64,000 bases of DNA from Acidobacteriota bacterium (GCA_040755995.1 JBFMAF010000052.1:32001-96000); one strand, 5' to 3'; counted from the first letter of the stretch, positions 1-64,000 are shown. A program made the numbers and translations. Notes: generated by a model not told the origin, from the letters alone.

Positions 1-1
1 A

Positions 2-628
2 GCGGCAATACGCGAGCCTCGTCGCTCGGCCCTCGGGCTGCTCTACGAACTGGTGGGAGACGCCGTTGTCGACAGACCCGATTTGGCGTCGGCTTTCGGC
101 GCGAAGGAGCTGGAAGTGCTGTGCACGATGCTGAGGAAAGGGCTCAACTCGCCTGTCACCTCCAGCGCCGGCCGGCTCTTCGACGCCGTGGCAGCCCTCA
201 CGGGGCTCCGGAAGGTGACGCGTTTCGAGGGGCAGGCGGCGATGGAGCTCGAATTCGCGCTCGACGGAGTCGATATGAATGAGGCATATCCGTTCACGAT
301 ACAATCAGCCGGCGGCATGCCGATGGTCGTGGACTGGGGCCCTGCGATTACGTCGCTGCTTGACGATGTCGGCTCTGGAGAATCGACCGGTGTGGTCGCC
401 GCCAGGTTTCACAACACGCTCGTGCGAGTCATCGTGGAAGTCGCCGCGCGAGTGGGTGAGGAGCGAGTCGTGCTGAGCGGCGGCTGCTTCCAGAACAAGT
501 ACCTGACCGAGCGCGCTGTGAAGCAGCTGCGCAGGTCGGGCTTCCGGCCGTACTGGCACCAGCGAATTCCACCGAATGACGGCGGCATTGCACTCGGGCA
601 GGTGGTGGCCGCCGCGATCAGCCGCTAG
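2..628 (+). CDS. hypF: Hydrogenase maturation carbamoyltransferase HypF, C-terminal part (5' end outside window)
   Basis: Frame open from base 2 (AIREPRRSALGLL); motifs TSSAGRLFDAVA, FEGQAAMELE, LSGGCFQN, PPNDGGIALGQ. Confidence 0.96.
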   Translation, partial: AAIREPRRSALGLLYELVGDAVVDRPDLASAFGAKELEVLCTMLRKGLNSPVTSSAGRLFDAVAALTGLRKVTRFEGQAAMELEFALDGVDMNEAYPFTIQSAGGMPMVVDWGPAITSLLDDVGSGESTGVVAARFHNTLVRVIVEVAARVGEERVVLSGGCFQNKYLTERAVKQLRRSGFRPYWHQRIPPNDGGIALGQVVAAAISR

Positions 629-641
629 AAGGAGCAATAGG

Positions 642-889
642 ATGTGTTTGGCTATACCTGGCAAGATCGTGAGCATCACCGGCGAAGATCCGCTTCTGCG
701 GATGGCGAAGGTGAGCTTCGGCGGGACTCTGCGTGACGTCAGCCTCGTCTACGTCCCCGAGGCGAAGATCGACGATTATGTGATCGTGCATGTCGGATTC
801 GCTCTGAGCATCGTGGATGAGAAGGAGGCGGAGGAGGTGTTCGGCTTCCTGAAGCAGATGGGCGAACTTGCGGAGGCCGAGGAGACTCC

Positions 890-893
<4 letters not shown>
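642..893 (+). CDS. hypC: Hydrogenase assembly chaperone HypC/HupF
   Basis: [10 protein letters not shown]-terminus, [19 protein letters not shown] upstream of ATG 642. Confidence 0.97.
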
Positions 894-2005
<1,112 letters not shown>

Positions 2006-3085
2006 ATGAGCAAAGACGATCCGATCGATCCGGGATTCTGCTGCCCGATTCCGTTGTCGGATTACCCGCAGATCCTGCTCGCGCATGGCGGCGGCGGGAA
2101 GCTCATGCACGATCTCATTGAAAAGCTCTTCGTAAAGACTTTCGAGAACCCCTTGCTCGCCAAACGGCACGACGGAGCCGTGCTGGACCTGGCCGGAAGC
2201 GGAGCGAGTGAGCTCCCGCGGCTCGCCTTCACCACCGACTCCTACGTCGTTCGGCCGCTCTTCTTCCCGGGCGGTGACATCGGGTCACTCGCCGTGAACG
2301 GCACCGTAAACGACCTCGCGATGTGCGGCGCACGTCCCCTGTATCTCAGCGCTGGGTTTATCCTTGAGGAGGGTTTGCCGACGGAGACCCTGTGGCGAAT
2401 CGTACAGTCCATGCGCCGGGCGGCAGATGAAGCCGGCGTGCAGCTCGTCACCGGAGACACCAAGGTCGTGGACCGCGGCAAGGGCGACGGCGTCTTTATC
2501 AACACTGCCGGAATCGGCATCATCGAGCACTCGCTGTCGATCGGCCCGTCCAGCGTCCGAGACGGTGACATCATTCTCCTCAACGGCGACATCGGCCGGC
2601 ACGGCATCGCGATTATGGCTGTGCGCGAGGGCATATCGCTGGAGACCACGATCGAGAGCGACTGCGCGCCGCTATCCGGCATCGTCGCCGCCCTCCTCGA
2701 TTCCGGCATCGAAGTCTCCTGCATGCGCGACCTGACCCGAGGCGGACTGGCGAGCGCGCTCGTAGAAATCGCCGAGTCCGCGCGAGTCAACATTCGCATC
2801 GACGAGACGGCCATCCCGGTGCGCGAGGACGTCCACGGGGCATGCGAGATACTCGGCTTCGACCCGCTCTACGTCGCCAACGAGGGCCGATTCGTGTGCT
2901 TCGTCGCAGCGGCTCAGGTGGACCACGCGTTGAGCATCATGCGCTCCCATACCTTGGGCGAGGGCGCCTCAGTGATCGGATGCGTGGCCGCCGGCTCGCC
3001 GGGCCTGGTCGCCATGAAGAGCCGCATCGGCGCGATGAGAGTTGTCGATATGATCAGCGGCGAACAGCTGCCGCGGATTTGCTGA
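2006..3085 (+). CDS. hypE: Carbamoyl dehydratase HypE
   Basis: [30 protein letters not shown]-terminal GEQLPRIC. Confidence 0.97.
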
Positions 3086-3102
3086 AGGTCGGACCCGGGG
3101 AC

Positions 3103-3238
3103 AGCGAGACGCGGAGACGCTGGGACAGGGAGAAACGGAGAAACGGAGAAACGGGAACACGGAGAACCGGAGAATTGGGGAGACGGCGAAACGGAGAAGC
3201 GGAGAGACGGAGAAGGGGAGAGCCGGAGACGGGGAGAG
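3103..3238 (+). repeat. Degenerate purine-rich tandem ~8-mer repeat (GGAGAAAC / GGAGACGC-like)
   Basis: ggagaaacggagaaacggagaaacgggaacacggagaaccggagaatt... directly visible between hypE and the next ATG. Confidence 0.85.
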
Positions 3239-4564
3239 ATGCAGAGGAACGGAGACAGGGATCGCGGGTCGGTGCTTGCCATCGGGTTCAGCACGACGGT
3301 CTGCATGTGGACGGTGGGATACCTGGGCCGCCTGCCGTTCGTCGAGGCTCCGGCCTGGCTGCTTTTCGTCCTGATGCTGGCATGTCTGGCAGCAGGCGGG
3401 ATCGTGGCGGGAAGATATGCGACGTGGCGCGCGGGGCTCTGGGCGGGCACGCTGAGCGCCGCGCTGAATCTGCTCATACTGGGATCGCTGCTTGGCGGCG
3501 GCCGCCCGAACCAGCTCAGCCAATCAGCAGCATGGTGGATCGGCGGGTCGATTCTGCTGGGGACGGCTCTCGGTGGTCTTGGTGGAGCCATCGGACGATC
3601 GTGGCCCGCGACGAAGCCGTCGCCGTCTAACTGGACAGCGACCCTCGCATTCGTGGCCTGCTTTGCGGCCTTGCTGCTGATCATCGCAGGCGGCCTCGTG
3701 ACGAGCAACCGCGCGGGATTGGCGGTGGTCGACTGGCCCAATTCGTTCGGGTACAACATGTTTCTCTATCCGCTGGCGCGAATGACAGGCGGCATCTACT
3801 ACGAGCATGCGCACCGGCTGCTGGGCACGCTGGTCGGCCTGAGCACACTCGTCTTGGTCATTCATCTGCACATCGTCGACTCGCGCAGGTGGCTCCGGCG
3901 ATTCGCACTGGCCGCCCTGGCGCTGGTGATCTGCCAGGGCATACTGGGAGGGTTGCGCGTGACCGGGCGGTTCACTCTCAGCACTTCGCCCGCCGAGACG
4001 GCTCCGAGTATCGCCCTTGCCGCCGTCCACGGTGTGGTGGGCCAGGTGTTCTTCGGGATGCTGGTGGCACTCGGCGTCTTCTGCACGCGGGCGTGGCGGG
4101 AGCCGCGGGCGGTGCCGGCCAGGACAACGGCGCGCGCCGAGACCGCTCTGGGCGCAGTGCTTGTCGTCACGCTCGTGGCACAGCTGGCTCTGGGCGCGAT
4201 TCAACGACACATCGAGCGTGGGCTGCTGATGCACATCACACTGGGTGTTGTCGTTGTTCTTCTGGCCGTTGCGTGCGGCGTTCGAGCCTGGGGATACTAC
4301 ACCGAACAGCCGATCATTCGGCGGACGGGAATCGCGCTGCTTGTTCTGACCGCGCTCCAGGTCCTCCTCGGCTTCGGCGCGCTGATCGCTGTCGGATCAA
4401 CCTCCGGGATCGAACAGCCTCCACCACTCCGCGTCTCTGTCACCACGGCGCACCAGGTCACGGGGGCCTGTCTACTGGCGTGCGCGATCATGCTGACGCT
4501 CTGGTGCAACCGCCTGCTCGCAACGCCGCCCGCGTCGCACAGGTTGTCGACCCGGCCCCGTTAG
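3239..4564 (+). CDS. COX15/CtaA heme A synthase family membrane protein with an extra N-terminal hydrophobic region
   Basis: GGLVTSNRAGLAVVDWP, YYEHAHRLLG, QGILGGLRV, VHG, HQVTG conserved histidines; many TM segments. Confidence 0.8.
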   Translation: MQRNGDRDRGSVLAIGFSTTVCMWTVGYLGRLPFVEAPAWLLFVLMLACLAAGGIVAGRYATWRAGLWAGTLSAALNLLILGSLLGGGRPNQLSQSAAWWIGGSILLGTALGGLGGAIGRSWPATKPSPSNWTATLAFVACFAALLLIIAGGLVTSNRAGLAVVDWPNSFGYNMFLYPLARMTGGIYYEHAHRLLGTLVGLSTLVLVIHLHIVDSRRWLRRFALAALALVICQGILGGLRVTGRFTLSTSPAETAPSIALAAVHGVVGQVFFGMLVALGVFCTRAWREPRAVPARTTARAETALGAVLVVTLVAQLALGAIQRHIERGLLMHITLGVVVVLLAVACGVRAWGYYTEQPIIRRTGIALLVLTALQVLLGFGALIAVGSTSGIEQPPPLRVSVTTAHQVTGACLLACAIMLTLWCNRLLATPPASHRLSTRPR

Positions 4565-4648
4565 CCATACAGTGTTCCGTGGAAGTCGAGACCAGCAGAT
4601 GTGGACCTGGAGAGACAATCGCAAGTGTGAAGATCGTGGGGGAGAACG

Positions 4649-6226
4649 ATGACGAGGATCCTTATCGGTCTTGGAGTTCTGGTCACCATCTGTGCGATGG
4701 CCACGGCGGCCGCCTTGCCCACCCTCCCAATGGCAGTTGCCCACCTGACTGGGGTGTGGGAAGGGGCATGGAGCAACGACTACCGCGGCGTGATCACAAT
4801 TACTCCGGCGAACGCCCAATTCGTGCACCTTGAGCTGGTGTGGCAGGGCCTCCCGGAGAAGCGCACGCGCAGCCACCGCCTGCACGCGGTCGCGCGTGTT
4901 GTGACTGGCCCCCAGCTGCGGCTCGAGACTAGCGTGAACGGAATGTCGATTCGCTTCGTACAGACCGAGGCCAGCGGCCAGCTCGAAGGCACGATGGTGC
5001 GCGAGGGCCGGACTTCGACCATCACGCTGCGCAGGCGGCCGGGTGCCGCAACGGAACAGCAAGCGTCGGTGCCCCCCGAGATACGCTGCTCGTCGCTCGA
5101 CGCCTTTCTGACCCGGATCACAGCCGCCTCAGATGCCGCTGCACGCAAGGCCGCGGTCGATGAGCTGGTCGCTACCGCCAAAGCTCGCATGACGCCGCTC
5201 ATCGACTCGATCCCGCGGTCGGGTTTCGGATGCGCCACGTTCCTGTATCAGGGCGAAGCCGTGGAGGTCGCGCTGGCCGGGGACTTCAACGGCTGGAGCA
5301 CGGCCTCGGATTATCTCACCCGCGTGCCGGGCACGGACCTGTTCTATCTGTGTCGAGAGTTCGAGCTCGATGCCCGGCTCGACTACAAACTGCTGCCGGA
5401 CGGCCAATGGGCGCTCGATCCCCTGAACCCGCGCACCATGTTAGGAGGCTACGGTCCGAATTCGCAGTTCTGGATGCCTGGCTACGTCGCACCGGTCGAG
5501 GTAGAGGCGCACCCTGAGATCCCGCACGGGACCCTTGATCGGTTCGCGCTGCACGCGAAGAGGCCGGAGCAGAGCCGCACACTGACTGTGTACCTGCCTT
5601 CCGACTACGCGGAAACCAAAGAGGCGCTTCCGGTGCTGTACGTGCACGACGGCGAGGACTACCTGAACTTCGCCGAAATCCAGAACATCATGGACCTTCT
5701 GATCCATGAGCGCCGTATTCCGCCCGTCATCGTGGTCATGGTGCCGCCGAAGAAACGACACGAGGAGTACGCGATGAACCTCCAGTTCGAGGAGTTCCTC
5801 ATCAAGGAGGTCGTGCCGGCGATCGACGGGAGGTACCGGAGCCGGCGCGACCCTGCGTTTCGCGCAGTGGCAGGGATCTCGATGGGCGGCAACGAGGCAC
5901 TGTCACTCGCGCTGCGGCATCCAGATGTGTTCGGGCGGTGCGCGGCGCAGTCCAGCGGCGGGCCGGACGGCGACTTCTTTGACTTGCTTGACCTGATCCA
6001 GAAAGGGCCAAAGCCGGCGACGCGGTTCTACCTCGACGTAGGCATCTACGAATCGAACCAGGACGGCTCTGACCTGCTGGATTACACCCGGCAGATTCAC
6101 GCCGCGATGCTCGCGAAGGACTACGAGCTCAAGTATCGCGAGGTGCACGAAGGCCACAGCTGGGGGAATTGGCGGGCGCGCATCGGCGATGCGCTCGTAT
6201 ACTTCTGGGGGGAGTGGGGAGAATAG
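4649..6226 (+). CDS. Secreted alpha/beta-hydrolase (enterochelin esterase-like) with a CBM48/E-set-like domain
   Basis: Signal peptide; VALAGDFNGW...DYK...DPLNP; VYLP, PVLYVHDG, GISMGG nucleophile elbow, GHSW. Confidence 0.85.
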   Translation: MTRILIGLGVLVTICAMATAAALPTLPMAVAHLTGVWEGAWSNDYRGVITITPANAQFVHLELVWQGLPEKRTRSHRLHAVARVVTGPQLRLETSVNGMSIRFVQTEASGQLEGTMVREGRTSTITLRRRPGAATEQQASVPPEIRCSSLDAFLTRITAASDAAARKAAVDELVATAKARMTPLIDSIPRSGFGCATFLYQGEAVEVALAGDFNGWSTASDYLTRVPGTDLFYLCREFELDARLDYKLLPDGQWALDPLNPRTMLGGYGPNSQFWMPGYVAPVEVEAHPEIPHGTLDRFALHAKRPEQSRTLTVYLPSDYAETKEALPVLYVHDGEDYLNFAEIQNIMDLLIHERRIPPVIVVMVPPKKRHEEYAMNLQFEEFLIKEVVPAIDGRYRSRRDPAFRAVAGISMGGNEALSLALRHPDVFGRCAAQSSGGPDGDFFDLLDLIQKGPKPATRFYLDVGIYESNQDGSDLLDYTRQIHAAMLAKDYELKYREVHEGHSWGNWRARIGDALVYFWGEWGE

Positions 6227-6238
6227 ACATCCGCACGC
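6140..6238 (+). repeat. Direct repeat A, copy 1 (3' end of esterase gene)
   Basis: Matches 7730-7828; 6 mismatches in the 81-bp core. Confidence 0.92.
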
Positions 6239-6663
6239 GGCTTGAAAACCGGGACCCAGTCTGCATGCTCCGCGCAGAACGCCGCCGCCTCCTGCGCGTC
6301 GAAGAGGAATACGGTGACGTCTACAACCGCTACGAGGGCCGGCAGATCGTGGAAAAGGATCTCCGGCGTCGCCGCGGGATTTCGGACCTGGCAGGCTGCT
6401 GGTCTCGCTCGAGCAGGAAGCCACCCTGCGCGCCGTGCTGGTGATCGAGCCGACGATGCTATTCGGCCTGTACCAGTACCGCGACTACCGCGCCCTGGGG
6501 GGTGTTTCTCACGGTGAGCGGGAGGCCGCGTGACTCGTTTGAGACTGGGCCTCTCTTTAGAGTACGATACGTATGATCGTTCGCGGGGCGGCAGGTTGGT
6601 TGAGGGCGCAGTGTCTCCGGCCGGCATTCATTCCGGAACGAGCAAAACACGAGGAGGTTCGAG

Positions 6664-7686
6664 ATGAAGAGGGGTCTCACAGGCATTGGTTGTTTCCTCT
6701 TGATCGCGTCTGTGGTCGCCGGGCACGCGGCCGAGCAGTACTATGTCCCATTGATACGGGAGCAGGCCGACAACACGATTGACCTTTACTGGATGAAATT
6801 GAACCAGGAAGGCAAGCTGGTCAAGGGGCCGCGACTCATCCGGGACAGCTCCGGCGAGATATGGTCCGCAGCCATCGTTCCACAAGGGAACAAGATGCTC
6901 TTCGAAGAGCGGGCGCTGTTCGGCACCAGCAGCCAGGTCTACTCGGTGGATGTGAACCCGAGCTCGGGGAAGGTGACCAGTGGGCCCGTGGCGCTGATGA
7001 CAGGATCCGCCTACAACTACTACGGCCTCAGCATCTCGCAGGATGGTCGCAAGTTCATTTTCTCTCGCGCGGCCGCCTTCGCGCGCTTCGCGACCTGGGA
7101 TATCTTCCTGCGCAAGTTCAAGAAGAACGGCTCGCTGACCCCTAACACCATCCCCATCGCCACCTCGGCGGGCTCCGAGAGCTTCCCGTTCATCACTGAG
7201 AATGCGAGGCGGGCCTACTATAACAGGGTCTACCCACTCGAGACGGGCGGCCCCACCAGCGCTATCTTCATGCAAGCCCTGAATGCAAACGGGACCGCGA
7301 GCGGCGCGCCGGTGCTTGCGATGAGGATCGAGAATCAGAACCTGTACCTGCCTATGCTCAACAGCGCGGGCTCCTGGATGTCTTACTACAACTCGACCGA
7401 CGATAACCTATATGTCACCCGGATGTCCGGTGCCGGTCTGGCGACTGGGACTCCGGTGAAGGTCACGAGTGTGGGGGCAGGTCAGAGCGCGCTGGGCGGT
7501 ATTACTCGCAATGCCCAGATCCTCCTGTACACTCTGGTTGGCGTAGGAGCTCGCATGGACGGGATAGGCCAAACCTACACGGTCTACTCGCAGAAGCTCG
7601 ACTCGAACGGCAATCCCGATGGCGCGCCGACGCAGATCGTGGCAGCATGGCCGTATTGGCAGGAGCCGTGGATCTTGGCTGACTGA
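6664..7686 (+). CDS. Secreted protein with TolB/WD40-like repeats (probable beta-propeller)
   Basis: GAGGAGG RBS, signal peptide ending AGHA; repeats of the type L-x-x-x-G-x-x-x-G-x-P-V, ISQDGRKFIFS. Confidence 0.7.
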   Translation: MKRGLTGIGCFLLIASVVAGHAAEQYYVPLIREQADNTIDLYWMKLNQEGKLVKGPRLIRDSSGEIWSAAIVPQGNKMLFEERALFGTSSQVYSVDVNPSSGKVTSGPVALMTGSAYNYYGLSISQDGRKFIFSRAAAFARFATWDIFLRKFKKNGSLTPNTIPIATSAGSESFPFITENARRAYYNRVYPLETGGPTSAIFMQALNANGTASGAPVLAMRIENQNLYLPMLNSAGSWMSYYNSTDDNLYVTRMSGAGLATGTPVKVTSVGAGQSALGGITRNAQILLYTLVGVGARMDGIGQTYTVYSQKLDSNGNPDGAPTQIVAAWPYWQEPWILAD

Positions 7687-7729
7687 GTGCCTGAACTCGG
7701 AACCCTGGGTGACCTGGTCGTGGAGGTGT

Positions 7730-7828
7730 GAGGTGCACGAGGGCCATAGCTGGGGGAACTGGCGGGCGCGCATCGGTGATGCGCTCGTATCCTTCTGGGG
7801 GGAGTGTGGAAAGTAGCTACCCGCACGC
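7730..7828 (+). repeat. Direct repeat A, copy 2 (displaced esterase 3' end, EVHEGHSWGNWRARIGDALVSFWGECGK*)
   Basis: Matches 6140-6238; no upstream part of the gene present. Confidence 0.92.
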
Positions 7829-8010
7829 ACCTCCAAAGCGGTTCTCCTGTCCGCAGGCTTTGTGGTTCTGTGCGCCTCTGCGAAACTATGCGGATACAGC
7901 GGACAAGATTGGGAGCTGCAGTCGACCTCGGTCAGGACCCGGCAACCGCGAGTATGATGTAGGCCTCTTGAACAGGAGATAGAGCACGCGATCGTTATCA
8001 TGAAGCGATG

Positions 8011-8026
8011 ATACAAGATATTGTAT
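8011..8026. promoter_or_regulatory. 16-bp palindrome ATACAAGATATTGTAT resembling an NrdR box
   Basis: Perfect 6-bp arms in an AT-rich patch; 13/16 match to acaCwAtATaTwGtgt. Confidence 0.45.
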
Positions 8027-8225
8027 ATTGGTCAAGCTGGGGCTGGGGGACGCGACGCGAGTTACACCGTCACTTGAATCCAGATCGCAGGGTACCGGCG
8101 TCAGACTGCACGACCAACAGTTCCTCGTTCGAGTGCGGGGCTGCCGCCCAGATGGTACTCTTGCGTGCTTGCCTGCCGGGCGGAAGCTTGACCGCCGGGC
8201 CGCAAAGCGAGAGACTCTAGGCATC

Positions 8226-9524
8226 ATGAACGAACTTGTACTGATCGTCGACGATGAACCGGAGATACTGAATACGCTGTCTTCCGTGCTGGCGGACGAG
8301 GGCTACCAGGTCCTGAAGGCGAGCACGGGGGAGAAGGCAATCGAGCTCTACCGCGAGCGGCGGCCGGCTGCGGTCTTTCTCGACATCTGGCTGCCTGATC
8401 GCGACGGCCTCGAAACCCTCCAGGCTTTACGCCAGATGGATTCGCAGGCCGCGGTGATCATGATGTCGGGCCACGGTGCCACCGCGGCCGCGGTCAAGGC
8501 CATCAAGATGGGCGCCTACGACTACCTCGAGAAACCGCTCTCGTACGGCCCCGTGGTCGATGCCCTGGCCGGCGCCATGGAGAGCAAGAAGGCGCAGGCG
8601 GGCAAGCCCGGCGGCCCCATCCTCGACCTCAGCAGGGCATATGTCGAGGCCCCGCGCCAGTTCGCGCCCCCGCCGGATCTGCCGATCATTCGCACGGCGG
8701 ACGTGGCGCAGAGGACCATCCGTGAACCGAGCGTGATCTACGGGATGGGACTGCACTCCGGCGGCCGCACCGGAATGGTCTTCCAACCGCTGCCGCCCAA
8801 CAGCGGCATCCATTTCGTCACCCTGCCCAACGGGACCCTGATCCCAGCCCATCTCGGCTGCGTGGCTGACACCGAATTCGCCACGACGCTGATGCGCGAC
8901 GGCGAATCGATACGCACCGTGGAACATCTGCTGTCTGCCCTGCATGCTCGCGGCATCACGAACCTGCTGATAAAGGTGCACGGAGAAATCCCTGTGCTGG
9001 ACGGCTCCGCCGTCGAGTTCTGCAACCGAATCGAGGAGATCGGTGTAGAGGAGCAGGACGCACCCAGGAAGGAAGTCATCATCGACCGGCGCTACGAGAT
9101 CAAGAGCAACGGAGATAAGACGCTCGCGATAGAACCATCCGACGTGTTCTCCGTTTCCTACCGCCTCCGGTACCCGCCGCCCGTGAACGAGCAGTCATAC
9201 GAGTTCGCCCTGACAAGCTTCGAGGCCTATCAGGAGAAGATTGCCCGGGCACGCACCTTCGGTTTCCTGCGCGACATCAAGATGATCAACGAGCTGGGGC
9301 TCGGCTCAGGAGGCCGGCTCGATAACTTCATCCTCGTCGGCGACGACAACGTGATCAACACGGAGCTCCGTTTCACGGACGAGTTCGTGAGACACAAGAT
9401 CCTCGACGTCATCGGCGACATGTACCTGCTCGGCTATCCGATGCGGGGTCGCATCACGGCCTGCTACACTGGGCATCGCGACAACATCGCGCTCCAGCGG
9501 GCAATCCTGAGCACCTGGGCCTGA
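8226..9524 (+). CDS. lpxC: Response-regulator receiver domain fused to UDP-3-O-acyl-GlcNAc deacetylase LpxC
   Basis: REC: LIVDDE, FLDIWLP, MMSGHG, YLEKP. LpxC: QRTI, GMGLHSG, TVEHLLSAL, LDGSA, ARARTFGF, HKILDVIGD, GH. One continuous frame. Confidence 0.92.
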   Translation: MNELVLIVDDEPEILNTLSSVLADEGYQVLKASTGEKAIELYRERRPAAVFLDIWLPDRDGLETLQALRQMDSQAAVIMMSGHGATAAAVKAIKMGAYDYLEKPLSYGPVVDALAGAMESKKAQAGKPGGPILDLSRAYVEAPRQFAPPPDLPIIRTADVAQRTIREPSVIYGMGLHSGGRTGMVFQPLPPNSGIHFVTLPNGTLIPAHLGCVADTEFATTLMRDGESIRTVEHLLSALHARGITNLLIKVHGEIPVLDGSAVEFCNRIEEIGVEEQDAPRKEVIIDRRYEIKSNGDKTLAIEPSDVFSVSYRLRYPPPVNEQSYEFALTSFEAYQEKIARARTFGFLRDIKMINELGLGSGGRLDNFILVGDDNVINTELRFTDEFVRHKILDVIGDMYLLGYPMRGRITACYTGHRDNIALQRAILSTWA

Positions 9525-9822
9525 TCACGCGCCTGCACAAACCGCACGTCGTCTACGCCGGCACCTACTCGGGCCGCAAAGGAAGAGGCGGAGTCTTCAA
9601 GTCCAGCGATGGTGGGCAATCCTGGCGCCTCTTCCGCGATGGCATTCCTCCTGTGCACCGGGACATCCGGAGGATCGTACCCGATCCGTCCGGCGGCCCG
9701 TCACTGAGGCTCTACACATTCGCAGGTGGAGTGTTCGCTGCGGAGGATGATGATGGTCACAGTTGACGACGGGCGGTCCATGTGCACGTCTGCTGGGCCC
9801 GAGATCGGCCGCCTCCTTCGAA

Positions 9823-9963
9823 GGGGATGGCGTTTCCACGATCACGGGCGGCACCGGAAGCTTCGTCAGCATTCGCGGCCTCATGCGGATCAGCACCATC
9901 ATCGACCCGCAGGCTGGTCTGCATGAGGCGGAGTATGAGGGCGAGTACTGGTTCCAGGAATAG
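9823..9963 (+). pseudogene. Possible 3' fragment of a hypothetical gene (ITGGTGSF...EYEGEYWFQE*)
   Basis: Protein-like composition ending at a stop codon, no credible start. Confidence 0.3.
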
Positions 9964-10137
9964 GGGAGGACTCGGCGACCGGGTGTCTATCGCCGGACGC
10001 GACCGCATCCCCGAGAGGCAGTCCCGGCACGGAGGTACTACACCAGGGCAGACTGCAAGGCCGCAAGGCGCAAGGCGACTTCACTACCCGCGGCCGCGCT
10101 TTCAGGGTATGATTGGAGACGCTGTGAGGAGTCGACG

Positions 10138-11133
10138 ATGGAAATCATGACGAACGCCGACATACGCGAAGAGCTGCAGAACCGCCGGAAGCGGCTCGAG
10201 GCTGTGGTCAGTTCAGTGCCGCTCAGTACGCATCTCGCGGAGCTGATGGAGGAGGTGGATGCGGCGCTGGAGCGGATGAACAGCGGGACGTACGGCCTCT
10301 GCGAGGAGTGCCACGACCCGATCGAGCGGGATCGGCTGGTGGCCGACCCGTTGACCCGCTTCTGCATTGACCACCTGAGCGCCAGGGAACGCACCGCGCT
10401 CCAGGAGGACCTCGACCTGGCCTCGCGCGTCCAGAATGCGCTGCTGCCCAAGCAGATCACGGTGTACAGCGGCTGGGAGATCGCGCACGCCTACTTCGCT
10501 GCCGGCCCGGTCAGCGGCGACTACTGCGACGTGGTCATACCGGAGGACGAGGCCGGGCACCTGTTTCTTGCGATCGGGGACGTTTCGGGGAAGGGCGTCG
10601 CTGCGTCCATGCTGATGGCTCACCTGAATGCCACGTTTCGGAGCCTGGCGCGGATCGGCTTGCCTGTGGGCAACCTGATCCAACGCGCGAACCGGCTGTT
10701 CTGCGAGAGCATCATGCCGGGCCACTACGCCACGCTGGTGTGCGGGCGCGCGGAGGCCTCAGGCGAGATTGAACTCTGCAACGCCGGTCACCCCCCGCCG
10801 CTTCTCGCTCATGGCGGCGATGTGACGCGGGTGGAGGAGGCCGGGCTGCCGCTCGGCATGTTCTGCAGCGGGTACTACAATAGTAGTAAAGTCATCCTCA
10901 CCCCGGGCGACACGCTGCTCCTTTACACTGACGGCCTTACGGAGGCCCGCAACCGGTCGTCGGAAGAATACGGCATCGATCGCCTGTACTGGGCCCTGTT
11001 GGACAATCCGGACGCCGAGCCGCAGGCTCTAATCGAACGGCTCATAGCCGAGCTGCGGGAGTTCCAGGCCGGGGCGCCACAGGTCGATGACATGACGATC
11101 ATGGTCGTCCGGCGCTCCGGGGTGGTGGACTGA
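10138..11133 (+). CDS. PP2C/SpoIIE (RsbU-like) phosphatase with N-terminal DksA/TraR-type zinc finger
   Basis: GTYGLCEECHDPIERDRLVADPLTRFCIDH; VSGDYCD, IGDVSGKG, NAGHPPP, YTDGLTE, DDMT; GAGGAG RBS. Confidence 0.88.
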   Translation: MEIMTNADIREELQNRRKRLEAVVSSVPLSTHLAELMEEVDAALERMNSGTYGLCEECHDPIERDRLVADPLTRFCIDHLSARERTALQEDLDLASRVQNALLPKQITVYSGWEIAHAYFAAGPVSGDYCDVVIPEDEAGHLFLAIGDVSGKGVAASMLMAHLNATFRSLARIGLPVGNLIQRANRLFCESIMPGHYATLVCGRAEASGEIELCNAGHPPPLLAHGGDVTRVEEAGLPLGMFCSGYYNSSKVILTPGDTLLLYTDGLTEARNRSSEEYGIDRLYWALLDNPDAEPQALIERLIAELREFQAGAPQVDDMTIMVVRRSGVVD

Positions 11134-11391
11134 GAGCGCGACTCGGATTCTGCGTCTGAATTCGATGAACAGGCCGGTGGTGTCCGCGACCCGCGTGCTA
11201 CGGCGTGAGCGTACTCCGATCACAGTTTGAACCTGCGAGTAGCAAGGCCCGGCCTCGGACCGACAGGCGTGACGCGCACCCGTACGGGCTCGGGACCAGA
11301 GGCGGGAACGGGTACGTAGCGGCAGCCCGGCGGACACTCATGGAATAAACGCGCGCAGGGGCCGGTAGTGTGTATGGACTCGGGGAGGACT

Positions 11392-11421
11392 TTGACCCCA
11401 GGGGACTTCAGAGGCTAGAAT
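11392..11421 (+). promoter_or_regulatory. Putative sigma70 promoter for the secretion operon
   Basis: TTGACC-18 nt-TAGAAT just upstream of ATG 11434. Confidence 0.5.
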
Positions 11422-11433
11422 CGGCGATTTGCT

Positions 11434-12648
11434 ATGGCTTTGTACCAGTGCAAGGTTGGGACTGAGAAGGGGGAGGTATTCACTCGATCGGTCTGGGCGG
11501 ATTCGGACGAGGAGCTTCGGCGGGAGTTCGAGAGCAAGGGGCTCTTTCTCCTCTCCGCCAGGAAGAACTGGCTCAACGCCCTCTTCAGCCCGCGCAAGCT
11601 GATTTCGCGGGGCGCCATAAAGGAACAGGACTTCCTGATTTTCAACCAGGAATTCGCGGCGCTGGTCCGCTCGGGCCTCCCGATTCTCCGCGCGCTGGAA
11701 GTGATCATCGAACGGCTCCGGGAGGGGTTCTTCAAGGAAACCCTGATCGACATCCGGGAGAAGATAAAGTCGGGCTACCTGCTGTCAGAGGCGTTCCGCG
11801 AGAAGAAGCGTCACTTTCCGCCCGTCTACTCCGCGTCGCTGCTCGCGGGCGAGCGGAGCGGCAACATCGACGCCGTCCTGAAGCGCTATATGGTGTACCA
11901 GCAGCAAATGCTGGCGGCGCGGCGGAAGGTCGTGGGTTCGCTGATCTATCCGGCGGTGCTGTTCTCGATGGCGCTGGGACTTATCGCGATCATGATGGTC
12001 TTCGTGATCCCCAAGTTCAGCGACTTCTACGCCGACTTCGAGGGATCGCTGCCCGTGACCACTCTGGCCCTCGTCGGCGTGGCGAATTTCCTCCATCACA
12101 ACGCCCTTGCCGTCCTGGCGACTCTCCTCGCGCTGGGCCTGATGCTCAGGGCGTGGGCGCGAAAGGAATCCGGGCGGCTGACCCTGGACAGGTGGAAATT
12201 CCGTGTGCCTGTGTTCGGAAGCATCTGGCAGGAGTTCTCGATCTCTCAATTCGCGCGAACATTCGCCACTCTGATCACTGGCGGGATCCCCGCAGTGGAC
12301 GCGATGGAGGTCGCCGGGGGGGCCATGAGCAACTCGTACATGTCGCGCGAGGCGCTGAGATCGGTGCAGAAGGTACGGGAGGGCGAGAGCGTCTCATCGG
12401 CGCTCGCTTCGACGAAGCTTTTTTCTCCGATGTCGCTTGAGATGATCCAGGTCGGCGAGACCACCGGGAGCCTTGATACGCTGCTAAACGAGCTCGCCAA
12501 TTTCTACGACGAGCGGGTCGAGACGCGCATCGCGACCCTCCTGTCGCTGCTCGAGCCGGTCGTCCTCGTCGTGATGGGCCTGATCGTCGCCGGCATGCTG
12601 GTCTCGATCTACTTGCCGTTGTTCAACGTGTCGCGCGTCGTCCACTGA
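11434..12648 (+). CDS. pilC: Type II secretion/type IV pilus inner-membrane platform protein (GspF/PilC)
   Basis: LVRSGLPI, AGERSGN, YPAV, VGETTGSL, EP...IYLPLF. Confidence 0.92.
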   Translation: MALYQCKVGTEKGEVFTRSVWADSDEELRREFESKGLFLLSARKNWLNALFSPRKLISRGAIKEQDFLIFNQEFAALVRSGLPILRALEVIIERLREGFFKETLIDIREKIKSGYLLSEAFREKKRHFPPVYSASLLAGERSGNIDAVLKRYMVYQQQMLAARRKVVGSLIYPAVLFSMALGLIAIMMVFVIPKFSDFYADFEGSLPVTTLALVGVANFLHHNALAVLATLLALGLMLRAWARKESGRLTLDRWKFRVPVFGSIWQEFSISQFARTFATLITGGIPAVDAMEVAGGAMSNSYMSREALRSVQKVREGESVSSALASTKLFSPMSLEMIQVGETTGSLDTLLNELANFYDERVETRIATLLSLLEPVVLVVMGLIVAGMLVSIYLPLFNVSRVVH

Positions 12649-12751
12649 AAAAAGGGACAAGGGAAAAGGGGAAAGGGTGCAGGCTGAGGTCGTGAAGCGA
12701 ATCCCAGTTGTGTGGGTGAGGGAAGAGCGAAAGGGAAAAGGGTAGAGGGAA
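12649..12751 (+). repeat. Purine-rich degenerate heptamer repeats (AAGGGAA/AAGGGAC-like)
   Basis: aaagggacaagggaaaaggggaaaggg...aaagggaaaagggtagagggaa in the pilC-pilB spacer. Confidence 0.65.
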
Positions 12752-14380
12752 ATGCCTAGTCCAATGATGGAGAAGCAGGGGAGCATTAGCGAGCAGGAGC
12801 GGGTGCGCGAGGAGGAGCACGCCCGGGCGCTCGCCGCGCGCTACGGCCTCCCGTACGTCGATTTGAACATGGTCTCGTTCGACCCGAAGCTTCTGCGGAC
12901 GATACCGGTCGAGCTGATGTACAAGTACAATTTCATCCCGCTGAAGAAGGTGGGCGGGGCGATTCATGTAGCGATCGCGGATCCATCGGAGTTGCCGCAG
13001 ATCGACGAGCTCGAGCTGCTGCTCGGCGGCAACATCCAGGTCTACGTGGGCACCAACTGGGCGATCCAGGAGACGCTGAAGAAGAGCGAGAGCTCGCAGC
13101 GCGTGCTGGACGAGGCCACCGAGGGGTTCAGGCTGCAGGTGATACCGGAGGAGGAGAACGGCGAGGAGACGTTGTCGATCGACCGGCTCACGACCGACGG
13201 CGCCTCGATGATCAAGCTGGTGGATTCGATCATCTTCACCGCGGTCCAGCGGCGCGCCTCCGATATTCACGTCGAGACGCGCGATCGCGAGGTTATCGTG
13301 AAGTACCGCATCGACGGCGTGTTGTACCAGGCGATGGAGCCGATCGACAAGAAATTCCAGGCGGCCATCATCTCGCGCGTGAAGGTCATGTCGGAGCTCG
13401 ACATCGCCGAGCGCCGCGTGCCGCAGGACGGGCGGTTCCGGCTGAGGCTCAAGGGCAAGACCATCGACTTCCGCGTATCGATCATGCCGAGTGTCTTCGG
13501 CGAGGACGCGGTCATCCGGATACTCGACAAGGAGTCGATCAACGAGTCTTTCGCCGAGCTGCGGCTGGATCTGCTCGGCTTCTCGGGAAAGATCCTGAAG
13601 CAGCTCCGGAAGTACATCGCTGAACCCTACGGGATGGTGCTCGTCACCGGCCCGACCGGAAGTGGAAAGACCACGACTCTCTATGCGGCGCTCTCCGAGA
13701 TCAAGAGCCCCGAGGACAAGATCGTCACGATCGAGGACCCGGTGGAGTACCAGATCGTCGGGATCACGCAGGTCCCAGTGAACGAGAAGAAAGGGCTCAC
13801 CTTCGCGCGCGGGCTGCGTTCCATTCTGCGCCACGACCCCGACAAGATCATGGTTGGCGAGATCCGCGACCCTGAGACTGCGCAGATTGCGATCCAATCC
13901 GCCCTTACTGGCCACCTTGTCTTCACGACCGTGCACGCGAACAACGTCATCGACGTGCTCGGCCGGTTCCTCCACATGGGTGTCGAGCCGTACAACTTCG
14001 TCTCGGCGTTGATCTGCATCATCGCCCAGCGCCTCGTCCGGCTGCTATGCCCCCTCTGCAAGATGCCGGTGCGGGCGGATACGGAGCTGCTGGTGGAGTC
14101 AGGACTGGATACGGCGACCTACCGGGATTTCACCTTCTACCAGGCTCGCGGATGCCCCGACTGCCAGGGCACCGGGTTCAAGGGCCGCTCGGCCATCTCC
14201 GAGCTGCTGCCGTTGAGCGACCGCATCCGCCAGCTCATCCTCGACCGCAAGTCGGTCGCGGAGATCAAGCAGGCGGCCCGGGAGGAAGGGATGACCTTCC
14301 TGCGCGAATCCGCCGTGCAGAAGGTCCTCGACGGGCTCACCACTTTGCGCGAGATCAACAAGGTCACGTTCGTGGAGTAG
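12752..14380 (+). CDS. pilB: T2SS/T4P assembly ATPase (GspE/PilB)
   Basis: ASDIHVE, RVPQDGRF, Walker A GPTGSGKTT, TIEDPVEY, LRHDPDKIMVGEIRD, TGHLV, tetracysteine motif. Confidence 0.95.
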   Translation: MPSPMMEKQGSISEQERVREEEHARALAARYGLPYVDLNMVSFDPKLLRTIPVELMYKYNFIPLKKVGGAIHVAIADPSELPQIDELELLLGGNIQVYVGTNWAIQETLKKSESSQRVLDEATEGFRLQVIPEEENGEETLSIDRLTTDGASMIKLVDSIIFTAVQRRASDIHVETRDREVIVKYRIDGVLYQAMEPIDKKFQAAIISRVKVMSELDIAERRVPQDGRFRLRLKGKTIDFRVSIMPSVFGEDAVIRILDKESINESFAELRLDLLGFSGKILKQLRKYIAEPYGMVLVTGPTGSGKTTTLYAALSEIKSPEDKIVTIEDPVEYQIVGITQVPVNEKKGLTFARGLRSILRHDPDKIMVGEIRDPETAQIAIQSALTGHLVFTTVHANNVIDVLGRFLHMGVEPYNFVSALICIIAQRLVRLLCPLCKMPVRADTELLVESGLDTATYRDFTFYQARGCPDCQGTGFKGRSAISELLPLSDRIRQLILDRKSVAEIKQAAREEGMTFLRESAVQKVLDGLTTLREINKVTFVE

Positions 14381-14383
14381 GCA

Positions 14384-15382
14384 TTGATACTGCTGCCGAC
14401 GTTTACACGAGTCAAGAACGCACTCGCGGATTTCTTTGTCCGGCCCCACTATCCGGGTGAAGTCATCGAGATCCTGCAGGATCGGTGCACGGCCATTTCG
14501 GTCCAGCGCAAGAACGGCCGGATTCGAATCCGGTCGGCCGCCGTCTCGGACCTGCCGCGGGGCGCCGTACAGCCCCATTTCTCGCAGAAGAACATGGTCG
14601 ACGAGACCCCGGTGGTAGATACCTGCGCGGACGCGATGAAGAAAGCCGGGATCGAACCGGGCGCCGTCACGCTCCTGATCCCCGAAGGCTGCGTCAAGGT
14701 CACGATCATCGACGACTTCGAATCGCTGCCGCGCGAGTCGGAGTACGTGCGCGAGCTCATCCTGCAGAAGCTGCGAAAGACGCTGCCGTTCCCGACGCAG
14801 GAGGCTGTCCTCTCGTGGCAGGTGCTCCGCAAGACCCCCAAGCCGCTGGTGGTAACCATGATCGTCCACACGGGCATCCTTGCACAGTACCTGACCATCG
14901 CGGAGAGACTCGGATGCCACGCCGGGTGCGTCGACATCCCCAGCTTCAACCTGCTGCCCGTGGTCCATGCCACAGGCGTTCCGCTCGGCGCCGGAGGCAG
15001 CGTCCTGCTCGTGAACGTCGACCGCAATTACCTGTCGCAGGCATTGATCGCCCATGGCGACATGATTCTGTTCAGGACCAAGGCGCGCAGCTTCGTCGAG
15101 ACAAACGGAGCCTCGAAGCCGCTCCTGCACGGCATGGTCGAAGAGGTCCTGACCACCGCGCGCTACTACGAAGACAAGATCTCCGGCGGCCAGCCGGTCG
15201 GGCTCCTTCTCGTTCGCGAGACCGGCGGCCATCTCAACGAGCTGTGCCAACGAATCGGTACCGATACACGGTCCGAAGTCCGGGCCATGGGGATTCAGGA
15301 TATCCTTGCGGCGGATGCCGAGACTCCCAGCCCGGTCATGACCCAGATGCTGCTTCCTCTGATCGGGGCTGCGCTGCGATGA
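14384..15382 (+). CDS. PilM-like actin-fold alignment protein
   Basis: Position after the ATPase; LPRGAV, LPFP motifs; start codon (TTG) uncertain. Confidence 0.65.
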   Translation: MILLPTFTRVKNALADFFVRPHYPGEVIEILQDRCTAISVQRKNGRIRIRSAAVSDLPRGAVQPHFSQKNMVDETPVVDTCADAMKKAGIEPGAVTLLIPEGCVKVTIIDDFESLPRESEYVRELILQKLRKTLPFPTQEAVLSWQVLRKTPKPLVVTMIVHTGILAQYLTIAERLGCHAGCVDIPSFNLLPVVHATGVPLGAGGSVLLVNVDRNYLSQALIAHGDMILFRTKARSFVETNGASKPLLHGMVEEVLTTARYYEDKISGGQPVGLLLVRETGGHLNELCQRIGTDTRSEVRAMGIQDILAADAETPSPVMTQMLLPLIGAALR

Positions 15383-16008
15383 AGCTGAACATCAATCTCT
15401 CACCGTCCCCTTTCCAAAACCTCAACATCCTCTACACTGCACTGGCCCTGGCCTCCCTGCTCGCCCTCACCCTGACCGTCTACAACGGCTGGTCGGCCGC
15501 GTCCTCCTGGAGGAAGAAGAACGCGTTCATGTCGAAACGCGACAAGACCGAGTGGGACAGTGCCAAGGGCCGCGAGATGAAGCAGAGTCTGCTGGCCGAG
15601 ATCGAGACGCTCGAGAAACGGCCCGAGCTCGACCAGGTGGCGTTCGTGAATCACCAGATCGAGCGCAGGACACTCTCCTGGACACGCCTCCTGGACTGGT
15701 TGGAGGCCACTATGCCGCCGGCAGTCATCGTGACGAGCATCAGGCCTTCCATACCGGAGAAGGGCGAGGGCCCCATCGGCCTCAGTATCAGCTTCAAAGC
15801 CAAGACGCTTGACGCCGCACTCGCCTTCATGAAACGCATGCGGAACTCGGGAGCATTCCCGCAGGTCGTGCCGTTGAGCGAGTCGACGCCGCAGGCGGGG
15901 AACGTGATCGAGTTCCAGGTGCAGGCATCTTACAACCGCGCGGCCGGCACACCGCCTCCGCCCAAGGATGACACGGCAGAAGAAGCAGAGGGAGGAGGCG
16001 AGCCGTGA
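15379..16008 (+). CDS. PilN-like protein
   Basis: INL N-terminal motif, single TM, coiled coil, SWTRLLDWLEATMPPAV; ATGA coupling. Confidence 0.8.
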   Translation: MKLNINLSPSPFQNLNILYTALALASLLALTLTVYNGWSAASSWRKKNAFMSKRDKTEWDSAKGREMKQSLLAEIETLEKRPELDQVAFVNHQIERRTLSWTRLLDWLEATMPPAVIVTSIRPSIPEKGEGPIGLSISFKAKTLDAALAFMKRMRNSGAFPQVVPLSESTPQAGNVIEFQVQASYNRAAGTPPPPKDDTAEEAEGGGEP

Positions 16009-16556
16009 GAACACAACGAATGCGCGTTGCGTTCATCCTGACGATCCTGCTCGTCGCCGCCAACCTCGCCTTCCTGTACGGGGTGACGCGAAAGTGGAAG
16101 CGGGATGTCGAGGATCTCGGAGAGATGGAACGCCAGAGGCTGGAGAAGATCGCAGCGGAGAAGAAGGAGGTCGAGGATCTGGAGGCCCGCAAGAAACAGC
16201 TCAACGCGGCCCTCAACGACGTGACCTACTTCTTCGACCGCCTGGTCATCAGCGAAAAAGACGGATACGACCGCGTACGCCGCACGCTGCAGAAGCTCTC
16301 CGAAGACACCGGCACAACGATCAACTCCATCAACTACACGCTCGAAGGGGAGAGTGAGCGGCGGCTCCAGGTCCTCGCCCTCACATTCCAGGTCACCGGG
16401 AGTTACGAGCAGATCCGAGGGTTTCTCGCCGGCATAGAAACGTCTCCCACACTCTTGATCGTGGACGGCATAGATCTGACCAGCGGCGGCCAGGCCGAAG
16501 ACAACGTCACGCTGAACCTGAGGCTATCCACGTTGCTCAGGAAAGCAGCCGCCTGA
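16005..16556 (+). CDS. PilO/GspM-like protein
   Basis: TM, coiled coil, VTGSYEQIRGFLAGIE. Confidence 0.8.
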   Translation: MRTQRMRVAFILTILLVAANLAFLYGVTRKWKRDVEDLGEMERQRLEKIAAEKKEVEDLEARKKQLNAALNDVTYFFDRLVISEKDGYDRVRRTLQKLSEDTGTTINSINYTLEGESERRLQVLALTFQVTGSYEQIRGFLAGIETSPTLLIVDGIDLTSGGQAEDNVTLNLRLSTLLRKAAA

Positions 16557-16563
16557 CGCAGCC

Positions 16564-17106
16564 ATGAAGCTAGACTTGACGGGGGTGAAGGTCCGGAAGG
16601 AGTTCGTCCTTCTGGCGATCCTGGTGGGGACCTGGCTGGTGTGGTTCTATCGCGAGCCGCTGGGGTTGGTCAGCGGACGCGGTTCAGCGGCCGCGCCTTC
16701 GGTCCAGACGGTCGCCGCAGCGACCCCGTCCTCGCCGGCAGCGCGTGTGGTGGAGACAGGCGGAGCTGTCTCGCGGCTTCGTCTCGAGCTGCTCAGGAAG
16801 CATGATGCGACGGAGGACTCGGCCTCGCGCAGGAATCCGTTCATATTCCCACGGCCCAAGCCCACACCGGCCGAGCTCATCCAGGATGCTGCACCGCCTC
16901 CCAAGCCGAGACCCACGGCCGATTACCAGGGTTACCTGACCAGTGACGGCAAGCGTTACGCGCTGATCAAGATGAACAATGAGGCGCAGGTGGTGCAGGA
17001 GGGCGGCGGGCTGCCCTCGGGTTACACGCTGGTCAGCGTCTCTCCCGTGCAGATCGTCTTGAAAGACTCGGATGGTGAGACATACAAGTTCGCCTTGCCG
17101 AGATGA
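16564..17106 (+). CDS. PilP/GspC-like membrane-anchored protein
   Basis: TM, RNPF motif, Pro-rich linker, YQG..ALI...V.EG beta domain. Confidence 0.6.
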   Translation: MKLDLTGVKVRKEFVLLAILVGTWLVWFYREPLGLVSGRGSAAAPSVQTVAAATPSSPAARVVETGGAVSRLRLELLRKHDATEDSASRRNPFIFPRPKPTPAELIQDAAPPPKPRPTADYQGYLTSDGKRYALIKMNNEAQVVQEGGGLPSGYTLVSVSPVQIVLKDSDGETYKFALPR

Positions 17107-17119
17107 TGATGGAGAAGCG

Positions 17120-19405
17120 ATGAGAAAGTACCTGTTGATCACGGCACTGATGCCTGCGCTGCTGGCCCTTGGCTGCGCAGGAACCAAGTACTACAAATCC
17201 GGGCGGCAGGCTGCGGCCGCGCAGGACTGGGAGCGGGCGGTGGCGGAGTACACGCACGCGCTCAAGGAGGAACCCGGCAACAGGATATACCGGCTCCAGC
17301 TCCTCAAGGCGCTTCACGAAGCCGCTTACAAGCATGTGACGGCGGGCCAGAAGATGGCGGAAGCCAAGGATTACAAGGGAGCGGTGGCGGAGTACCAGAA
17401 GGCGATCGAGTACGAGCCGTCGAACCAGTTCGCGGTGCTCCTGCTCAAGACCGCCCAGGAGGCGATGAACGCTCCACCGCTCGAACCGGGCGCGACACCT
17501 GAGACGCAGGCAGTTGGACCGCAGGTGAAGCAGCTGCCCGACACGCCGGTCAATCTCGATTTCAAGAATGCCAACATCAAGGACATCATCCGCGCCCTCG
17601 GCAAGTATGGAGACGTGAATTTCGTCTTCGACGACAGCGTCGCAGACAAGAACTTCAGCATCACTCTGCAGAACGTCAGCTTCGACAAGGCGCTCACCGC
17701 CATCATGGTCTCGACGCATCACTTCTTCCGGATCCTGGACCCTTCCACCATTCTCATCGCCCAGGACAACCCGATGAAGCGGCGGCAGATCGAGCAGGAG
17801 CAGATCAGGACGTTCTACGTGTCGAATGCCGATCTGAACGAGATGCGCGGAATCCTTCAGCAGACCATCCAGGTCAAGTTCGTGGGCGTCAATACGGCGC
17901 TCGGAGCGATCACGGTGCGCGACACGCCGGAGAAGCTGAGGGTGGTCGAGCGGCTCATCGAAGCCAACGACAAGAGCAAGGGCGAGGTGCTGCTGGAGCT
18001 GGAGATAATCGAGGTCAACCGGCAGAAAGTCCAGCAGTTCGGGCTGGACCTGGGAACCAACGCTGCTGCGCAGCCCACGACCGTCACCGGCGCCTTCTCG
18101 CCCGAGGGTTCGACCGGCGGCATCATCCGCGGCCGGGATTTCCTCACGGCCAACTCGCTGGACTACGTGTTCACCCTTCCCACCGTCGCCTACAAGCTCC
18201 TTCTCAGCGACGCCGACTCCAAGGTGATCGCGAATCCGAAGCTGAGGGGAGTCGAGGGAAAACCGATGTCGCTCAAGATGGGTGACAGGGTGCCCATCCC
18301 CGTGACTACTTTCACGCCGATCGCCGGCGGAGGGGCCGCCCAGCAGCCAATCACGTCGTTCCAGTACGAGAATATCGGCATCAACCTCGACGTCACCCCC
18401 AAGATCCATCGCAACAACGAGATCACCCTGGAGATGAAGCTCGATATCTCGGCAATCTCGGGGACGGGCTTCGGAGGGCTCCCGACATTCGGTAACCGGC
18501 AGGTGAACGCCACCATGCGGTTGCGCGAAGGCGAGAGCAATCTGCTCGGCGGACTGCTGCGCGAAGAGGAGAGGAAGGTCGTCTCGGGGCTCCCGGGAAT
18601 CATGAACGTGCCGTTCATAGGCAAGCTCTTCTCGTATAACGACAAGCGCAAAACGCAGACCGATATCGTGCTCTCGCTTACACCGCACATAATCAGGCTG
18701 CCGATGATCACCGAGGAGGACCGGCAGCCCATGTGGGTCGGCACCGAAGAGAACCCGTCTCCGATGGCTTCGCTGCAGCCGATGCGAGGGCCGATGGGCC
18801 GGGAGGAGCCGTCGTTCCAGCCCGGCGAAGAGCCCGGCCGGATGCCGCGCCACGGACGTGGCGGACCAGAGGAGCCGCCGATGGAAGAGGCGCCGGGACC
18901 CGAGGAGGAACCGCCGCCGGAGGTGCCGCAGGGCGGGAGAGCCGCGCTGATGCTCAGCCCGACCTCCAGCGAGGTGGCGCTGAATGCGCAGTTCAGCATC
19001 GCGCTGAACGTGGTGAATGCCGAGAACGTGGGCTCCGCAAACATCACCTTGCGGTACGATCCCGAGTTCCTGAGACTGCAGGAGGCGAACGTCCAGGAAG
19101 GCAGCTTCATGAAGGAAGGCGGCGGGCAGACGTCGTTCTTCAAGACCGTGGATAGCGCGAGCGGCACGCTCACGATCGGGATCACGCGATCCACACCCGG
19201 CAAGGGCGCTTCGGGTTCGGGAAACCTCATCACGCTGGTGTTCGAAGCGACGAGCGAGGGGAGCTGCAGCGTCGACATCGAGAGAGCGACCCTCACAAAC
19301 GCCCAGTTCCAGCCGATCGCAGCCGATATCTCGTCCGTGTCGGACGTCGATATCTACTCGGAAGAGGGCATGCCGGAGGAGGAGCCGCTCGATGAACAGC
19401 AGTGA
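17120..19405 (+). CDS. Secretin (GspD/PilQ family) lipoprotein with N-terminal TPR-like region and C-terminal cohesin-like domain
   Basis: Lipobox LALGC; ANPKLR, GDRVPI, NIGINLDVTP, GLPGIMNVPFIGKLF, LTPHII; Pro/Glu linker then LRYDP...SGSGNLITLVF. Confidence 0.9.
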   Translation: MRKYLLITALMPALLALGCAGTKYYKSGRQAAAAQDWERAVAEYTHALKEEPGNRIYRLQLLKALHEAAYKHVTAGQKMAEAKDYKGAVAEYQKAIEYEPSNQFAVLLLKTAQEAMNAPPLEPGATPETQAVGPQVKQLPDTPVNLDFKNANIKDIIRALGKYGDVNFVFDDSVADKNFSITLQNVSFDKALTAIMVSTHHFFRILDPSTILIAQDNPMKRRQIEQEQIRTFYVSNADLNEMRGILQQTIQVKFVGVNTALGAITVRDTPEKLRVVERLIEANDKSKGEVLLELEIIEVNRQKVQQFGLDLGTNAAAQPTTVTGAFSPEGSTGGIIRGRDFLTANSLDYVFTLPTVAYKLLLSDADSKVIANPKLRGVEGKPMSLKMGDRVPIPVTTFTPIAGGGAAQQPITSFQYENIGINLDVTPKIHRNNEITLEMKLDISAISGTGFGGLPTFGNRQVNATMRLREGESNLLGGLLREEERKVVSGLPGIMNVPFIGKLFSYNDKRKTQTDIVLSLTPHIIRLPMITEEDRQPMWVGTEENPSPMASLQPMRGPMGREEPSFQPGEEPGRMPRHGRGGPEEPPMEEAPGPEEEPPPEVPQGGRAALMLSPTSSEVALNAQFSIALNVVNAENVGSANITLRYDPEFLRLQEANVQEGSFMKEGGGQTSFFKTVDSASGTLTIGITRSTPGKGASGSGNLITLVFEATSEGSCSVDIERATLTNAQFQPIAADISSVSDVDIYSEEGMPEEEPLDEQQ

Positions 19406-19420
19406 TCATTCGGGAATGAT

Positions 19421-19462
19421 GCGACGCGGAGACGCGGAGAAGCTGAGACGCGGAGAAGAGGC
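19421..19462 (+). repeat. Short GACGCGGA-type 8-mer repeats
   Basis: gacgcggagacgcggagaagctgagacgcggaga. Confidence 0.55.
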
Positions 19463-19511
19463 GACTGCCGATCTGGAGGATGGCCGCAACATCGGCGGCG
19501 GAGGAGTGACG

Positions 19512-20195
19512 ATGAAGAAGTTCTTGAGACCGACTCTCATACTGTTCGTGATCGCGATGATAAACGCCTGCAACGACAAGGAGTGCCACTACCAGGAAGG
19601 TGTCGCGACCCTCACGGTGTCGGCGAACCCGTCGTCTATCTCCGCCATCGCTGGCGAATCGTGGGTGACTGCGATCGGTACGGGCCAGGACTACCTGCCG
19701 ATGCCGGATGGCACGGTGGTGAATTTCGTGTCGGATATGGGGGCTTTTGAGCAGGGCGCCGTTGCGACGACATCGGGCGGAATAGCGCGAATCAGATTCC
19801 TGAGCGACGGAAAGAACGGGACGGCCAATATCTACGCCAGGACCGGCACCACGACATCCCCGACGATTCAGGTCAAGATAGGTATACCGGCTGTGGCGTC
19901 GATGATACTGATTGCCAACCCTGGCACGGTCGACGGGGAGGGTGGAAATGTCCACTTGACGGCGACAGTGTACAGCAACGACCAGATACCGCTTCAGGGG
20001 ATTCCGGTTGTCTTCAGCACGGACAACGGCCGGCTGGCCAGCAACGGATCCCCCAGACCGAGCGATTTCAAAGGGCAGTCCAAGGATACCCTCACCCTCT
20101 ACCGCAACGCGACGGGCGATGTACTGGAGATCACCGTCACGGCCACCGTGGGCAGCACCTCGGCTACGGCGAGCATCCAGCAGCTGAAACCGTAG
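19512..20195 (+). CDS. Lipoprotein with two invasin/intimin-type Ig-like (Big_1) domains
   Basis: GAGGAG RBS, lipobox INAC; two repeats L.ANP.....TATV...P..G..V.F.TD.G. Confidence 0.75.
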   Translation: MKKFLRPTLILFVIAMINACNDKECHYQEGVATLTVSANPSSISAIAGESWVTAIGTGQDYLPMPDGTVVNFVSDMGAFEQGAVATTSGGIARIRFLSDGKNGTANIYARTGTTTSPTIQVKIGIPAVASMILIANPGTVDGEGGNVHLTATVYSNDQIPLQGIPVVFSTDNGRLASNGSPRPSDFKGQSKDTLTLYRNATGDVLEITVTATVGSTSATASIQQLKP

Positions 20196-20263
20196 AGGAA
20201 GGCCCCCGTGCTGGAGCCCGGTCGCGGTTCATCCCGACTCGACTCAGGTTGGTGTGACGAGTC

Positions 20264-20539
20264 ATGAAGGCAGTTGAGATGGTCGAAGCCTCGGCACCGC
20301 TCCGCGACTACGCTCGCAGGGTGCGAAGGGATCCGCTCATCGTGACTGAGCATGGCAAGCCTGTAGCCGCGCTCGTCGGAATCACGAACGCGGATATCGA
20401 AACAGCCAGCCTGTGCACCAATCCTGCGTGCGTGGCCTTGATCGAGAGATCGCGAGCGCGTCAGGAGCGAGAAGGCGGCGTCTCTCCGGAGGAGATGCGC
20501 CGCCGGCTCCGTCTCGCGGACAAGCGACGCCGTAGATAG
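20264..20539 (+). CDS. Phd/YefM-family antitoxin (orphan)
   Basis: PLIVTEHGKPVAALV; no toxin ORF adjacent. Confidence 0.8.
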   Translation: MKAVEMVEASAPLRDYARRVRRDPLIVTEHGKPVAALVGITNADIETASLCTNPACVALIERSRARQEREGGVSPEEMRRRLRLADKRRRR

Positions 20540-20639
20540 GGCCAGGGACCCTTACCGGTCCCGGCAGCAGGGGCTCACGGCGACCGAAGCCCAACTGGCG
20601 CTCCGGCAACATGTTGAGTCGAACCGGGCCCCCACGCGT

Positions 20640-20810
20640 CTAGTGAGCCACCTGCTCCCCGCCTGTTGACCCGGTCTGATCCATCCTGCCGAGCATCTCA
20701 GCCACGTACGCAGCACGCGCAGCTGCGTCTACGATGCGATCGCGGTCGTGGCACCATGCCGCCAAGTCCTCCACATCCACATCGACCCTCGACGCCTGCA
20801 CACCCCTCTC
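20640..20810 (-). pseudogene. Probable 3' fragment of a small hypothetical gene (VDVDVEDLAAWC...AARAAYVAE)
   Basis: Protein-like motif in ORF 20640..20837 with no convincing 5' part. Confidence 0.35.
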
Positions 20811-20890
20811 GGCAGCCCCCGCATTCCGTGGATGCACCCTGACTCGTCACGGGATTGAGAAGGCGAGTTTGTCGGTTTGTCGCATGATTC

Positions 20891-20919
20891 TTGAACCGCC
20901 ACCTCCGACGTGCTAGAGT
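20891..20919 (+). promoter_or_regulatory. Putative sigma70 promoter for vapBC
   Basis: TTGAAC-17 nt-TAGAGT with extended TGn. Confidence 0.45.
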
Positions 20920-20949
20920 AAAGTGATTGATGCTCTTGGGGGCACAGAT

Positions 20950-21168
20950 ATGACAATTGTAAAGCTCTCCTCGAAGTACCAAATGGTGCTCCCGAAGGAA
21001 GCACGCGAGGCTATGAAGGTGGACCGGGGGGCGCAGTTGCTCGTCTTCGTGAGGGGCGGGGTCACGGTTATCATGCCGAAGCCCGACAGATATGCTCGCG
21101 CCCTCGCCGGAATTGCCAGGGGCCTGTATCCGCGTGACTACCTGGCTTCGGAGCGGCGGTCATGGTGA
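20950..21168 (+). CDS. AbrB/MazE-type antitoxin (VapB-like)
   Basis: VKLSSKYQMVLPKEAREAMKV..G. Confidence 0.85.
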   Translation: MTIVKLSSKYQMVLPKEAREAMKVDRGAQLLVFVRGGVTVIMPKPDRYARALAGIARGLYPRDYLASERRSW

Positions 21169-21611
21169 CCCCGGCGGAGCTGGATGCGTTCCTTCAGAAA
21201 CACAAGCGGATCGGCATTGATTCAAACGTCCTCATCTACTTCGTCGAGGGACACAGCAGGTTCGGATCCCTGGCGACTCGCGTGTTCGACAGGGTCGAGG
21301 CCGGGCGCAACAGTGCTGTGTGCGCGACGGTCTCTCTGCTCGAGATCCTCGTGCAACCCTACAGGCGTGACGACACGCCGCTGGTGAACAAGTTCTACGG
21401 GCTGCTCACCACGTATCCTCATCTCTCGTTTATGGATCTGACTGCGACGACGGCCGATCTGGCCGCACGCCTGCGCGCGAGGTACGGCCTGAAGACTCCG
21501 GACGCCATCGTCATCGCCTCCGCCATCCAGGCCGGAGCGACCGGCCTCGTGGCGAACGATCTGCGCATCAAGGCGATGCCGGAAATCGATCTGCTGCTGC
21601 TGTCTGCCTGA
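21162..21611 (+). CDS. PIN-domain toxin (VapC-like)
   Basis: IDSNVLIYF, LLEIL, LKTPDAIVIASA, ND; overlaps the antitoxin. Confidence 0.88.
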   Translation: MVTPAELDAFLQKHKRIGIDSNVLIYFVEGHSRFGSLATRVFDRVEAGRNSAVCATVSLLEILVQPYRRDDTPLVNKFYGLLTTYPHLSFMDLTATTADLAARLRARYGLKTPDAIVIASAIQAGATGLVANDLRIKAMPEIDLLLLSA

Positions 21612-21691
21612 CAATACCAGCGAGGCTGCACCTAGGACCTGCGAGACGTGCTACAGTCGGGGAAGTGGCTGCACGAGCATGGAGTATCCGA

Positions 21692-21937
21692 ATGAAGAGA
21701 CATTCAATGACCGAGGCGAAGAACGACATCTGCAGCATCATCCGAGAAGCAGAGAAAGAGGAGGTCCTTATTACTCGTCACGGCAGGCCGGCTGCGGTAG
21801 TTATCGGATTCCGTGACGAAGAGGATTGGTTCGACTACAGGCTCGAACGAGATGAGGGATTCCTTCGGAGGATCGCGAAGGCCAGGGAAGAGACTCGAAA
21901 AGGGCAGTTCGTCGCACTCGACGAGTTGCCCGATTGA
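21692..21937 (+). CDS. Phd/YefM-family antitoxin (orphan)
   Basis: EAKN..SII.EAEKEEVLITRHGRPAAVVIG. Confidence 0.82.
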   Translation: MKRHSMTEAKNDICSIIREAEKEEVLITRHGRPAAVVIGFRDEEDWFDYRLERDEGFLRRIAKAREETRKGQFVALDELPD

Positions 21938-22060
21938 ACCGAAACGGCGCGGCACACAAGGACCCGTTCGCGATCACGTGGACCTCCACATTCACGGGCG
22001 CGAGGATAGTGCCGCCCGGCTACATGGCGGCGGGGCAGCACGGGGGCACGGCGGCCAAGA

Positions 22061-22094
22061 CTCTTGCAATGTGTGTTGTCAAGAGGAGTATAAT
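22061..22094 (+). promoter_or_regulatory. Putative sdh promoter with overlapping inverted repeat
   Basis: TATAAT at 22089-22094; CTCTTG...CAAGAG arms at 22061-22085. Confidence 0.5.
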
Positions 22095-22117
22095 GCGCGG
22101 GTTTGGGGGTTGATTGA

Positions 22118-22777
22118 ATGAGATGGATTATTAGCTACTACGGAACCACAATCGGCAAAAAGGTCTTCATGGCCGTAACCGGCCTGTGCCTGTTCGGGTT
22201 CGTTCTGGTGCACATGATCGGCAACCTGCAGGTCTACGCCGGCCAGGCGCGGCTCGACGCCTACGCCGCGTTCCTCGCCCACAACGAGAAGCTCCTCTGG
22301 GTGGCACGACTGGCACTGCTGCTCCTCGTGGCCCTCCACATCATCGCAGCCGTGCAGGTCTGGTGGCGGAACCGCGGCGCCCGCCCGGTCGAGTACCGCG
22401 GAAAGGCGGACCTGGGGATCGATTACGCCGCACGCACGATGGTCTGGAGCGGCCCGATCATCGCGGCCTTCGTCCTCTATCACCTGTTCCACTTCACTTG
22501 GGGCACGGTCCATCCGAGCTACATCGTGGGAGCCGTCTACCACAACGTCGTCACGGGGTTCCAGGTCCCCTGGGTCGCCGCCTTCTACATCATCGCCAAC
22601 TTCCTCCTTGCAGTGCACCTCTACCACGGGCTCTGGAGCTGGTTCCAGACGCTCGGCCTGGAACACCCGCGGTACAACGCGCTGCGCCGCGTCTTCGCGG
22701 TAGGACTCTCGGTGCTCATCGGAATTGGCAACATTTCGATCCCGTTGTCCGTGTTGACGGGATTGGTGAGGGAGTAA
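22118..22777 (+). CDS. sdhC: Succinate dehydrogenase/fumarate reductase cytochrome b subunit
   Basis: [18 protein letters not shown], conserved heme His residues, HGLWS.FQTLG. Confidence 0.92.
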
Positions 22778-22781
22778 TCGC

Positions 22782-24695
22782 ATGAGGTTGGAGGCTAGAA
22801 TCCCTTCGGGCCCGATGGATCAGAAATGGAGCCGGCGGCGTGACGAGATCAAGCTCGTAAACCCGGCGAACAAGCGAAAATACACCGTGATCGTGGTCGG
22901 CACGGGTCTGGCCGGCGCATCGGCGGCGGCGAGCCTCGGCGAGCTCGGCTTCAACGTAAAGGTCTTCTGTTACCAGGACAGCGCCCGCCGCGCCCACAGC
23001 ATCGCCGCTCAGGGCGGCATCAACGCCGCCAAGAACTACCAGAACGACGGCGACTCCGTCTACCGCCTCTTCTACGACACCGTCAAGGGCGGCGACTACC
23101 GGGCGCGAGAGGCGAACGTGTACCGGCTGGCCGAGGTAAGCTGCAACATCATCGACCAGTGCGTCGCCCAGGGCGTGCCTTTCGCGCGCGAGTATGCCGG
23201 CGTCCTCGACAACCGCTCGTTCGGCGGCGCGCTCGTCTCGCGCACCTTCTACGCTCGCGGACAGACCGGCCAGCAGCTGCTGCTCGGCGCCTACTCGGCC
23301 CTCTGCCGCCAGATCGGGGCGGGCACCTGCGAGATGCACCCGCGCTCCGAGATGCTCGACCTCGTGATCGCCGGCGGCCGCGCGCGCGGCATCGTCACTC
23401 GCGACATGGTGACCGGCAAGATCGAATCGTGGGTCGGCGACGCCGTGCTGCTCTGTACCGGCGGCTACAGCAACGTCTTCTACCTCTCGACCAACGCCAA
23501 GGGCTGCAACGCCACCGCCATCTGGCGCGCGTACAAGCGCGGCGCGGGATTCGCCAATCCCTGCTACACGCAGATCCACCCGACCTGCATCCCGCAGGCC
23601 GGCGAATACCAGTCGAAGCTCACGCTCATGAGCGAGTCGTTGCGCAACGACGGCCGCATCTGGGTTCCGCTCAAGGCGGGCGACAATCGCCGGGCCGCCG
23701 ACATCCCCGAAGCCGAGCGGGACTACTACCTCGAGCGCATCTACCCGTCTTACGGCAACCTGGCGCCGCGCGACGTGTCGTCGCGCGCCGCGAAGCGCAT
23801 GTGCGACGAGGGACGCGGTGTCGGGCCCGGCGGCCGCGGTGTCTACCTCGACTTCGCAGACTCAATCAAGCGACTCGGCGAAAACGTCATCCGCGTGCGC
23901 TACGGGAACCTGTGCGAGATGTACGAGCGGATCACGGGTGAGGATCCGTACAAGGTGCCGATGCGCATCTACCCGGCGCCCCACTACACCATGGGCGGGC
24001 TCTGGGTGGACTACGACCTGATGAGCAACATCGACGGGCTGTTCGTGCTTGGCGAGGCCAACTTCTCGGATCACGGCGCGAACAGGCTCGGCGCCAGCGC
24101 CCTCATGCAGGGTCTGGCCGACGGCTACTTCGTCATCCCGTACACATTGGCCCACTACCTGGCGAGCACCAAGTTCGAGAAGCTCGACAGCTCGAACGCG
24201 GCGTTTCGCGACGCCGAAGGGTACGTGCAGGATCGCATGAAGAAGCTGCTGTCGATCAACGGCAAACGATCGGTGGACTCGTTCCATCGCGAGCTGGGCT
24301 TGATCATGTGGGAGTACTGCGGGATGGGACGGACGCGCGAGGGGCTCACGGGGGCAATCGACAAGATCCGCGGGCTGCGCGCCGAGTTCTGGCGCGATCT
24401 GCGGGTGCTTGGCGAAGCCGCCGATCTCAACCAGGAGCTCGAGAAGGCCGGCCGGGTGGCCGACTACTTCGAGCTCGGCGAGCTGCTGTGCCTGGACGCG
24501 CTGGAGCGCGAGGAGTCGTGCGGCGGGCACTTCCGCGAGGAGTACCAGACGGCCGAGGGCGAGGCGAAGCGCGACGACGCTAAGTTCTGCCACGTGGGCG
24601 TCTGGGAGTACCAGGGCGACGACCGGAAGCCGGCGCGCAACGTCGAACCGCTGGAATTCGAGACGCTGCAACTCAGCACCAGGAGCTACAAGTAA
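22782..24695 (+). CDS. sdhA: Succinate dehydrogenase/fumarate reductase flavoprotein subunit
   Basis: [49 protein letters not shown]. Confidence 0.96.
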
Positions 24696-25465
24696 TGAAC
24701 CTCACACTTCATATCTGGCGGCAGAAGAACCGAAACGACAAAGGACGCTTCGTCACGTATCCGTTGAAGGACGTGAGCGAGCACATGTCCTTCCTGGAGA
24801 TGCTTGACATACTGAACGAGCAGCTGATCGGGCGGGGCGAGGAGCCCGTGGCGTTCGAGCATGATTGCCGCGAGGGCATCTGCGGATGCTGCGGCATGGT
24901 GATCGGCGGCGCGCCGCACGGCGGGCACGCCGGCACCACCGTCTGCCAGCTCCACATGCGCCACTTCAAGGACGGCGACGAGGTGATCATCGAGCCCTGG
25001 CGCGCCAAGGCTTTCCCGGTGCTGAAGGACCTGATCGTGGATCGCAGCTCCTTTGACCGGATCATGTACGCAGGCGGCTACATCTCGGTGCGCACCGGGA
25101 GCGCTCCCGAGGCCAATTCGATCCTGATCCCGAAGGACGTGGCCGAGAAGGCGATGGACTACGCCGAGTGCATCGGGTGCGGGGCGTGTGTCGCGGCCTG
25201 CCCGAACGGCGCGGCGATGCTGTTCGTCAGCGCGAAGATCTCGCAATTCGGGCTGTTGCCGCAGGGGCAGCCCGAGCGGATGCGTCGCGCGCAGAACATG
25301 GTCCTGGCGATGGAGAAGGAAGGGTTCGGGTCCTGCACCAACTACACCGCGTGCGAGATCGCCTGCCCGAAGCGGATCGGCATCAGCGGCATAGCGCGCA
25401 TGAACCGCGACTTCAACAAGGCGATGCTCTGCACGGTGGAGGCCGCCTCAGGCAAGCGCGCGTAG
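24695..25465 (+). CDS. sdhB: Succinate dehydrogenase/fumarate reductase iron-sulfur subunit
   Basis: [33 protein letters not shown]. Confidence 0.96.
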
Positions 25466-25484
25466 AAGAGACTCGGGGTCCACT

Positions 25485-25571
25485 GCCAAACAGCCGCCGA
25501 GGGAGCTCAAGCAGCCGCGCCGAACTGAGGGCGATCACCGGTCCGGCGTTGCAGACGACGCGGCGCGTCAT
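25485..25571 (-). pseudogene. Truncated N-terminus of a DUF3368-type PIN toxin (MTRRVVCNAGPVIAL...LFG)
   Basis: Own translation; ATG overlaps the stop of the UPF0175 gene; similarity ends after ~29 codons. Confidence 0.65.
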
Positions 25572-25819
25572 TCCTGACCGAACTCGCGATGGAGCTCGTC
25601 CGCATCCCAGCTCACACTGGAAGCCCCGAATCTACTACAGCTGAGCAGGAACTCGACTCGGCTGACGCCGGCCAGAGTTGCGGCCTGCCCGGATGTCAGT
25701 CTTCCCATTTCGAAGAGTTTCACGGCCATGGCCAACTTCGCCTCAGCCTCGAAATCAGCAGTGCTCTGATTTGCCACGGCCGTGAGTGACTCAGGGTACT
25801 CTATGCTCATTGTCTTCAT
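25568..25819 (-). CDS. UPF0175-family HTH antitoxin
   Basis: LAMAVKLFEMGRLTSGQAATLAGVSRVEFL. Confidence 0.85.
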   Translation of the reverse strand: MKTMSIEYPESLTAVANQSTADFEAEAKLAMAVKLFEMGRLTSGQAATLAGVSRVEFLLSCSRFGASSVSWDADELHREFGQE

Positions 25820-26053
25820 GGGCACCCCCGTCTATTCATTTTCAGCCTAGCACTCCCGCGCCGCAACCTCAAGTCACCACGGGATGATGGGATGATGGAT
25901 GGCGGGACGCCAGTGCCGGCTTGGCGGATTGGTCTCTGGGGATCAGCGAACGTGTTGCCGCAGATTCGCCAGATGCCGTCTGTCGAATTGCCGGCGGCTG
26001 GGAAATGCCAGACAACCTCTGGCAAATCGCAGCTTGATCCATTCTGTGGTGGT

Positions 26054-26287
26054 TCAGGAACGGTCTACCACTCTCACAGGCTTGCAGCGCTTTCCAAAGA
26101 CCTCGTCAAGAAACGCTTCTCGATCCAAGGTCGCCTGCCACTTGCGATGGCGTCGCACGGATTCAAGACGTCGGTGGCGCGGCATGGTTATGAAACGCAA
26201 AGCCTCGACGGGGCCGAGGGCGGCAAGGAGCGCGTCGACCCCGCGCTGGACGTTTATCTCTTCCGAGAGCAGCGTCTGTGTTTTCAT
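26054..26287 (-). CDS. Small antitoxin-like hypothetical protein
   Basis: AAGGAG RBS; MKTQ...RGVDALLAALGPVEALRFI, a pattern typical of PIN-associated small proteins. Confidence 0.6.
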   Translation of the reverse strand: MKTQTLLSEEINVQRGVDALLAALGPVEALRFITMPRHRRLESVRRHRKWQATLDREAFLDEVFGKRCKPVRVVDRS

Positions 26288-26430
26288 CTCAGGTTCTCCT
26301 TTTCGCAATAGGCGATCGGCGTCCCAAACCAACAGCCCGGAACGATGCGCCTGCAGAGGGCGATCAGCCGAGGGACGCGCGATGTCGCACCGCTGTAATC
26401 TGCCCGGGGGCACGGCGGCGGCCGTACGCG

Positions 26431-27999
26431 CTAGTTGGACATGGAGCGGTGTCCTCGCACGAAATCCCGCAGACACGAGAAGGTCGACGGGGCCGGGCGA
26501 TCGGCTGCCGAGGGCGCTCGGTGGCGAAGCATCTGCTCCAGTTGTCCATCGGCCGCCGCGTCCTCTCCCGCGCTGGGAGCGGCGGCGAGGAGACCACCGC
26601 ACCAGGACGTCTGGGGCGCAGACAGGTTGGAAATGACGAACTTGCCCGGAGTCGCGGCGGCGGTGCCCTTGCCGATGACAAAGGTGGCGGTCTTCTCGTA
26701 GAGCGCGAACGCCTGTTGGAGCGGCTTGTACTTGTTTGGCTTCACCTTTGGGCAGGTGGCGCCGCTCGGATTGGTCGTCATCGAACACAATTCCCGGCTG
26801 GTGTAGTCGTTGTATGAACGCCCGATGAGCGCGAATCCGCCCGCGGCAAGCTCGCTGATTCCGAGGAAGTGATTGTAGTAGTGGCCGCCCAGGACATACG
26901 TGCGATTAACTTTGGCGGCACCCGTGGAAGTCATCTTGGCGAACCACGCCAGCCTGCTTCCCGACTCCGGATAGACGACTCCGGCGAACATGCATCCGCC
27001 GTCTTTGGCGAGAGAGGCGTCCCGCAGCTCGAGATCGTCGTCGTAGCTCTTCGGCGCGAACTTCCTGGCCCATTGTACCTTCCCCGTTGCATCCAGCTTC
27101 GCGGCCCATGGGACTTCATCCACCCAATCACAACCCACCAGCATGTAGCCGCCATCGCTGGTGGGGATGATCCGCCAGGCCTCGATCAGGAACTTGCCAA
27201 ACGGCGCTTCCGCGCGCCCGTAGTCACCTGCGTCATAGATCTTCTGCCAGAGGATATCGCCTGCGGCATTCATCTTCAGGATCAGAATACCCACGTCCGT
27301 CGTGGTCCACGTGCCTCCGAAGTAATACCAACCGACGCTGATATAGCCCCCGTCCGCTGTCTGCCGCACGTCGGTCATGTCGAGATACTTGTACGGGTCG
27401 GACGTTTTCACGGCAATGGCTTTCTGGAAAAGGACGGCGCCGGCAGCGTCGAGCCTCACAATCCATCCCTTGCTCTCGTCGTTGTACCAGTCGGTCGACT
27501 TGTTCAGGTGCTCTATCTCGCCACAGGCGATGTAACCACCGGCGGCAAGCTCGTCGACATGATTGAAGGTGTATTCATAGTTCCACTTGCCGACCCCGTA
27601 GGTCTTCTGCAAGGCGATCGCCCCGGCGGGTGACAGTTCCAGGAGCACGGCATCGGTACTGTTCGCGTGGCTGTTGTCGAACTTCGGCGTTCGACTTCCC
27701 CATAGCAGGAAGTTACCCGACTTCAACTGCCGGCACCCATTGGCACTTGAAGAGAGCGGTTCGTCATACCCTTTGGCCCATTGCACCGAGCCGGTGGAGC
27801 TGGCCTTCAGGGCACAGATCTGGAGACCGCCGGCGCTTTTCCCGACGGACGTCGCAATGATCAGGGACCCGTCCGAGTTCACGCTGATCCTGGTGGGCTC
27901 CTCGGTCTGTATGTCGTACGTCTGCACCCATTGTTGCGCATGGGCGGGAATAAGGATGAACAAGGGGAGAATCAGCCAAAGGACACATCGCGTCTTCAT
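26431..27999 (-). CDS. Secreted repeat protein (probable beta-propeller)
   Basis: AGGAGG RBS, signal peptide ending AHA; repeats TxDGGYxxxG and KLDxxGxxxWxKxY. Confidence 0.75.
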   Translation of the reverse strand: MKTRCVLWLILPLFILIPAHAQQWVQTYDIQTEEPTRISVNSDGSLIIATSVGKSAGGLQICALKASSTGSVQWAKGYDEPLSSSANGCRQLKSGNFLLWGSRTPKFDNSHANSTDAVLLELSPAGAIALQKTYGVGKWNYEYTFNHVDELAAGGYIACGEIEHLNKSTDWYNDESKGWIVRLDAAGAVLFQKAIAVKTSDPYKYLDMTDVRQTADGGYISVGWYYFGGTWTTTDVGILILKMNAAGDILWQKIYDAGDYGRAEAPFGKFLIEAWRIIPTSDGGYMLVGCDWVDEVPWAAKLDATGKVQWARKFAPKSYDDDLELRDASLAKDGGCMFAGVVYPESGSRLAWFAKMTSTGAAKVNRTYVLGGHYYNHFLGISELAAGGFALIGRSYNDYTSRELCSMTTNPSGATCPKVKPNKYKPLQQAFALYEKTATFVIGKGTAAATPGKFVISNLSAPQTSWCGGLLAAAPSAGEDAAADGQLEQMLRHRAPSAADRPAPSTFSCLRDFVRGHRSMSN

Positions 28000-28229
28000 C
28001 TTGGACCTCCTGTTTCAAATGGGTTCGGCTGCTTCATGCCGCAATAAGTGTCACCGTACCGGCCCTGATGTCAAGACCCAGCCTTCAGTGTTTCAGTGCA
28101 GCGCCGGCTCCGTGCGAGGTGGAGCCGCTGCATCAGGCACCGCGCGAAGAACCTCGTCGCGGCGCCGCATCCAGAGATGTCGCAGGCTCGTTGACAGACT
28201 GATCCACGCGCCGGTATCCTGCATTCGAA

Positions 28230-29210
28230 ATGGGCTTGCTCGCGACACCGCTCACACGCCACGCGGGAATCGAATTCCCGATCATCTGCGGCGCGATGTA
28301 CCCGTGCGGGAATCCGGAGCTCGTGGCGGCAGTGTCGGAGGCCGGCGGCATCGGCATTCTGCAGCCGGTCTCCCTCACGTATGTCCACGGCCACGAGTTT
28401 CGCGCGGGGATTCGTTTCGTGCGCAGCCTCACGTCGAAGCCGATCGGGATGAATGCGCTGATCGAAAGCTCGTCGAAGGCCTACCACAAGCGGATGGTCA
28501 AGTGGGTCGAGGTAGCTCTCGAAGAGGGCGTCCGCTTCTTCGTCACATCGTTGGGCAATCCGAACTGGGTGGTCGACGCGGCCCGGCCGTTGGGCGCCGT
28601 GGTGTACCATGACGTCACCGAGCGGAAGTGGGCGCTCAAGGCCCTGGACAGCGGCGTCCACGGTCTCGTCGCAGTGAACCGGCGAGCTGGTGGGCACGCG
28701 GGAGCTCTGTCACCCGAGCGGCTGATTGATGAGATCAGCGATCTCGGCGTGCCGGTCATATGCGCCGGAGGTGTTGGGAACGCGAGCGACTTCGTATCAG
28801 CCTTGCGAATGGGCTACGCCGGCGTCCAGATGGGGACGCGATTCATCGCAACGCCGGAGTGCCGCGTGAGCCAGCTCTACAAAGACGCGATTGTGCGAGC
28901 CCAGGAGGAAGATATAGTTCTGTCAGAGCGTATCACGGGTGTGCCCGTGGCGGTCATCAACACGCCGTACGTCCGGCGGGCCGGCACGAAGGCCGGCGTC
29001 TTTGCGCGCTGGATGCTTCGAGGACGCCGCACCAAGAAGTGGATGCGGACCATCTACGCCTTGCATTCAGGCTGGCAGTTGAAGCGGGCATCCCTCGACG
29101 AGTCCGGGGAGAGAGAATACTGGCAGGCCGGCAAGAGCGTCGCCGGCATCGATCGGATTGAAGCCGCCGGCGATATCGTCAGGCGATTCGCAGAAGCTGC
29201 AATGGCGTGA
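28230..29210 (+). CDS. Nitronate monooxygenase / FabK-like flavin oxidoreductase
   Basis: PIICGAM, AAVSEAGGIG, AGGHAG, VICAGG, GVQMGTRF, WQAG. Confidence 0.88.
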   Translation: MGLLATPLTRHAGIEFPIICGAMYPCGNPELVAAVSEAGGIGILQPVSLTYVHGHEFRAGIRFVRSLTSKPIGMNALIESSSKAYHKRMVKWVEVALEEGVRFFVTSLGNPNWVVDAARPLGAVVYHDVTERKWALKALDSGVHGLVAVNRRAGGHAGALSPERLIDEISDLGVPVICAGGVGNASDFVSALRMGYAGVQMGTRFIATPECRVSQLYKDAIVRAQEEDIVLSERITGVPVAVINTPYVRRAGTKAGVFARWMLRGRRTKKWMRTIYALHSGWQLKRASLDESGEREYWQAGKSVAGIDRIEAAGDIVRRFAEAAMA

Positions 29211-29378
29211 CCGCGACGCGCGTGTGGCCCACCTTCTTGAAGGCTCCACCGCGTCTGCCCCGGCCGGTTCCGGCGGGCCCGGCCATCGTTTCGAAGCCGA
29301 TTTCTGATACGATGAACCATGCGAATGGGCTTCTCGAGCGCCAGACACCGGTTTTGTTTCGATGAGGAGGGCACGACA

Positions 29379-30383
29379 ATGATCAACAGAGTTCTCGTGG
29401 CATTTGTTCTGCTTGGCTTGCTCGTCCCGGGGTCGTACGCCGCCGACCTGGCGGGCTCGCGCGACCACCCGTTGCTCAAGCGATTCGGCGGGTCCGAGAT
29501 CGTCGCCTACGATCAGAAGCGGTTCGACGTATACGAATTGCAGACCTCGACCTTCAAGAGCTACAGCCTCTCGACCAATACTCGCGAGTTCGCCAGCCCG
29601 CCGCTGAAGCTCGAAGGAACGGTCACGCGCATCTGGTACGAGGCGGCCGGCGACGCCAGCGCGGTTGAGGTGATACGTAACTATCAGAACGAAATGAAAT
29701 CCGCTGGATTTGAAGTCCTCTACGATTCCAGCGCCGACCGGTCAGCGACGCGCTGGGTCAACTTCCTCGCGCCATTCTCGCAAACGAAGATCAACAGCAG
29801 CCGCGGGTACTACATCTTCTACGCAGCTGACAAGGATGGAATCCGCACTCTCAGTGCCGTGTTGAAGCGGGCCGAAGGAGATGTGTACGTCTACCTCACG
29901 GCCGTGGACTGGGCCAAGGATGACGCCGTGTACAAGGCGAAGCGCGGGGCCTACGTGGCCGTTGACATCATCGAGGTCAAGCCCATGGTGCAGAACATGA
30001 TACTGGTCAGCGCCGACGGAATGTCGAGCGCGATCAAGGGCAGCGGCCGCGTCGCGCTGTACGGAATCCTCTTCGACTTCAACCGGGCCGAGATCAAGCC
30101 AGAATCCAAACCGACCCTGGAGCAGATCGCGAAATTGATGCAGCAGGATGCCAAGTTGAAATTGTGGGTGGTCGGTCACACTGACAACGTCGGCGATTTG
30201 AGCTCGAACATGGATCTCTCGCGGCGCCGCGCCGAGGCGGTGGTGGCCGCTTTGACCCGCGACTACGGCGTGGCAGCATCCCGCCTGAGCGCGCAGGGGG
30301 TGGCTTTTCTGGCTCCGGTGGCGGTAAACACCACCGACGAGGGCCGGGCGAAGAATCGGCGCGTCGAGCTCGTGCCCTGGTGA
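29379..30383 (+). CDS. OmpA-family peptidoglycan-binding protein with N-terminal DUF4892-like domain
   Basis: Signal peptide, D..GSRDHPLLKRF.GS; ILFDFN, VGHTD, LSRRRAEAV, GRAKNRRVELV. Confidence 0.88.
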   Translation: MINRVLVAFVLLGLLVPGSYAADLAGSRDHPLLKRFGGSEIVAYDQKRFDVYELQTSTFKSYSLSTNTREFASPPLKLEGTVTRIWYEAAGDASAVEVIRNYQNEMKSAGFEVLYDSSADRSATRWVNFLAPFSQTKINSSRGYYIFYAADKDGIRTLSAVLKRAEGDVYVYLTAVDWAKDDAVYKAKRGAYVAVDIIEVKPMVQNMILVSADGMSSAIKGSGRVALYGILFDFNRAEIKPESKPTLEQIAKLMQQDAKLKLWVVGHTDNVGDLSSNMDLSRRRAEAVVAALTRDYGVAASRLSAQGVAFLAPVAVNTTDEGRAKNRRVELVPW

Positions 30384-30607
30384 GCCGGGGATCAATAGAA
30401 GCCTCATCCGCAGTCCCACTGGCCTGCCGCGTTAGGGAGGCCCGCGTCTCGGACGCCGTTTTGAAATCTGCGCGCCGATGTGTATGATCGGCTGGTGCGC
30501 GATCGGACCCGGGCGTCGGGTAGGCTCCGGCATCAACGTAGTGGGGAGACGGCTGGGCTACAGAGTAACTGAACAAAGATGAAGGAACCGCTTTACGGTT
30601 GTGTCTA

Positions 30608-31174
30608 ATGGTGCGTGAACAGGACGATGCCGCTGTGGTACAAGGATGCCTCTCGGGTGACCGATCGTGCCAGGAGAAGCTGGTGCGGGAGAATCTCGTG
30701 ACGGTTATGAGCGTTGCCCTTGGATTCACTCGCGACCGGACCTCGGCCGAGGACCTGGCTCAGGAGGTCTTCGCGAGGGTTTTTGGGAATCTGAAGGGAT
30801 TCCGCGGCGGATCATCGCTGCGGACGTGGATCTATTCGATCGCCGTTACCCAGGGGCTAAACGCCGTGCGCAAGCGCAGGCCGGATACCCTGAAGATCGA
30901 TGAGGCCCGAGCCGTGCAAGGGGCGGAGACATCGCCTGAGCAGCGAGCACTCCAGGCAGAGCTCCATGCCGCCGTTCATCAGGCCGTCGAGAGTCTGCCC
31001 GAGAACCTGAGATCGGTGGTGGTGCTGTGTTCATTCGAGAACCGCCCAGCCGAGGAGGTGGCAGGGCTGCTGTCGATTCCGCCTGGAACGGTCTTTTCGA
31101 GGATGAGCAAGGCGAAGGAGATCCTGCGCCGGAAGCTGGCGCGATTCATGGAGCCGCAGGGAGCCGGGCGATGA
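30608..31174 (+). CDS. ECF RNA polymerase sigma factor
   Basis: Region 2 AEDLAQEVF...F.GGSSLRTWIYSIA; region 4 EEVAGLLSIPPGTVFSRMSKAK. Confidence 0.92.
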   Translation: MVREQDDAAVVQGCLSGDRSCQEKLVRENLVTVMSVALGFTRDRTSAEDLAQEVFARVFGNLKGFRGGSSLRTWIYSIAVTQGLNAVRKRRPDTLKIDEARAVQGAETSPEQRALQAELHAAVHQAVESLPENLRSVVVLCSFENRPAEEVAGLLSIPPGTVFSRMSKAKEILRRKLARFMEPQGAGR

Positions 31175-32619
31175 CAAAGTGTGATTCGGAGCTATTATCG
31201 AGCCTGGCCGGCCGGCTTGCGCCTGCCGACGGGGGCGATGCCAGGGCGCTTTCCGAGCGAGCCAAGGCCGATCCAGGCGCGTTCGGTTATCTGCCCGGGG
31301 CCGAACGCGTGTTCCTTGCGGAGCACGTCGGCGGTTGCGAGAGATGCCGCGGGCTCCTGGATGAGCAGCTCTCGGTCGGAGTCCTTCTGCGGAAGGCCTC
31401 CTTTCACCTGCCGGCTGATGTTGATGAAAAGGCTCTGCGGATGCTGGAGGAACGTATCGTGCAGCGGGAGGCGGAGCGATTCGCCGGGGCTGCGCGGGTC
31501 TCCCGGCCGCGGATTATTGAGATTCTCGACTTGGCAAAGGAGTTCATCATGTCGATCGATCCAACCAAGGGATTGAAGTACAAGTACGGCCTCGGCGGTA
31601 TTGCCATTGGAGCTGTCTTGGCATTCGTCGTGTACTTCGCTGCTCTTTATCCGTGGCCGGGCATGCAGGAGGCCGCCGGGACGATGGGGGGTGTTGAAAA
31701 AGCCGACCGGTATCGGTCTGAGCAGATGTCGGAGAGCACCATCGGGACCGAGGTTCCCACCAGCGCGGAGTACAGGGAGCAGATGCAGAAGATCCTGCAA
31801 CGGATCGATACTGCCAAACTCATGAAGGCGGCTGCGGTCGACCAGGTCGTGCAGGCCGTCAACGCTACAGGCTTCTTCAGGGGTCCCATGCAGAGCCTGA
31901 TACAGAACGCGGTCGCCGATGCCTGCCAGTCGACAGGAATCGTGGTCTGCAACAACGCGGCTCTCATGCAGGGGATTGAGCAGTCCGCGCTGGCCGGGAT
32001 TCAGAACGCAGTCGGCTACCAGGTGCAGGCTGCCATGCAGAATGCGTTCCTGATGTCCTGCCAGACCGCCTTGGAGAACGTCCTGAAGTCGAATGTGGCG
32101 ATGCAGGGGGCCATCTCCGACCCGAAGGCCCAGGCGTTCTTTGCTCAGTCGCTCGAGTCGGGGTTTGTGGGAGTGCTGGCGCAGCCAGCGGTGCAGAAAC
32201 TGCTCATGGATCAGGCCGCGGGCGTGGTGGGCGCTACCTTCAATGACCAGGCCCTCATGACGGGAATGAGCACGCAGGTGGAAAACGCGTGCGGGTTGTT
32301 CATGCAGCAGAACAAGGACGGGTTGGGCGTGGGTGCCACGGCCCTTTCCCCACAGCTGCAAGCCGCCGTCGCGCAAAACGTCCAGAGTGCCGTGGGGGCC
32401 GTTTGGCAGACCGGGGCCGTGGGTGCCGTCGGCGCCGTGGGCGCGGTGGGCGCCGTGGGCTCCTCGCAGGCCAGCGCTCTGGCCAACATGCAGGGCTTCC
32501 TCATGAGCAACGTGGCCGGCGCGGTCGGGGCAAGCCAGGCCTATGGGGCCATGGCGAACAGCCTCTTGGCCAGCTCTAACTCCTTCCTGCAGAGCTCGGG
32601 CATCGTCGTCCCGCGATAG
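31171..32619 (+). CDS. Zinc-binding anti-sigma domain + TM + Gln/Ala/Gly-rich extracytoplasmic domain
   Basis: ATGA coupling to sigma; HxxxCxxC (HVGGCERC); TM GIAIGAVLAFVVYFAALYP; (GAV)5 repeat. Confidence 0.8.
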   Translation: MTKCDSELLSSLAGRLAPADGGDARALSERAKADPGAFGYLPGAERVFLAEHVGGCERCRGLLDEQLSVGVLLRKASFHLPADVDEKALRMLEERIVQREAERFAGAARVSRPRIIEILDLAKEFIMSIDPTKGLKYKYGLGGIAIGAVLAFVVYFAALYPWPGMQEAAGTMGGVEKADRYRSEQMSESTIGTEVPTSAEYREQMQKILQRIDTAKLMKAAAVDQVVQAVNATGFFRGPMQSLIQNAVADACQSTGIVVCNNAALMQGIEQSALAGIQNAVGYQVQAAMQNAFLMSCQTALENVLKSNVAMQGAISDPKAQAFFAQSLESGFVGVLAQPAVQKLLMDQAAGVVGATFNDQALMTGMSTQVENACGLFMQQNKDGLGVGATALSPQLQAAVAQNVQSAVGAVWQTGAVGAVGAVGAVGAVGSSQASALANMQGFLMSNVAGAVGASQAYGAMANSLLASSNSFLQSSGIVVPR

Positions 32620-32811
32620 GGGCACGAGGGCGGAGGCAGGTGGCGTGGGCATGACAGAGGGCGCTGTGAGTGCTCAGATGTACCAGCTCAACGCGAAGAT
32701 CGATCTCGCGTTGGCCCCTGGGAGCTGGGGTCGGCTGGCTATGGAAGCCCCATTTCCCCTTGTCCCGGCCGCGGATTTGGTGAGAGTCTTCATTGAACAA
32801 AGGAGTTCATA

Positions 32812-33909
32812 ATGTCGTTAGATCCAACCAGAGGGATTAAACTCAAGTACATGATCGGCGGTTTTGCCATCGGAGCCGTCGTGGCATTCGCCGTGTACTA
32901 TGCCGCTCTCTATCCCTGGCCGAGAGCCCAGGAGGCCGCCGGGACAATGGGGGGCGTTCAAAAAGCCGACCGGTACCGATCCGAGCAGATGTCCGAGAGC
33001 ACCATCGCGACCGAGGTTCCCACCAGTGCGCAGTACAGGGAACAGATGCAGAGGATCCTGCAACGGATCGATACTGCGAAACTCATGAAGGCGGCTGCGG
33101 TTGACCAGTCCGTGCAGGCCATCAACGCTTCGGGATTCTTGAACACTCCGGGCATGCAGAGCATGATACAGAACGCGGTCGCCGCGTCGTGCCAGGCGTC
33201 CGGAGTGGTGATCTGCAACAATCCGGGCTTCATCAGTGGGATGGAGCAATCCGTGCAGGCCGGGATACAGAACGCAGTCGGCTATCAGGTGCAGGCCGCG
33301 TTGCAGAATGCATTCCTGATGACGTGCCAGTCGACCCTGGACAACGTTCTGAAGTCGAACGTGGCCATGCAGGGAGCTATCTCCGATCCGAAAGCGCAGG
33401 CTTTCTTCGCTCAGTCCCTGGAATCGGGGCTGGTCGGGGTGCTGGGGCAAGCTGCGATGCAGAAATTGCTCATGGAACAGGCTGTCGGCGTCGTGGGCGC
33501 CACCTTCAATGACAAGGCCCTCATGACGGGAATGGGCCAGCAGGTGGCGAACGCGTGCGGTGTCTTCATGCAGCAGAATAAGGACGGGTTGGGGGTGGGT
33601 GCCGCGGCACTTTCCCCGCAGCTACAGGCCGCCGTCGCACAAAATGTCCAGAGCGCCGTCGGAGTAGTGTGGCGGGGCGGAGCCGTGGGTGCCGCCGGCG
33701 CGGTGGGCGCCGTAGGGGCCGTGGGTGCAACGGGAGCCGTGGGCGCCCTTGGCGATGTGCAGGCCACCGCTCTGGCCAATATGCAGGGCATCCTCATGAG
33801 CAATGCGGTCGGAGCTCTCGCGGGAAGCCAGGCCTATGGCGCCATGGCCAACGGCGTTCTGGCCAGTGCGAACTCCTTTCTCCAGAGCTCGGGCATCGTC
33901 ATCCGATAG
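32812..33909 (+). CDS. Paralog of the preceding protein lacking the anti-sigma domain (TM + Gln/Ala/Gly-rich domain)
   Basis: Colinear with 31549-32619; AAGGAG RBS; 8 G-A-x triplets. Confidence 0.85.
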   Translation: MSLDPTRGIKLKYMIGGFAIGAVVAFAVYYAALYPWPRAQEAAGTMGGVQKADRYRSEQMSESTIATEVPTSAQYREQMQRILQRIDTAKLMKAAAVDQSVQAINASGFLNTPGMQSMIQNAVAASCQASGVVICNNPGFISGMEQSVQAGIQNAVGYQVQAALQNAFLMTCQSTLDNVLKSNVAMQGAISDPKAQAFFAQSLESGLVGVLGQAAMQKLLMEQAVGVVGATFNDKALMTGMGQQVANACGVFMQQNKDGLGVGAAALSPQLQAAVAQNVQSAVGVVWRGGAVGAAGAVGAVGAVGATGAVGALGDVQATALANMQGILMSNAVGALAGSQAYGAMANGVLASANSFLQSSGIVIR

Positions 33910-33916
33910 TGGCAGC

Positions 33917-36900
33917 ATGAGGGGTGAGGCAGGCGGCGGAGGGTTGGCGGGACGGCCGGTCGGGTCAGGGATCCGGCGATTGCGACCCCGGAGTAGCCGG
34001 TTCCGATGGGGCTCGGCCCGAGGCGGCGACATCCCGCCGGCGATGGGCGCGCCGGCTCTGCTCCTTGCGGGACTCCTCCTGCTTCCCGCTGCACCGCTAT
34101 CAGCCCAGTTCAACAGCATCGAAACGAAGAACCAGCAGCTGATCACGTACGGACCGATGCTCTCGTACCTGGCTCCGCATCTCGCTCGCTGTTTCGAGAA
34201 CTCGCTCCGGACGCACGAGGCCATATGGGACTACGTCCCCACCGAGAAGACGCAGATGATCTTTCACGATCTGGCCGACTCGTGCAACGCTGCCGCCACG
34301 TCGGTTCCTCACAACATGCTGGTCGTCAACGCGGCTCCGTTCAGCTACGTCTACGAGACGTTGCCGGGAAACGAACGGCTGAACTGCCTCATGAATCATG
34401 AGCTCACGCACGTCCTGACCATCGACAAGGCGTCGGCCACGGACCGCTTTTTTCGAAACGTGTTCTTCGGCAAGGTGTCACCGGTGCCGGAAGCGCCCCT
34501 GTCGATCCTGTACGGCGGACTGACGAGTCCGCGTCTCTATTCGCCGCGCTGGTTCATGGAAGGGATCGCTGTGTTCATGGAGACCTGGATGGCGGGCGGG
34601 ATCGGCCGCGCGCTGGGAGCCTATGACGAAATGGCCTTCCGGACCCTGGTCCATGACGACGCCGAGATGTTCGATCGCGTCGGCCTCGAGTCTTACGCGG
34701 TAAAGATGGATTTCCAGGTCGGTGCCATGTCGTATCTTTACGGCACGCGCTTCTTCAACTACCTTGCCCTGCAGTATGGTCCCGAAAGCCTGATCCGCTG
34801 GGTCTCGCGGACCGATGACAGCAAGAGCTACTTCTCGTCGCAGTTCCAGCAGATCTTCGGCAAGCCGCTCGACCAGGCCTGGAACGAGTGGCGCGCGTTC
34901 GAGCGTGAGTTCCAGCAGAAGAATCTGCAGTCGCTGCGCGCCTACCCGACGACCCAGTCCCGCGAGATAACGAGCGAGGCCGTCGGGTCGTTGTCGCGGC
35001 CCTACTATGACCCGTCCAGAGGGAAACTTTACATGGCGGTTGCTTACCCCGGACAGGTGGCACACGTCGCCTCGGTCGACGTTGCCACCGGCGCCGTTGA
35101 GCGCCTGTGCGACGTGAAGGGACCTGCCAATTATTTCGTGAGCTCAGTGGCATATGACCCGTCGACTGGGACTCTCTTCTACACAACCGACAACAAGGAC
35201 TGGCGCGATATCCGGGCCGTGGATGTCCGCACCGGCCGCTCGCGTCAGGTCATGAAGGATGCCCGCATCGGCGACATCGCGTTCAATGGCGCGGATCGGT
35301 CGCTGTGGGGTGTCCAGCGCGCCAACGGCATTTCGTCGCTTGCGCGAATCCCCGAACCCTACACGAACTGGGTCGCAATCTTCACGTGGCCCTACGGCAA
35401 GGACATCTACGATCTGGACATCTCTCCGGACGGCAAGAGAATCTCGGCCGCACTGACCGAGCCGACCGGACGGCAAAGCCTCATCCTGATGGACGTGGAC
35501 AAGTTGCTGAAAGGAGAGCAAAGTTACGAGACGCTGTACGATTTCGAGTACAGCTCGCCGGAGAATTTTGTCTTCACGCCGGACGGCAAGTACCTCGTGG
35601 GGACCTCGTTCTACAGCGGAGTATCCAATGTCTACAGGTACGATCTGGAGCTTCGCGACATACAGATCATGAGCAACTGCGAGACCGGATTCTTCCGCCC
35701 GATGCCATACAACGATCGCGAGATTCTCGTCTACGAATACACGGCCCGAGGCTTCGTGCCCGCCGTCATTCCGTTCCAACCGGTCGCCAACGTAAATGCC
35801 ATACGGTTTCTCGGGCAGGAGGTCGTCGAGAAGCACCCGATTGTCAAGAGCTGGAAGGCCGGCTCCCCGGCCTCGATCGATCTTGACACGCCGGACGTCC
35901 GGCGGGGCCGCTACCACGACCTCACGTCCATGCGCTTGACATCCATCTACCCGGTCGTCGAAGGATACAAAGACTTCCCTGTATACGGGTTGAAGGCGTC
36001 CCTGAGCAGTCCGTTCAGCACGGTGGATTTCACCGCCGGATACTCACCTAACACGAACCTTCCCGGGGCCGAACGGACCCATCTCAAACTCTCCATCCGC
36101 CGGACGTTCTGGAAGCTATCGGGAACATACAACACGTCGGATTTCTACGATCTTTTCGGCCCGACCAAGGCCAGCCGCAAGGGGTATTCGTATTCGCTTG
36201 AACACTTCCGAACTCTTGTATTCGACGAACCGAACCGCTACGTGGACTACAGCATCCGGGCCGCGGCCTACGGCGACATGGATAGGCTTCCAGACTACCA
36301 AAACATCTCGACTGACATCCGCCAGATGTTCACGCTGCGAGGCAAGTTCAACTATCAATACTTGACGAAGTCGCAGGGCGCCATCGATGACGAAAAAGGC
36401 CACCAATGGCAGATCATCGCCGACGCTTCATACGTCAAGCCGAAGGTCTACCCGCGGGTTTATGCTAATCTCGACTACGGATTTCCATTGCGCCTGCACC
36501 GGTCGTCGGTGTGGCTGCGGAGCTCCGCCGGCGTCGCGGCCGGCAACCGCGAGTCCCCATTCGCGAACTTCTACTTCGGCGGGTTCGGCAACAACTGGGT
36601 CGACCATCTCACAGAAACGCGCTATCGCGAATCATACTCGTTCCCGGGGGTGGACCTGAACGAAATCGGCGGCACGAACTACGGCAAGCTGCTTGTGGAG
36701 TGGAATGTCCCGCCGGTGATCTTCCACCGCCTGGGGTGGCCGTCGTGCTACCTCAACTACATCCGTCCGGCGGTATTCGGGACGGTGCTGGGCACGAATC
36801 TCGATGACTCCGCGGTTCGCCGGACTCTGTTCGACGCCGGAGTACAGCTGGACTTCCGGTTCATCGTGCTCTCACGCTTGAACATGACGCTCTCCGTCGG

Positions 36901-36970
36901 CGCCGCCGCGGCCGTGGAGAAAGATCATGCTCCGTCCAGCGAGTTCATGGCCTCGCTGAAGATTCTCTGA
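33917..36970 (+). CDS. Large secreted/outer-membrane protein: HExxH metallopeptidase-like domain, TolB-like propeller, probable C-terminal beta-barrel
   Basis: Signal peptide ending PLSA-QF; NHELTH and PRWFMEGIAV; ISPDGK / FTPDGK repeats; aromatic alternating strands at the C-terminus. Start could also be 34043. Confidence 0.75.
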   Translation: MRGEAGGGGLAGRPVGSGIRRLRPRSSRFRWGSARGGDIPPAMGAPALLLAGLLLLPAAPLSAQFNSIETKNQQLITYGPMLSYLAPHLARCFENSLRTHEAIWDYVPTEKTQMIFHDLADSCNAAATSVPHNMLVVNAAPFSYVYETLPGNERLNCLMNHELTHVLTIDKASATDRFFRNVFFGKVSPVPEAPLSILYGGLTSPRLYSPRWFMEGIAVFMETWMAGGIGRALGAYDEMAFRTLVHDDAEMFDRVGLESYAVKMDFQVGAMSYLYGTRFFNYLALQYGPESLIRWVSRTDDSKSYFSSQFQQIFGKPLDQAWNEWRAFEREFQQKNLQSLRAYPTTQSREITSEAVGSLSRPYYDPSRGKLYMAVAYPGQVAHVASVDVATGAVERLCDVKGPANYFVSSVAYDPSTGTLFYTTDNKDWRDIRAVDVRTGRSRQVMKDARIGDIAFNGADRSLWGVQRANGISSLARIPEPYTNWVAIFTWPYGKDIYDLDISPDGKRISAALTEPTGRQSLILMDVDKLLKGEQSYETLYDFEYSSPENFVFTPDGKYLVGTSFYSGVSNVYRYDLELRDIQIMSNCETGFFRPMPYNDREILVYEYTARGFVPAVIPFQPVANVNAIRFLGQEVVEKHPIVKSWKAGSPASIDLDTPDVRRGRYHDLTSMRLTSIYPVVEGYKDFPVYGLKASLSSPFSTVDFTAGYSPNTNLPGAERTHLKLSIRRTFWKLSGTYNTSDFYDLFGPTKASRKGYSYSLEHFRTLVFDEPNRYVDYSIRAAAYGDMDRLPDYQNISTDIRQMFTLRGKFNYQYLTKSQGAIDDEKGHQWQIIADASYVKPKVYPRVYANLDYGFPLRLHRSSVWLRSSAGVAAGNRESPFANFYFGGFGNNWVDHLTETRYRESYSFPGVDLNEIGGTNYGKLLVEWNVPPVIFHRLGWPSCYLNYIRPAVFGTVLGTNLDDSAVRRTLFDAGVQLDFRFIVLSRLNMTLSVGAAAAVEKDHAPSSEFMASLKIL

Positions 36971-37019
36971 TGGACGGTCTCGCGGCCTGTCCAGATTGTC
37001 CTCTTGCCTTCCGGCGGTG

Positions 37020-38027
37020 ATGCTCGCGCTCGAGATCGTCATCGCGCTCGCTCCGGTCTTCGTCTTTCTCGCAGCGCTCATCCTGTGCGACAGCTTCAAG
37101 CTGGCCGGGTGGCGGATGGTCTTGACGGCCATCCTGGCTGGCTTCGCCGCGGCGGCGGTGAGCTACGAAGTGACGGCATGGGTGATCGACGGACACATCG
37201 TCAAGACCGCCCATCACACAAGGTTCAGCGCCCCCGTAGTCGAAGAGCTGCTCAAGGCGCTGTTTCTCCTCTATCTCATCCGAGCGAGCCGGATCGGGTT
37301 TCTTGTCGACTCCGCCATCTACGGTTTCGCGATCGGCGCCGGATTCGCATCCGTCGAAAATCTCTATTACCTGTACGCAGTCGAGCGCGGCAGCCTGGTG
37401 ATCTGGGTGATAAGAGGATTCGGGACGGCCATCATGCACGGGGGAACTACGGCGATTTTCGGCATCCTCTCGAAGGGACTGGTGGATCGGCACGATTCAC
37501 ACAAGCTGGTTCTGTTCGTACCGGGTCTCCTCGTCGCTGCGGGCATCCACTCTGTATACAATCATTTCATACTGCCTCCGGCTCTCGGGACCGTCGTGCT
37601 CGTGATCACCCTGCCGCTGCTGCTGGTGTTCATCTTCGAGCGGAGCGAAGCGGCGCTCAGGAGCTGGCTGGAGCTCGACCTGGATGCCGACATGGCCATT
37701 CTCGACTATATCCGCAGCGGGCGTGTGCTCCAGAGCCGCATGGGCCGCTACCTCCGGTCGCTCAAGGGGCGTTTCCCGGGGGAGGTGCTGGCCGACATGC
37801 TTTGCTACGTTCGGCTGCACGTGGAGCTGGCCATCAGAGCGAAGGGGATCCTCATGATGCGCGAGGCCGGCTTCAAGCCAGACTTGGCGTCCGACATCCT
37901 GGAAAAATTCGAGGAGCTGGCGTACCTTGCCAGGACGATCGGCAAGACCGGCAGGCTCGCCGTCTCACCGCTCCTGCGCACCCGCAGCCGCGATCTCTGG
38001 CAGCTCAAGATGCTCCTCGACCTCTGA
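37020..38027 (+). CDS. prsW: PrsW-family glutamic intramembrane protease
   Basis: APVVEELLK (EExxK), GFASVEN (FxxxEN), MHG, IHSVYN (HxxxN). Confidence 0.88.
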   Translation: MLALEIVIALAPVFVFLAALILCDSFKLAGWRMVLTAILAGFAAAAVSYEVTAWVIDGHIVKTAHHTRFSAPVVEELLKALFLLYLIRASRIGFLVDSAIYGFAIGAGFASVENLYYLYAVERGSLVIWVIRGFGTAIMHGGTTAIFGILSKGLVDRHDSHKLVLFVPGLLVAAGIHSVYNHFILPPALGTVVLVITLPLLLVFIFERSEAALRSWLELDLDADMAILDYIRSGRVLQSRMGRYLRSLKGRFPGEVLADMLCYVRLHVELAIRAKGILMMREAGFKPDLASDILEKFEELAYLARTIGKTGRLAVSPLLRTRSRDLWQLKMLLDL

Positions 38028-38042
38028 TTCCTTGCCTCGATC

Positions 38043-39857
38043 ATGCTAGTGAGTCCACTGAGCAGCGACACGGACGACGAACGGCTATCCCTGATCTGGC
38101 CGGCGTTGATCGCGGCTCTGGCGCTGGGAATGAGGCTGGCATACCTCGCGGAGATCCGCACTCTGCCGCTTGTCGAGAACCTGCTGGGCGACAGCCGGAC
38201 GTACCTCGCGTGGGCTCACGAAATCACCTGCGGGCAGGGAGGCGGAATCGCCCCGTTCTATCAGGCTCCGGGCTACCCATACTTCCTCGCGATTCTCCAG
38301 GGAGTCTTCGGCGGCGGTGCCGCGACGATTCGCGTCATCCAGTGCGTATTGGGATCGATGTCGTGCGTGCTGACAGTCGTCGCGGGCCGGTATTTCTTCT
38401 CGGCGCGAGCCGGAATCATTGCCGGCGCTCTGCTCGCCGTCTACCCTCCTGCTTGGTTCTACGATGGTCTCGTGCAGAAGGCATCGCTCAGCCATTTCCT
38501 CCTGAGCAGCGTCCTCGCCCTGCTGGCCTGGGATGCCGGCCGGCCTCGGAGCTGGAAGCCGCTCATCGCCGGATTCCTGATCGGGATCGAGTGTCTCGTC
38601 GTGGAGCTCACGATGGCGCTCGTGCCCGTCGTGTTTCTGTGGATCTGGTTGCGCCGGAGCGCCGAAGACGCGGTTTCCGCTGGCGGGAGACTTCGCCGAA
38701 GAGCTATCAGGATTGGCGGACTCCTCGCCGGCATCCTGCTGGCAGTTGGACCGGTCGCCATCAGGAATCTCGTCGTGACGGGGTTGGCAAGTCCGACGAC
38801 GTACAACTTCGGAGTCACCTTCTACATCGGGAACAATCCGCTTGCGGATGGGACTTCAATACCGCTGGTTCCGGGTCGCGAGCTGGTTGATTCCGAGCGA
38901 AACGACGCGCAACGCCTCGCGGAGGCTGCGTCCGGACGCGAGCTCTCGCCGCTCGATATCTCGGCCTACTGGTTCGGTCGATCTCTGGAGTTCATTCGGG
39001 CTCACCCGCTGCGCTGGTCCAAGCTGCTGGGTTACAAGTTGCTGCTTGTCTGCAACGCCTACGAGATCCCAGATGTGGATGGGATGGCTGTGTGCGCGAG
39101 GTGGTCGCGGCTGTTCAGATATGGACATCCAGTGTACCACTTCGGCGTGCTCCTGCCGCTCGCCGCAATCGGCGCCGTACTGACCTGGCCTCAGCGGCGC
39201 AGGTTCTGGATTCTTTACGGGTACCTGCTTGAGATGGCCGCGGCGATCGTGCTCTTCTACGTGCTCGGCCGCTATAGATACACGCTGGTGCCCGCGCTAG
39301 TGTTACTCGCAGGGGCTGGAGCCTCCCGGCTGTCCGAGGGTCGCGATCTGGTGGAGGCCGTGGGGTGGAAGCGATTTCTCGCAGCAGCAGCCGCGACCAT
39401 CATCCTGGCGGCCGTTGTCAACGTGCCTCCCTCGCTTGCGACGTCCTGTGATGCCGTCGCGCTCGGGAACCTGGGCGTTGCGTACCTTGGCCAAGGCGAT
39501 CTCGCATCAGCTGCGCGGGTCACACATGAGGCCGTAGAAGGGGCGCCCGAGTGCGCATCCCTGCACTACAATCTCGGCACGATCTACTCATGGCAGCGGC
39601 GTTACGCGGAAGCGGCTCAGCAGTACCGGCTGACAATCGCCCTCCAGCCGGATTTCCCAGGAGTCCAGTACCGACTGGCTTTCGCCCTGGAGAAAGAAGG
39701 CCGGCCTCAGGAGGCTCAGGTGCATTACTGGAGAGCGCTCGAACGGGATCCGCGAGACATCTTTGCGCGAGACGCCCTGGAACGCCTCGGTTCAGAACTC
39801 GCCGGTGTAGGGGGGAGCGATTCGAGAGGAGGCCGGATTGGAGCGACCTCGCCATAA
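38043..39857 (+). CDS. GT-C (ArnT/PMT-like) membrane glycosyltransferase with C-terminal TPR repeats
   Basis: DSRTY..WA, FYQAPGYPYFLA, FYIGNNP, RYR; C-terminal HYNLG / YRLA TPR helices. Confidence 0.82.
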   Translation: MLVSPLSSDTDDERLSLIWPALIAALALGMRLAYLAEIRTLPLVENLLGDSRTYLAWAHEITCGQGGGIAPFYQAPGYPYFLAILQGVFGGGAATIRVIQCVLGSMSCVLTVVAGRYFFSARAGIIAGALLAVYPPAWFYDGLVQKASLSHFLLSSVLALLAWDAGRPRSWKPLIAGFLIGIECLVVELTMALVPVVFLWIWLRRSAEDAVSAGGRLRRRAIRIGGLLAGILLAVGPVAIRNLVVTGLASPTTYNFGVTFYIGNNPLADGTSIPLVPGRELVDSERNDAQRLAEAASGRELSPLDISAYWFGRSLEFIRAHPLRWSKLLGYKLLLVCNAYEIPDVDGMAVCARWSRLFRYGHPVYHFGVLLPLAAIGAVLTWPQRRRFWILYGYLLEMAAAIVLFYVLGRYRYTLVPALVLLAGAGASRLSEGRDLVEAVGWKRFLAAAAATIILAAVVNVPPSLATSCDAVALGNLGVAYLGQGDLASAARVTHEAVEGAPECASLHYNLGTIYSWQRRYAEAAQQYRLTIALQPDFPGVQYRLAFALEKEGRPQEAQVHYWRALERDPRDIFARDALERLGSELAGVGGSDSRGGRIGATSP

Positions 39858-39927
39858 TCCACGAGCACCCCTGCGAGCGATGGCTGCATCGGAGCTGCGG
39901 ATAGCCTCAGGCGGGACGGGTCTCCTC
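39782..39927 (+). repeat. Direct repeat B, copy 1 (GT 3' end, spacer, last codons of wzt)
   Basis: 146 bp, 4 mismatches against 50490-50635. Confidence 0.95.
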
Positions 39928-40126
39928 AGGCCAGAAGGAAACGTCCTTCGAACTCGTCAGTCTTGACGGTCGTGAGGCTGTCTTCGAGAATCCACGCCAC
40001 GATTTCCCACAGCGGATCGCATACACGCGAATCTCCGATTCGAGGTTGGACATCCGGATCGAGAAACTGGAGGGCGCGGTTTCAGAGGCTGTGGAGTTCC
40101 CGATGACGAAGGAGGCGTGCGAGTAG
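39926..40126 (+). pseudogene. 3' fragment of a DUF6265-like gene
   Basis: Own translation: SGQKETSFELVSLDGREAVFENPRHDFPQRIAY...ACE*; begins at the edge of repeat B. Confidence 0.6.
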
Positions 40127-40185
40127 CACCAGGTGACCGAATGGCAAGGCACACTTCGCAGAGACAGCCACCGTCCCGCCAGGCG

Positions 40186-41667
40186 TCAAGGACTGCTTGA
40201 CAGCAGCTTCAGGCTGATGGTCTTCGTGCTGGCGGTGATGTTGTTTTCGAGAATGGGGTCGTCATTCTTGTTGTCAGGGTCGATGACTGCGATGAGATGA
40301 TAGACCCCGGGCTGGACGGTCGAGGGTACGGGGATGCTCGCGATCAGCTTGCCCTTCTTGTTCGCGGATATTGGCTCGATCGCCACGGCACCCAGTGTCA
40401 GATCACTGACTGAGAAGGTCGTGTCCTTGGAGAGATAGAACATGACATCGGTCGGCTCCGTACTGTCATCGCCGTCGTTCAGAACATGGACCGTTGCCCG
40501 GATGGTACCACCGGGGACGGCCTGAATCGTGCCGACGTTCAGGGCAACTGCCCGCAGGTCGTTTATCTCCTTGAACTTCGCGCCCATGATCATGTTCAGG
40601 AGCTTCCCTGATTCTTCAAGAGTGACTTCGTATCCGCTCAGTGTATCGGGTACAACGACGTGAACAAGATCAAGGTCCGGGATGACCAGAATGGCGTGTC
40701 CCCTGTACCCGGATGCCGCATAACCAGCATGGCCCCGAAGGTGTTCGAACTGAGCGAGCGGCCGGAATTTGCGCGAGAATGTCTTCCACATGTACCCGAA
40801 TCCGTACCCGGCAAGTTCTGGAACGCCCATGGAGGCGTTTGACCAGGTCTTGGTGCTCTCCTTTACCCACTTCTCTGAGACGATCTGCTCGCCGCGCCAG
40901 TTGCCCTTGTTGAGGAACAACAAGCCGAATCGAGCCCGGTCCCGTGCTGACATCCAGAACGTGTACGCTGGGTGTATGGACTTGTCGAGTTCGTATTCGT
41001 AGCTGCAGAGCTTGACATCGAAGTCCTGCATCCCGATTCGGTCGGCGATCCGTGCCTTGAACTCCTGGTAGATGTCCTTTCCTGTCTCCTGCCGGAAGAT
41101 CGTGCCCAGCGCGTTGAAATCCCAGTTGTTGTAGTAGAAGAACTCGTCGGGGCCGTGAGAGCCGCGAGGGGGCCGGAGCGCTTCCATCTCGGGCGTTTCG
41201 GCGGCAGCTTCGTGGTAGACCCCCGACCGGGACTTGATCAAGTGAACGACCTTGGCCTGTTTCTCGGCCTCCGTCAGAGACGGCGGTATGTCATCGATCC
41301 CCAGTTCCTCGATCGTCTTGTCCATATCGATACTCCCCTCATCCACATGAATGCCGATGAGGGCGCTGAGGAAGCTCTTGCGAACCGAGTGACAGTAGTA
41401 GTTGCGTTTGCTCTTCCCCCACTCGAGCAGCAGCCTCCCCTTGTAGATGGTCACCGATGACGCATAGGCCGGCTGAAGCTGATCGAAGTATGCCTTCGCT
41501 TCGGCGATCTCTCCCGAATCGAACCCCGCCTCCTCGGGGCTGCCAAACCGGGGCCATCCTGCCTTGCCTCTGGCGGCGGAGGTCTCATCGGCCCAGATAG
41601 CGCACTGGCATGAGACAGCCAGGACGATGACAGGGATCGGTATTCCGTGAACAGGAGAATTCCTCAT
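40186..41667 (-). CDS. Secreted class C beta-lactamase-like serine hydrolase with C-terminal CARDB/Ig-like domain
   Basis: SVRK (SxxK), YNN (YxN), SARDRARFG; V.N.G...T...FYLSKD...GVYHLIAVID.DN...E.NN. Confidence 0.85.
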   Translation of the reverse strand: MRNSPVHGIPIPVIVLAVSCQCAIWADETSAARGKAGWPRFGSPEEAGFDSGEIAEAKAYFDQLQPAYASSVTIYKGRLLLEWGKSKRNYYCHSVRKSFLSALIGIHVDEGSIDMDKTIEELGIDDIPPSLTEAEKQAKVVHLIKSRSGVYHEAAAETPEMEALRPPRGSHGPDEFFYYNNWDFNALGTIFRQETGKDIYQEFKARIADRIGMQDFDVKLCSYEYELDKSIHPAYTFWMSARDRARFGLLFLNKGNWRGEQIVSEKWVKESTKTWSNASMGVPELAGYGFGYMWKTFSRKFRPLAQFEHLRGHAGYAASGYRGHAILVIPDLDLVHVVVPDTLSGYEVTLEESGKLLNMIMGAKFKEINDLRAVALNVGTIQAVPGGTIRATVHVLNDGDDSTEPTDVMFYLSKDTTFSVSDLTLGAVAIEPISANKKGKLIASIPVPSTVQPGVYHLIAVIDPDNKNDDPILENNITASTKTISLKLLSSSP

Positions 41668-41986
41668 GATTCATTCCTTTCGGGCGACAGAACGCGTCCG
41701 TACGAATCGAATACGCTCATTCTGCTAAGATGTTCCGGACATCCCCGGAGTGCCCTGCACGATAGCGCTAGTCCATCGGGCTCGAGCCGTCAGTGGCCGG
41801 TTCTCGGGTAGAATCTGGATGTCCCGTTGTGGTGCAGCACCTTGATCCCCTCCGCCTCCTCCCCCTCCCGCACCATCTCGACTCTGTAGTCATTGTCATC
41901 CGCCATCAGGAAGCAAGTCGTGGACATGGTCGAAGCCCGGAGCCTCGGCCTCGGGTAGCGGCCCACACCACGGGGATGACCGCCTC

Positions 41987-44671
41987 TCACTCATGCCTCA
42001 GCGCATCGACCGGGTTGGCCCGGGCCGCCTTGATCGAATGGAGTCCCACGCTCCCTACGGCCAGGATCGCGCCGGCCAGGCCGGCCGCGACAAACACCCA
42101 GAGCTGGGGCGAGATCCGGTACGGGAACTCCTCGAGCCACGCGCTCACGTAGATGTGAGCCACCGGCCACGCCAGGAAATTGGCGATGGCGATCAACACG
42201 AGATACTCTCCCGTCAGAAGCCAGGTGATCCGGAGCGCTGTGGCCCCCAGCGCCCTTCGCACGCCAATCTCCCTGGTCCGTTGCTGCATGGTGAAGCTGG
42301 CCAGCCCGAAGAGGCCAAGACACGCCATGAGGACAGCCAGGATTCCTAGCGAGGAGAGGCCCCTTGCCGTGTCGCGCTCCGTGCGGTACATCCGCTGGAA
42401 GTCCTCGTTGACGAAGTGGTAGCTGTACGCCTCATCGGGGAAGCTCTTGCGGAAGGCCTTCTGGATGAACGCGACTGTCGATGGGATCTGCTCGGGCGAG
42501 ATCTTGATGGAGATGTTACTCCCGGTCGTATTTTCGGGGAGCAGGAACATCACCAGGGGTGTGATGGCGAAGTGGAGGGATCGAAGGTGGAAGTCTTTGA
42601 CAACACCAACCACCCGGATTTCGCGGTTGCTTTCCGACCGGTAGTCCCCTCCATAGTACAGCCTCTTGCCTATGGGCTCGTCCCAGCCCATTGCCTTGGC
42701 GGCCGTCTCGTTGACAATCGCGGCCGACACCGCTTCGGCACGAGATACCTCTTGGAAGCCCCGACCTCTGACCAGCTTCATCTGGTAGGTCGACATGAAG
42801 TCCTCGTCGACGTAGTTGTTGTTGATTGAAATCTCGGTGCCGGGCGCCGCCCCTTCCCAGCTCGTGCCGGTCCAGTTGATCGAATCGTAGGGGAGGTAGT
42901 CGGAGCTGCACACGTTGAGGATATGAGGGTTCTTCATGAGCTCCGCACGGAAGACCTCAGTCTGTACCGCATTGATTTGGTTCAACGGAATGGTGATGAC
43001 TTGGTCGCTGCGAAACCCCAAGTCCTTCGAGGTGAGGTAGCTGACCTGCTGTAGAACGACGACCGTGGCGATGATCATCGAGATGGAGATGAAGAACTGG
43101 ATGACGACCAGGGATTTCCGGAGGATCGGATTCCTGTAGCCGGAGGACATCGTTCCTTTGAGCACACGAATGGGGTGAAACGAAGACAGGACAAGAGCAG
43201 GATAGAGACCCGAGAGCACGGCGACCACCATGGCCAGCAGGGCAATACCGGCGAGCCAGATCGGCTCGTCGAGGAAAGGAATGCGCAGATTCTGCCCCAG
43301 CAGAGCCGGAAATAGCGGTCGCATGACCAACATCAGGACCAGAGCCAGCCCGGAGGCGACAAACGTCGTCAGGATCGATTCGCAGAGGAACTGCGTTACC
43401 AGGGCTGTTCTCTGAGCACCCGACACCTTCCTCAGCCCGACTTCCTTGGCGCGGTGCGCCGAGCGCGCCGTAGACAGGTTGACGGAGTTGATGACGGCGA
43501 TCAGGAGCACGAACAGAGCGACGATCGAGAAGAGTCGGACTCTCTTGATGCTCCCGATCACCCCGATCTCCTCCGTCACGTCGGCGCAGAGATGAATCTG
43601 GGTCAGAGGGCGGAGGTACAGCTCGTTTCTGCTCTGTCCCCCCTGCAGTCTCTTCAGTCCCGATCTGAGCTTGGCATCCAAAGCCGAGACGGACTCTCCC
43701 GGCCTCAGGAGAATGTAGAACTGCGTGAAGTTGCTCGTCGTATCGGTGAAGACCTCTGGGCCGAAGAAGTCTTCCAGTGTGGACTCAGAGAGGATCATCT
43801 CGAAACTCAGATGAGAATCAGCGGGGACCTCTTCGAGGATCCCCGTGACCTGGACGTCCAGTGTCTGGTCCCCTTCACGGAGTTGGGGATTGGAGGCGCG
43901 CAGGACCTTCCCGAGGGGCTCGGTGTCCCCGAAGAACCGCTTCGCCAGGCCCTCTGTCAGCACAACCGAATTGGGGGCCCGTAGAGCCGTCCTCGGGTCT
44001 CCTTTCTTCAGGCGGAAGGAAAAGACGCGAAACAACCCTTCGTCTGAGATCAAGGTCCTTTCCACTTGGAGCTTGCGACCGTCAGCCGTCCTCAACAGGA
44101 ACGGGAAAACCCCGCAGAACCGCGTGACATCTTCGATCTCGGGAAAGTCGAGGATCGAGATGACCGTGGCAGGCAGACTGGCCGTCGCCTTACGGCTGTT
44201 TCCATCGTCCACTATCTGTTCGATCCTGACAATGCGATCAGACTTCTCATGAAACCGGTCGAAGCTCAGTTCCAATCTCACATAGAGCCCGATCACGAGA
44301 AACACGGTCAGGCCCGCGGCCAGCCCGAATACGTTGATGAGAGTGTACCCCAGGTGGCGCCGCATGTTTCGCAGGCCGACCTTGGCGTAGTTCCAGCCCA
44401 GGGCGGGCACGAAGCGCGGCGGCTGCCATGGCGGCCGCCCCGAACGCCGGGTGGTGCACGCCTTGTAGAACTCCGTGCCGATGTCGGCGGTTCCGCCGAG
44501 ACGCGCGGCCACCTGGTTGAATGCCTCCTCCTCGGTCATGCCCTGTCCCACCAGCTCCTCGATGCCGTCGCGCAGGTGCCCCTCGAGCTCGGCAATGTAC
44601 CCTTCCTCTATGGACTGGCTTCTGGCCAGTCCGCCCTTCCAGGCCCTGATGGCTCTCTCCAGGTCGAACAT
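41987..44671 (-). CDS. Duplicated MacB/FtsX-type ABC permease with permease-prefix domain
   Basis: AELEGHLRD prefix domain; two repeats RAKEVGLRKVSGA / RTREIGVRRALGA; ANPVDALRHE end. Confidence 0.9.
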   Translation of the reverse strand: MFDLERAIRAWKGGLARSQSIEEGYIAELEGHLRDGIEELVGQGMTEEEAFNQVAARLGGTADIGTEFYKACTTRRSGRPPWQPPRFVPALGWNYAKVGLRNMRRHLGYTLINVFGLAAGLTVFLVIGLYVRLELSFDRFHEKSDRIVRIEQIVDDGNSRKATASLPATVISILDFPEIEDVTRFCGVFPFLLRTADGRKLQVERTLISDEGLFRVFSFRLKKGDPRTALRAPNSVVLTEGLAKRFFGDTEPLGKVLRASNPQLREGDQTLDVQVTGILEEVPADSHLSFEMILSESTLEDFFGPEVFTDTTSNFTQFYILLRPGESVSALDAKLRSGLKRLQGGQSRNELYLRPLTQIHLCADVTEEIGVIGSIKRVRLFSIVALFVLLIAVINSVNLSTARSAHRAKEVGLRKVSGAQRTALVTQFLCESILTTFVASGLALVLMLVMRPLFPALLGQNLRIPFLDEPIWLAGIALLAMVVAVLSGLYPALVLSSFHPIRVLKGTMSSGYRNPILRKSLVVIQFFISISMIIATVVVLQQVSYLTSKDLGFRSDQVITIPLNQINAVQTEVFRAELMKNPHILNVCSSDYLPYDSINWTGTSWEGAAPGTEISINNNYVDEDFMSTYQMKLVRGRGFQEVSRAEAVSAAIVNETAAKAMGWDEPIGKRLYYGGDYRSESNREIRVVGVVKDFHLRSLHFAITPLVMFLLPENTTGSNISIKISPEQIPSTVAFIQKAFRKSFPDEAYSYHFVNEDFQRMYRTERDTARGLSSLGILAVLMACLGLFGLASFTMQQRTREIGVRRALGATALRITWLLTGEYLVLIAIANFLAWPVAHIYVSAWLEEFPYRISPQLWVFVAAGLAGAILAVGSVGLHSIKAARANPVDALRHE

Positions 44672-44686
44672 GCCCGATCGCCCCAC

Positions 44687-45025
44687 TCACTCTCGCTCGG
44701 CAGCCGGCCGCCAGAGCCGCATCAGGGCCTTGTGCACACAGAGCCACTGGCTCTTCTCGGTTTCCAGATCCTGACGGCCGAGTTCCGTCAGCAGGTAGTA
44801 CTTCCGCATGCGGTTCTTCTCAGTGAGCCTCCACTCCGACTTGATGAGCCCATCCCTCTCCAAACGATGGAGGACGGGATAGAGCATCGCTTCGGACCAG
44901 TCGATCGCGTTTCCAGAGACCTTCTGAACTCTCTTCAAGATCTGGTAGCCGTAGTTCTCGCCCGAGAGCAGGAGCGAGAGGATGATTGGTTTGGCCGAAG
45001 CCGCCACGAGAGCCCTGGTGATCAT
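44687..45025 (-). CDS. PadR-family transcriptional regulator
   Basis: ILSLL..GENYGYQI, LYPVLHRLE.DGLI, RKYYLLTELG. Confidence 0.92.
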   Translation of the reverse strand: MITRALVAASAKPIILSLLLSGENYGYQILKRVQKVSGNAIDWSEAMLYPVLHRLERDGLIKSEWRLTEKNRMRKYYLLTELGRQDLETEKSQWLCVHKALMRLWRPAAERE

Positions 45026-45045
45026 CTATGCCTTCGAATCATCAG

Positions 45046-45064
45046 TACCTAACATCCTTAGGTA
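45046..45064. promoter_or_regulatory. Putative PadR operator TACCTAA-N5-TTAGGTA
   Basis: Perfect 7-bp inverted repeat ~20 bp upstream of the padR start. Confidence 0.65.
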
Positions 45065-45214
45065 TGCAATCTGGATGCCAGGACCTACTCAGCCTCTTCA
45101 CGGGCTCATGCAGCCCGTTTCATGGAGGCGCTGTTCGCAAGCGGTCAAGACCTGTCCGCAATTGTACAGAGACGGAATCGACGAGGCCGGGAGCGCCTGG
45201 ATTCCGGCAGGCAA

Positions 45215-45357
45215 CGACCGTCCGCGAGCTCGGCTGTTTCCAGACGGCCGTGTGGTTCGACGCATCCTGCCACCACATCGACCTGCTGTGCCACGAGGCG
45301 CCGGGCAGAGTCCAGCATCGCATGTGTCTTGCCCACCGACGGCGCGTAGCCGAAGTC
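45215..45357 (-). pseudogene. kdpD: Fragment of KdpD N-terminal sensor domain
   Basis: FGYAPSVGKTHAML...VDVVAGCVEPHGRLET, matching the KdpD Walker-A region; rest of the gene absent. Confidence 0.7.
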
Positions 45358-45648
45358 GCCTCAGGCCGCGCCTCGATCAGGTGCGACAGCCGAGGGTCTG
45401 TCGTTCGAGATGAGAGCCCGGTAGATCTAGCGGGCGTCCGTTGTCGATCCCGACAACAAGAACGAGGATCCCATTCTCGAGAGCAACATCGCCGCCAGCG
45501 TGGAGACCCTCACGGTATTGCCCCTCGACTGACGGAGCTGCCCCTGTTCCCGGACCTTCGACGGGCACGGACACTCTCGGTCAGCTGTGTGCCAAGGAGA
45601 GGACCGTCATCGACTCGCTCCAATCCGCGAATCTGTTGTGTTCTGCCC

Positions 45649-45701
45649 TTGACAACATCACCTCCCCGTCTTATCTTAGTAGAGTTGCTACGGTGTAGTA
45701 G
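45649..45701 (+). promoter_or_regulatory. Sigma70 promoter and probable BlaI-type operator
   Basis: TTGACA-17 nt-TATCTT (45649-45677) followed by CTACggtGTAG (45688-45698). Confidence 0.65.
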
Positions 45702-45716
45702 ACAGGGAAAGGGAAG

Positions 45717-46130
45717 ATGAGCGAAGGGAAGACCAAGAGTCGACTGCCCGAGTTGTCGCGGGCCGAGTTCGACATCCTGCGGGCGATGTGGAAGCGCGGC
45801 CAACAGACGGTCCGGGAGGTCCACGAGCAGTTGCGCACGTCGCATGGCTGGGCCTACACGACCACCAAGACGATGATGGACCGCATGGTCGCCAAGAAGC
45901 TGCTGGAGCGGGTCGAGTCCCACGGCATCTTCCTCTACCGGCCGCTGATCTCCCGCCCAGCTGGCATGGCGCGATGGATCCAGTTCCTTGCCGACCGTGT
46001 GTTGGAGACCGACACGGATGCGGTCGTGTCGCTCTTCGCAGCCAGCAAGGCCGTGACCGCCGACGAGGTTGACGAACTGGAACGCCACCTCGCCGGGCTC
46101 AAGGAAGACGAGCATGACCGCCGTCGTTGA
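45717..46130 (+). CDS. BlaI/MecI/CopY-family repressor
   Basis: LSRAEFDILRAMW, AYTTTKTMMDRMVAKKLL, YRPLISR. Confidence 0.9.
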   Translation: MSEGKTKSRLPELSRAEFDILRAMWKRGQQTVREVHEQLRTSHGWAYTTTKTMMDRMVAKKLLERVESHGIFLYRPLISRPAGMARWIQFLADRVLETDTDAVVSLFAASKAVTADEVDELERHLAGLKEDEHDRRR

Positions 46131-47622
46131 CCTGATCCCCGCAGCCTGGAGAGAGGTCATGCTCGGTCACCTGATCGCCAGCACGGTCTACTCGGCCGTC
46201 GTCGCCGCCGTTGTCTGGTCGTCTCTGATGTTGTTCCGACGCGCCTCACCCCGCGCCCATCTGTTCCTGTGGGCGTTGGTCATGATCCGTCTGCTGCTCC
46301 CGGCCGGCCTCGCGCACCCCTTCTCCGTTCGCGCGGCGTGCGACAGCATGTTGGCGTTCGTCGCCACTTCGACCTCGATGAATACCGCCGTGCTCGAGCC
46401 CGATCTCGCATTGGTTGCCGGTGCCGCGAACCGGTCCGACATCCGCACGCCGATGGCGTCCCGAGCGCTGGAGAGTCTGCTGATAGCGGGATGGTTTCTG
46501 GGCAGTCTGTTCTTTTCCGGCCTGTATCTGATCCGCCTCCGAAGCTGTCAGCGGCTCGCCCGCCGTGCGCAGGCTGTCACGGACCCGGACGTCCTGGATC
46601 TCGTGCGGCGTTGGTGCGATCGATTCGGCATACGCCGGACGGTGAGGCTGGTGGCCGCCAAGGGCGCCTCGCCCTTCACGATCGGCGTCCGGCATCCGCT
46701 GATCGTCGTGCCGCAGTGGCTGCTCGAGCCTGGGCGCGAGAGGACGCTCGAGCCGGTCATCGCCCACGAGATGGCTCACATTCGGCGCGGCGACGCCGTC
46801 TGGCTCGTCCTGCAGAACCTGTTGCAGGCTGCCTACTTCTTTCACCCGGCGGTCTGGATCGCCTCCCGCCATATCGGTGCGGCCCGCGAGAGCGTCTGTG
46901 ACGACATGGTGCTGTCCTGGCGCACCATCTCGTCCGCGCAATACGGCCGCGGGCTGCTGACGGTGCTGCGCGACCGGACAGGCGAGATGAATGGGGTTGT
47001 CACTGGTATGAGTCTCTCGACGCGGCAGTGGAAAGCACGTCTCGACAACCTGAAAGGAGAACACGCCATGAAGAAGAATGCTGTCCTGGCTCCCCTCATC
47101 AGCGCTGCGGTGTTGGCGTTCCTGCTGTTGCCCATGGGCGCGCACACGGAGACTGCCGGTACCCCCGCCCCAGCCAGCCCGTCGCCTCCGGCAGCAACTG
47201 CCATCGATCCGGCCGCCACCCCGACGACACCTTCCTTCGTCGATCCTCTTCCCGGCGCCCGGCTGACATCCGGCTTCGGCTGGCGCATCGACCCCACGAC
47301 GCGGAAGAAGGATTTCCATGCCGGCATCGACCTGGGCGCCCCTGCGGGGAGTGAGGTGCTGGCTGCAAGGGCCGGGACCGTCCTGAGGGTCAAGCTCAAC
47401 AAGTCGGCCCCACGGGGGATGGTCGTGGTCATCGACCATGGGGGTGGATATGAGACCTTCTATGCGTATCTGCAGGAAGTGTCGGTAACCGAGAATCAGG
47501 CGGTGAAGCCTGGAGATGCGATCGCCAAAATAGGTGCCGTTGGTCGTTCGACAGGACCCCACCTGCACTTCCAGGTGATGCGGGACGGGCAGCCGATCGA
47601 CCCCCTGCCGCTGGTGCGCTAG
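46114..47622 (+). CDS. BlaR1-like M56 peptidase fused to a C-terminal M23 peptidase domain
   Basis: SPFTIG, IAHEMAHIRRGD, FFHPAVW, RESVCDD; TSGFGWRIDP, HAGID, STGPHLHFQV. Confidence 0.9.
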   Translation: MTAVVDLIPAAWREVMLGHLIASTVYSAVVAAVVWSSLMLFRRASPRAHLFLWALVMIRLLLPAGLAHPFSVRAACDSMLAFVATSTSMNTAVLEPDLALVAGAANRSDIRTPMASRALESLLIAGWFLGSLFFSGLYLIRLRSCQRLARRAQAVTDPDVLDLVRRWCDRFGIRRTVRLVAAKGASPFTIGVRHPLIVVPQWLLEPGRERTLEPVIAHEMAHIRRGDAVWLVLQNLLQAAYFFHPAVWIASRHIGAARESVCDDMVLSWRTISSAQYGRGLLTVLRDRTGEMNGVVTGMSLSTRQWKARLDNLKGEHAMKKNAVLAPLISAAVLAFLLLPMGAHTETAGTPAPASPSPPAATAIDPAATPTTPSFVDPLPGARLTSGFGWRIDPTTRKKDFHAGIDLGAPAGSEVLAARAGTVLRVKLNKSAPRGMVVVIDHGGGYETFYAYLQEVSVTENQAVKPGDAIAKIGAVGRSTGPHLHFQVMRDGQPIDPLPLVR

Positions 47623-47828
47623 CGGCACGGATCGTCGCTGCTGCTCGGCGTCAGCACGAGGTGCGAGCAATGAGAGAGCCTCATCAACGGCTGGCCGCGT
47701 GAACGGCGACAAATGGGCGGCAACCGCAGCAGGCCTCTTTGAAAGAGCGCGGCGGCGAGGACCCGGCGTGTGCAGCGGGCTGCGGTGTGCGAGCGGGATT
47801 GACGCTTGGGAGAGGGGGAGGTGTAGAC

Positions 47829-50222
47829 GTGAGATGCATTGCAGACCACCTGATGATTGCGCTCGGAGCGGTCTCTCTCTTGTATTCGGCGTCGCCGGCC
47901 GTTCACGCCGAAGAGGCCGGAAGGGCTCTGCCCCCTGCAAGCCAGTGTACTTCGGCCTGCATTGTCAACAACGGCTTCTCGGTTCTGGGCAGCAACTACG
48001 ACAGCGGCTGGACCGGCGGACTAATCTTCGTCAACAAGCGCGGCGTGAAGAAGTCGAACGCCCATATGGAGCTACGCAATCCTGATGGCACGGTCATCAG
48101 GTGGACGTCGAAATACGCCAGCGTAACATTCTGCGTGGGCGCGTACCAGTTCCCCTGGGCCGGCTTGAATGAGAAGGGGTTGGCGTTCGGAACGATGGCC
48201 CTGGAGTCTGTCCTGGATGACCCCGCAGACCCGAGGGCTCACATGGCATCTGCGTACTGGTGGCAGTATGTGCTGGACACCTGCGAGACGGTGGAAGATG
48301 TCATTGCCACCGACGCCCTGATCAAGATCGAGACGGTCGACCATTTCCTCTTCACGGACAGGTACGGACACGCGGCCGTTGTCGAGTTTCAGAATGGTCA
48401 CATGGTCTTCTACAAGGGGGCCAATCTGCACATCTCGGTGCTGACCAACAGCCCCTATGACCAGGACCGGGACCTGTGGGACCGGATCAAGCATACGAGC
48501 ACAACGTATGACACTCTGAATAACTCCCAACGGCGCTTCTGCATTGCCGGCGACATGGTCGACGAGTTCAGGCCGACGAGCGACCAGCGCGCGGTGGACT
48601 ACATGTTCTCGATCCTGGAAGCGACCGGCTGGGACCCTCCGGTGTCGGCCTGGAGCATTGTCTTCGACACGAAGAACCTCCGCGTCTACTTCAACACGCT
48701 CGGACGCCGGGCCATCAGGGTCATCGATCTGCTGAGCTTTGATCTCTCATGCCTGAGCCCTCCTCAGATGCTCAGTCCGTACTCCAGCGCTTCCGGTGAT
48801 GTGTCTGCCTCGTTTGCCAACATCGACTGGAATGCAGCGATCGAGAACGCACTGGCATACATGCGATGGGAAGGATCGTCGATCCCAGAGGATCTCCTCA
48901 GGACACTGATCAGGATGATCCGAGGCTTCCCCTGTAGCGACAAGAAGCACGCCGAAGGGGTGCTGCTGGCCGCAGAGCCCGACAACGACGTCGCGAATCC
49001 CAGGTGTGCCGTCAATCTCAAGACAGGCAACGTCCTCGTCGTATGGAATAAGCTTGACCGCAACGATGCCTCCTACGGACAGGTCGGGAGCGCGATGCTG
49101 GTTCGCAGCCTTTCGGGCACCTACTCGGCAGTGGAGAATCAGACCCTCTCGGACACCGGGGGGTTCAATGGATCACCCTATCCGATCTACTTGCCCGACC
49201 AGGACAAATTCCTGGTGGTCTGGGATCAGACAGATCCCACCAGGCCCCTCGCGCGAAGCGCGATCCTCGGGCGGCTGCTCACCGGCAGAGGCGTGCCCGA
49301 GTCCGGCGTCCTGACCGTTGCCGCAGGCGACCTCAGGAATGCTTCGCCTCAGGTCTATCGGCGTGGAGCCGCCCGCAGTGATGCTCCGAGGACGCCGGAT
49401 GCCACCGGATCGGATCTCGACCTGATCTGCTATTCTGCCAAGGTGATTGGCACGAGCGTCAGCCGCGCAGGCCTCTATATCGCCGGGCTCGACAAGAACT
49501 ACCGGGCTGGCAAGGCCGATCTATTGATGAAGGCTGCGAGCAAGAAGATCGGAAGCGTCACCAAGACGGAAACGATCGTTCCCGTAGCGTCCGGATTCGA
49601 GGACGGTGACGCCATCATATTGCCAATCGAGCACGGCCTGATACAGCATGATGGAAGCCTCCTCTACCAGTCCAAGCTCCTGATGATCGATTCGCATAAC
49701 CGTGTTGCCGACAGCGAACAGGTCGGCCAGCCGGGCGCCATTCTGACCGATCTCAATGGGTTCGAGGACGGCGGCGGCGAGACGGTTGTCCTGGCCAGCA
49801 CTCTTGCGGGTGCTGCGATCACCGATCACGTGCTCAGCTGCGGTCCGGGCGGTCTGAGCCTCGTCCGGTCGTCCCCCCAGGAGGTCAGCGCAGTCGACGC
49901 CGGATATGCGATCGTCGCGGGCAGCCCCACTGGAGCGAACGATGCTCAGTCCACCGCCGGGAACGTCGGGTATCAGCTCTTCGCATCAACAGGCGGGAAG
50001 GTCTTCAGCAGGCAGATCTCGGATTCCGGGCAGACGACGGGCCCGCTGGCGACCGTGGTCAAGAAGGCGCTCGATGTGGCCACGCTGGCGGGCGCCGGCA
50101 TCGTGATCACGCAGCAGGCCGGTGGGCCGGTCGGCAGCGCCGGCCATGCGATCGTTGTTGTCTGGGACGCGAGGGGACCGAGCGGACGGGAGCTCAGGGC
50201 GAAGGTGGTTCAGGCGAAGTAG
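47829..50222 (+). CDS. Secreted Ntn hydrolase (penicillin V acylase/choloylglycine hydrolase-like) with long C-terminal extension
   Basis: Signal peptide ending VHA; CTS nucleophile, GSNYD, WTSKYASVTF, GLNEKGL, LTNS.Y, WSIVFD. Confidence 0.8.
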   Translation: MRCIADHLMIALGAVSLLYSASPAVHAEEAGRALPPASQCTSACIVNNGFSVLGSNYDSGWTGGLIFVNKRGVKKSNAHMELRNPDGTVIRWTSKYASVTFCVGAYQFPWAGLNEKGLAFGTMALESVLDDPADPRAHMASAYWWQYVLDTCETVEDVIATDALIKIETVDHFLFTDRYGHAAVVEFQNGHMVFYKGANLHISVLTNSPYDQDRDLWDRIKHTSTTYDTLNNSQRRFCIAGDMVDEFRPTSDQRAVDYMFSILEATGWDPPVSAWSIVFDTKNLRVYFNTLGRRAIRVIDLLSFDLSCLSPPQMLSPYSSASGDVSASFANIDWNAAIENALAYMRWEGSSIPEDLLRTLIRMIRGFPCSDKKHAEGVLLAAEPDNDVANPRCAVNLKTGNVLVVWNKLDRNDASYGQVGSAMLVRSLSGTYSAVENQTLSDTGGFNGSPYPIYLPDQDKFLVVWDQTDPTRPLARSAILGRLLTGRGVPESGVLTVAAGDLRNASPQVYRRGAARSDAPRTPDATGSDLDLICYSAKVIGTSVSRAGLYIAGLDKNYRAGKADLLMKAASKKIGSVTKTETIVPVASGFEDGDAIILPIEHGLIQHDGSLLYQSKLLMIDSHNRVADSEQVGQPGAILTDLNGFEDGGGETVVLASTLAGAAITDHVLSCGPGGLSLVRSSPQEVSAVDAGYAIVAGSPTGANDAQSTAGNVGYQLFASTGGKVFSRQISDSGQTTGPLATVVKKALDVATLAGAGIVITQQAGGPVGSAGHAIVVVWDARGPSGRELRAKVVQAK

Positions 50223-50489
50223 CCAGGCGGTCGAGGGCCTTCGAGACCGCGCTCGAGATGATGGAGGGAACGGCCAACTACACAGCGAGGCGATCCCTGG
50301 GCCAGAATGCCGGCCAGACTTCGCGTCGGGGCGCACGTCGAGCTGCCGGGCGTCGTCATCGAAGTCACGGACACCACCGGCGGCGGACGTCCGGCCGAGG
50401 GGCCTCGTTGGAATGCTCTTCTCGGAGTTGGCCTCCATAATAGGTTGTGCGGCAGGGCCGAACACTATTCTGAAGGGGCCTATGGCGTC

Positions 50490-50635
50490 ACGCCTCGGTT
50501 CAGGATTCGCCGGTGTAGGAGGGAGCGATTCGAGAGGAGGCCGGATTGGAGCGACCTCGCCATAGTCCACGAGCACCCCTGCGAGCGATGGCTGCATCGG
50601 AGCTGCGGATAGCCTCAGGCGGGACGGGTCTCCTC
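50490..50635 (+). repeat. Direct repeat B, copy 2
   Basis: Matches 39782-39927; supplies the actual stop codon of wzt. Confidence 0.95.
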
Positions 50636-51331
50636 GATGTGCGTGATCTCGCCGTGGCTCAGATGGACGACCTTGTTGCAGATGCTCCTGACGAGGTTCT
50701 CCGAATGCGAGGCGACCACGAGAATCCTCGCCTGATCGATCAACCGGCGCAGGCGCCCTTCGGCCTTCGCGGAGAAGCTGCTGTCCCCGACACTCATCCA
50801 TTCGTCCATCAAGAGGACATCCGCAGGAACGCTGGTGGAGATGGCAAAGGCCAGACGGAGCCCCATGCCGCTCGAGTAGGTGCGCAGCGGCATGCTCAGG
50901 TAGTCACCCAGTTCGCAGAACTCGACGATCTCAGGAACATGCGGCTCGATCTCCCGCCGGCTTAGCCCCATCAATGTTGAGCGCATGTAGATGTTTTCGT
51001 ACCCGGTGGCATCCATGTCCATTCCCAGCCAGATTCCGAGCATGCAGGTCAGGCTGCCCTCGACCACGGCCGTGCCTGAGACGGGTTCGAAGGCCCCTGC
51101 CAGGACTCGCAACAACGTGGTCTTGCCGCTGCCGTTTGGACCCATCAACCCGACTCGATCTCCCTCGACGAACTCGAAGCTGACCTTGTTCAGCGCCTTG
51201 ACCACGACGCGATCGCGTGCGCCCTTCAGCAGCCGGCCCCCAGTTGCCGTGTTGATGAAGGCGCTCTTGAACAACCGTGAGCCGTAAACAGGGAACTCGA
51301 CCGTCACATCCTTCGCCGTGATTCGGACCAC
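50615..51331 (-). CDS. wzt: Polysaccharide ABC exporter ATP-binding subunit
   Basis: GPNGSGKTT, YSSGMGLRLAF, LLMDEW, VASH; GTG start 51331. Confidence 0.92.
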   Translation of the reverse strand: MVRITAKDVTVEFPVYGSRLFKSAFINTATGGRLLKGARDRVVVKALNKVSFEFVEGDRVGLMGPNGSGKTTLLRVLAGAFEPVSGTAVVEGSLTCMLGIWLGMDMDATGYENIYMRSTLMGLSRREIEPHVPEIVEFCELGDYLSMPLRTYSSGMGLRLAFAISTSVPADVLLMDEWMSVGDSSFSAKAEGRLRRLIDQARILVVASHSENLVRSICNKVVHLSHGEITHIEETRPA

Positions 51332-51360
51332 TTGAGTCCCTGCCCCCTGTTCGCAGTTTT

Positions 51361-52161
51361 TCAAAGCCAGTAAGCAACTCGGGCGCGAAAACGCGCGAAC
51401 ACCACGAAGGTCACGACACTCCCGGCGAGGGCCAGTCCTGCGGCCACGGCCCAATTCCGGAGGGTGGGGGCGTTTCCGAAGAGAGGTGCCCGCACGATCT
51501 CGAGCAGATGGGTGACCGGGTTGATTTCCACGAGCCATCGCCGATTCCCCGTCATCTCAGCTCTCCAGATCACCGGGCTGATGAAGAGCATGACCTGGAC
51601 GAGGCTGTTCACAATCTGCCCTAGATCACGAAAACGTGCGCAGAGCAGCCCCAGAAGGAGCCCGATCCAGAGCGAGTTGGCCAGGATCACGAGCAGACCC
51701 AGCGGGAAGAGCAACGAGTACATGCTCCATTGTCGGGAGAAGATCGCCAGTACAGCGACGATGATCAGGGCATTGTGGGCAAAGATGATGCAGTTGCGTG
51801 CGATCATGCGCATCACGTGTAGGGTCAGCGGCAACTTGATATCCTTGATGAGGCTCTCCATCGAGACGAAGGTATCACAGGACTCGACGATGAGGCCCGA
51901 CATCAGAGCCCAGAGGACGAAGCTAACGGCGACATAGGAGAGGTAGGACGAGAAGTCCTGATGGAACAGCATCCCATAGAACGGCCCCATCGCTGTGACC
52001 AGGATGGCCGTGTTGATGGTGAGCCAGAAGGGCCCCAGCACCGAGCGCCTGTAGCGCAGCCTGGTGTCCTGCCATGCCAGCATGGCCCACAGGTGCACGC
52101 CCAGAATGCCGTCGACAATGTCTCTCAGGGCGAGACGTGCGTTCGATCGAGGTTGACTCAT
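51361..52161 (-). CDS. wzm: Polysaccharide ABC exporter permease
   Basis: RYRRSVLGPFW, RFRD, SPVIW, NP. Confidence 0.92.
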   Translation of the reverse strand: MSQPRSNARLALRDIVDGILGVHLWAMLAWQDTRLRYRRSVLGPFWLTINTAILVTAMGPFYGMLFHQDFSSYLSYVAVSFVLWALMSGLIVESCDTFVSMESLIKDIKLPLTLHVMRMIARNCIIFAHNALIIVAVLAIFSRQWSMYSLLFPLGLLVILANSLWIGLLLGLLCARFRDLGQIVNSLVQVMLFISPVIWRAEMTGNRRWLVEINPVTHLLEIVRAPLFGNAPTLRNWAVAAGLALAGSVVTFVVFARFRARVAYWL

Positions 52162-52308
52162 CTGGGCTCAGTTGCTCCGTCGCTTGTTCACACCTGGACG
52201 CTGCTTGCGCGGAGACGGATCGGGCGGCATCCCGGAGCCGAAAGGCGACCGGGTCCCGCTCACCTCCTGTTCTCCTCCCTCAGCCCCTCCAACACCCGGT
52301 TGCACAGG

Positions 52309-52347
52309 GGCTATGAGCGGCCCGGAATTGCAGACGACGATCGCCAC
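52309..52347 (-). pseudogene. 13-codon stub of a DUF3368-type PIN toxin (MAIVVCNSGPLIA)
   Basis: Own translation; starts immediately after the UPF0175 stop. Confidence 0.55.
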
Positions 52348-52614
52348 TCAGCCCAGTTCCTCGTCGACCATCTGGGGATCGCTAGGCGGTTGGAGGCCAC
52401 GGGCATAAGCCTGACAGGCCATCTCATCTTCTCGCAGGCCCGCCATCTCGGCTGCTGCGCCCAGCGACATCCGTCCACGGGCGTACTCAGCCAGCGCCTG
52501 CTCGATCTTCTTTTGTCGAAGACCGAGCCTGATCAGCTCGACGAGCGCCTCGGACTCGGCCTCTTCAACCTCGCGCGACAAGGATTCAGGTAGCCGCAGG
52601 ATCCGTTCAACCAT
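52348..52614 (-). CDS. UPF0175-family HTH antitoxin
   Basis: ALAEYARGRMSLGAAAEMAGL; GAGG RBS. Confidence 0.8.
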   Translation of the reverse strand: MVERILRLPESLSREVEEAESEALVELIRLGLRQKKIEQALAEYARGRMSLGAAAEMAGLREDEMACQAYARGLQPPSDPQMVDEELG

Positions 52615-52801
52615 GTCATTCTACCTCGTCTCGATGGACCTCCGACATTATAGCAGGACTCGGCCCGCGAATGGCGTCATCCGGTGGCGCGGTGGCGCGG
52701 TGTGGCACTTCGACTCCGGGTTCTGGCATCGTGCGCAAACCAGCGAGCAGCCTTTGGAGAATATGACCGTCCTGGATGCCTGCACGTTGGTCGCGCCGCC
52801 G

Positions 52802-54109
52802 CTATTCAAGCAGAGATCGGTACTTCTTCAGAAAGGCTCCGCCCACGCTGGAGGCGGCTCCGAAGGAGTAGTGGCCGGGGTGGAACAGGGATGCGTAGGT
52901 CCGCCTCATGGCGCGCTCCTCCTCGGATTCCTCGTAGACCCCGGCCAGGCGCGCCAGCATCTCTCTGACAAGGTCGAGGATCTCGTCCGGGCTGTTGTCC
53001 TGCATCCTGATGCCGCGCGCCTCGAAGAGCGGGCCGTAGCGGTAGTCCGCCAGCGGGTCCTGAAAGGCCTCGCGAAGCGGCAGCAGCCGGCCATCGATTG
53101 CGCTGAGCAGCTTTGGAATGCTGAGGTCTCCCGGGAGGGGAGCCAGGGTGGAGATGGGTGTCATGTTGACGAGCGCCGAAGGGACTCCGAACGCGGTGCT
53201 GAGAAAGGCCAGCCCCGACGTATCGCCCAGGAAGAACCGGGCTCGCGCGCACAGCAGGACATCGAGTCTGGGAGAGCGTAGAGGGTGATGAGCGTAGTCG
53301 ATCACCCTGATCTCCATGGATGTCGGGGAGACCAGTCGGGCCAATGGGCGCATCGCGGGATTCCCCAGACGAACACAGTATCCGCCCCGATCCACGATCT
53401 CCTGCATCGCCGGAAGCACGCTGTCGATCAGGCTGTTACGGTGAGTGAATCCGGGGTCATCAATCGGAGAGAAGCCGGCTTCACGGATGTGAACACAGAC
53501 ATACCAGCATCCTCTGGGCAGGCCGAGTCTTTCCATGATCTGTTCGCCCCACGTCTCGTCCTCCGTGCTCAGCCTGAGAATCGGAGCGCGCGTCCCCCAC
53601 TCAGCTTGAATGGCGTAGACCGCCTGAGTCTCGTACAGTCTCATGAGATACCTGCTGATGTCCTCTCTCATCAGCCAGAATCGGCTCATGGCCGCGAGCA
53701 ACCGGCAGAGCACGGGGCCTGTCACCACAGGCAGGTGCTGCTGCCAGTAGGTCACGAGATGCGGATTGGCAGCCGTGCGGCGTGACGCCAGGAAGAATCT
53801 CTTGGGACAAGTGGGGAGCTCTCTGAGGACCCGATCTTTCAACAGGCAATCGGGTTCTCCCGCCAGGTGTCCGATTCGTTCGGAATACACGGTGATCTTG
53901 CGGTATCCCAGGCAGTGCAGCGGAACAGTCGCTGGCAGTAGCAGGGTCCACAGCAGCAGGTCCCATAGCAGGCGCAGACCCCGTTTCACAAGCCACCATC
54001 CCCCATCGTTGGCGATGCGCACGCGGTAGTAGAAGCTCAGCTCGTCCCGGCGCCGGAATGGGCGGGGGCAGTAGGCGGCCGAGCGGGGACGAAGCATCCG
54101 CGCTATCAC
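52802..54109 (-). CDS. TIGR04372-like putative glycosyltransferase
   Basis: ERIGHLAGE, VCVHIRE.GF, RNS, VRLG, IDYAH, FFLGDTSGL, DNSPDEI. Confidence 0.75.
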   Translation of the reverse strand: MIARMLRPRSAAYCPRPFRRRDELSFYYRVRIANDGGWWLVKRGLRLLWDLLLWTLLLPATVPLHCLGYRKITVYSERIGHLAGEPDCLLKDRVLRELPTCPKRFFLASRRTAANPHLVTYWQQHLPVVTGPVLCRLLAAMSRFWLMREDISRYLMRLYETQAVYAIQAEWGTRAPILRLSTEDETWGEQIMERLGLPRGCWYVCVHIREAGFSPIDDPGFTHRNSLIDSVLPAMQEIVDRGGYCVRLGNPAMRPLARLVSPTSMEIRVIDYAHHPLRSPRLDVLLCARARFFLGDTSGLAFLSTAFGVPSALVNMTPISTLAPLPGDLSIPKLLSAIDGRLLPLREAFQDPLADYRYGPLFEARGIRMQDNSPDEILDLVREMLARLAGVYEESEEERAMRRTYASLFHPGHYSFGAASSVGGAFLKKYRSLLE

Positions 54110-54327
54110 TTGCTCACCATCACGGACTCAGCGATAGTCGGCCTCGGCCCGGCGCAGGCTTTCCAGGGTGCCGATGTCGCGGTGATAGTCGCCGTTGTGA
54201 AACGTCCATATTCGGCCCAGGAAGCGCGGAATGACATCGATGCTCAGGTCAAGCGTCGCTCTGCCGAGTGAGGCCATGTCGTCCACGACTTCCGGCTCGA
54301 TGATGCAGACAGCCGCATTGGGGCGGT
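53802..54327 (+). repeat. Direct repeat C, copy 1 (nucleotidyltransferase 3' end + glycosyltransferase 5' end)
   Basis: 526 bp, about 20 mismatches against 61262-61787. Confidence 0.97.
54128..54327 (-). pseudogene. Duplicated 3' fragment of the nucleotidyltransferase
   Basis: NAAVCIIEPEVV...YHRDIGTLESLRRAEADYR, near-identical to the end of 61588..62289. Confidence 0.9.
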
Positions 54328-54406
54328 CTGCGAGTAGTCCCGCTCGGCCAGCTGCTGCGGCGTCGGCGCCCACGGGTCTGATCGGTTTCGACTTGTGCCC
54401 CGAACG

Positions 54407-55186
54407 TCAGTGTATCGTCTCCGGACCGCCGTCCTCCTCCTCTCCGTCGTCGAAGAAGGGCTCGACGCGCCTTGCGTCCGCAGGAGGAGGCGCGTAGCGG
54501 ATCCACCTCGCGAACTCAGCGACGCTCTGAGTCCACTCGTCCGCGGCATTCTTGAACCGCAGAGCGAGCCGCGCCAGGTCCTCGCCAGAGTCCTTCTCGG
54601 TGGTGCGGCGATCAGGATCGTCCCATACTCGGGGGAGGCGAAGGAAACGAAATCCGCCAACGGATACCGCCTTGAGGTAGAGCCTGCCATCGACATCACA
54701 TCGGGCCTCTACCTGGACCTCTTCCCGACCACCCAGAACGGCGATCAGCCGGCCCTGGCGCTCCTTGGTTTCAGTGAGCATCTCGTCGAGTCTTCGGCCG
54801 ATCGAGTCGGCCCAGGGACCGAGGACCTGAGGTTCAGGTATTGTGGTCTTTGACCCATAGGGGAGGTTTGCCGACAGATCGAGGTCTACTCGGATAAACC
54901 GTTGTGCGGTTCTTGTGGTTGATCTCTTCCGGCCCAGAAGCTCCATGAGCAGGTCCTCCTCGCATGTGTACGAACGGGCAGCGTCGATTGGACTCCAATT
55001 GAAGGCTACCTCCGCGCATATGTGAAAGGGCTCTGCGCCGTGTGAGGGGAGCGGGTGGTACAGCTTCCAGCGCTGCTCCATGCGGACCACATCGATTGTC
55101 TCGATGGGGGTGTCCATCCCCCCGGCCAGGAGGCCTACCTCGCGAAGCGCGTCCTGAATCTCACTGCGGAACTCGTCGTAACGCAT
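54407..55186 (-). CDS. Hypothetical protein
   Basis: GAGGAGG RBS, 259-aa ORF with natural composition and acidic tail. Confidence 0.7.
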   Translation of the reverse strand: MRYDEFRSEIQDALREVGLLAGGMDTPIETIDVVRMEQRWKLYHPLPSHGAEPFHICAEVAFNWSPIDAARSYTCEEDLLMELLGRKRSTTRTAQRFIRVDLDLSANLPYGSKTTIPEPQVLGPWADSIGRRLDEMLTETKERQGRLIAVLGGREEVQVEARCDVDGRLYLKAVSVGGFRFLRLPRVWDDPDRRTTEKDSGEDLARLALRFKNAADEWTQSVAEFARWIRYAPPPADARRVEPFFDDGEEEDGGPETIH

Positions 55187-55471
55187 GTCGTCCTCCTCTG
55201 AAATGCGCGAACAGGTATCGTAGCTCAAATTCGGTTTCCTCGCGCGTCTTCATGCTGCTCTCTGGCCGGGACGAAGCACACTCGAGTTGGCACCAAAGGC
55301 CCTGCTGGCCGCGAGCCGGATTCCAACCACGTTGACCCGCAGCAGCGTCATGTGAGATAGTGCCTCAGGGATCCCACGAGGTCACCGATGCTGGAACTGG
55401 CGCCAGGGTCACGTTTCATTCACCAGGCCTGCTGACCCGATCGGGTGCAATCATGACCGGAGGATTCGCCG

Positions 55472-56056
55472 ATGAATGTGTTTGAGCTTCGCGACCGCCT
55501 CACCGCGGACTACGGCAGCTACGTGCGCGGCTTCATCAATGTCCGAAACGGACGGATCAGCGACCTGATCGAGCACGAGTTCGAGCAGGGCCTCCTCTGG
55601 CCGGATCCTCTGATCCAGATGAACCCCTCGTTCGAGCACGGTGGAACGGTCGAGGACCTCGTCGCGGAAGGCGTTCTGCATAGCGAATGCAGCAGGATCT
55701 TCCGCCTCAAACGCCTGTCTGATCCCGAGAGCCGGCCGCTACGTCTTCATCGCCACCAGGCCGATGCGATCAGGATTGCCCGAGACGGCCACAACTACGT
55801 GCTGACTACCGGCACGGGATCCGGGAAGAGCCTCACCTACATCATCCCTATCGTCGACCATGTTCTGCGGCGCGGAAGCGGCATCGGGATTACGGCCGTG
55901 GTCGTGTATCCGATGAACGCGCTGGCCAACAGCCAATTGAACGAGCTGCAGAGAGAGCGAGCAGCCAAGTTGACAGCCGATGGCCAGACACTAGATCACA
56001 CACCTCGCAGCCCTGCCCAGATTCCGCGACGGTACCATGGGCGGCTGCCATTCTGA
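55472..56056 (+). pseudogene. Truncated N-terminus of a large SF2 DEAD/DEAH helicase (DUF1998-type)
   Basis: GGAGG RBS; Q motif HRHQ, Walker A TGTGSGKS, motif Ia YPMNALANSQ; similarity ends ~55950, before the DExH motif. Confidence 0.8.
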
Positions 56057-56133
56057 CGGGGCCGCTCGTCCCCCCTTTGGCACATGGGCAATGACTCTTC
56101 TGGATGCTAAGATCTGTGTGGAGGGTCACGAAG

Positions 56134-56436
56134 ATGAGTGACAGGAACCACGAGCAGTACATGCGAGCGGAGGCATGCGCCCTTAGCGGCGACGTCGAGG
56201 GGCTCGGGGTGATTGCGGCCAGTGGCACAGACCTCAGTGCACTCCTCTTCGAGGCCGCCGCCAGTGGAAAGGGCCGAACTTTGAGCACGCTGATCCAGGC
56301 CGGCGTGCCGCTGAACGTGCTCGACGCGTCAGGGCGGACCCCACTCGACGTGGCTCGCGAAGCTGGTGAGAAAGAGTGCGCTGAGATGATCCGGCGGGGA
56401 GGTGGACGGCACTCGTTTGACGTGGTGCGACGATGA
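56134..56436 (+). CDS. Small ankyrin-repeat protein
   Basis: LLFEAAASG...LIQAGVPLNVLDASGRTPLDVA...AEMI. Confidence 0.75.
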   Translation: MSDRNHEQYMRAEACALSGDVEGLGVIAASGTDLSALLFEAAASGKGRTLSTLIQAGVPLNVLDASGRTPLDVAREAGEKECAEMIRRGGGRHSFDVVRR

Positions 56437-57428
56437 AAGCCTTCTTCATCGGCGCCGGCGCATCACAGGGCACACTCGGAGGGAAGTCAGGTTGTCCGCC
56501 CGTGGCGGCCGAGTTCGGCAGGATGCTTGCGGAGCGCTGCGATCTGGCGAGTGACTTCCCCGCGCTCGCGATGGTGGTAGCCCATTTGGGAGTGCCCCTC
56601 TTTCAACTGGGACTCGAACAGATATGGACCTGCATCGACTACTATGCCAAGCTATCCAGGGTCATGCCCGTACCACCGGTATGGTGCGGAGTGAACGCGA
56701 GTCGCGATCTGAGGAAGGCACTCTTGCGTCTCTACGGGCGGTCGTGCGACCAAGCCGCTGAGCAGCTTCCGATCTCGCACGACTACACCCTCGGGCATGT
56801 GCTGGGGGAACAGGTCCAGTCTGGCGATATCATCATTTCATTCAATTACGACACGCTGATAGAACGGCTGGCCATTCGCTTCGGACACAAGTTGCGCATG
56901 GTTTGCAGCAGTATGCGGCCCGACATCGTACATCTGGCGAAACCGCACGGTTCCACTTCCTGGGTAATGGACTTCGCCAGTCGGACTGTGACCACCTCGG
57001 CGGCAGATGGTTCACCACTGATCGACTCATTAGCCGAAGAGGACGTGGAACGGCGGAGAGAACCGCTCGTGCTTGGCGCAGTCCCAATCAAGAGCGAGCT
57101 GATCCGCGAGGTTCAGGTCCACTACGGGTGGCCGGAGGTGTTTGAGGTCGTGGTAACGCAATGGAGGGCCGTCGTTGCAGCAGTACGAGACGCAGCGGAG
57201 ATTATCGTCGTTGGATACGGCTTTCCAAGCGAAGACCAGTACGGCAGGTTTCTCCTCCGTGAGGCAGCGCGACTGCGGTCTTCCCCTCTGCGCGTGGAGT
57301 ACTATCAAGTAAGGGCCCGCGCCGGGTCGACCGCTGCCTCGATCATCGACGCCTTCGGCACTCCCGGAATCCAGTTGAACTGGCGCGGTGAGGTCGAGCC
57401 TCCTGTGCCCGTGTCTGAGGACGCATGA
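56433..57428 (+). CDS. SIR2-like (SIR2_2) domain protein, putative NADase
   Basis: FFIGAGAS, IISFNYDTLIE, KPHGS, VVGYGFPSED. Confidence 0.82.
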   Translation: MKAFFIGAGASQGTLGGKSGCPPVAAEFGRMLAERCDLASDFPALAMVVAHLGVPLFQLGLEQIWTCIDYYAKLSRVMPVPPVWCGVNASRDLRKALLRLYGRSCDQAAEQLPISHDYTLGHVLGEQVQSGDIIISFNYDTLIERLAIRFGHKLRMVCSSMRPDIVHLAKPHGSTSWVMDFASRTVTTSAADGSPLIDSLAEEDVERRREPLVLGAVPIKSELIREVQVHYGWPEVFEVVVTQWRAVVAAVRDAAEIIVVGYGFPSEDQYGRFLLREAARLRSSPLRVEYYQVRARAGSTAASIIDAFGTPGIQLNWRGEVEPPVPVSEDA

Positions 57429-57597
57429 GCACCGATTTCCGCGCTGGCAGGAGGCGGACGGCGAAGAGACCCCAGTAGCGGGATGTCTCCACTGTGGACC
57501 ACACCATCCACTCGGAGGTGACATGGGGCGAGTACCAGGACACCCACATCACCACGCACTTGCGTGCTGTTAGCGCGATGCGGATCCGGGGGCGTGC

Positions 57598-58461
57598 ATG
57601 AGCCGTCCGACGCCTCTCTCCGCGACGGAGAGATCTACTCTGTACGGGGACCTCCAAAAGGGACTGAGGATCCTCCTCGATGGGCGGCCGTGGAACGGGT
57701 TCCGGTCCACTCCGCAACCCTTCATTTACTCGCTTTGCCGCTTGCTGGTTGAGTCTGGATCGGAGTGGGTGTGTGGCATCGACGCCAAGAAGGCAATCGA
57801 AGACGTCCTGACCACGGGAAATAAGTTCAATCCTGAAGGGCACTTCGCCCAGATCTGGGGCTCCTCCTTGACGAACCAAAGGGCCTGGCCCGTTGTTACC
57901 AGGTGGCGACGTGTCCTGGATCGGACCCCCTCCAAGCCGTACTACTACCGTTTCTTGGATTCGAGCGGAGCCCGCCAGGTGAGAGGGTGGCTGACAACGA
58001 TCTCAAAGAGCTTAGGACAACATGCACTGCAGAAGTTGCTCGCTGAGCAAAGCCTTGATGAGCTTCTCGCGGCCGCCCTCCGTTCGGCCTCAGACACGCT
58101 ACCCACCCTGCTTCGCACCTCCTCGTACCAATATAGGAGTGCCTTGATCAAGGCCTATGCGAAGCGGAGGGCAAACGGTTCATGTGAAGCATGCGGAGCG
58201 CATGCGCCTTTTGTCACAATCGATGGCGAAGCCTTCCTGGAAGTGCACCATATCCGCGATCTTCGAAAGGACTCCGGACCCGACAGTCCAAAAAACGTAG
58301 CCGCCATCTGTCCGAATTGCCACCGCCGGGCGCACTTCGGCATGGACCGCCAAGAGTTCAACAGCATGATCTCAGCCAAGATCGCCATGCGTCAGGACGA
58401 TATCGAGCGGAAGTCACGACAGGGTCTCCCCAGGCCGAGGACTGGACGCCTGGGTACATGA
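57598..58461 (+). CDS. HNH endonuclease (McrA-like C-terminal domain)
   Basis: CEACG...FLEVHH...DSPKNVAAICPNCHRRAH. Confidence 0.88.
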   Translation: MSRPTPLSATERSTLYGDLQKGLRILLDGRPWNGFRSTPQPFIYSLCRLLVESGSEWVCGIDAKKAIEDVLTTGNKFNPEGHFAQIWGSSLTNQRAWPVVTRWRRVLDRTPSKPYYYRFLDSSGARQVRGWLTTISKSLGQHALQKLLAEQSLDELLAAALRSASDTLPTLLRTSSYQYRSALIKAYAKRRANGSCEACGAHAPFVTIDGEAFLEVHHIRDLRKDSGPDSPKNVAAICPNCHRRAHFGMDRQEFNSMISAKIAMRQDDIERKSRQGLPRPRTGRLGT

Positions 58462-59246
58462 ACCGAGGGGGTAACGGGATGGTCTGCAGTGTTGTTCGAC
58501 GTGCAGCGCGATGGGCCGCCGGGCACTGGTGGCTTCTGGCCTTTGTCGTTTTTGTCCCCCCGCTCGCCTTCGCGGTAGTCGATCGATGGTACTTGGCGAC
58601 ACTCGACGTCGAGGCGCGCTGGCAGATGCGCATCGGGCTGGGTTCGGGTCTTCTTCTCTTCGCCAACCTCGTCGTTCTCTGGTGGTACGCCGTCATCACA
58701 AGGCGGAGTTACGAGTTGGCGAGTCGTCAATTCTCTGCCGGCAATCGCCCCTGCGTGGTTCTCGACTGGCAGAGGATTCCTCCGCCTGCGGGCGTGAAAC
58801 AGGAGGGGTACGGTTACGTCGCCTATAATATCGGGCCGGGGCTCGCGGTGAACGTCGTCTGCGTGCGCAATTGGAAGAGCTCCGAACCCGAGGTGCTCCA
58901 CATCGGTGCCCTCCCCGCGGGCGGCCGTGTGGAGGTCCCCGAGGATCTGCGGAACCGCTTGGTCAGAGAAGACCCCTTCAATCGCGAGAGACACATTCTC
59001 CTGGCCGAACCTCTGTCGGGCGACGTGTGGATCATGAGCGCGAACCTGATAGATCTCGGGCAGCGCATTTCGCATCAGGTTGCCGAAATGAAGCTTCCCC
59101 CTGCCCTCAGTTCAGCCATTCACCGGCCAACATTGGGAGAGTACATCGACCAACACTGGACCGACATCCAGAAGGATATCGAGGAGATGGTGAAGCAACT
59201 CGACGGCGCACAACAGCGACGCCCCACTTCCGGCCCTGGGCTGTAG
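58458..59246 (+). CDS. Hypothetical membrane protein (2 N-terminal TM helices)
   Basis: ATGA overlap with HNH; two hydrophobic segments followed by RP.V...NIGPG.A.NV. Confidence 0.65.
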   Translation: MNRGGNGMVCSVVRRAARWAAGHWWLLAFVVFVPPLAFAVVDRWYLATLDVEARWQMRIGLGSGLLLFANLVVLWWYAVITRRSYELASRQFSAGNRPCVVLDWQRIPPPAGVKQEGYGYVAYNIGPGLAVNVVCVRNWKSSEPEVLHIGALPAGGRVEVPEDLRNRLVREDPFNRERHILLAEPLSGDVWIMSANLIDLGQRISHQVAEMKLPPALSSAIHRPTLGEYIDQHWTDIQKDIEEMVKQLDGAQQRRPTSGPGL

Positions 59247-59354
59247 AGCATCCGGAGCTGCACCGTGAGGAAGGTCACCCGGCGTTCGCGTTCCGACGAG
59301 TCGGAGATCCGCAGTTGGTCGACGGGGCGTCGCTGGATCTGATATGATGATCGC

Positions 59355-60179
59355 ATGCTTTTCGCCAGGCCGCCTCTGATCGAACTGATCGCCGAACTGC
59401 GATGGGGAGCGCCTTCGATGATTGTCCCCGTTCCGGCCGAGGGCCTTCCTGTCGGCACTGCCATTCCCGCCACCACGGTCTCCGCCCGGGACGAAGAGAT
59501 GTTCATGCGCTTCGGTGCAAAGGCGGCCTCGGAAGGCTACTCCAGGTTCGAGCGGATCATGCCACCCGGCTTTCCACTCTTGCCTTCTCAGCCGGTCTAT
59601 CGCTTTCGCAAGGCCGAACCTGCCAGCGGGACGAGTCTCTTTCAATTGGGTCCGAGCATTTTCAGCGCCAACACTGCGCCACCCTATCGATCGTGGGAAG
59701 CCTTCCATCCTGTCGTCCGGATGGGTGTGTCGATGTTGTTGGATTCCCTCGACGAATCAGACAAGGCACAGCCGTTCGGAGCGGCGTCGCTGCGGTACAT
59801 AGATGCCTTCCGGTCGGAGCTTACCGAGGGTGACAGCCCACTCGATTTCCTGACCAAGAAGCTGGGCTTCGACATCGGACTGCCACACGTCATCGAATCA
59901 GAAGCTGATCCAGGATCGCCCATCAAGCCCCTACTCAAGTTCACGATTCCTCTCGCGGCTAGGTCGGTGATGGAGTTGACAGCCGGCGAAGGGGTCGTGG
60001 GGAAGGATGAGGCGCTCATCATGGAGACCACTGTCATCGCCCCCGGGCCTATCCACATGGATGTTGATGCTGTGATGAGCATACTGGACGAAGCACACAA
60101 CATCATCCGACGAGTGTTCGTCGAGATGACCCAACCCATAGCCCATCTGATGCAGCCGACCGGCGGAGGTGCCCCATGA
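59355..60179 (+). CDS. TIGR04255-like protein
   Basis: PPLIELIAELRW, YRF, QLGP..F.AN..PPY.SW..F, LRYIDAF, L.EAH. Confidence 0.75.
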   Translation: MLFARPPLIELIAELRWGAPSMIVPVPAEGLPVGTAIPATTVSARDEEMFMRFGAKAASEGYSRFERIMPPGFPLLPSQPVYRFRKAEPASGTSLFQLGPSIFSANTAPPYRSWEAFHPVVRMGVSMLLDSLDESDKAQPFGAASLRYIDAFRSELTEGDSPLDFLTKKLGFDIGLPHVIESEADPGSPIKPLLKFTIPLAARSVMELTAGEGVVGKDEALIMETTVIAPGPIHMDVDAVMSILDEAHNIIRRVFVEMTQPIAHLMQPTGGGAP

Positions 60180-60721
60180 CCGGACTGGGGGTTCGAGGCT
60201 TTCCGGGGGAGTGGCCGCAGGGACAATGGATGCCCCCTGATGTCGGACCGTCCGGGTTCATCTGTCTGAACCCTTGGAGCGCAAGCGCGCTCTCGGAGTG
60301 GGAGAAGGCCGAGCACCAGGCAAGGGAGATTGGACAGCTGGAGAACGACTGGGACGGCTACGGCGGCGCGGGGATCAGTTCGATGGTACTCAGTAATACT
60401 ATCCACGCGCTGGAGATGCTCGCGTCTTGTGGGGTGCCCATTCCCACACCCGACCTGTCGCCTACGTCCGCCGGCACCATCCTGCTCAGTTGGGAGCATA
60501 ACGGCGCGGAAGGCTGTCTGGAGATTGGCAACACGCGATACACGGGCTACCTGAAGATCGACGCGCTGCCGCCGGCGCTGTTCGAGGGGAACGCCGACAG
60601 GATCGACACTCGCGTCTTCTGGTCTATCGCCTGGGCGATCCTATCCCCCAAGCTCGCTCCGACGGTGATCTCAGAATTCGGAATCCGTAGCAAGCCCGCA
60701 GATGCGCGACTGGCCGCGTGA
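60176..60721 (+). CDS. Hypothetical protein with WDGYG motif
   Basis: LENDWDGYGGAGI, P.PDLSP...G.I.LSWE; ATGA coupling. Confidence 0.7.
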   Translation: MTGLGVRGFPGEWPQGQWMPPDVGPSGFICLNPWSASALSEWEKAEHQAREIGQLENDWDGYGGAGISSMVLSNTIHALEMLASCGVPIPTPDLSPTSAGTILLSWEHNGAEGCLEIGNTRYTGYLKIDALPPALFEGNADRIDTRVFWSIAWAILSPKLAPTVISEFGIRSKPADARLAA

Positions 60722-61196
60722 GATCGCGGACGCTGAGACCATCGTTCGCGGCATCTGCAGCCCGTATCATGTCTCCAAATCGGGCACGCTGAAGCCCACC
60801 GCGTTTGATCCTGCCCCCAACACCGATGAGGTGTCGGTATTGCGCCATGACTGGATAGGCACTGAGGAGTGCAGAAGACGGTCCAGGGCCTTGGAGAACG
60901 CTGAACAGAAGAAGGTCTATCGCGGCATGGCCGCACTATCGGCCAGACAGATCCGCGACTCCGGGGCAGAGGTGGTCGACTCCCGCGAGGAATTCGAGGG
61001 ACACACCGACATCAAACACGGGTTCGTGGTGCGGCCCGGGGAGCCGCTGCCACCTGCCGCGCTGCTGGCAATGAGAGAGCGCAACAGGGCTCTGGCACGA
61101 ATAGCGATGTACTACCCCGATCCAGATCCCGCCGGGGCTGTCTGGACGGGCCCCCCGCTTAGGCCTCGCGACGACAAACACGGATCGCCGGGATGA
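60702..61196 (+). CDS. Hypothetical protein, possible ADP-ribosyltransferase-fold toxin
   Basis: ETIVRG..SP, AF, EVSVLR, GHTDI (R-S-H spacing); overlaps the upstream gene. Confidence 0.55.
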   Translation: MRDWPREIADAETIVRGICSPYHVSKSGTLKPTAFDPAPNTDEVSVLRHDWIGTEECRRRSRALENAEQKKVYRGMAALSARQIRDSGAEVVDSREEFEGHTDIKHGFVVRPGEPLPPAALLAMRERNRALARIAMYYPDPDPAGAVWTGPPLRPRDDKHGSPG

Positions 61197-61258
61197 TGCG
61201 CAAAGCGAGAGGCAGCTGCAGAATCCGCGTTGGTGTGTGCACGTTGGTCGTGCCGTTG

Positions 61259-61569
61259 TTATTGGGACAAGTGGGGAGCTCTCTGAGGACCCGATCTTTC
61301 AACAGGCAATCGGGTTCTCCCGCAAGGTGCCCGATTCGTTCGGAATACACTGTGATCCTGCGGTATCCCAGGCAGTGCAGCGTAACAGTCGCTGGCAGCA
61401 GCAGGACCCACAGGAGCAGGTCCCATAGCAGGCGCAGACCCCGTTTCACAAGCCACCATCCCCCCTCGTTGGCGATGCGCACGCGGTAGTAGAAGCTCAG
61501 CTCGTCCCGACGCCGGAATGGGCGGGGGCAGTAGGCGGCCGAGCGGGGACGAAGCATCCGCGCTATCAC
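61259..61569 (-). pseudogene. Internally deleted second copy of the TIGR04372-like glycosyltransferase
   Basis: First ~102 codons near-identical to 52802..54109, joined directly to a copy of its stop/downstream sequence. Confidence 0.88.
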
Positions 61570-61787
61570 TTGCTCACCATCACGGACTCAACGATAGTCG
61601 GCCTCTGCCCGGCGCAGGCTTTCCATCGTGCCGATGTCGCGGTGATAGTCATCGTTGTGAAACGTCCATATTCGGCCCAGGAAGCGCGGAATGACATCGA
61701 TGCTCAGGTCAAGCGTCGCTCTGCCGAGTGAGGCCATGTCGTCCACGACTTCCGGCTCGATGATGTAGACAGCTGCATTGGCGCGGT
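61262..61787 (+). repeat. Direct repeat C, copy 2
   Basis: Matches 53802-54327. Confidence 0.97.
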
Positions 61788-62289
61788 TGCCGGGCGGAGC
61801 AGGGACCTTTTCGTGAAACGCCACCACAATGCCGCTCGGGGCCTCCTCGACGATCCCGCACGTCGCGGGGGCATCCGTTTCGAATGTCATCATGGTCATT
61901 ACCGCCTTGGGAGGCCGCGTCGAATGGCGCTGCAGAAAGGCCTTGGGGTCGAAGTGCGTGAGGTTGTCCGCGTGCGCCACCAGCACCGGCTCCCTGCCGT
62001 AGAAACAGCGGTTGGCGAGCACGGTTCCTCCGGTGAGAAGCAGCGTCTCCTCGTGGACCAACGTGATCCGGTCACGGAAGGGTGATGAGGCAACATAGGC
62101 GCGGACCGGTTCCGGCAGGTAGTGCGTGTTAACGATCACTCTGTCGATGATCCCCGAGGGTCTTAGCAGGAGGTCGAACCAGTGGCCAAGGAGAGGCTTA
62201 CCGCCTATGGCGACCAGGCACTTCGGTGTCGTCAGTGTCAGAGGCCGGAGTCTGGTGCCGGGGCCTGCCGCCAGTAAGATCGCTTTCAC
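61588..62289 (-). CDS. Sugar-1-phosphate nucleotidyltransferase (HddC-like)
   Basis: MKAILLAAGPGTRLRPLT..PKCL, FHEK, NAAVY, DIGT. Confidence 0.9.
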   Translation of the reverse strand: MKAILLAAGPGTRLRPLTLTTPKCLVAIGGKPLLGHWFDLLLRPSGIIDRVIVNTHYLPEPVRAYVASSPFRDRITLVHEETLLLTGGTVLANRCFYGREPVLVAHADNLTHFDPKAFLQRHSTRPPKAVMTMMTFETDAPATCGIVEEAPSGIVVAFHEKVPAPPGNRANAAVYIIEPEVVDDMASLGRATLDLSIDVIPRFLGRIWTFHNDDYHRDIGTMESLRRAEADYR

Positions 62290-62291
62290 GG

Positions 62292-63998
62292 TCAGCTGCC
62301 CAATGCGGTGACCAGTTCGTTCGCACTCAGCGGCGTGTTGCCGATGCGGCTCACCTGGACGGCCGCACCGACTGATCCTAGATAAGCCGCCTCCCAGATC
62401 GAGGCGCCAGCGGCCAGGGCCAGCGAGGCGCAGACCAGAAGGGCGTCTCCCGCGCCGGCCGCGTCCCTGGGAGCTGAGTTCATGGCGGGCAGGCGATCGG
62501 TGGTCAGACCGCTATCGTCCTGCCGCCCGGTTTCGATCAGCGCGCCGCCTGCCCCAAGGGTCACGACTACATGATCCGCTTTGGCTTTCTGTCGCAGCGA
62601 GCCGGCAATCACGGCCAGGTCAGATCTGAAATCGCAAAGGGCAATCCGTGCCTCTCGCTCCGTGGGCGTGAGCAGCCGCATGCCTTCGAAGCGCGACACA
62701 TCCCCGGTCTGCGACGAAGATTGACTGTCTGCGACCATGACGATGCCTTCCCTGGAAGCATGTGCTGTCAGATCTTGCACCAGGGATTGCGGCAGGCACC
62801 CGTAGTTGAAATCGGCGAAGATCAGAAGATCAGCATCGCGCAAAGCCTCGATCACGTGCCCGCGAATCTCTCGGGCGGTCTCGGCGCCGATGTCATGCTG
62901 GCGTAGATGGCTGACGCGCAGGAGTGTCTTGCCCGACGCTCGGTACCTCGTCTTGAGTGTGGTCGGGCGGCTGGGGTCGTCAACGAGTGAATCCTCAACT
63001 CCCAGGCTGTCCAACGCTCCGGCCGCGAACGCCCGCGCCTCGTCCGCACCGGCGACCGACACGCAGGTTGCCCGTGCACCAAGCCGCCTCGCGTGGGCGG
63101 CGACGATGCCCGCGCCTCCCACGAATCGCCGCACCGCGACAGGAGTGACCACCAGCGTCGGATCTTCCTGGGACATCCCTAGTGGATCGCATTCAACGTA
63201 CTCATCCACGATAAGGTCGCCGACAACCACCGCCTTCAGGCCCGAGAACTTTTCCATGAGAGCCGCGAGCCGGCCGGTTGTGATCACATGCCGGCGAAGG
63301 AAATCGGGGTCGTGGGCGATGTTCGGGACGCCGTTCTCGATCGCGCCATTTGGGAGAGTGGCGTGATGCTGCCCCAGGTGATTTGGCTGAAGCGCGTGCT
63401 TTCGATCGGCATTGGGGCCGAGAGCAGCGTTGCGCGAACGGAGCTCGTTCCTCATGACGGTCCTGAGCTCGGCGAGCTCGGCGATGAGCTTCTCCAAGCG
63501 GCTCAGGTAGGCCTCGCGCCGATGAAGCCCCAGGAAGCGACCGAGCCTCTGGCGCCAGCGGATGGTCCTTCTTCTCAGGGCCGACATCCGGTACGGCATG
63601 CTCTTGAAGGTCTTGAACCCGTGGAGGCTGTTCATCCAGTACGGGTGCCCATCGACATCCAACGGCGGGTATCTTTCGAGTTCCTTGTTGATGGAGTCGA
63701 TCACCCCGCGTGCCCGCTGCTCCACCTGTCGCCAGAGCTCCGAGCTCGGCTCTCGGCGGACGAAGCGGAATGTGATGGTGGAGCTCATACGGTGCCGTTC
63801 ATTGGTCCACTCTGCGAGGTACCGTGCCGCCAGCTGCGGTGTGTAGACAGCCGGCTCGAACCAGCGGGTCTCGTGGCTCTCAGAGGCGTACTCGAGGCTG
63901 GCGAGCCGGTCGGAGCTGCCTTCGTGATGGATGACATCCTCCCGCGAGACCGCGTGCGGAACAAACGCGTAGTCGACGAAGCCGTCCCATTCCGTGAT
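62292..63998 (-). CDS. RfaE/HldE domain I-like heptose kinase (PfkB) fused to an unrecognised N-terminal region; 5' end outside window
   Basis: VVGDLIVDEY, GGAGIVA, TLKTRY, DFNYG, TPTEREAR, DAAGAGD; frame stays open from 63788 to the window edge. Confidence 0.85.
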   Translation of the reverse strand: MTEWDGFVDYAFVPHAVSREDVIHHEGSSDRLASLEYASESHETRWFEPAVYTPQLAARYLAEWTNERHRMSSTITFRFVRREPSSELWRQVEQRARGVIDSINKELERYPPLDVDGHPYWMNSLHGFKTFKSMPYRMSALRRRTIRWRQRLGRFLGLHRREAYLSRLEKLIAELAELRTVMRNELRSRNAALGPNADRKHALQPNHLGQHHATLPNGAIENGVPNIAHDPDFLRRHVITTGRLAALMEKFSGLKAVVVGDLIVDEYVECDPLGMSQEDPTLVVTPVAVRRFVGGAGIVAAHARRLGARATCVSVAGADEARAFAAGALDSLGVEDSLVDDPSRPTTLKTRYRASGKTLLRVSHLRQHDIGAETAREIRGHVIEALRDADLLIFADFNYGCLPQSLVQDLTAHASREGIVMVADSQSSSQTGDVSRFEGMRLLTPTEREARIALCDFRSDLAVIAGSLRQKAKADHVVVTLGAGGALIETGRQDDSGLTTDRLPAMNSAPRDAAGAGDALLVCASLALAAGASIWEAAYLGSVGAAVQVSRIGNTPLSANELVTALGS

Positions 63999-64000
63999 CT

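Follow-up and report, generated by a model that had tools for sequence, protein, structure and literature searches.

What kind of system is encoded by five linked genes in a 64,000-nucleotide stretch of DNA from an Acidobacteriota bacterium (GCA_040755995.1, JBFMAF010000052.1:32001-96000; hereafter the window)? The original prediction, made from the sequence alone, read positions 30608..38027 as a self-contained proteolytic cascade composed of an ECF sigma factor, a zinc anti-sigma factor with a low-complexity (LC) domain, a paralog of that domain, an outer-membrane (OM) peptidase and the intramembrane protease PrsW. The five ORFs are real and, as predicted, co-oriented on the + strand at these coordinates. 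They are a local derived form of a cassette widespread among diderm phyla, in which the LC protein, the OM protein and PrsW form a constant core and the sigma/anti-sigma head is exchangeable; in the window this head has been exchanged. Close spacing had also been claimed, and it holds for the sigma gene and gene 2, where start and stop overlap by ATGA, but not for genes 2 and 3, which are 192 nt apart. The features of the locus are as follows.

30580..30608, +, ECF-type promoter-like motif TGAAG(G/A)A-N16/17-GTCT(A/C)A of putative function, with the -10 element abutting the sigma start codon
30608..31174, +, ECF sigma gene (Pfam, TIGR02937; alternative start GTG 30611)
31171..32619, +, gene 2: fused zinc anti-sigma head, linker and whole LC copy
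31536..31551, +, internal Shine-Dalgarno (SD) sequence (31536-31542) and in-frame ATG (31549), a probable second start for a head-less LC
31678..31755, +, GTM motif (31678-31686) and KxY..Q block of the fused LC copy
32812..33909, +, gene 3: stand-alone LC protein (SD 32799-32805)
32941..33018, +, GTM motif of gene 3 (32941-32949, candidate PrsW site) and predicted OM-docking block (aa 46-69)
33917..36970, +, gene 4: OM protein (true start uncertain, 33917 or 34046)
~34106, +, mature start after the OM signal peptide
34397-34411, +, HExxH of the OM gluzincin domain, with Glu at 34559
~34943-35788, +, six-bladed TolB-like propeller of the OM protein
35789-35791, +, residue 562 in the OM linker
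~35933-36967, +, 16-strand Omp85-like barrel of the OM protein, POTRA absent
36996..38027, +, PrsW-family intramembrane protease gene (start TTG 36996 or ATG 37020)

The first and last genes belong to the families predicted for them. The sigma factor exceeds the cut-offs of Pfam Sigma70_r2 and Sigma70_r4_2 and of TIGR02937 (93.7 bits, cut-off 42.9). On the SigW equivalog model it scores 89.9 bits, under the cut-off of 209, and the usual cassette sigmas, for which this is the best or second-best scoring model, are also under it (119-126 bits). The window PrsW reaches 77.1 bits on PF13367 (cut-off 23.5) and carries all the noted catalytic motifs (EExxK, FxxxEN, H143 and HxxxN), with EExxK and FxxxEN each kept in 95/96 relatives and HxxFN in 94/96; it is below the cut-off of NF033739 (39 versus 225), and its conserved C-terminal extension of ~125 aa has no Pfam match. 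The cascade is not self-contained, as the site-2 protease is absent from the locus and an M50 family member is encoded elsewhere in the genome.

The distribution of the cassette was determined from loci chosen by the OM protein only (L001-L080), a sample that includes close kin plus a few genomes present twice. Where no less than 3.5 kb of upstream sequence was available (55 loci), LC was found beside the OM gene in 54, a sigma factor in 47, an anti-sigma domain in 46, an ATPase in 47 and a STAS protein in 49, and PrsW was present in 70 of 74 loci. The exceptions are four loci of 74 with PrsW missing nearby and eight of 55 with no sigma; in four loci the sigma is divergent and an anti-sigma is lacking. 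The 62 labelled loci bear 18 phylum labels. When 301 genomes of the host phylum were searched by profile, the LC leader was detected in 28 of the 29 with a near-full OM orthologue, and the other 272 gave no leader match covering the motif; G055 and G269 contained only short OM fragments, and the leader was not found there. Conversely, the OM gene adjoins the leader in all eight informative metagenome loci retrieved by the leader. The co-occurrence proposed as a check of the original prediction is thus far above chance and extends over many phyla. Most relatives also encode an RsbW-like ATPase and a STAS protein, often with GAF-PP2C, and neither the ATPase nor STAS occurs within 8 kb on either side of the window locus. 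The cassette is apparently new to the literature: no description of the gene set was found in openly accessible full text, nor in the part consulted of the supplementary data to the ECF re-classification (PMC7826278), the remainder of which could hold the sigma group. The cassette occurs mostly in uncultured diderm phyla, and the circuit proposed below would account for a gene set that is common but unstudied.

Gene 2 sets the window locus apart from most of its relatives. The predicted HxxxCxxC motif is present (31324-31347; ligands H52-x3-C56-x2-C59) in a head of about residues 1-105, and H52, C56 and C59 are invariant among five related fusions; zf-HC2 gives 19.1 bits, under its cut-off of 22.2. 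The single transmembrane (TM) segment was likewise recovered, as the sole hydrophobic segment (aa 141-159), and the ectodomain consists of ~320 residues rich in Ala/Val/Gly/Gln. However, a zinc anti-sigma with such a domain is not a general component of the system: most relatives encode the anti-sigma in a gene of its own, as a zinc-free protein with a beta-rich periplasmic domain, and the window form is a local derived fusion. Because the internal SD and ATG match the start of gene 3, gene 2 is read as a complete gene 3 copy to which an anti-sigma head has been joined. Gene 3 is indeed the noted paralog without the anti-sigma part, with 80% aa identity to gene 2 from Met127 onward (dS 0.52, dN 0.11), and purifying selection acts on both copies (dN/dS 0.22), the leaders of which are intact. 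An internal SD of at least 5 nt with ATG/GTG is kept at the equivalent place in 18/18 fusions versus 2/44 separate anti-sigma genes. On the 70-row OM tree (trees were built with FastTree), the fusion needs 12 changes, 11 of them forced by starred branches; having arisen ~11-12 times, it shows that the anchor and leader of LC are able, time and again, to take the place of those of the anti-sigma itself.

The zinc-head version of this fusion recurs, with its ligands, in L111, L041, P0006 and P0029. Screening 401 genomes to see where the zinc head came from returned only G029, where sigma and fused gene are on a different contig from LC-OM-PrsW, plus weak generic zinc anti-sigma matches. In the sigma tree, 66 usual sigmas group together (95*), and the sigmas of the window, L111 and L041 make up a clade of their own (99*) outside that group. 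The promoter-like motif of the window also precedes the sigma gene in L111 and L041, and in L001 it precedes a sigma remnant upstream of LC; strict matches number two genome-wide. The usual cassette motif, CCAAC(T/C)-N16/17-GTAnT, is absent from the window locus. Its strict form lies ahead of LC in 36/92 cases (expected 0.04), and ahead of OM and PrsW in 0/108 and 0/98, respectively. A looser CCAAC(T/C) form occurs ahead of sigma in 33/42 separate and 10/18 fused loci, and ahead of LC in 24/42 and 2/18, so that a promoter "moving" in fused loci was ruled out: there are two sites in unfused loci, of which the one ahead of LC is mostly lost on fusion. No promoter-like consensus was obtained upstream of the ATPase gene, and a sigma-70 scan was about at chance level (4 versus 2.5). 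In the window, then, sigma, zinc anti-sigma head and promoter-like motif have all been swapped in, and the head has become part of a fusion with an LC copy.

The LC family combines a constant leader with a hypervariable body, over lengths of 141-790 aa. Gene 3 has an N-in signal anchor (aa 15-33), the conserved leader and a degenerate helical-repeat ectodomain; having one TM segment, LC was ruled out as a polytopic membrane protein. The domain described as low-complexity has the noted length of ~320 aa, but its nature is that of a decayed member of a 9- or 12-residue helical-repeat family. Typical LC units are 9-residue amphipathic helix-turns, up to ~80 per predicted periplasmic rod, and the model of a typical member (L015) is an all-helical, extended solenoid. 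PF17830 (STI1/HOP DP repeats) matches 13/23 typical LCs (best E 2e-20), which may reflect composition or periodicity, and gave no match to the window LC. For the L015 model, fold searches retrieved nothing but designed helical repeats (best Z 9.0, rmsd 11.0, 331 aligned), a result uninformative for helical repeats, with no STI1 chain among the matches listed; Foldseek gave TM ≤0.23. Single-sequence searches with the LC protein returned nothing useful, and the Atlas search with P0003 as query gave no usable match.

Gene 4 was predicted to encode a secreted protein of ~1000 aa with HExxH, propeller and barrel-like parts, and its AlphaFold2 model (pLDDT 93.8) contains all three, i.e., a peptidase domain with HELTH and WFMEGIA, a six-bladed propeller and a 16-strand barrel. 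The catalytic residues are conserved (HExxH in 102/102 and EGxA in 98/102 members), and the peptidase domain weakly resembles BSP (8/25) and Peptidase_MA_2 (7/25). Fold searches with the model were dominated by propeller matches, TolB being the top one (Z 23.2, rmsd 3.0, 244 aligned; Foldseek E 9e-9). The window protein falls under the cut-off for both PD40 and Omp85_2 and shares only 24-28% identity with L110 and other PD40-rich relatives. Omp85_2 matches, below the Pfam cut-off, were found in 29/41 members (best E 1.3e-5), and HHalign of the barrel against the Omp85 barrels of the host itself was not significant (probability 0.4%). No POTRA was found by Pfam or in the model. PDB sequence searches gave no match with the barrel profile and one chance match with the peptidase profile.

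What might connect these proteins is a short motif just outside the inner membrane. G[TSA][ILMV] occurs 4-27 aa past the TM segment in 40/44 separate anti-sigmas, 81/88 LCs and 43/433 control ORFs, and strict GT[ILM] in 30/44, 63/88 and 8/433, respectively; the controls are crude six-frame ORFs, and since the motif was in the seed of the leader profile, the LC count is in part circular and only the anti-sigma count is independent. Judged from sequence, this juxtamembrane GT[IM] motif, common to anti-sigmas and LC, suits a PrsW site. It is followed by a KxY..Q..D block in 71/92 LCs and 0/44 anti-sigmas. A modeled complex of the OM protein with the LC leader scored 0.69 (best of three controls, 0.01), beyond a mark reached by 116/157 solved complexes and 2/215 mismatched pairs that is only approximate for these alignments; contact agreement between runs was at least 81%, and partner pLDDT at least 53. 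In the model the block, beginning at the Met of GTM, docks on the OM protein away from the active site, so that the noted OM-LC connection is supported as predicted leader binding. As the catalytic residues lie outside the confident interface, the model does not imply that LC is an OM substrate.

Further support for this docking was provided by co-variation. The OM columns that best track a 3-residue indel of the leader (562, 510 and 504) all lie in the predicted interface, as do six of the top 25 such columns versus 1.15 expected. Asp562 is found in 46/49 short-leader loci (one "short" row, L022, being mis-parsed) versus 2/26 long-leader loci. It ranks first of 799 OM columns in a tree-aware comparison with a median p of 0.125, a comparison that cannot reach p<0.05 because it includes five independent pairs only. 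Interface residues are conserved at an average level (0.65 versus 0.62-0.64). In short leaders, Asp562 would adjoin the T/I of GT[IM], as would suit a residue capping the new N-terminus that cleavage at this point would leave.

We therefore lean, by a little over even, toward a circuit in which PrsW cuts both substrates, sigma is freed and the OM protein captures the released LC. The gene 2 head, by its family and coupling, would retain sigma at the inner membrane. PrsW would cut at or beside GT[IM], ~10-14 residues beyond the membrane, both in the anti-sigma, which in the window is the fused protein, and in free LC, and the housekeeping M50 site-2 protease would finish off the anti-sigma stub, by analogy with B. 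subtilis, where stress induces site-1 cleavage by PrsW and site-2 cleavage follows. Freed sigma may then transcribe its own operon from the conserved motif at 30580-30608. Released LC would dock through its new N-terminal block in an OM groove formed by peptidase domain, propeller and linker, as model and co-variation suggest, after which the OM protein might either clip LC or pass it to the barrel. In unfused loci free LC would be expressed from a promoter of its own, and in fused ones it would be made from the internal start; by competing for PrsW it may buffer the response. A bolder version, which we consider doubtful, is an export route: PrsW, in the place of signal peptidase, frees a helical repeat passenger, and the POTRA-less Omp85 protein reads the new N-terminus at a peptidase-propeller exosite and delivers the passenger to the surface; the anti-sigma, having this cut motif too, converts PrsW activity to a transcriptional output, the core accepts swapped sigma heads and promoters, and gene-in-gene fusions make cargo and anti-sigma one.

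Secretion might even come first, PrsW being the LC maturation peptidase and the OM protein a translocator whose peptidase and propeller replace POTRA and which threads the leader-recognised rod outward as a variable surface fibre or coat, with sigma merely reporting PrsW load. The predicted leader docking, the passenger-like constant leader and hypervariable body of 141-790 aa, and the 16-strand barrel, with 68 positions at least 90% conserved and a long, highly conserved loop modeled between strands 11 and 12, are consistent with this, as are the Omp85_2 matches and a separate BamA-like gene in the host genome; Omp85/TpsB members translocate or insert proteins (PMC4104836, as far as the part consulted goes). 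However, barrel homology to Omp85 is weak by Pfam and HHalign, POTRA and a TPS domain are lacking, and an intact peptidase near the docking site is equally compatible with degradation, so that we regard this reading as unlikely. Alternatively, intact anchored LC or fused anti-sigma could bind the OM protein, either by reaching across the periplasm or in the course of OM biogenesis, masking or exposing GT[IM] and thereby sensing OM assembly or envelope width, like cell-surface signalling, with the OM peptidase possibly cutting first. The docking block adjoins the motif, the fused anti-sigma itself bears this block, and the LC model is an extended solenoid. Yet the block is ~12-35 residues from the inner membrane and precedes the repeats, which thus cannot serve as a tether spacer; it is missing from all 44 separate anti-sigmas, although the GT[IM] motif is common to LC and this group; LC ectodomain length varies five-fold; and the Asp562 pattern would better fit a free N-terminus. 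This makes such tethering rather improbable.

Finally, the sigma/zinc-head pair of the window might be an accidental graft with no working protease link, only LC, OM and PrsW cooperating. Its sigma does come from another clade, neither the usual promoter motif nor the partner-switch genes are found there, and in G029 the pair is on a contig apart from the core, but recurrence of the zinc-ligand fusion in four other loci, its own conserved promoter-like motif and purifying selection on both LC copies make this very unlikely. Under the preferred circuit, GT[IM] is a candidate recognition motif for PrsW-family proteases, the cassette suggests a candidate diderm role for PrsW, and LC is a first candidate ligand for uncharacterised peptidase/WD40-Omp85 proteins. 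Fusions that arose repeatedly and retained the internal start, together with the joint swap of sigma, head and promoter, show how a signalling head comes to be rewired onto an unchanging envelope core.

Type Vb TpsA/TpsB systems combine an Omp85-type barrel and POTRA with a beta-helical passenger that has a TPS domain and a cleavable signal peptide. Like them, the cassette places the gene of a predicted Omp85-like barrel next to a long repeat-protein gene with a conserved N-terminal recognition segment and a variable body; unlike them, the OM protein has no POTRA, LC has no TPS domain by Pfam or model and is alpha-helical with a signal anchor, and PrsW and sigma are linked. Typical LCs resemble STI1/HOP DP repeats (PF17830) in their 9-residue amphipathic helix-turn units but may string up to ~80 in a periplasmic rod, and in contrast to its partner-switching (RsbU/RsbW/RsbV-like) relatives the window locus has neither RsbW-like ATPase nor STAS. 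A defence system was rejected, as PADLOC found nothing among the five proteins, and so was a polymorphic toxin, with no toxin domain or immunity gene seen. In the portion of PMC3482391 consulted, PrsW is the proposed processing peptidase that releases variable C-terminal cargo of such toxins, fused to the toxin and acting in cis, mainly in Gram-positives, whereas the window PrsW stands alone and its candidate cargo, LC, is a separate gene.

The closest known counterparts of the OM protein are the WD40-Omp85 subfamily, described in the sections consulted of PMC4104836 and PMC11358297 as having an N-terminal peptidase, a TolB-like propeller and a 16-strand barrel without POTRA, additional to BamA. 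The window protein shares the zinc peptidase, the propeller before the barrel, the lack of POTRA and the presence alongside a BamA-like gene, but its branch is very divergent, with PD40 and Omp85_2 under cut-off. Those sections name neither a substrate nor a gene context, and the window protein is tied to PrsW and LC. For the circuit as a whole, the model is regulated intramembrane proteolysis by SigW/RsiW/PrsW/RasP of Bacillus subtilis (PMC10202637, in the part consulted). As there, the window couples an ECF sigma to a single-pass anti-sigma with HxxxCxxC and has a PrsW with all motifs, along with an M50 site-2 protease in the host genome. Unlike in Bacillus, the hosts are diderm, PrsW lies inside the operon, the anti-sigma domain is usually zinc-free and accompanied by partner-switch genes, the sigma head is exchangeable, and a putative second substrate, LC, shares the motif and has an OM peptidase-barrel protein as its predicted partner.

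The five genes at 30608-38027 (+ strand) are, as the original prediction held, real open reading frames in one orientation, and they lie on a single contig of a 7.7 Mb genome that is 99.8% complete. Each is single-copy in that genome, except the gene for the membrane-anchored repeat protein LC, which occurs twice, in gene 2 (31171-32619) and as the stand-alone gene 3. A ribosome site and start within gene 2 (31536-31551) are identical to those of gene 3, and the sequence common to both genes reaches about 45 nt upstream of them, so gene 2 consists of an anti-sigma head fused, in the same reading frame, with a complete second copy of gene 3. Identity between the two LC copies is 80%, and their dN/dS is 0.22. 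The zinc anti-sigma with a low-complexity domain proposed earlier stands as regards its zinc head, but its arrangement is a derived, local one, a fusion to the gene 3 duplicate, relatives usually having a separate, zinc-free anti-sigma. The surroundings include the following features:

22782-25465, + strand: A and B subunits resembling succinate dehydrogenase/fumarate reductase (by inspection), ordinary neighbour
28230-29210, + strand: ABC permease (by inspection), ordinary neighbour
29319-30383, + strand: OmpA-domain protein with a DUF4892-like N-terminus, directly upstream of the locus, not a conserved neighbour
30461-30488, + strand: sigma-70-like site upstream of the sigma gene, 10/12 match, the overall scan being near chance
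38043-39857, + strand: TPR-containing GT-C glycosyltransferase (PMT_2), immediately downstream of prsW
40186-41667, - strand: nitronate monooxygenase, ordinary neighbour
41987-44686, - strand: beta-lactamase-family protein with a CARDB domain, ordinary neighbour

The sigma-70-like site could provide basal expression of the sigma gene. An orthologue of the glycosyltransferase adjoins the cassette in the closest relative, L001 (upstream of LC), and in no other examined locus; this enzyme could modify LC in this family.

The genome collection holds at least 627 relatives of the outer-membrane protein OM (gene 4), of which the best 80 (L001-L080) were examined together with 32 host-phylum regions; the best relative among the matches listed has 72% identity and is labelled as an acidobacterium, which makes an acidobacterial host probable. 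The usual gene order in these loci is RsbW-like ATPase, STAS, ECF sigma, separate anti-sigma, LC, OM and the intramembrane protease PrsW; a GAF-PP2C gene is frequently close by. The usual anti-sigma has about 260 aa, with a zinc-free head, one TM and a beta-rich periplasmic domain. Where 3.5 kb or more of upstream DNA is available in L001-L080, LC was found in 54/55 loci, sigma in 47/55, the anti-sigma domain in 46/55, ATPase in 47/55 and STAS in 49/55, and PrsW was present in 70 of 74 loci; the 62 loci that bear a label represent 18 phyla by name. Among 301 host-phylum genomes (the unpublished G024 is one of them, and no claim depends on it), 29 have an OM orthologue of nearly full length. 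The LC leader, the conserved segment after the TM, is present in 28 of the 29; in the exception, OM lies at a contig start. In the other 272, no match of the leader search spans the motif (four have one to the TM alone), and in two host-phylum genomes with short OM fragments no leader was found. Conversely, 12 metagenome loci were found by the leader, and OM is present in all 8 that have enough DNA. All these counts are inflated by close kin and a few genomes fetched twice. Thus, the expectation that a leader search finds OM alongside, and that homologues of the five genes recur together across many genomes, was borne out. OM is also encoded in two monoderm-labelled loci, L002 (Eubacteriales) and L076 (Dormiibacterota); because the sister of L076 is an Eisenbacteria locus, mis-binning or mislabelling is likely. 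Tandem LC pairs like that of the window recur in L060 and L117. In G029, a genome of the same family, the sigma and fused genes (L111, contig C24) lie on a different contig from LC-OM-PrsW (L112, C117), and an unrelated gene on the opposite strand is inserted between LC and OM.

Of 70 informative loci, 19 have an anti-sigma head fused to LC (three of these by visual assignment). On the OM tree (FastTree), their pattern takes 12 changes, 11 of them forced by starred branches, counts that give no direction, though an entire periplasmic domain is more likely to have been lost than regained. All 18 profile-detected fusions have kept, where LC begins, an in-frame ATG/GTG preceded by an SD of 5 nt or more; the corresponding counts are 58/74 for stand-alone LC genes and 2/44 for separate anti-sigma genes. 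Repeated fusion and the kept internal start argue that the LC anchor and leader can stand in for the anti-sigma's own, and that free LC is probably still produced from fused genes. The kept start could also be a leftover of recent fusion without selection.

The promoter-like motif CCAAC(T/C)-N16/17-GTAnT precedes LC in 36 of 92 regions (0.04 expected), OM in 0/108 and PrsW in 0/98, and is absent from the window. Before sigma, a looser form of it occurs in 33 of 42 unfused loci and in 10 of 18 fused ones; before LC, the counts are 24/42 and 2/18, respectively. The window sigma forms a clade (99*) with the L111 and L041 sigmas, and the 66 usual sigmas make up a separate clade (95*). All three loci have zinc heads, and in each the sigma start carries another such motif, TGAAG(G/A)A-N16/17-GTCT(A/C)A, which has two strict matches in the genome. 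Partner-switch genes are missing at the window locus. Thus, sigma, anti-sigma head and promoter-like motif changed jointly in the window lineage. Upstream of the stand-alone LC of L001 (4321-4460), a promoter-like motif of the zinc-head lineage is followed by a short N-terminal sigma remnant, which suggests that sigma and head were deleted from a unit that was once fused. In four loci (L004, L006, L118 and L121; also L146 and L147), divergently transcribed ATPase-STAS genes adjoin a sigma of a third type for which there is no anti-sigma gene, suggesting that the partner switch may control this sigma directly. The C-terminal extension of PrsW (about 125 aa, 37650-38027), strongly conserved in the family and without a Pfam match, is a candidate contact for partner-switch proteins.

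All LC proteins share an N-terminus of basic character, a single signal anchor and the conserved leader D-x-x-G-T-I-G-(G-V-x)-x-x-K-Y-x-x-x-Q-I-x-x-x-D-V-x-L. The separate anti-sigmas are otherwise unrelated to LC; G[TSA][ILMV] occurs 4-27 residues after the TM in 40/44 of them, in 81/88 LC proteins and in 43/433 control ORFs (strict GT[ILM]: 30/44, 63/88 and 8/433), and the downstream KxY..Q..D block in 71/92 LC proteins and 0/44 anti-sigmas. The motif is read as a putative site for a membrane protease and the block as one for another partner. The ectodomain (141-790 aa, median 328) is near neutral and different in each lineage, with a best period divisible by 9 in 44/85 and by 12 in 12/85; periodicity is lost in both window copies. 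For a typical LC, that of L015 rather than the window's, AlphaFold2 predicts a solenoid built from 7-residue helices (pLDDT 80) that resembles designed repeats only, and Pfam STI1-HOP_DP is matched by 13 of 23 typical LCs. Speculatively, lipids, peptides or unfolded proteins could be ligands of the amphipathic repeats.

The earlier description of OM as an HExxH, propeller and barrel-like protein agrees with its model (pLDDT 93.8, pTM 0.91), which predicts a gluzincin domain, a six-bladed propeller closest to TolB (Z 23.2, rmsd 3.0, 244 aligned) and a 16-strand barrel; the zinc ligands are kept (HExxH 102/102, EGxA 98/102). When mature OM (86-row alignment) was modelled with 34 leader residues (50 rows), the complex scored 0.69, the best of three controls 0.01; the score mark, reached by 116/157 solved complexes and 2/215 mismatched pairs, applies roughly with these alignments. 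At least 81% of contacts are common to the runs, with partner pLDDT of at least 53, and a search for solved relatives of OM or leader found none beyond generic propellers. From the Met of GTM on, the modelled leader packs against OM 164-172, 502-505 and 561-575; catalytic residues are not among the listed interface residues. Leaders have a short and a long form, three residues apart, and the OM columns that best track this length (562, 510 and 504) all fall within the predicted interface, which supplies 6 of the top 25 (1.15 expected). Asp562 occurs in 46/49 short-leader and 2/26 long-leader loci (one row mis-parsed), the window having a long leader and Asn562; this column ranks first of 799 in a comparison of independent pairs, none of them discordant, although with 5 pairs significance is out of reach. 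In short leaders Asp562 would lie opposite the T/I of GT[IM], which would suit a free N-terminus. Conservation of the interface is average, which counts against docking. That the leader may bind OM is supported by the model.

The genes, their motifs and co-occurrence, the catalytic residues and the fusions are direct observations; the folds and the docking are predictions. PMC10202637 describes PrsW as the site-1 protease for RsiW, and we infer that PrsW here would cut at GT[IM]. An M50 protease encoded elsewhere in the genome would take the site-2 step, so the cascade is not self-contained as first proposed; the sigma would then regulate its own expression, OM would capture freed LC, and free LC would act as a buffer. 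As a whole, this mechanism has slightly better than even standing. Translocation of PrsW-freed LC by OM, whose modelled 16-strand barrel has no POTRA, is unlikely. That intact LC binds OM and so masks or exposes GT[IM] is about as unlikely, the Asp562 pattern fitting a free N-terminus better. Very improbable is an accidental graft of sigma and zinc head without a working link to the proteases.

In line with the view that no characterised system has this composition, searches of the full-text literature gave no description of the gene set, and the LC-OM half fits no family tested. OM is assigned to Omp85 because of its topology and weak Pfam matches (29/41 members), HHalign against the host's own Omp85 barrels being not significant; its architecture fits the WD40-Omp85 class, for which the passages in PMC4104836 and PMC11358297 give no substrate. 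The regulatory half would work like the SigW/RsiW/PrsW system but falls outside it.
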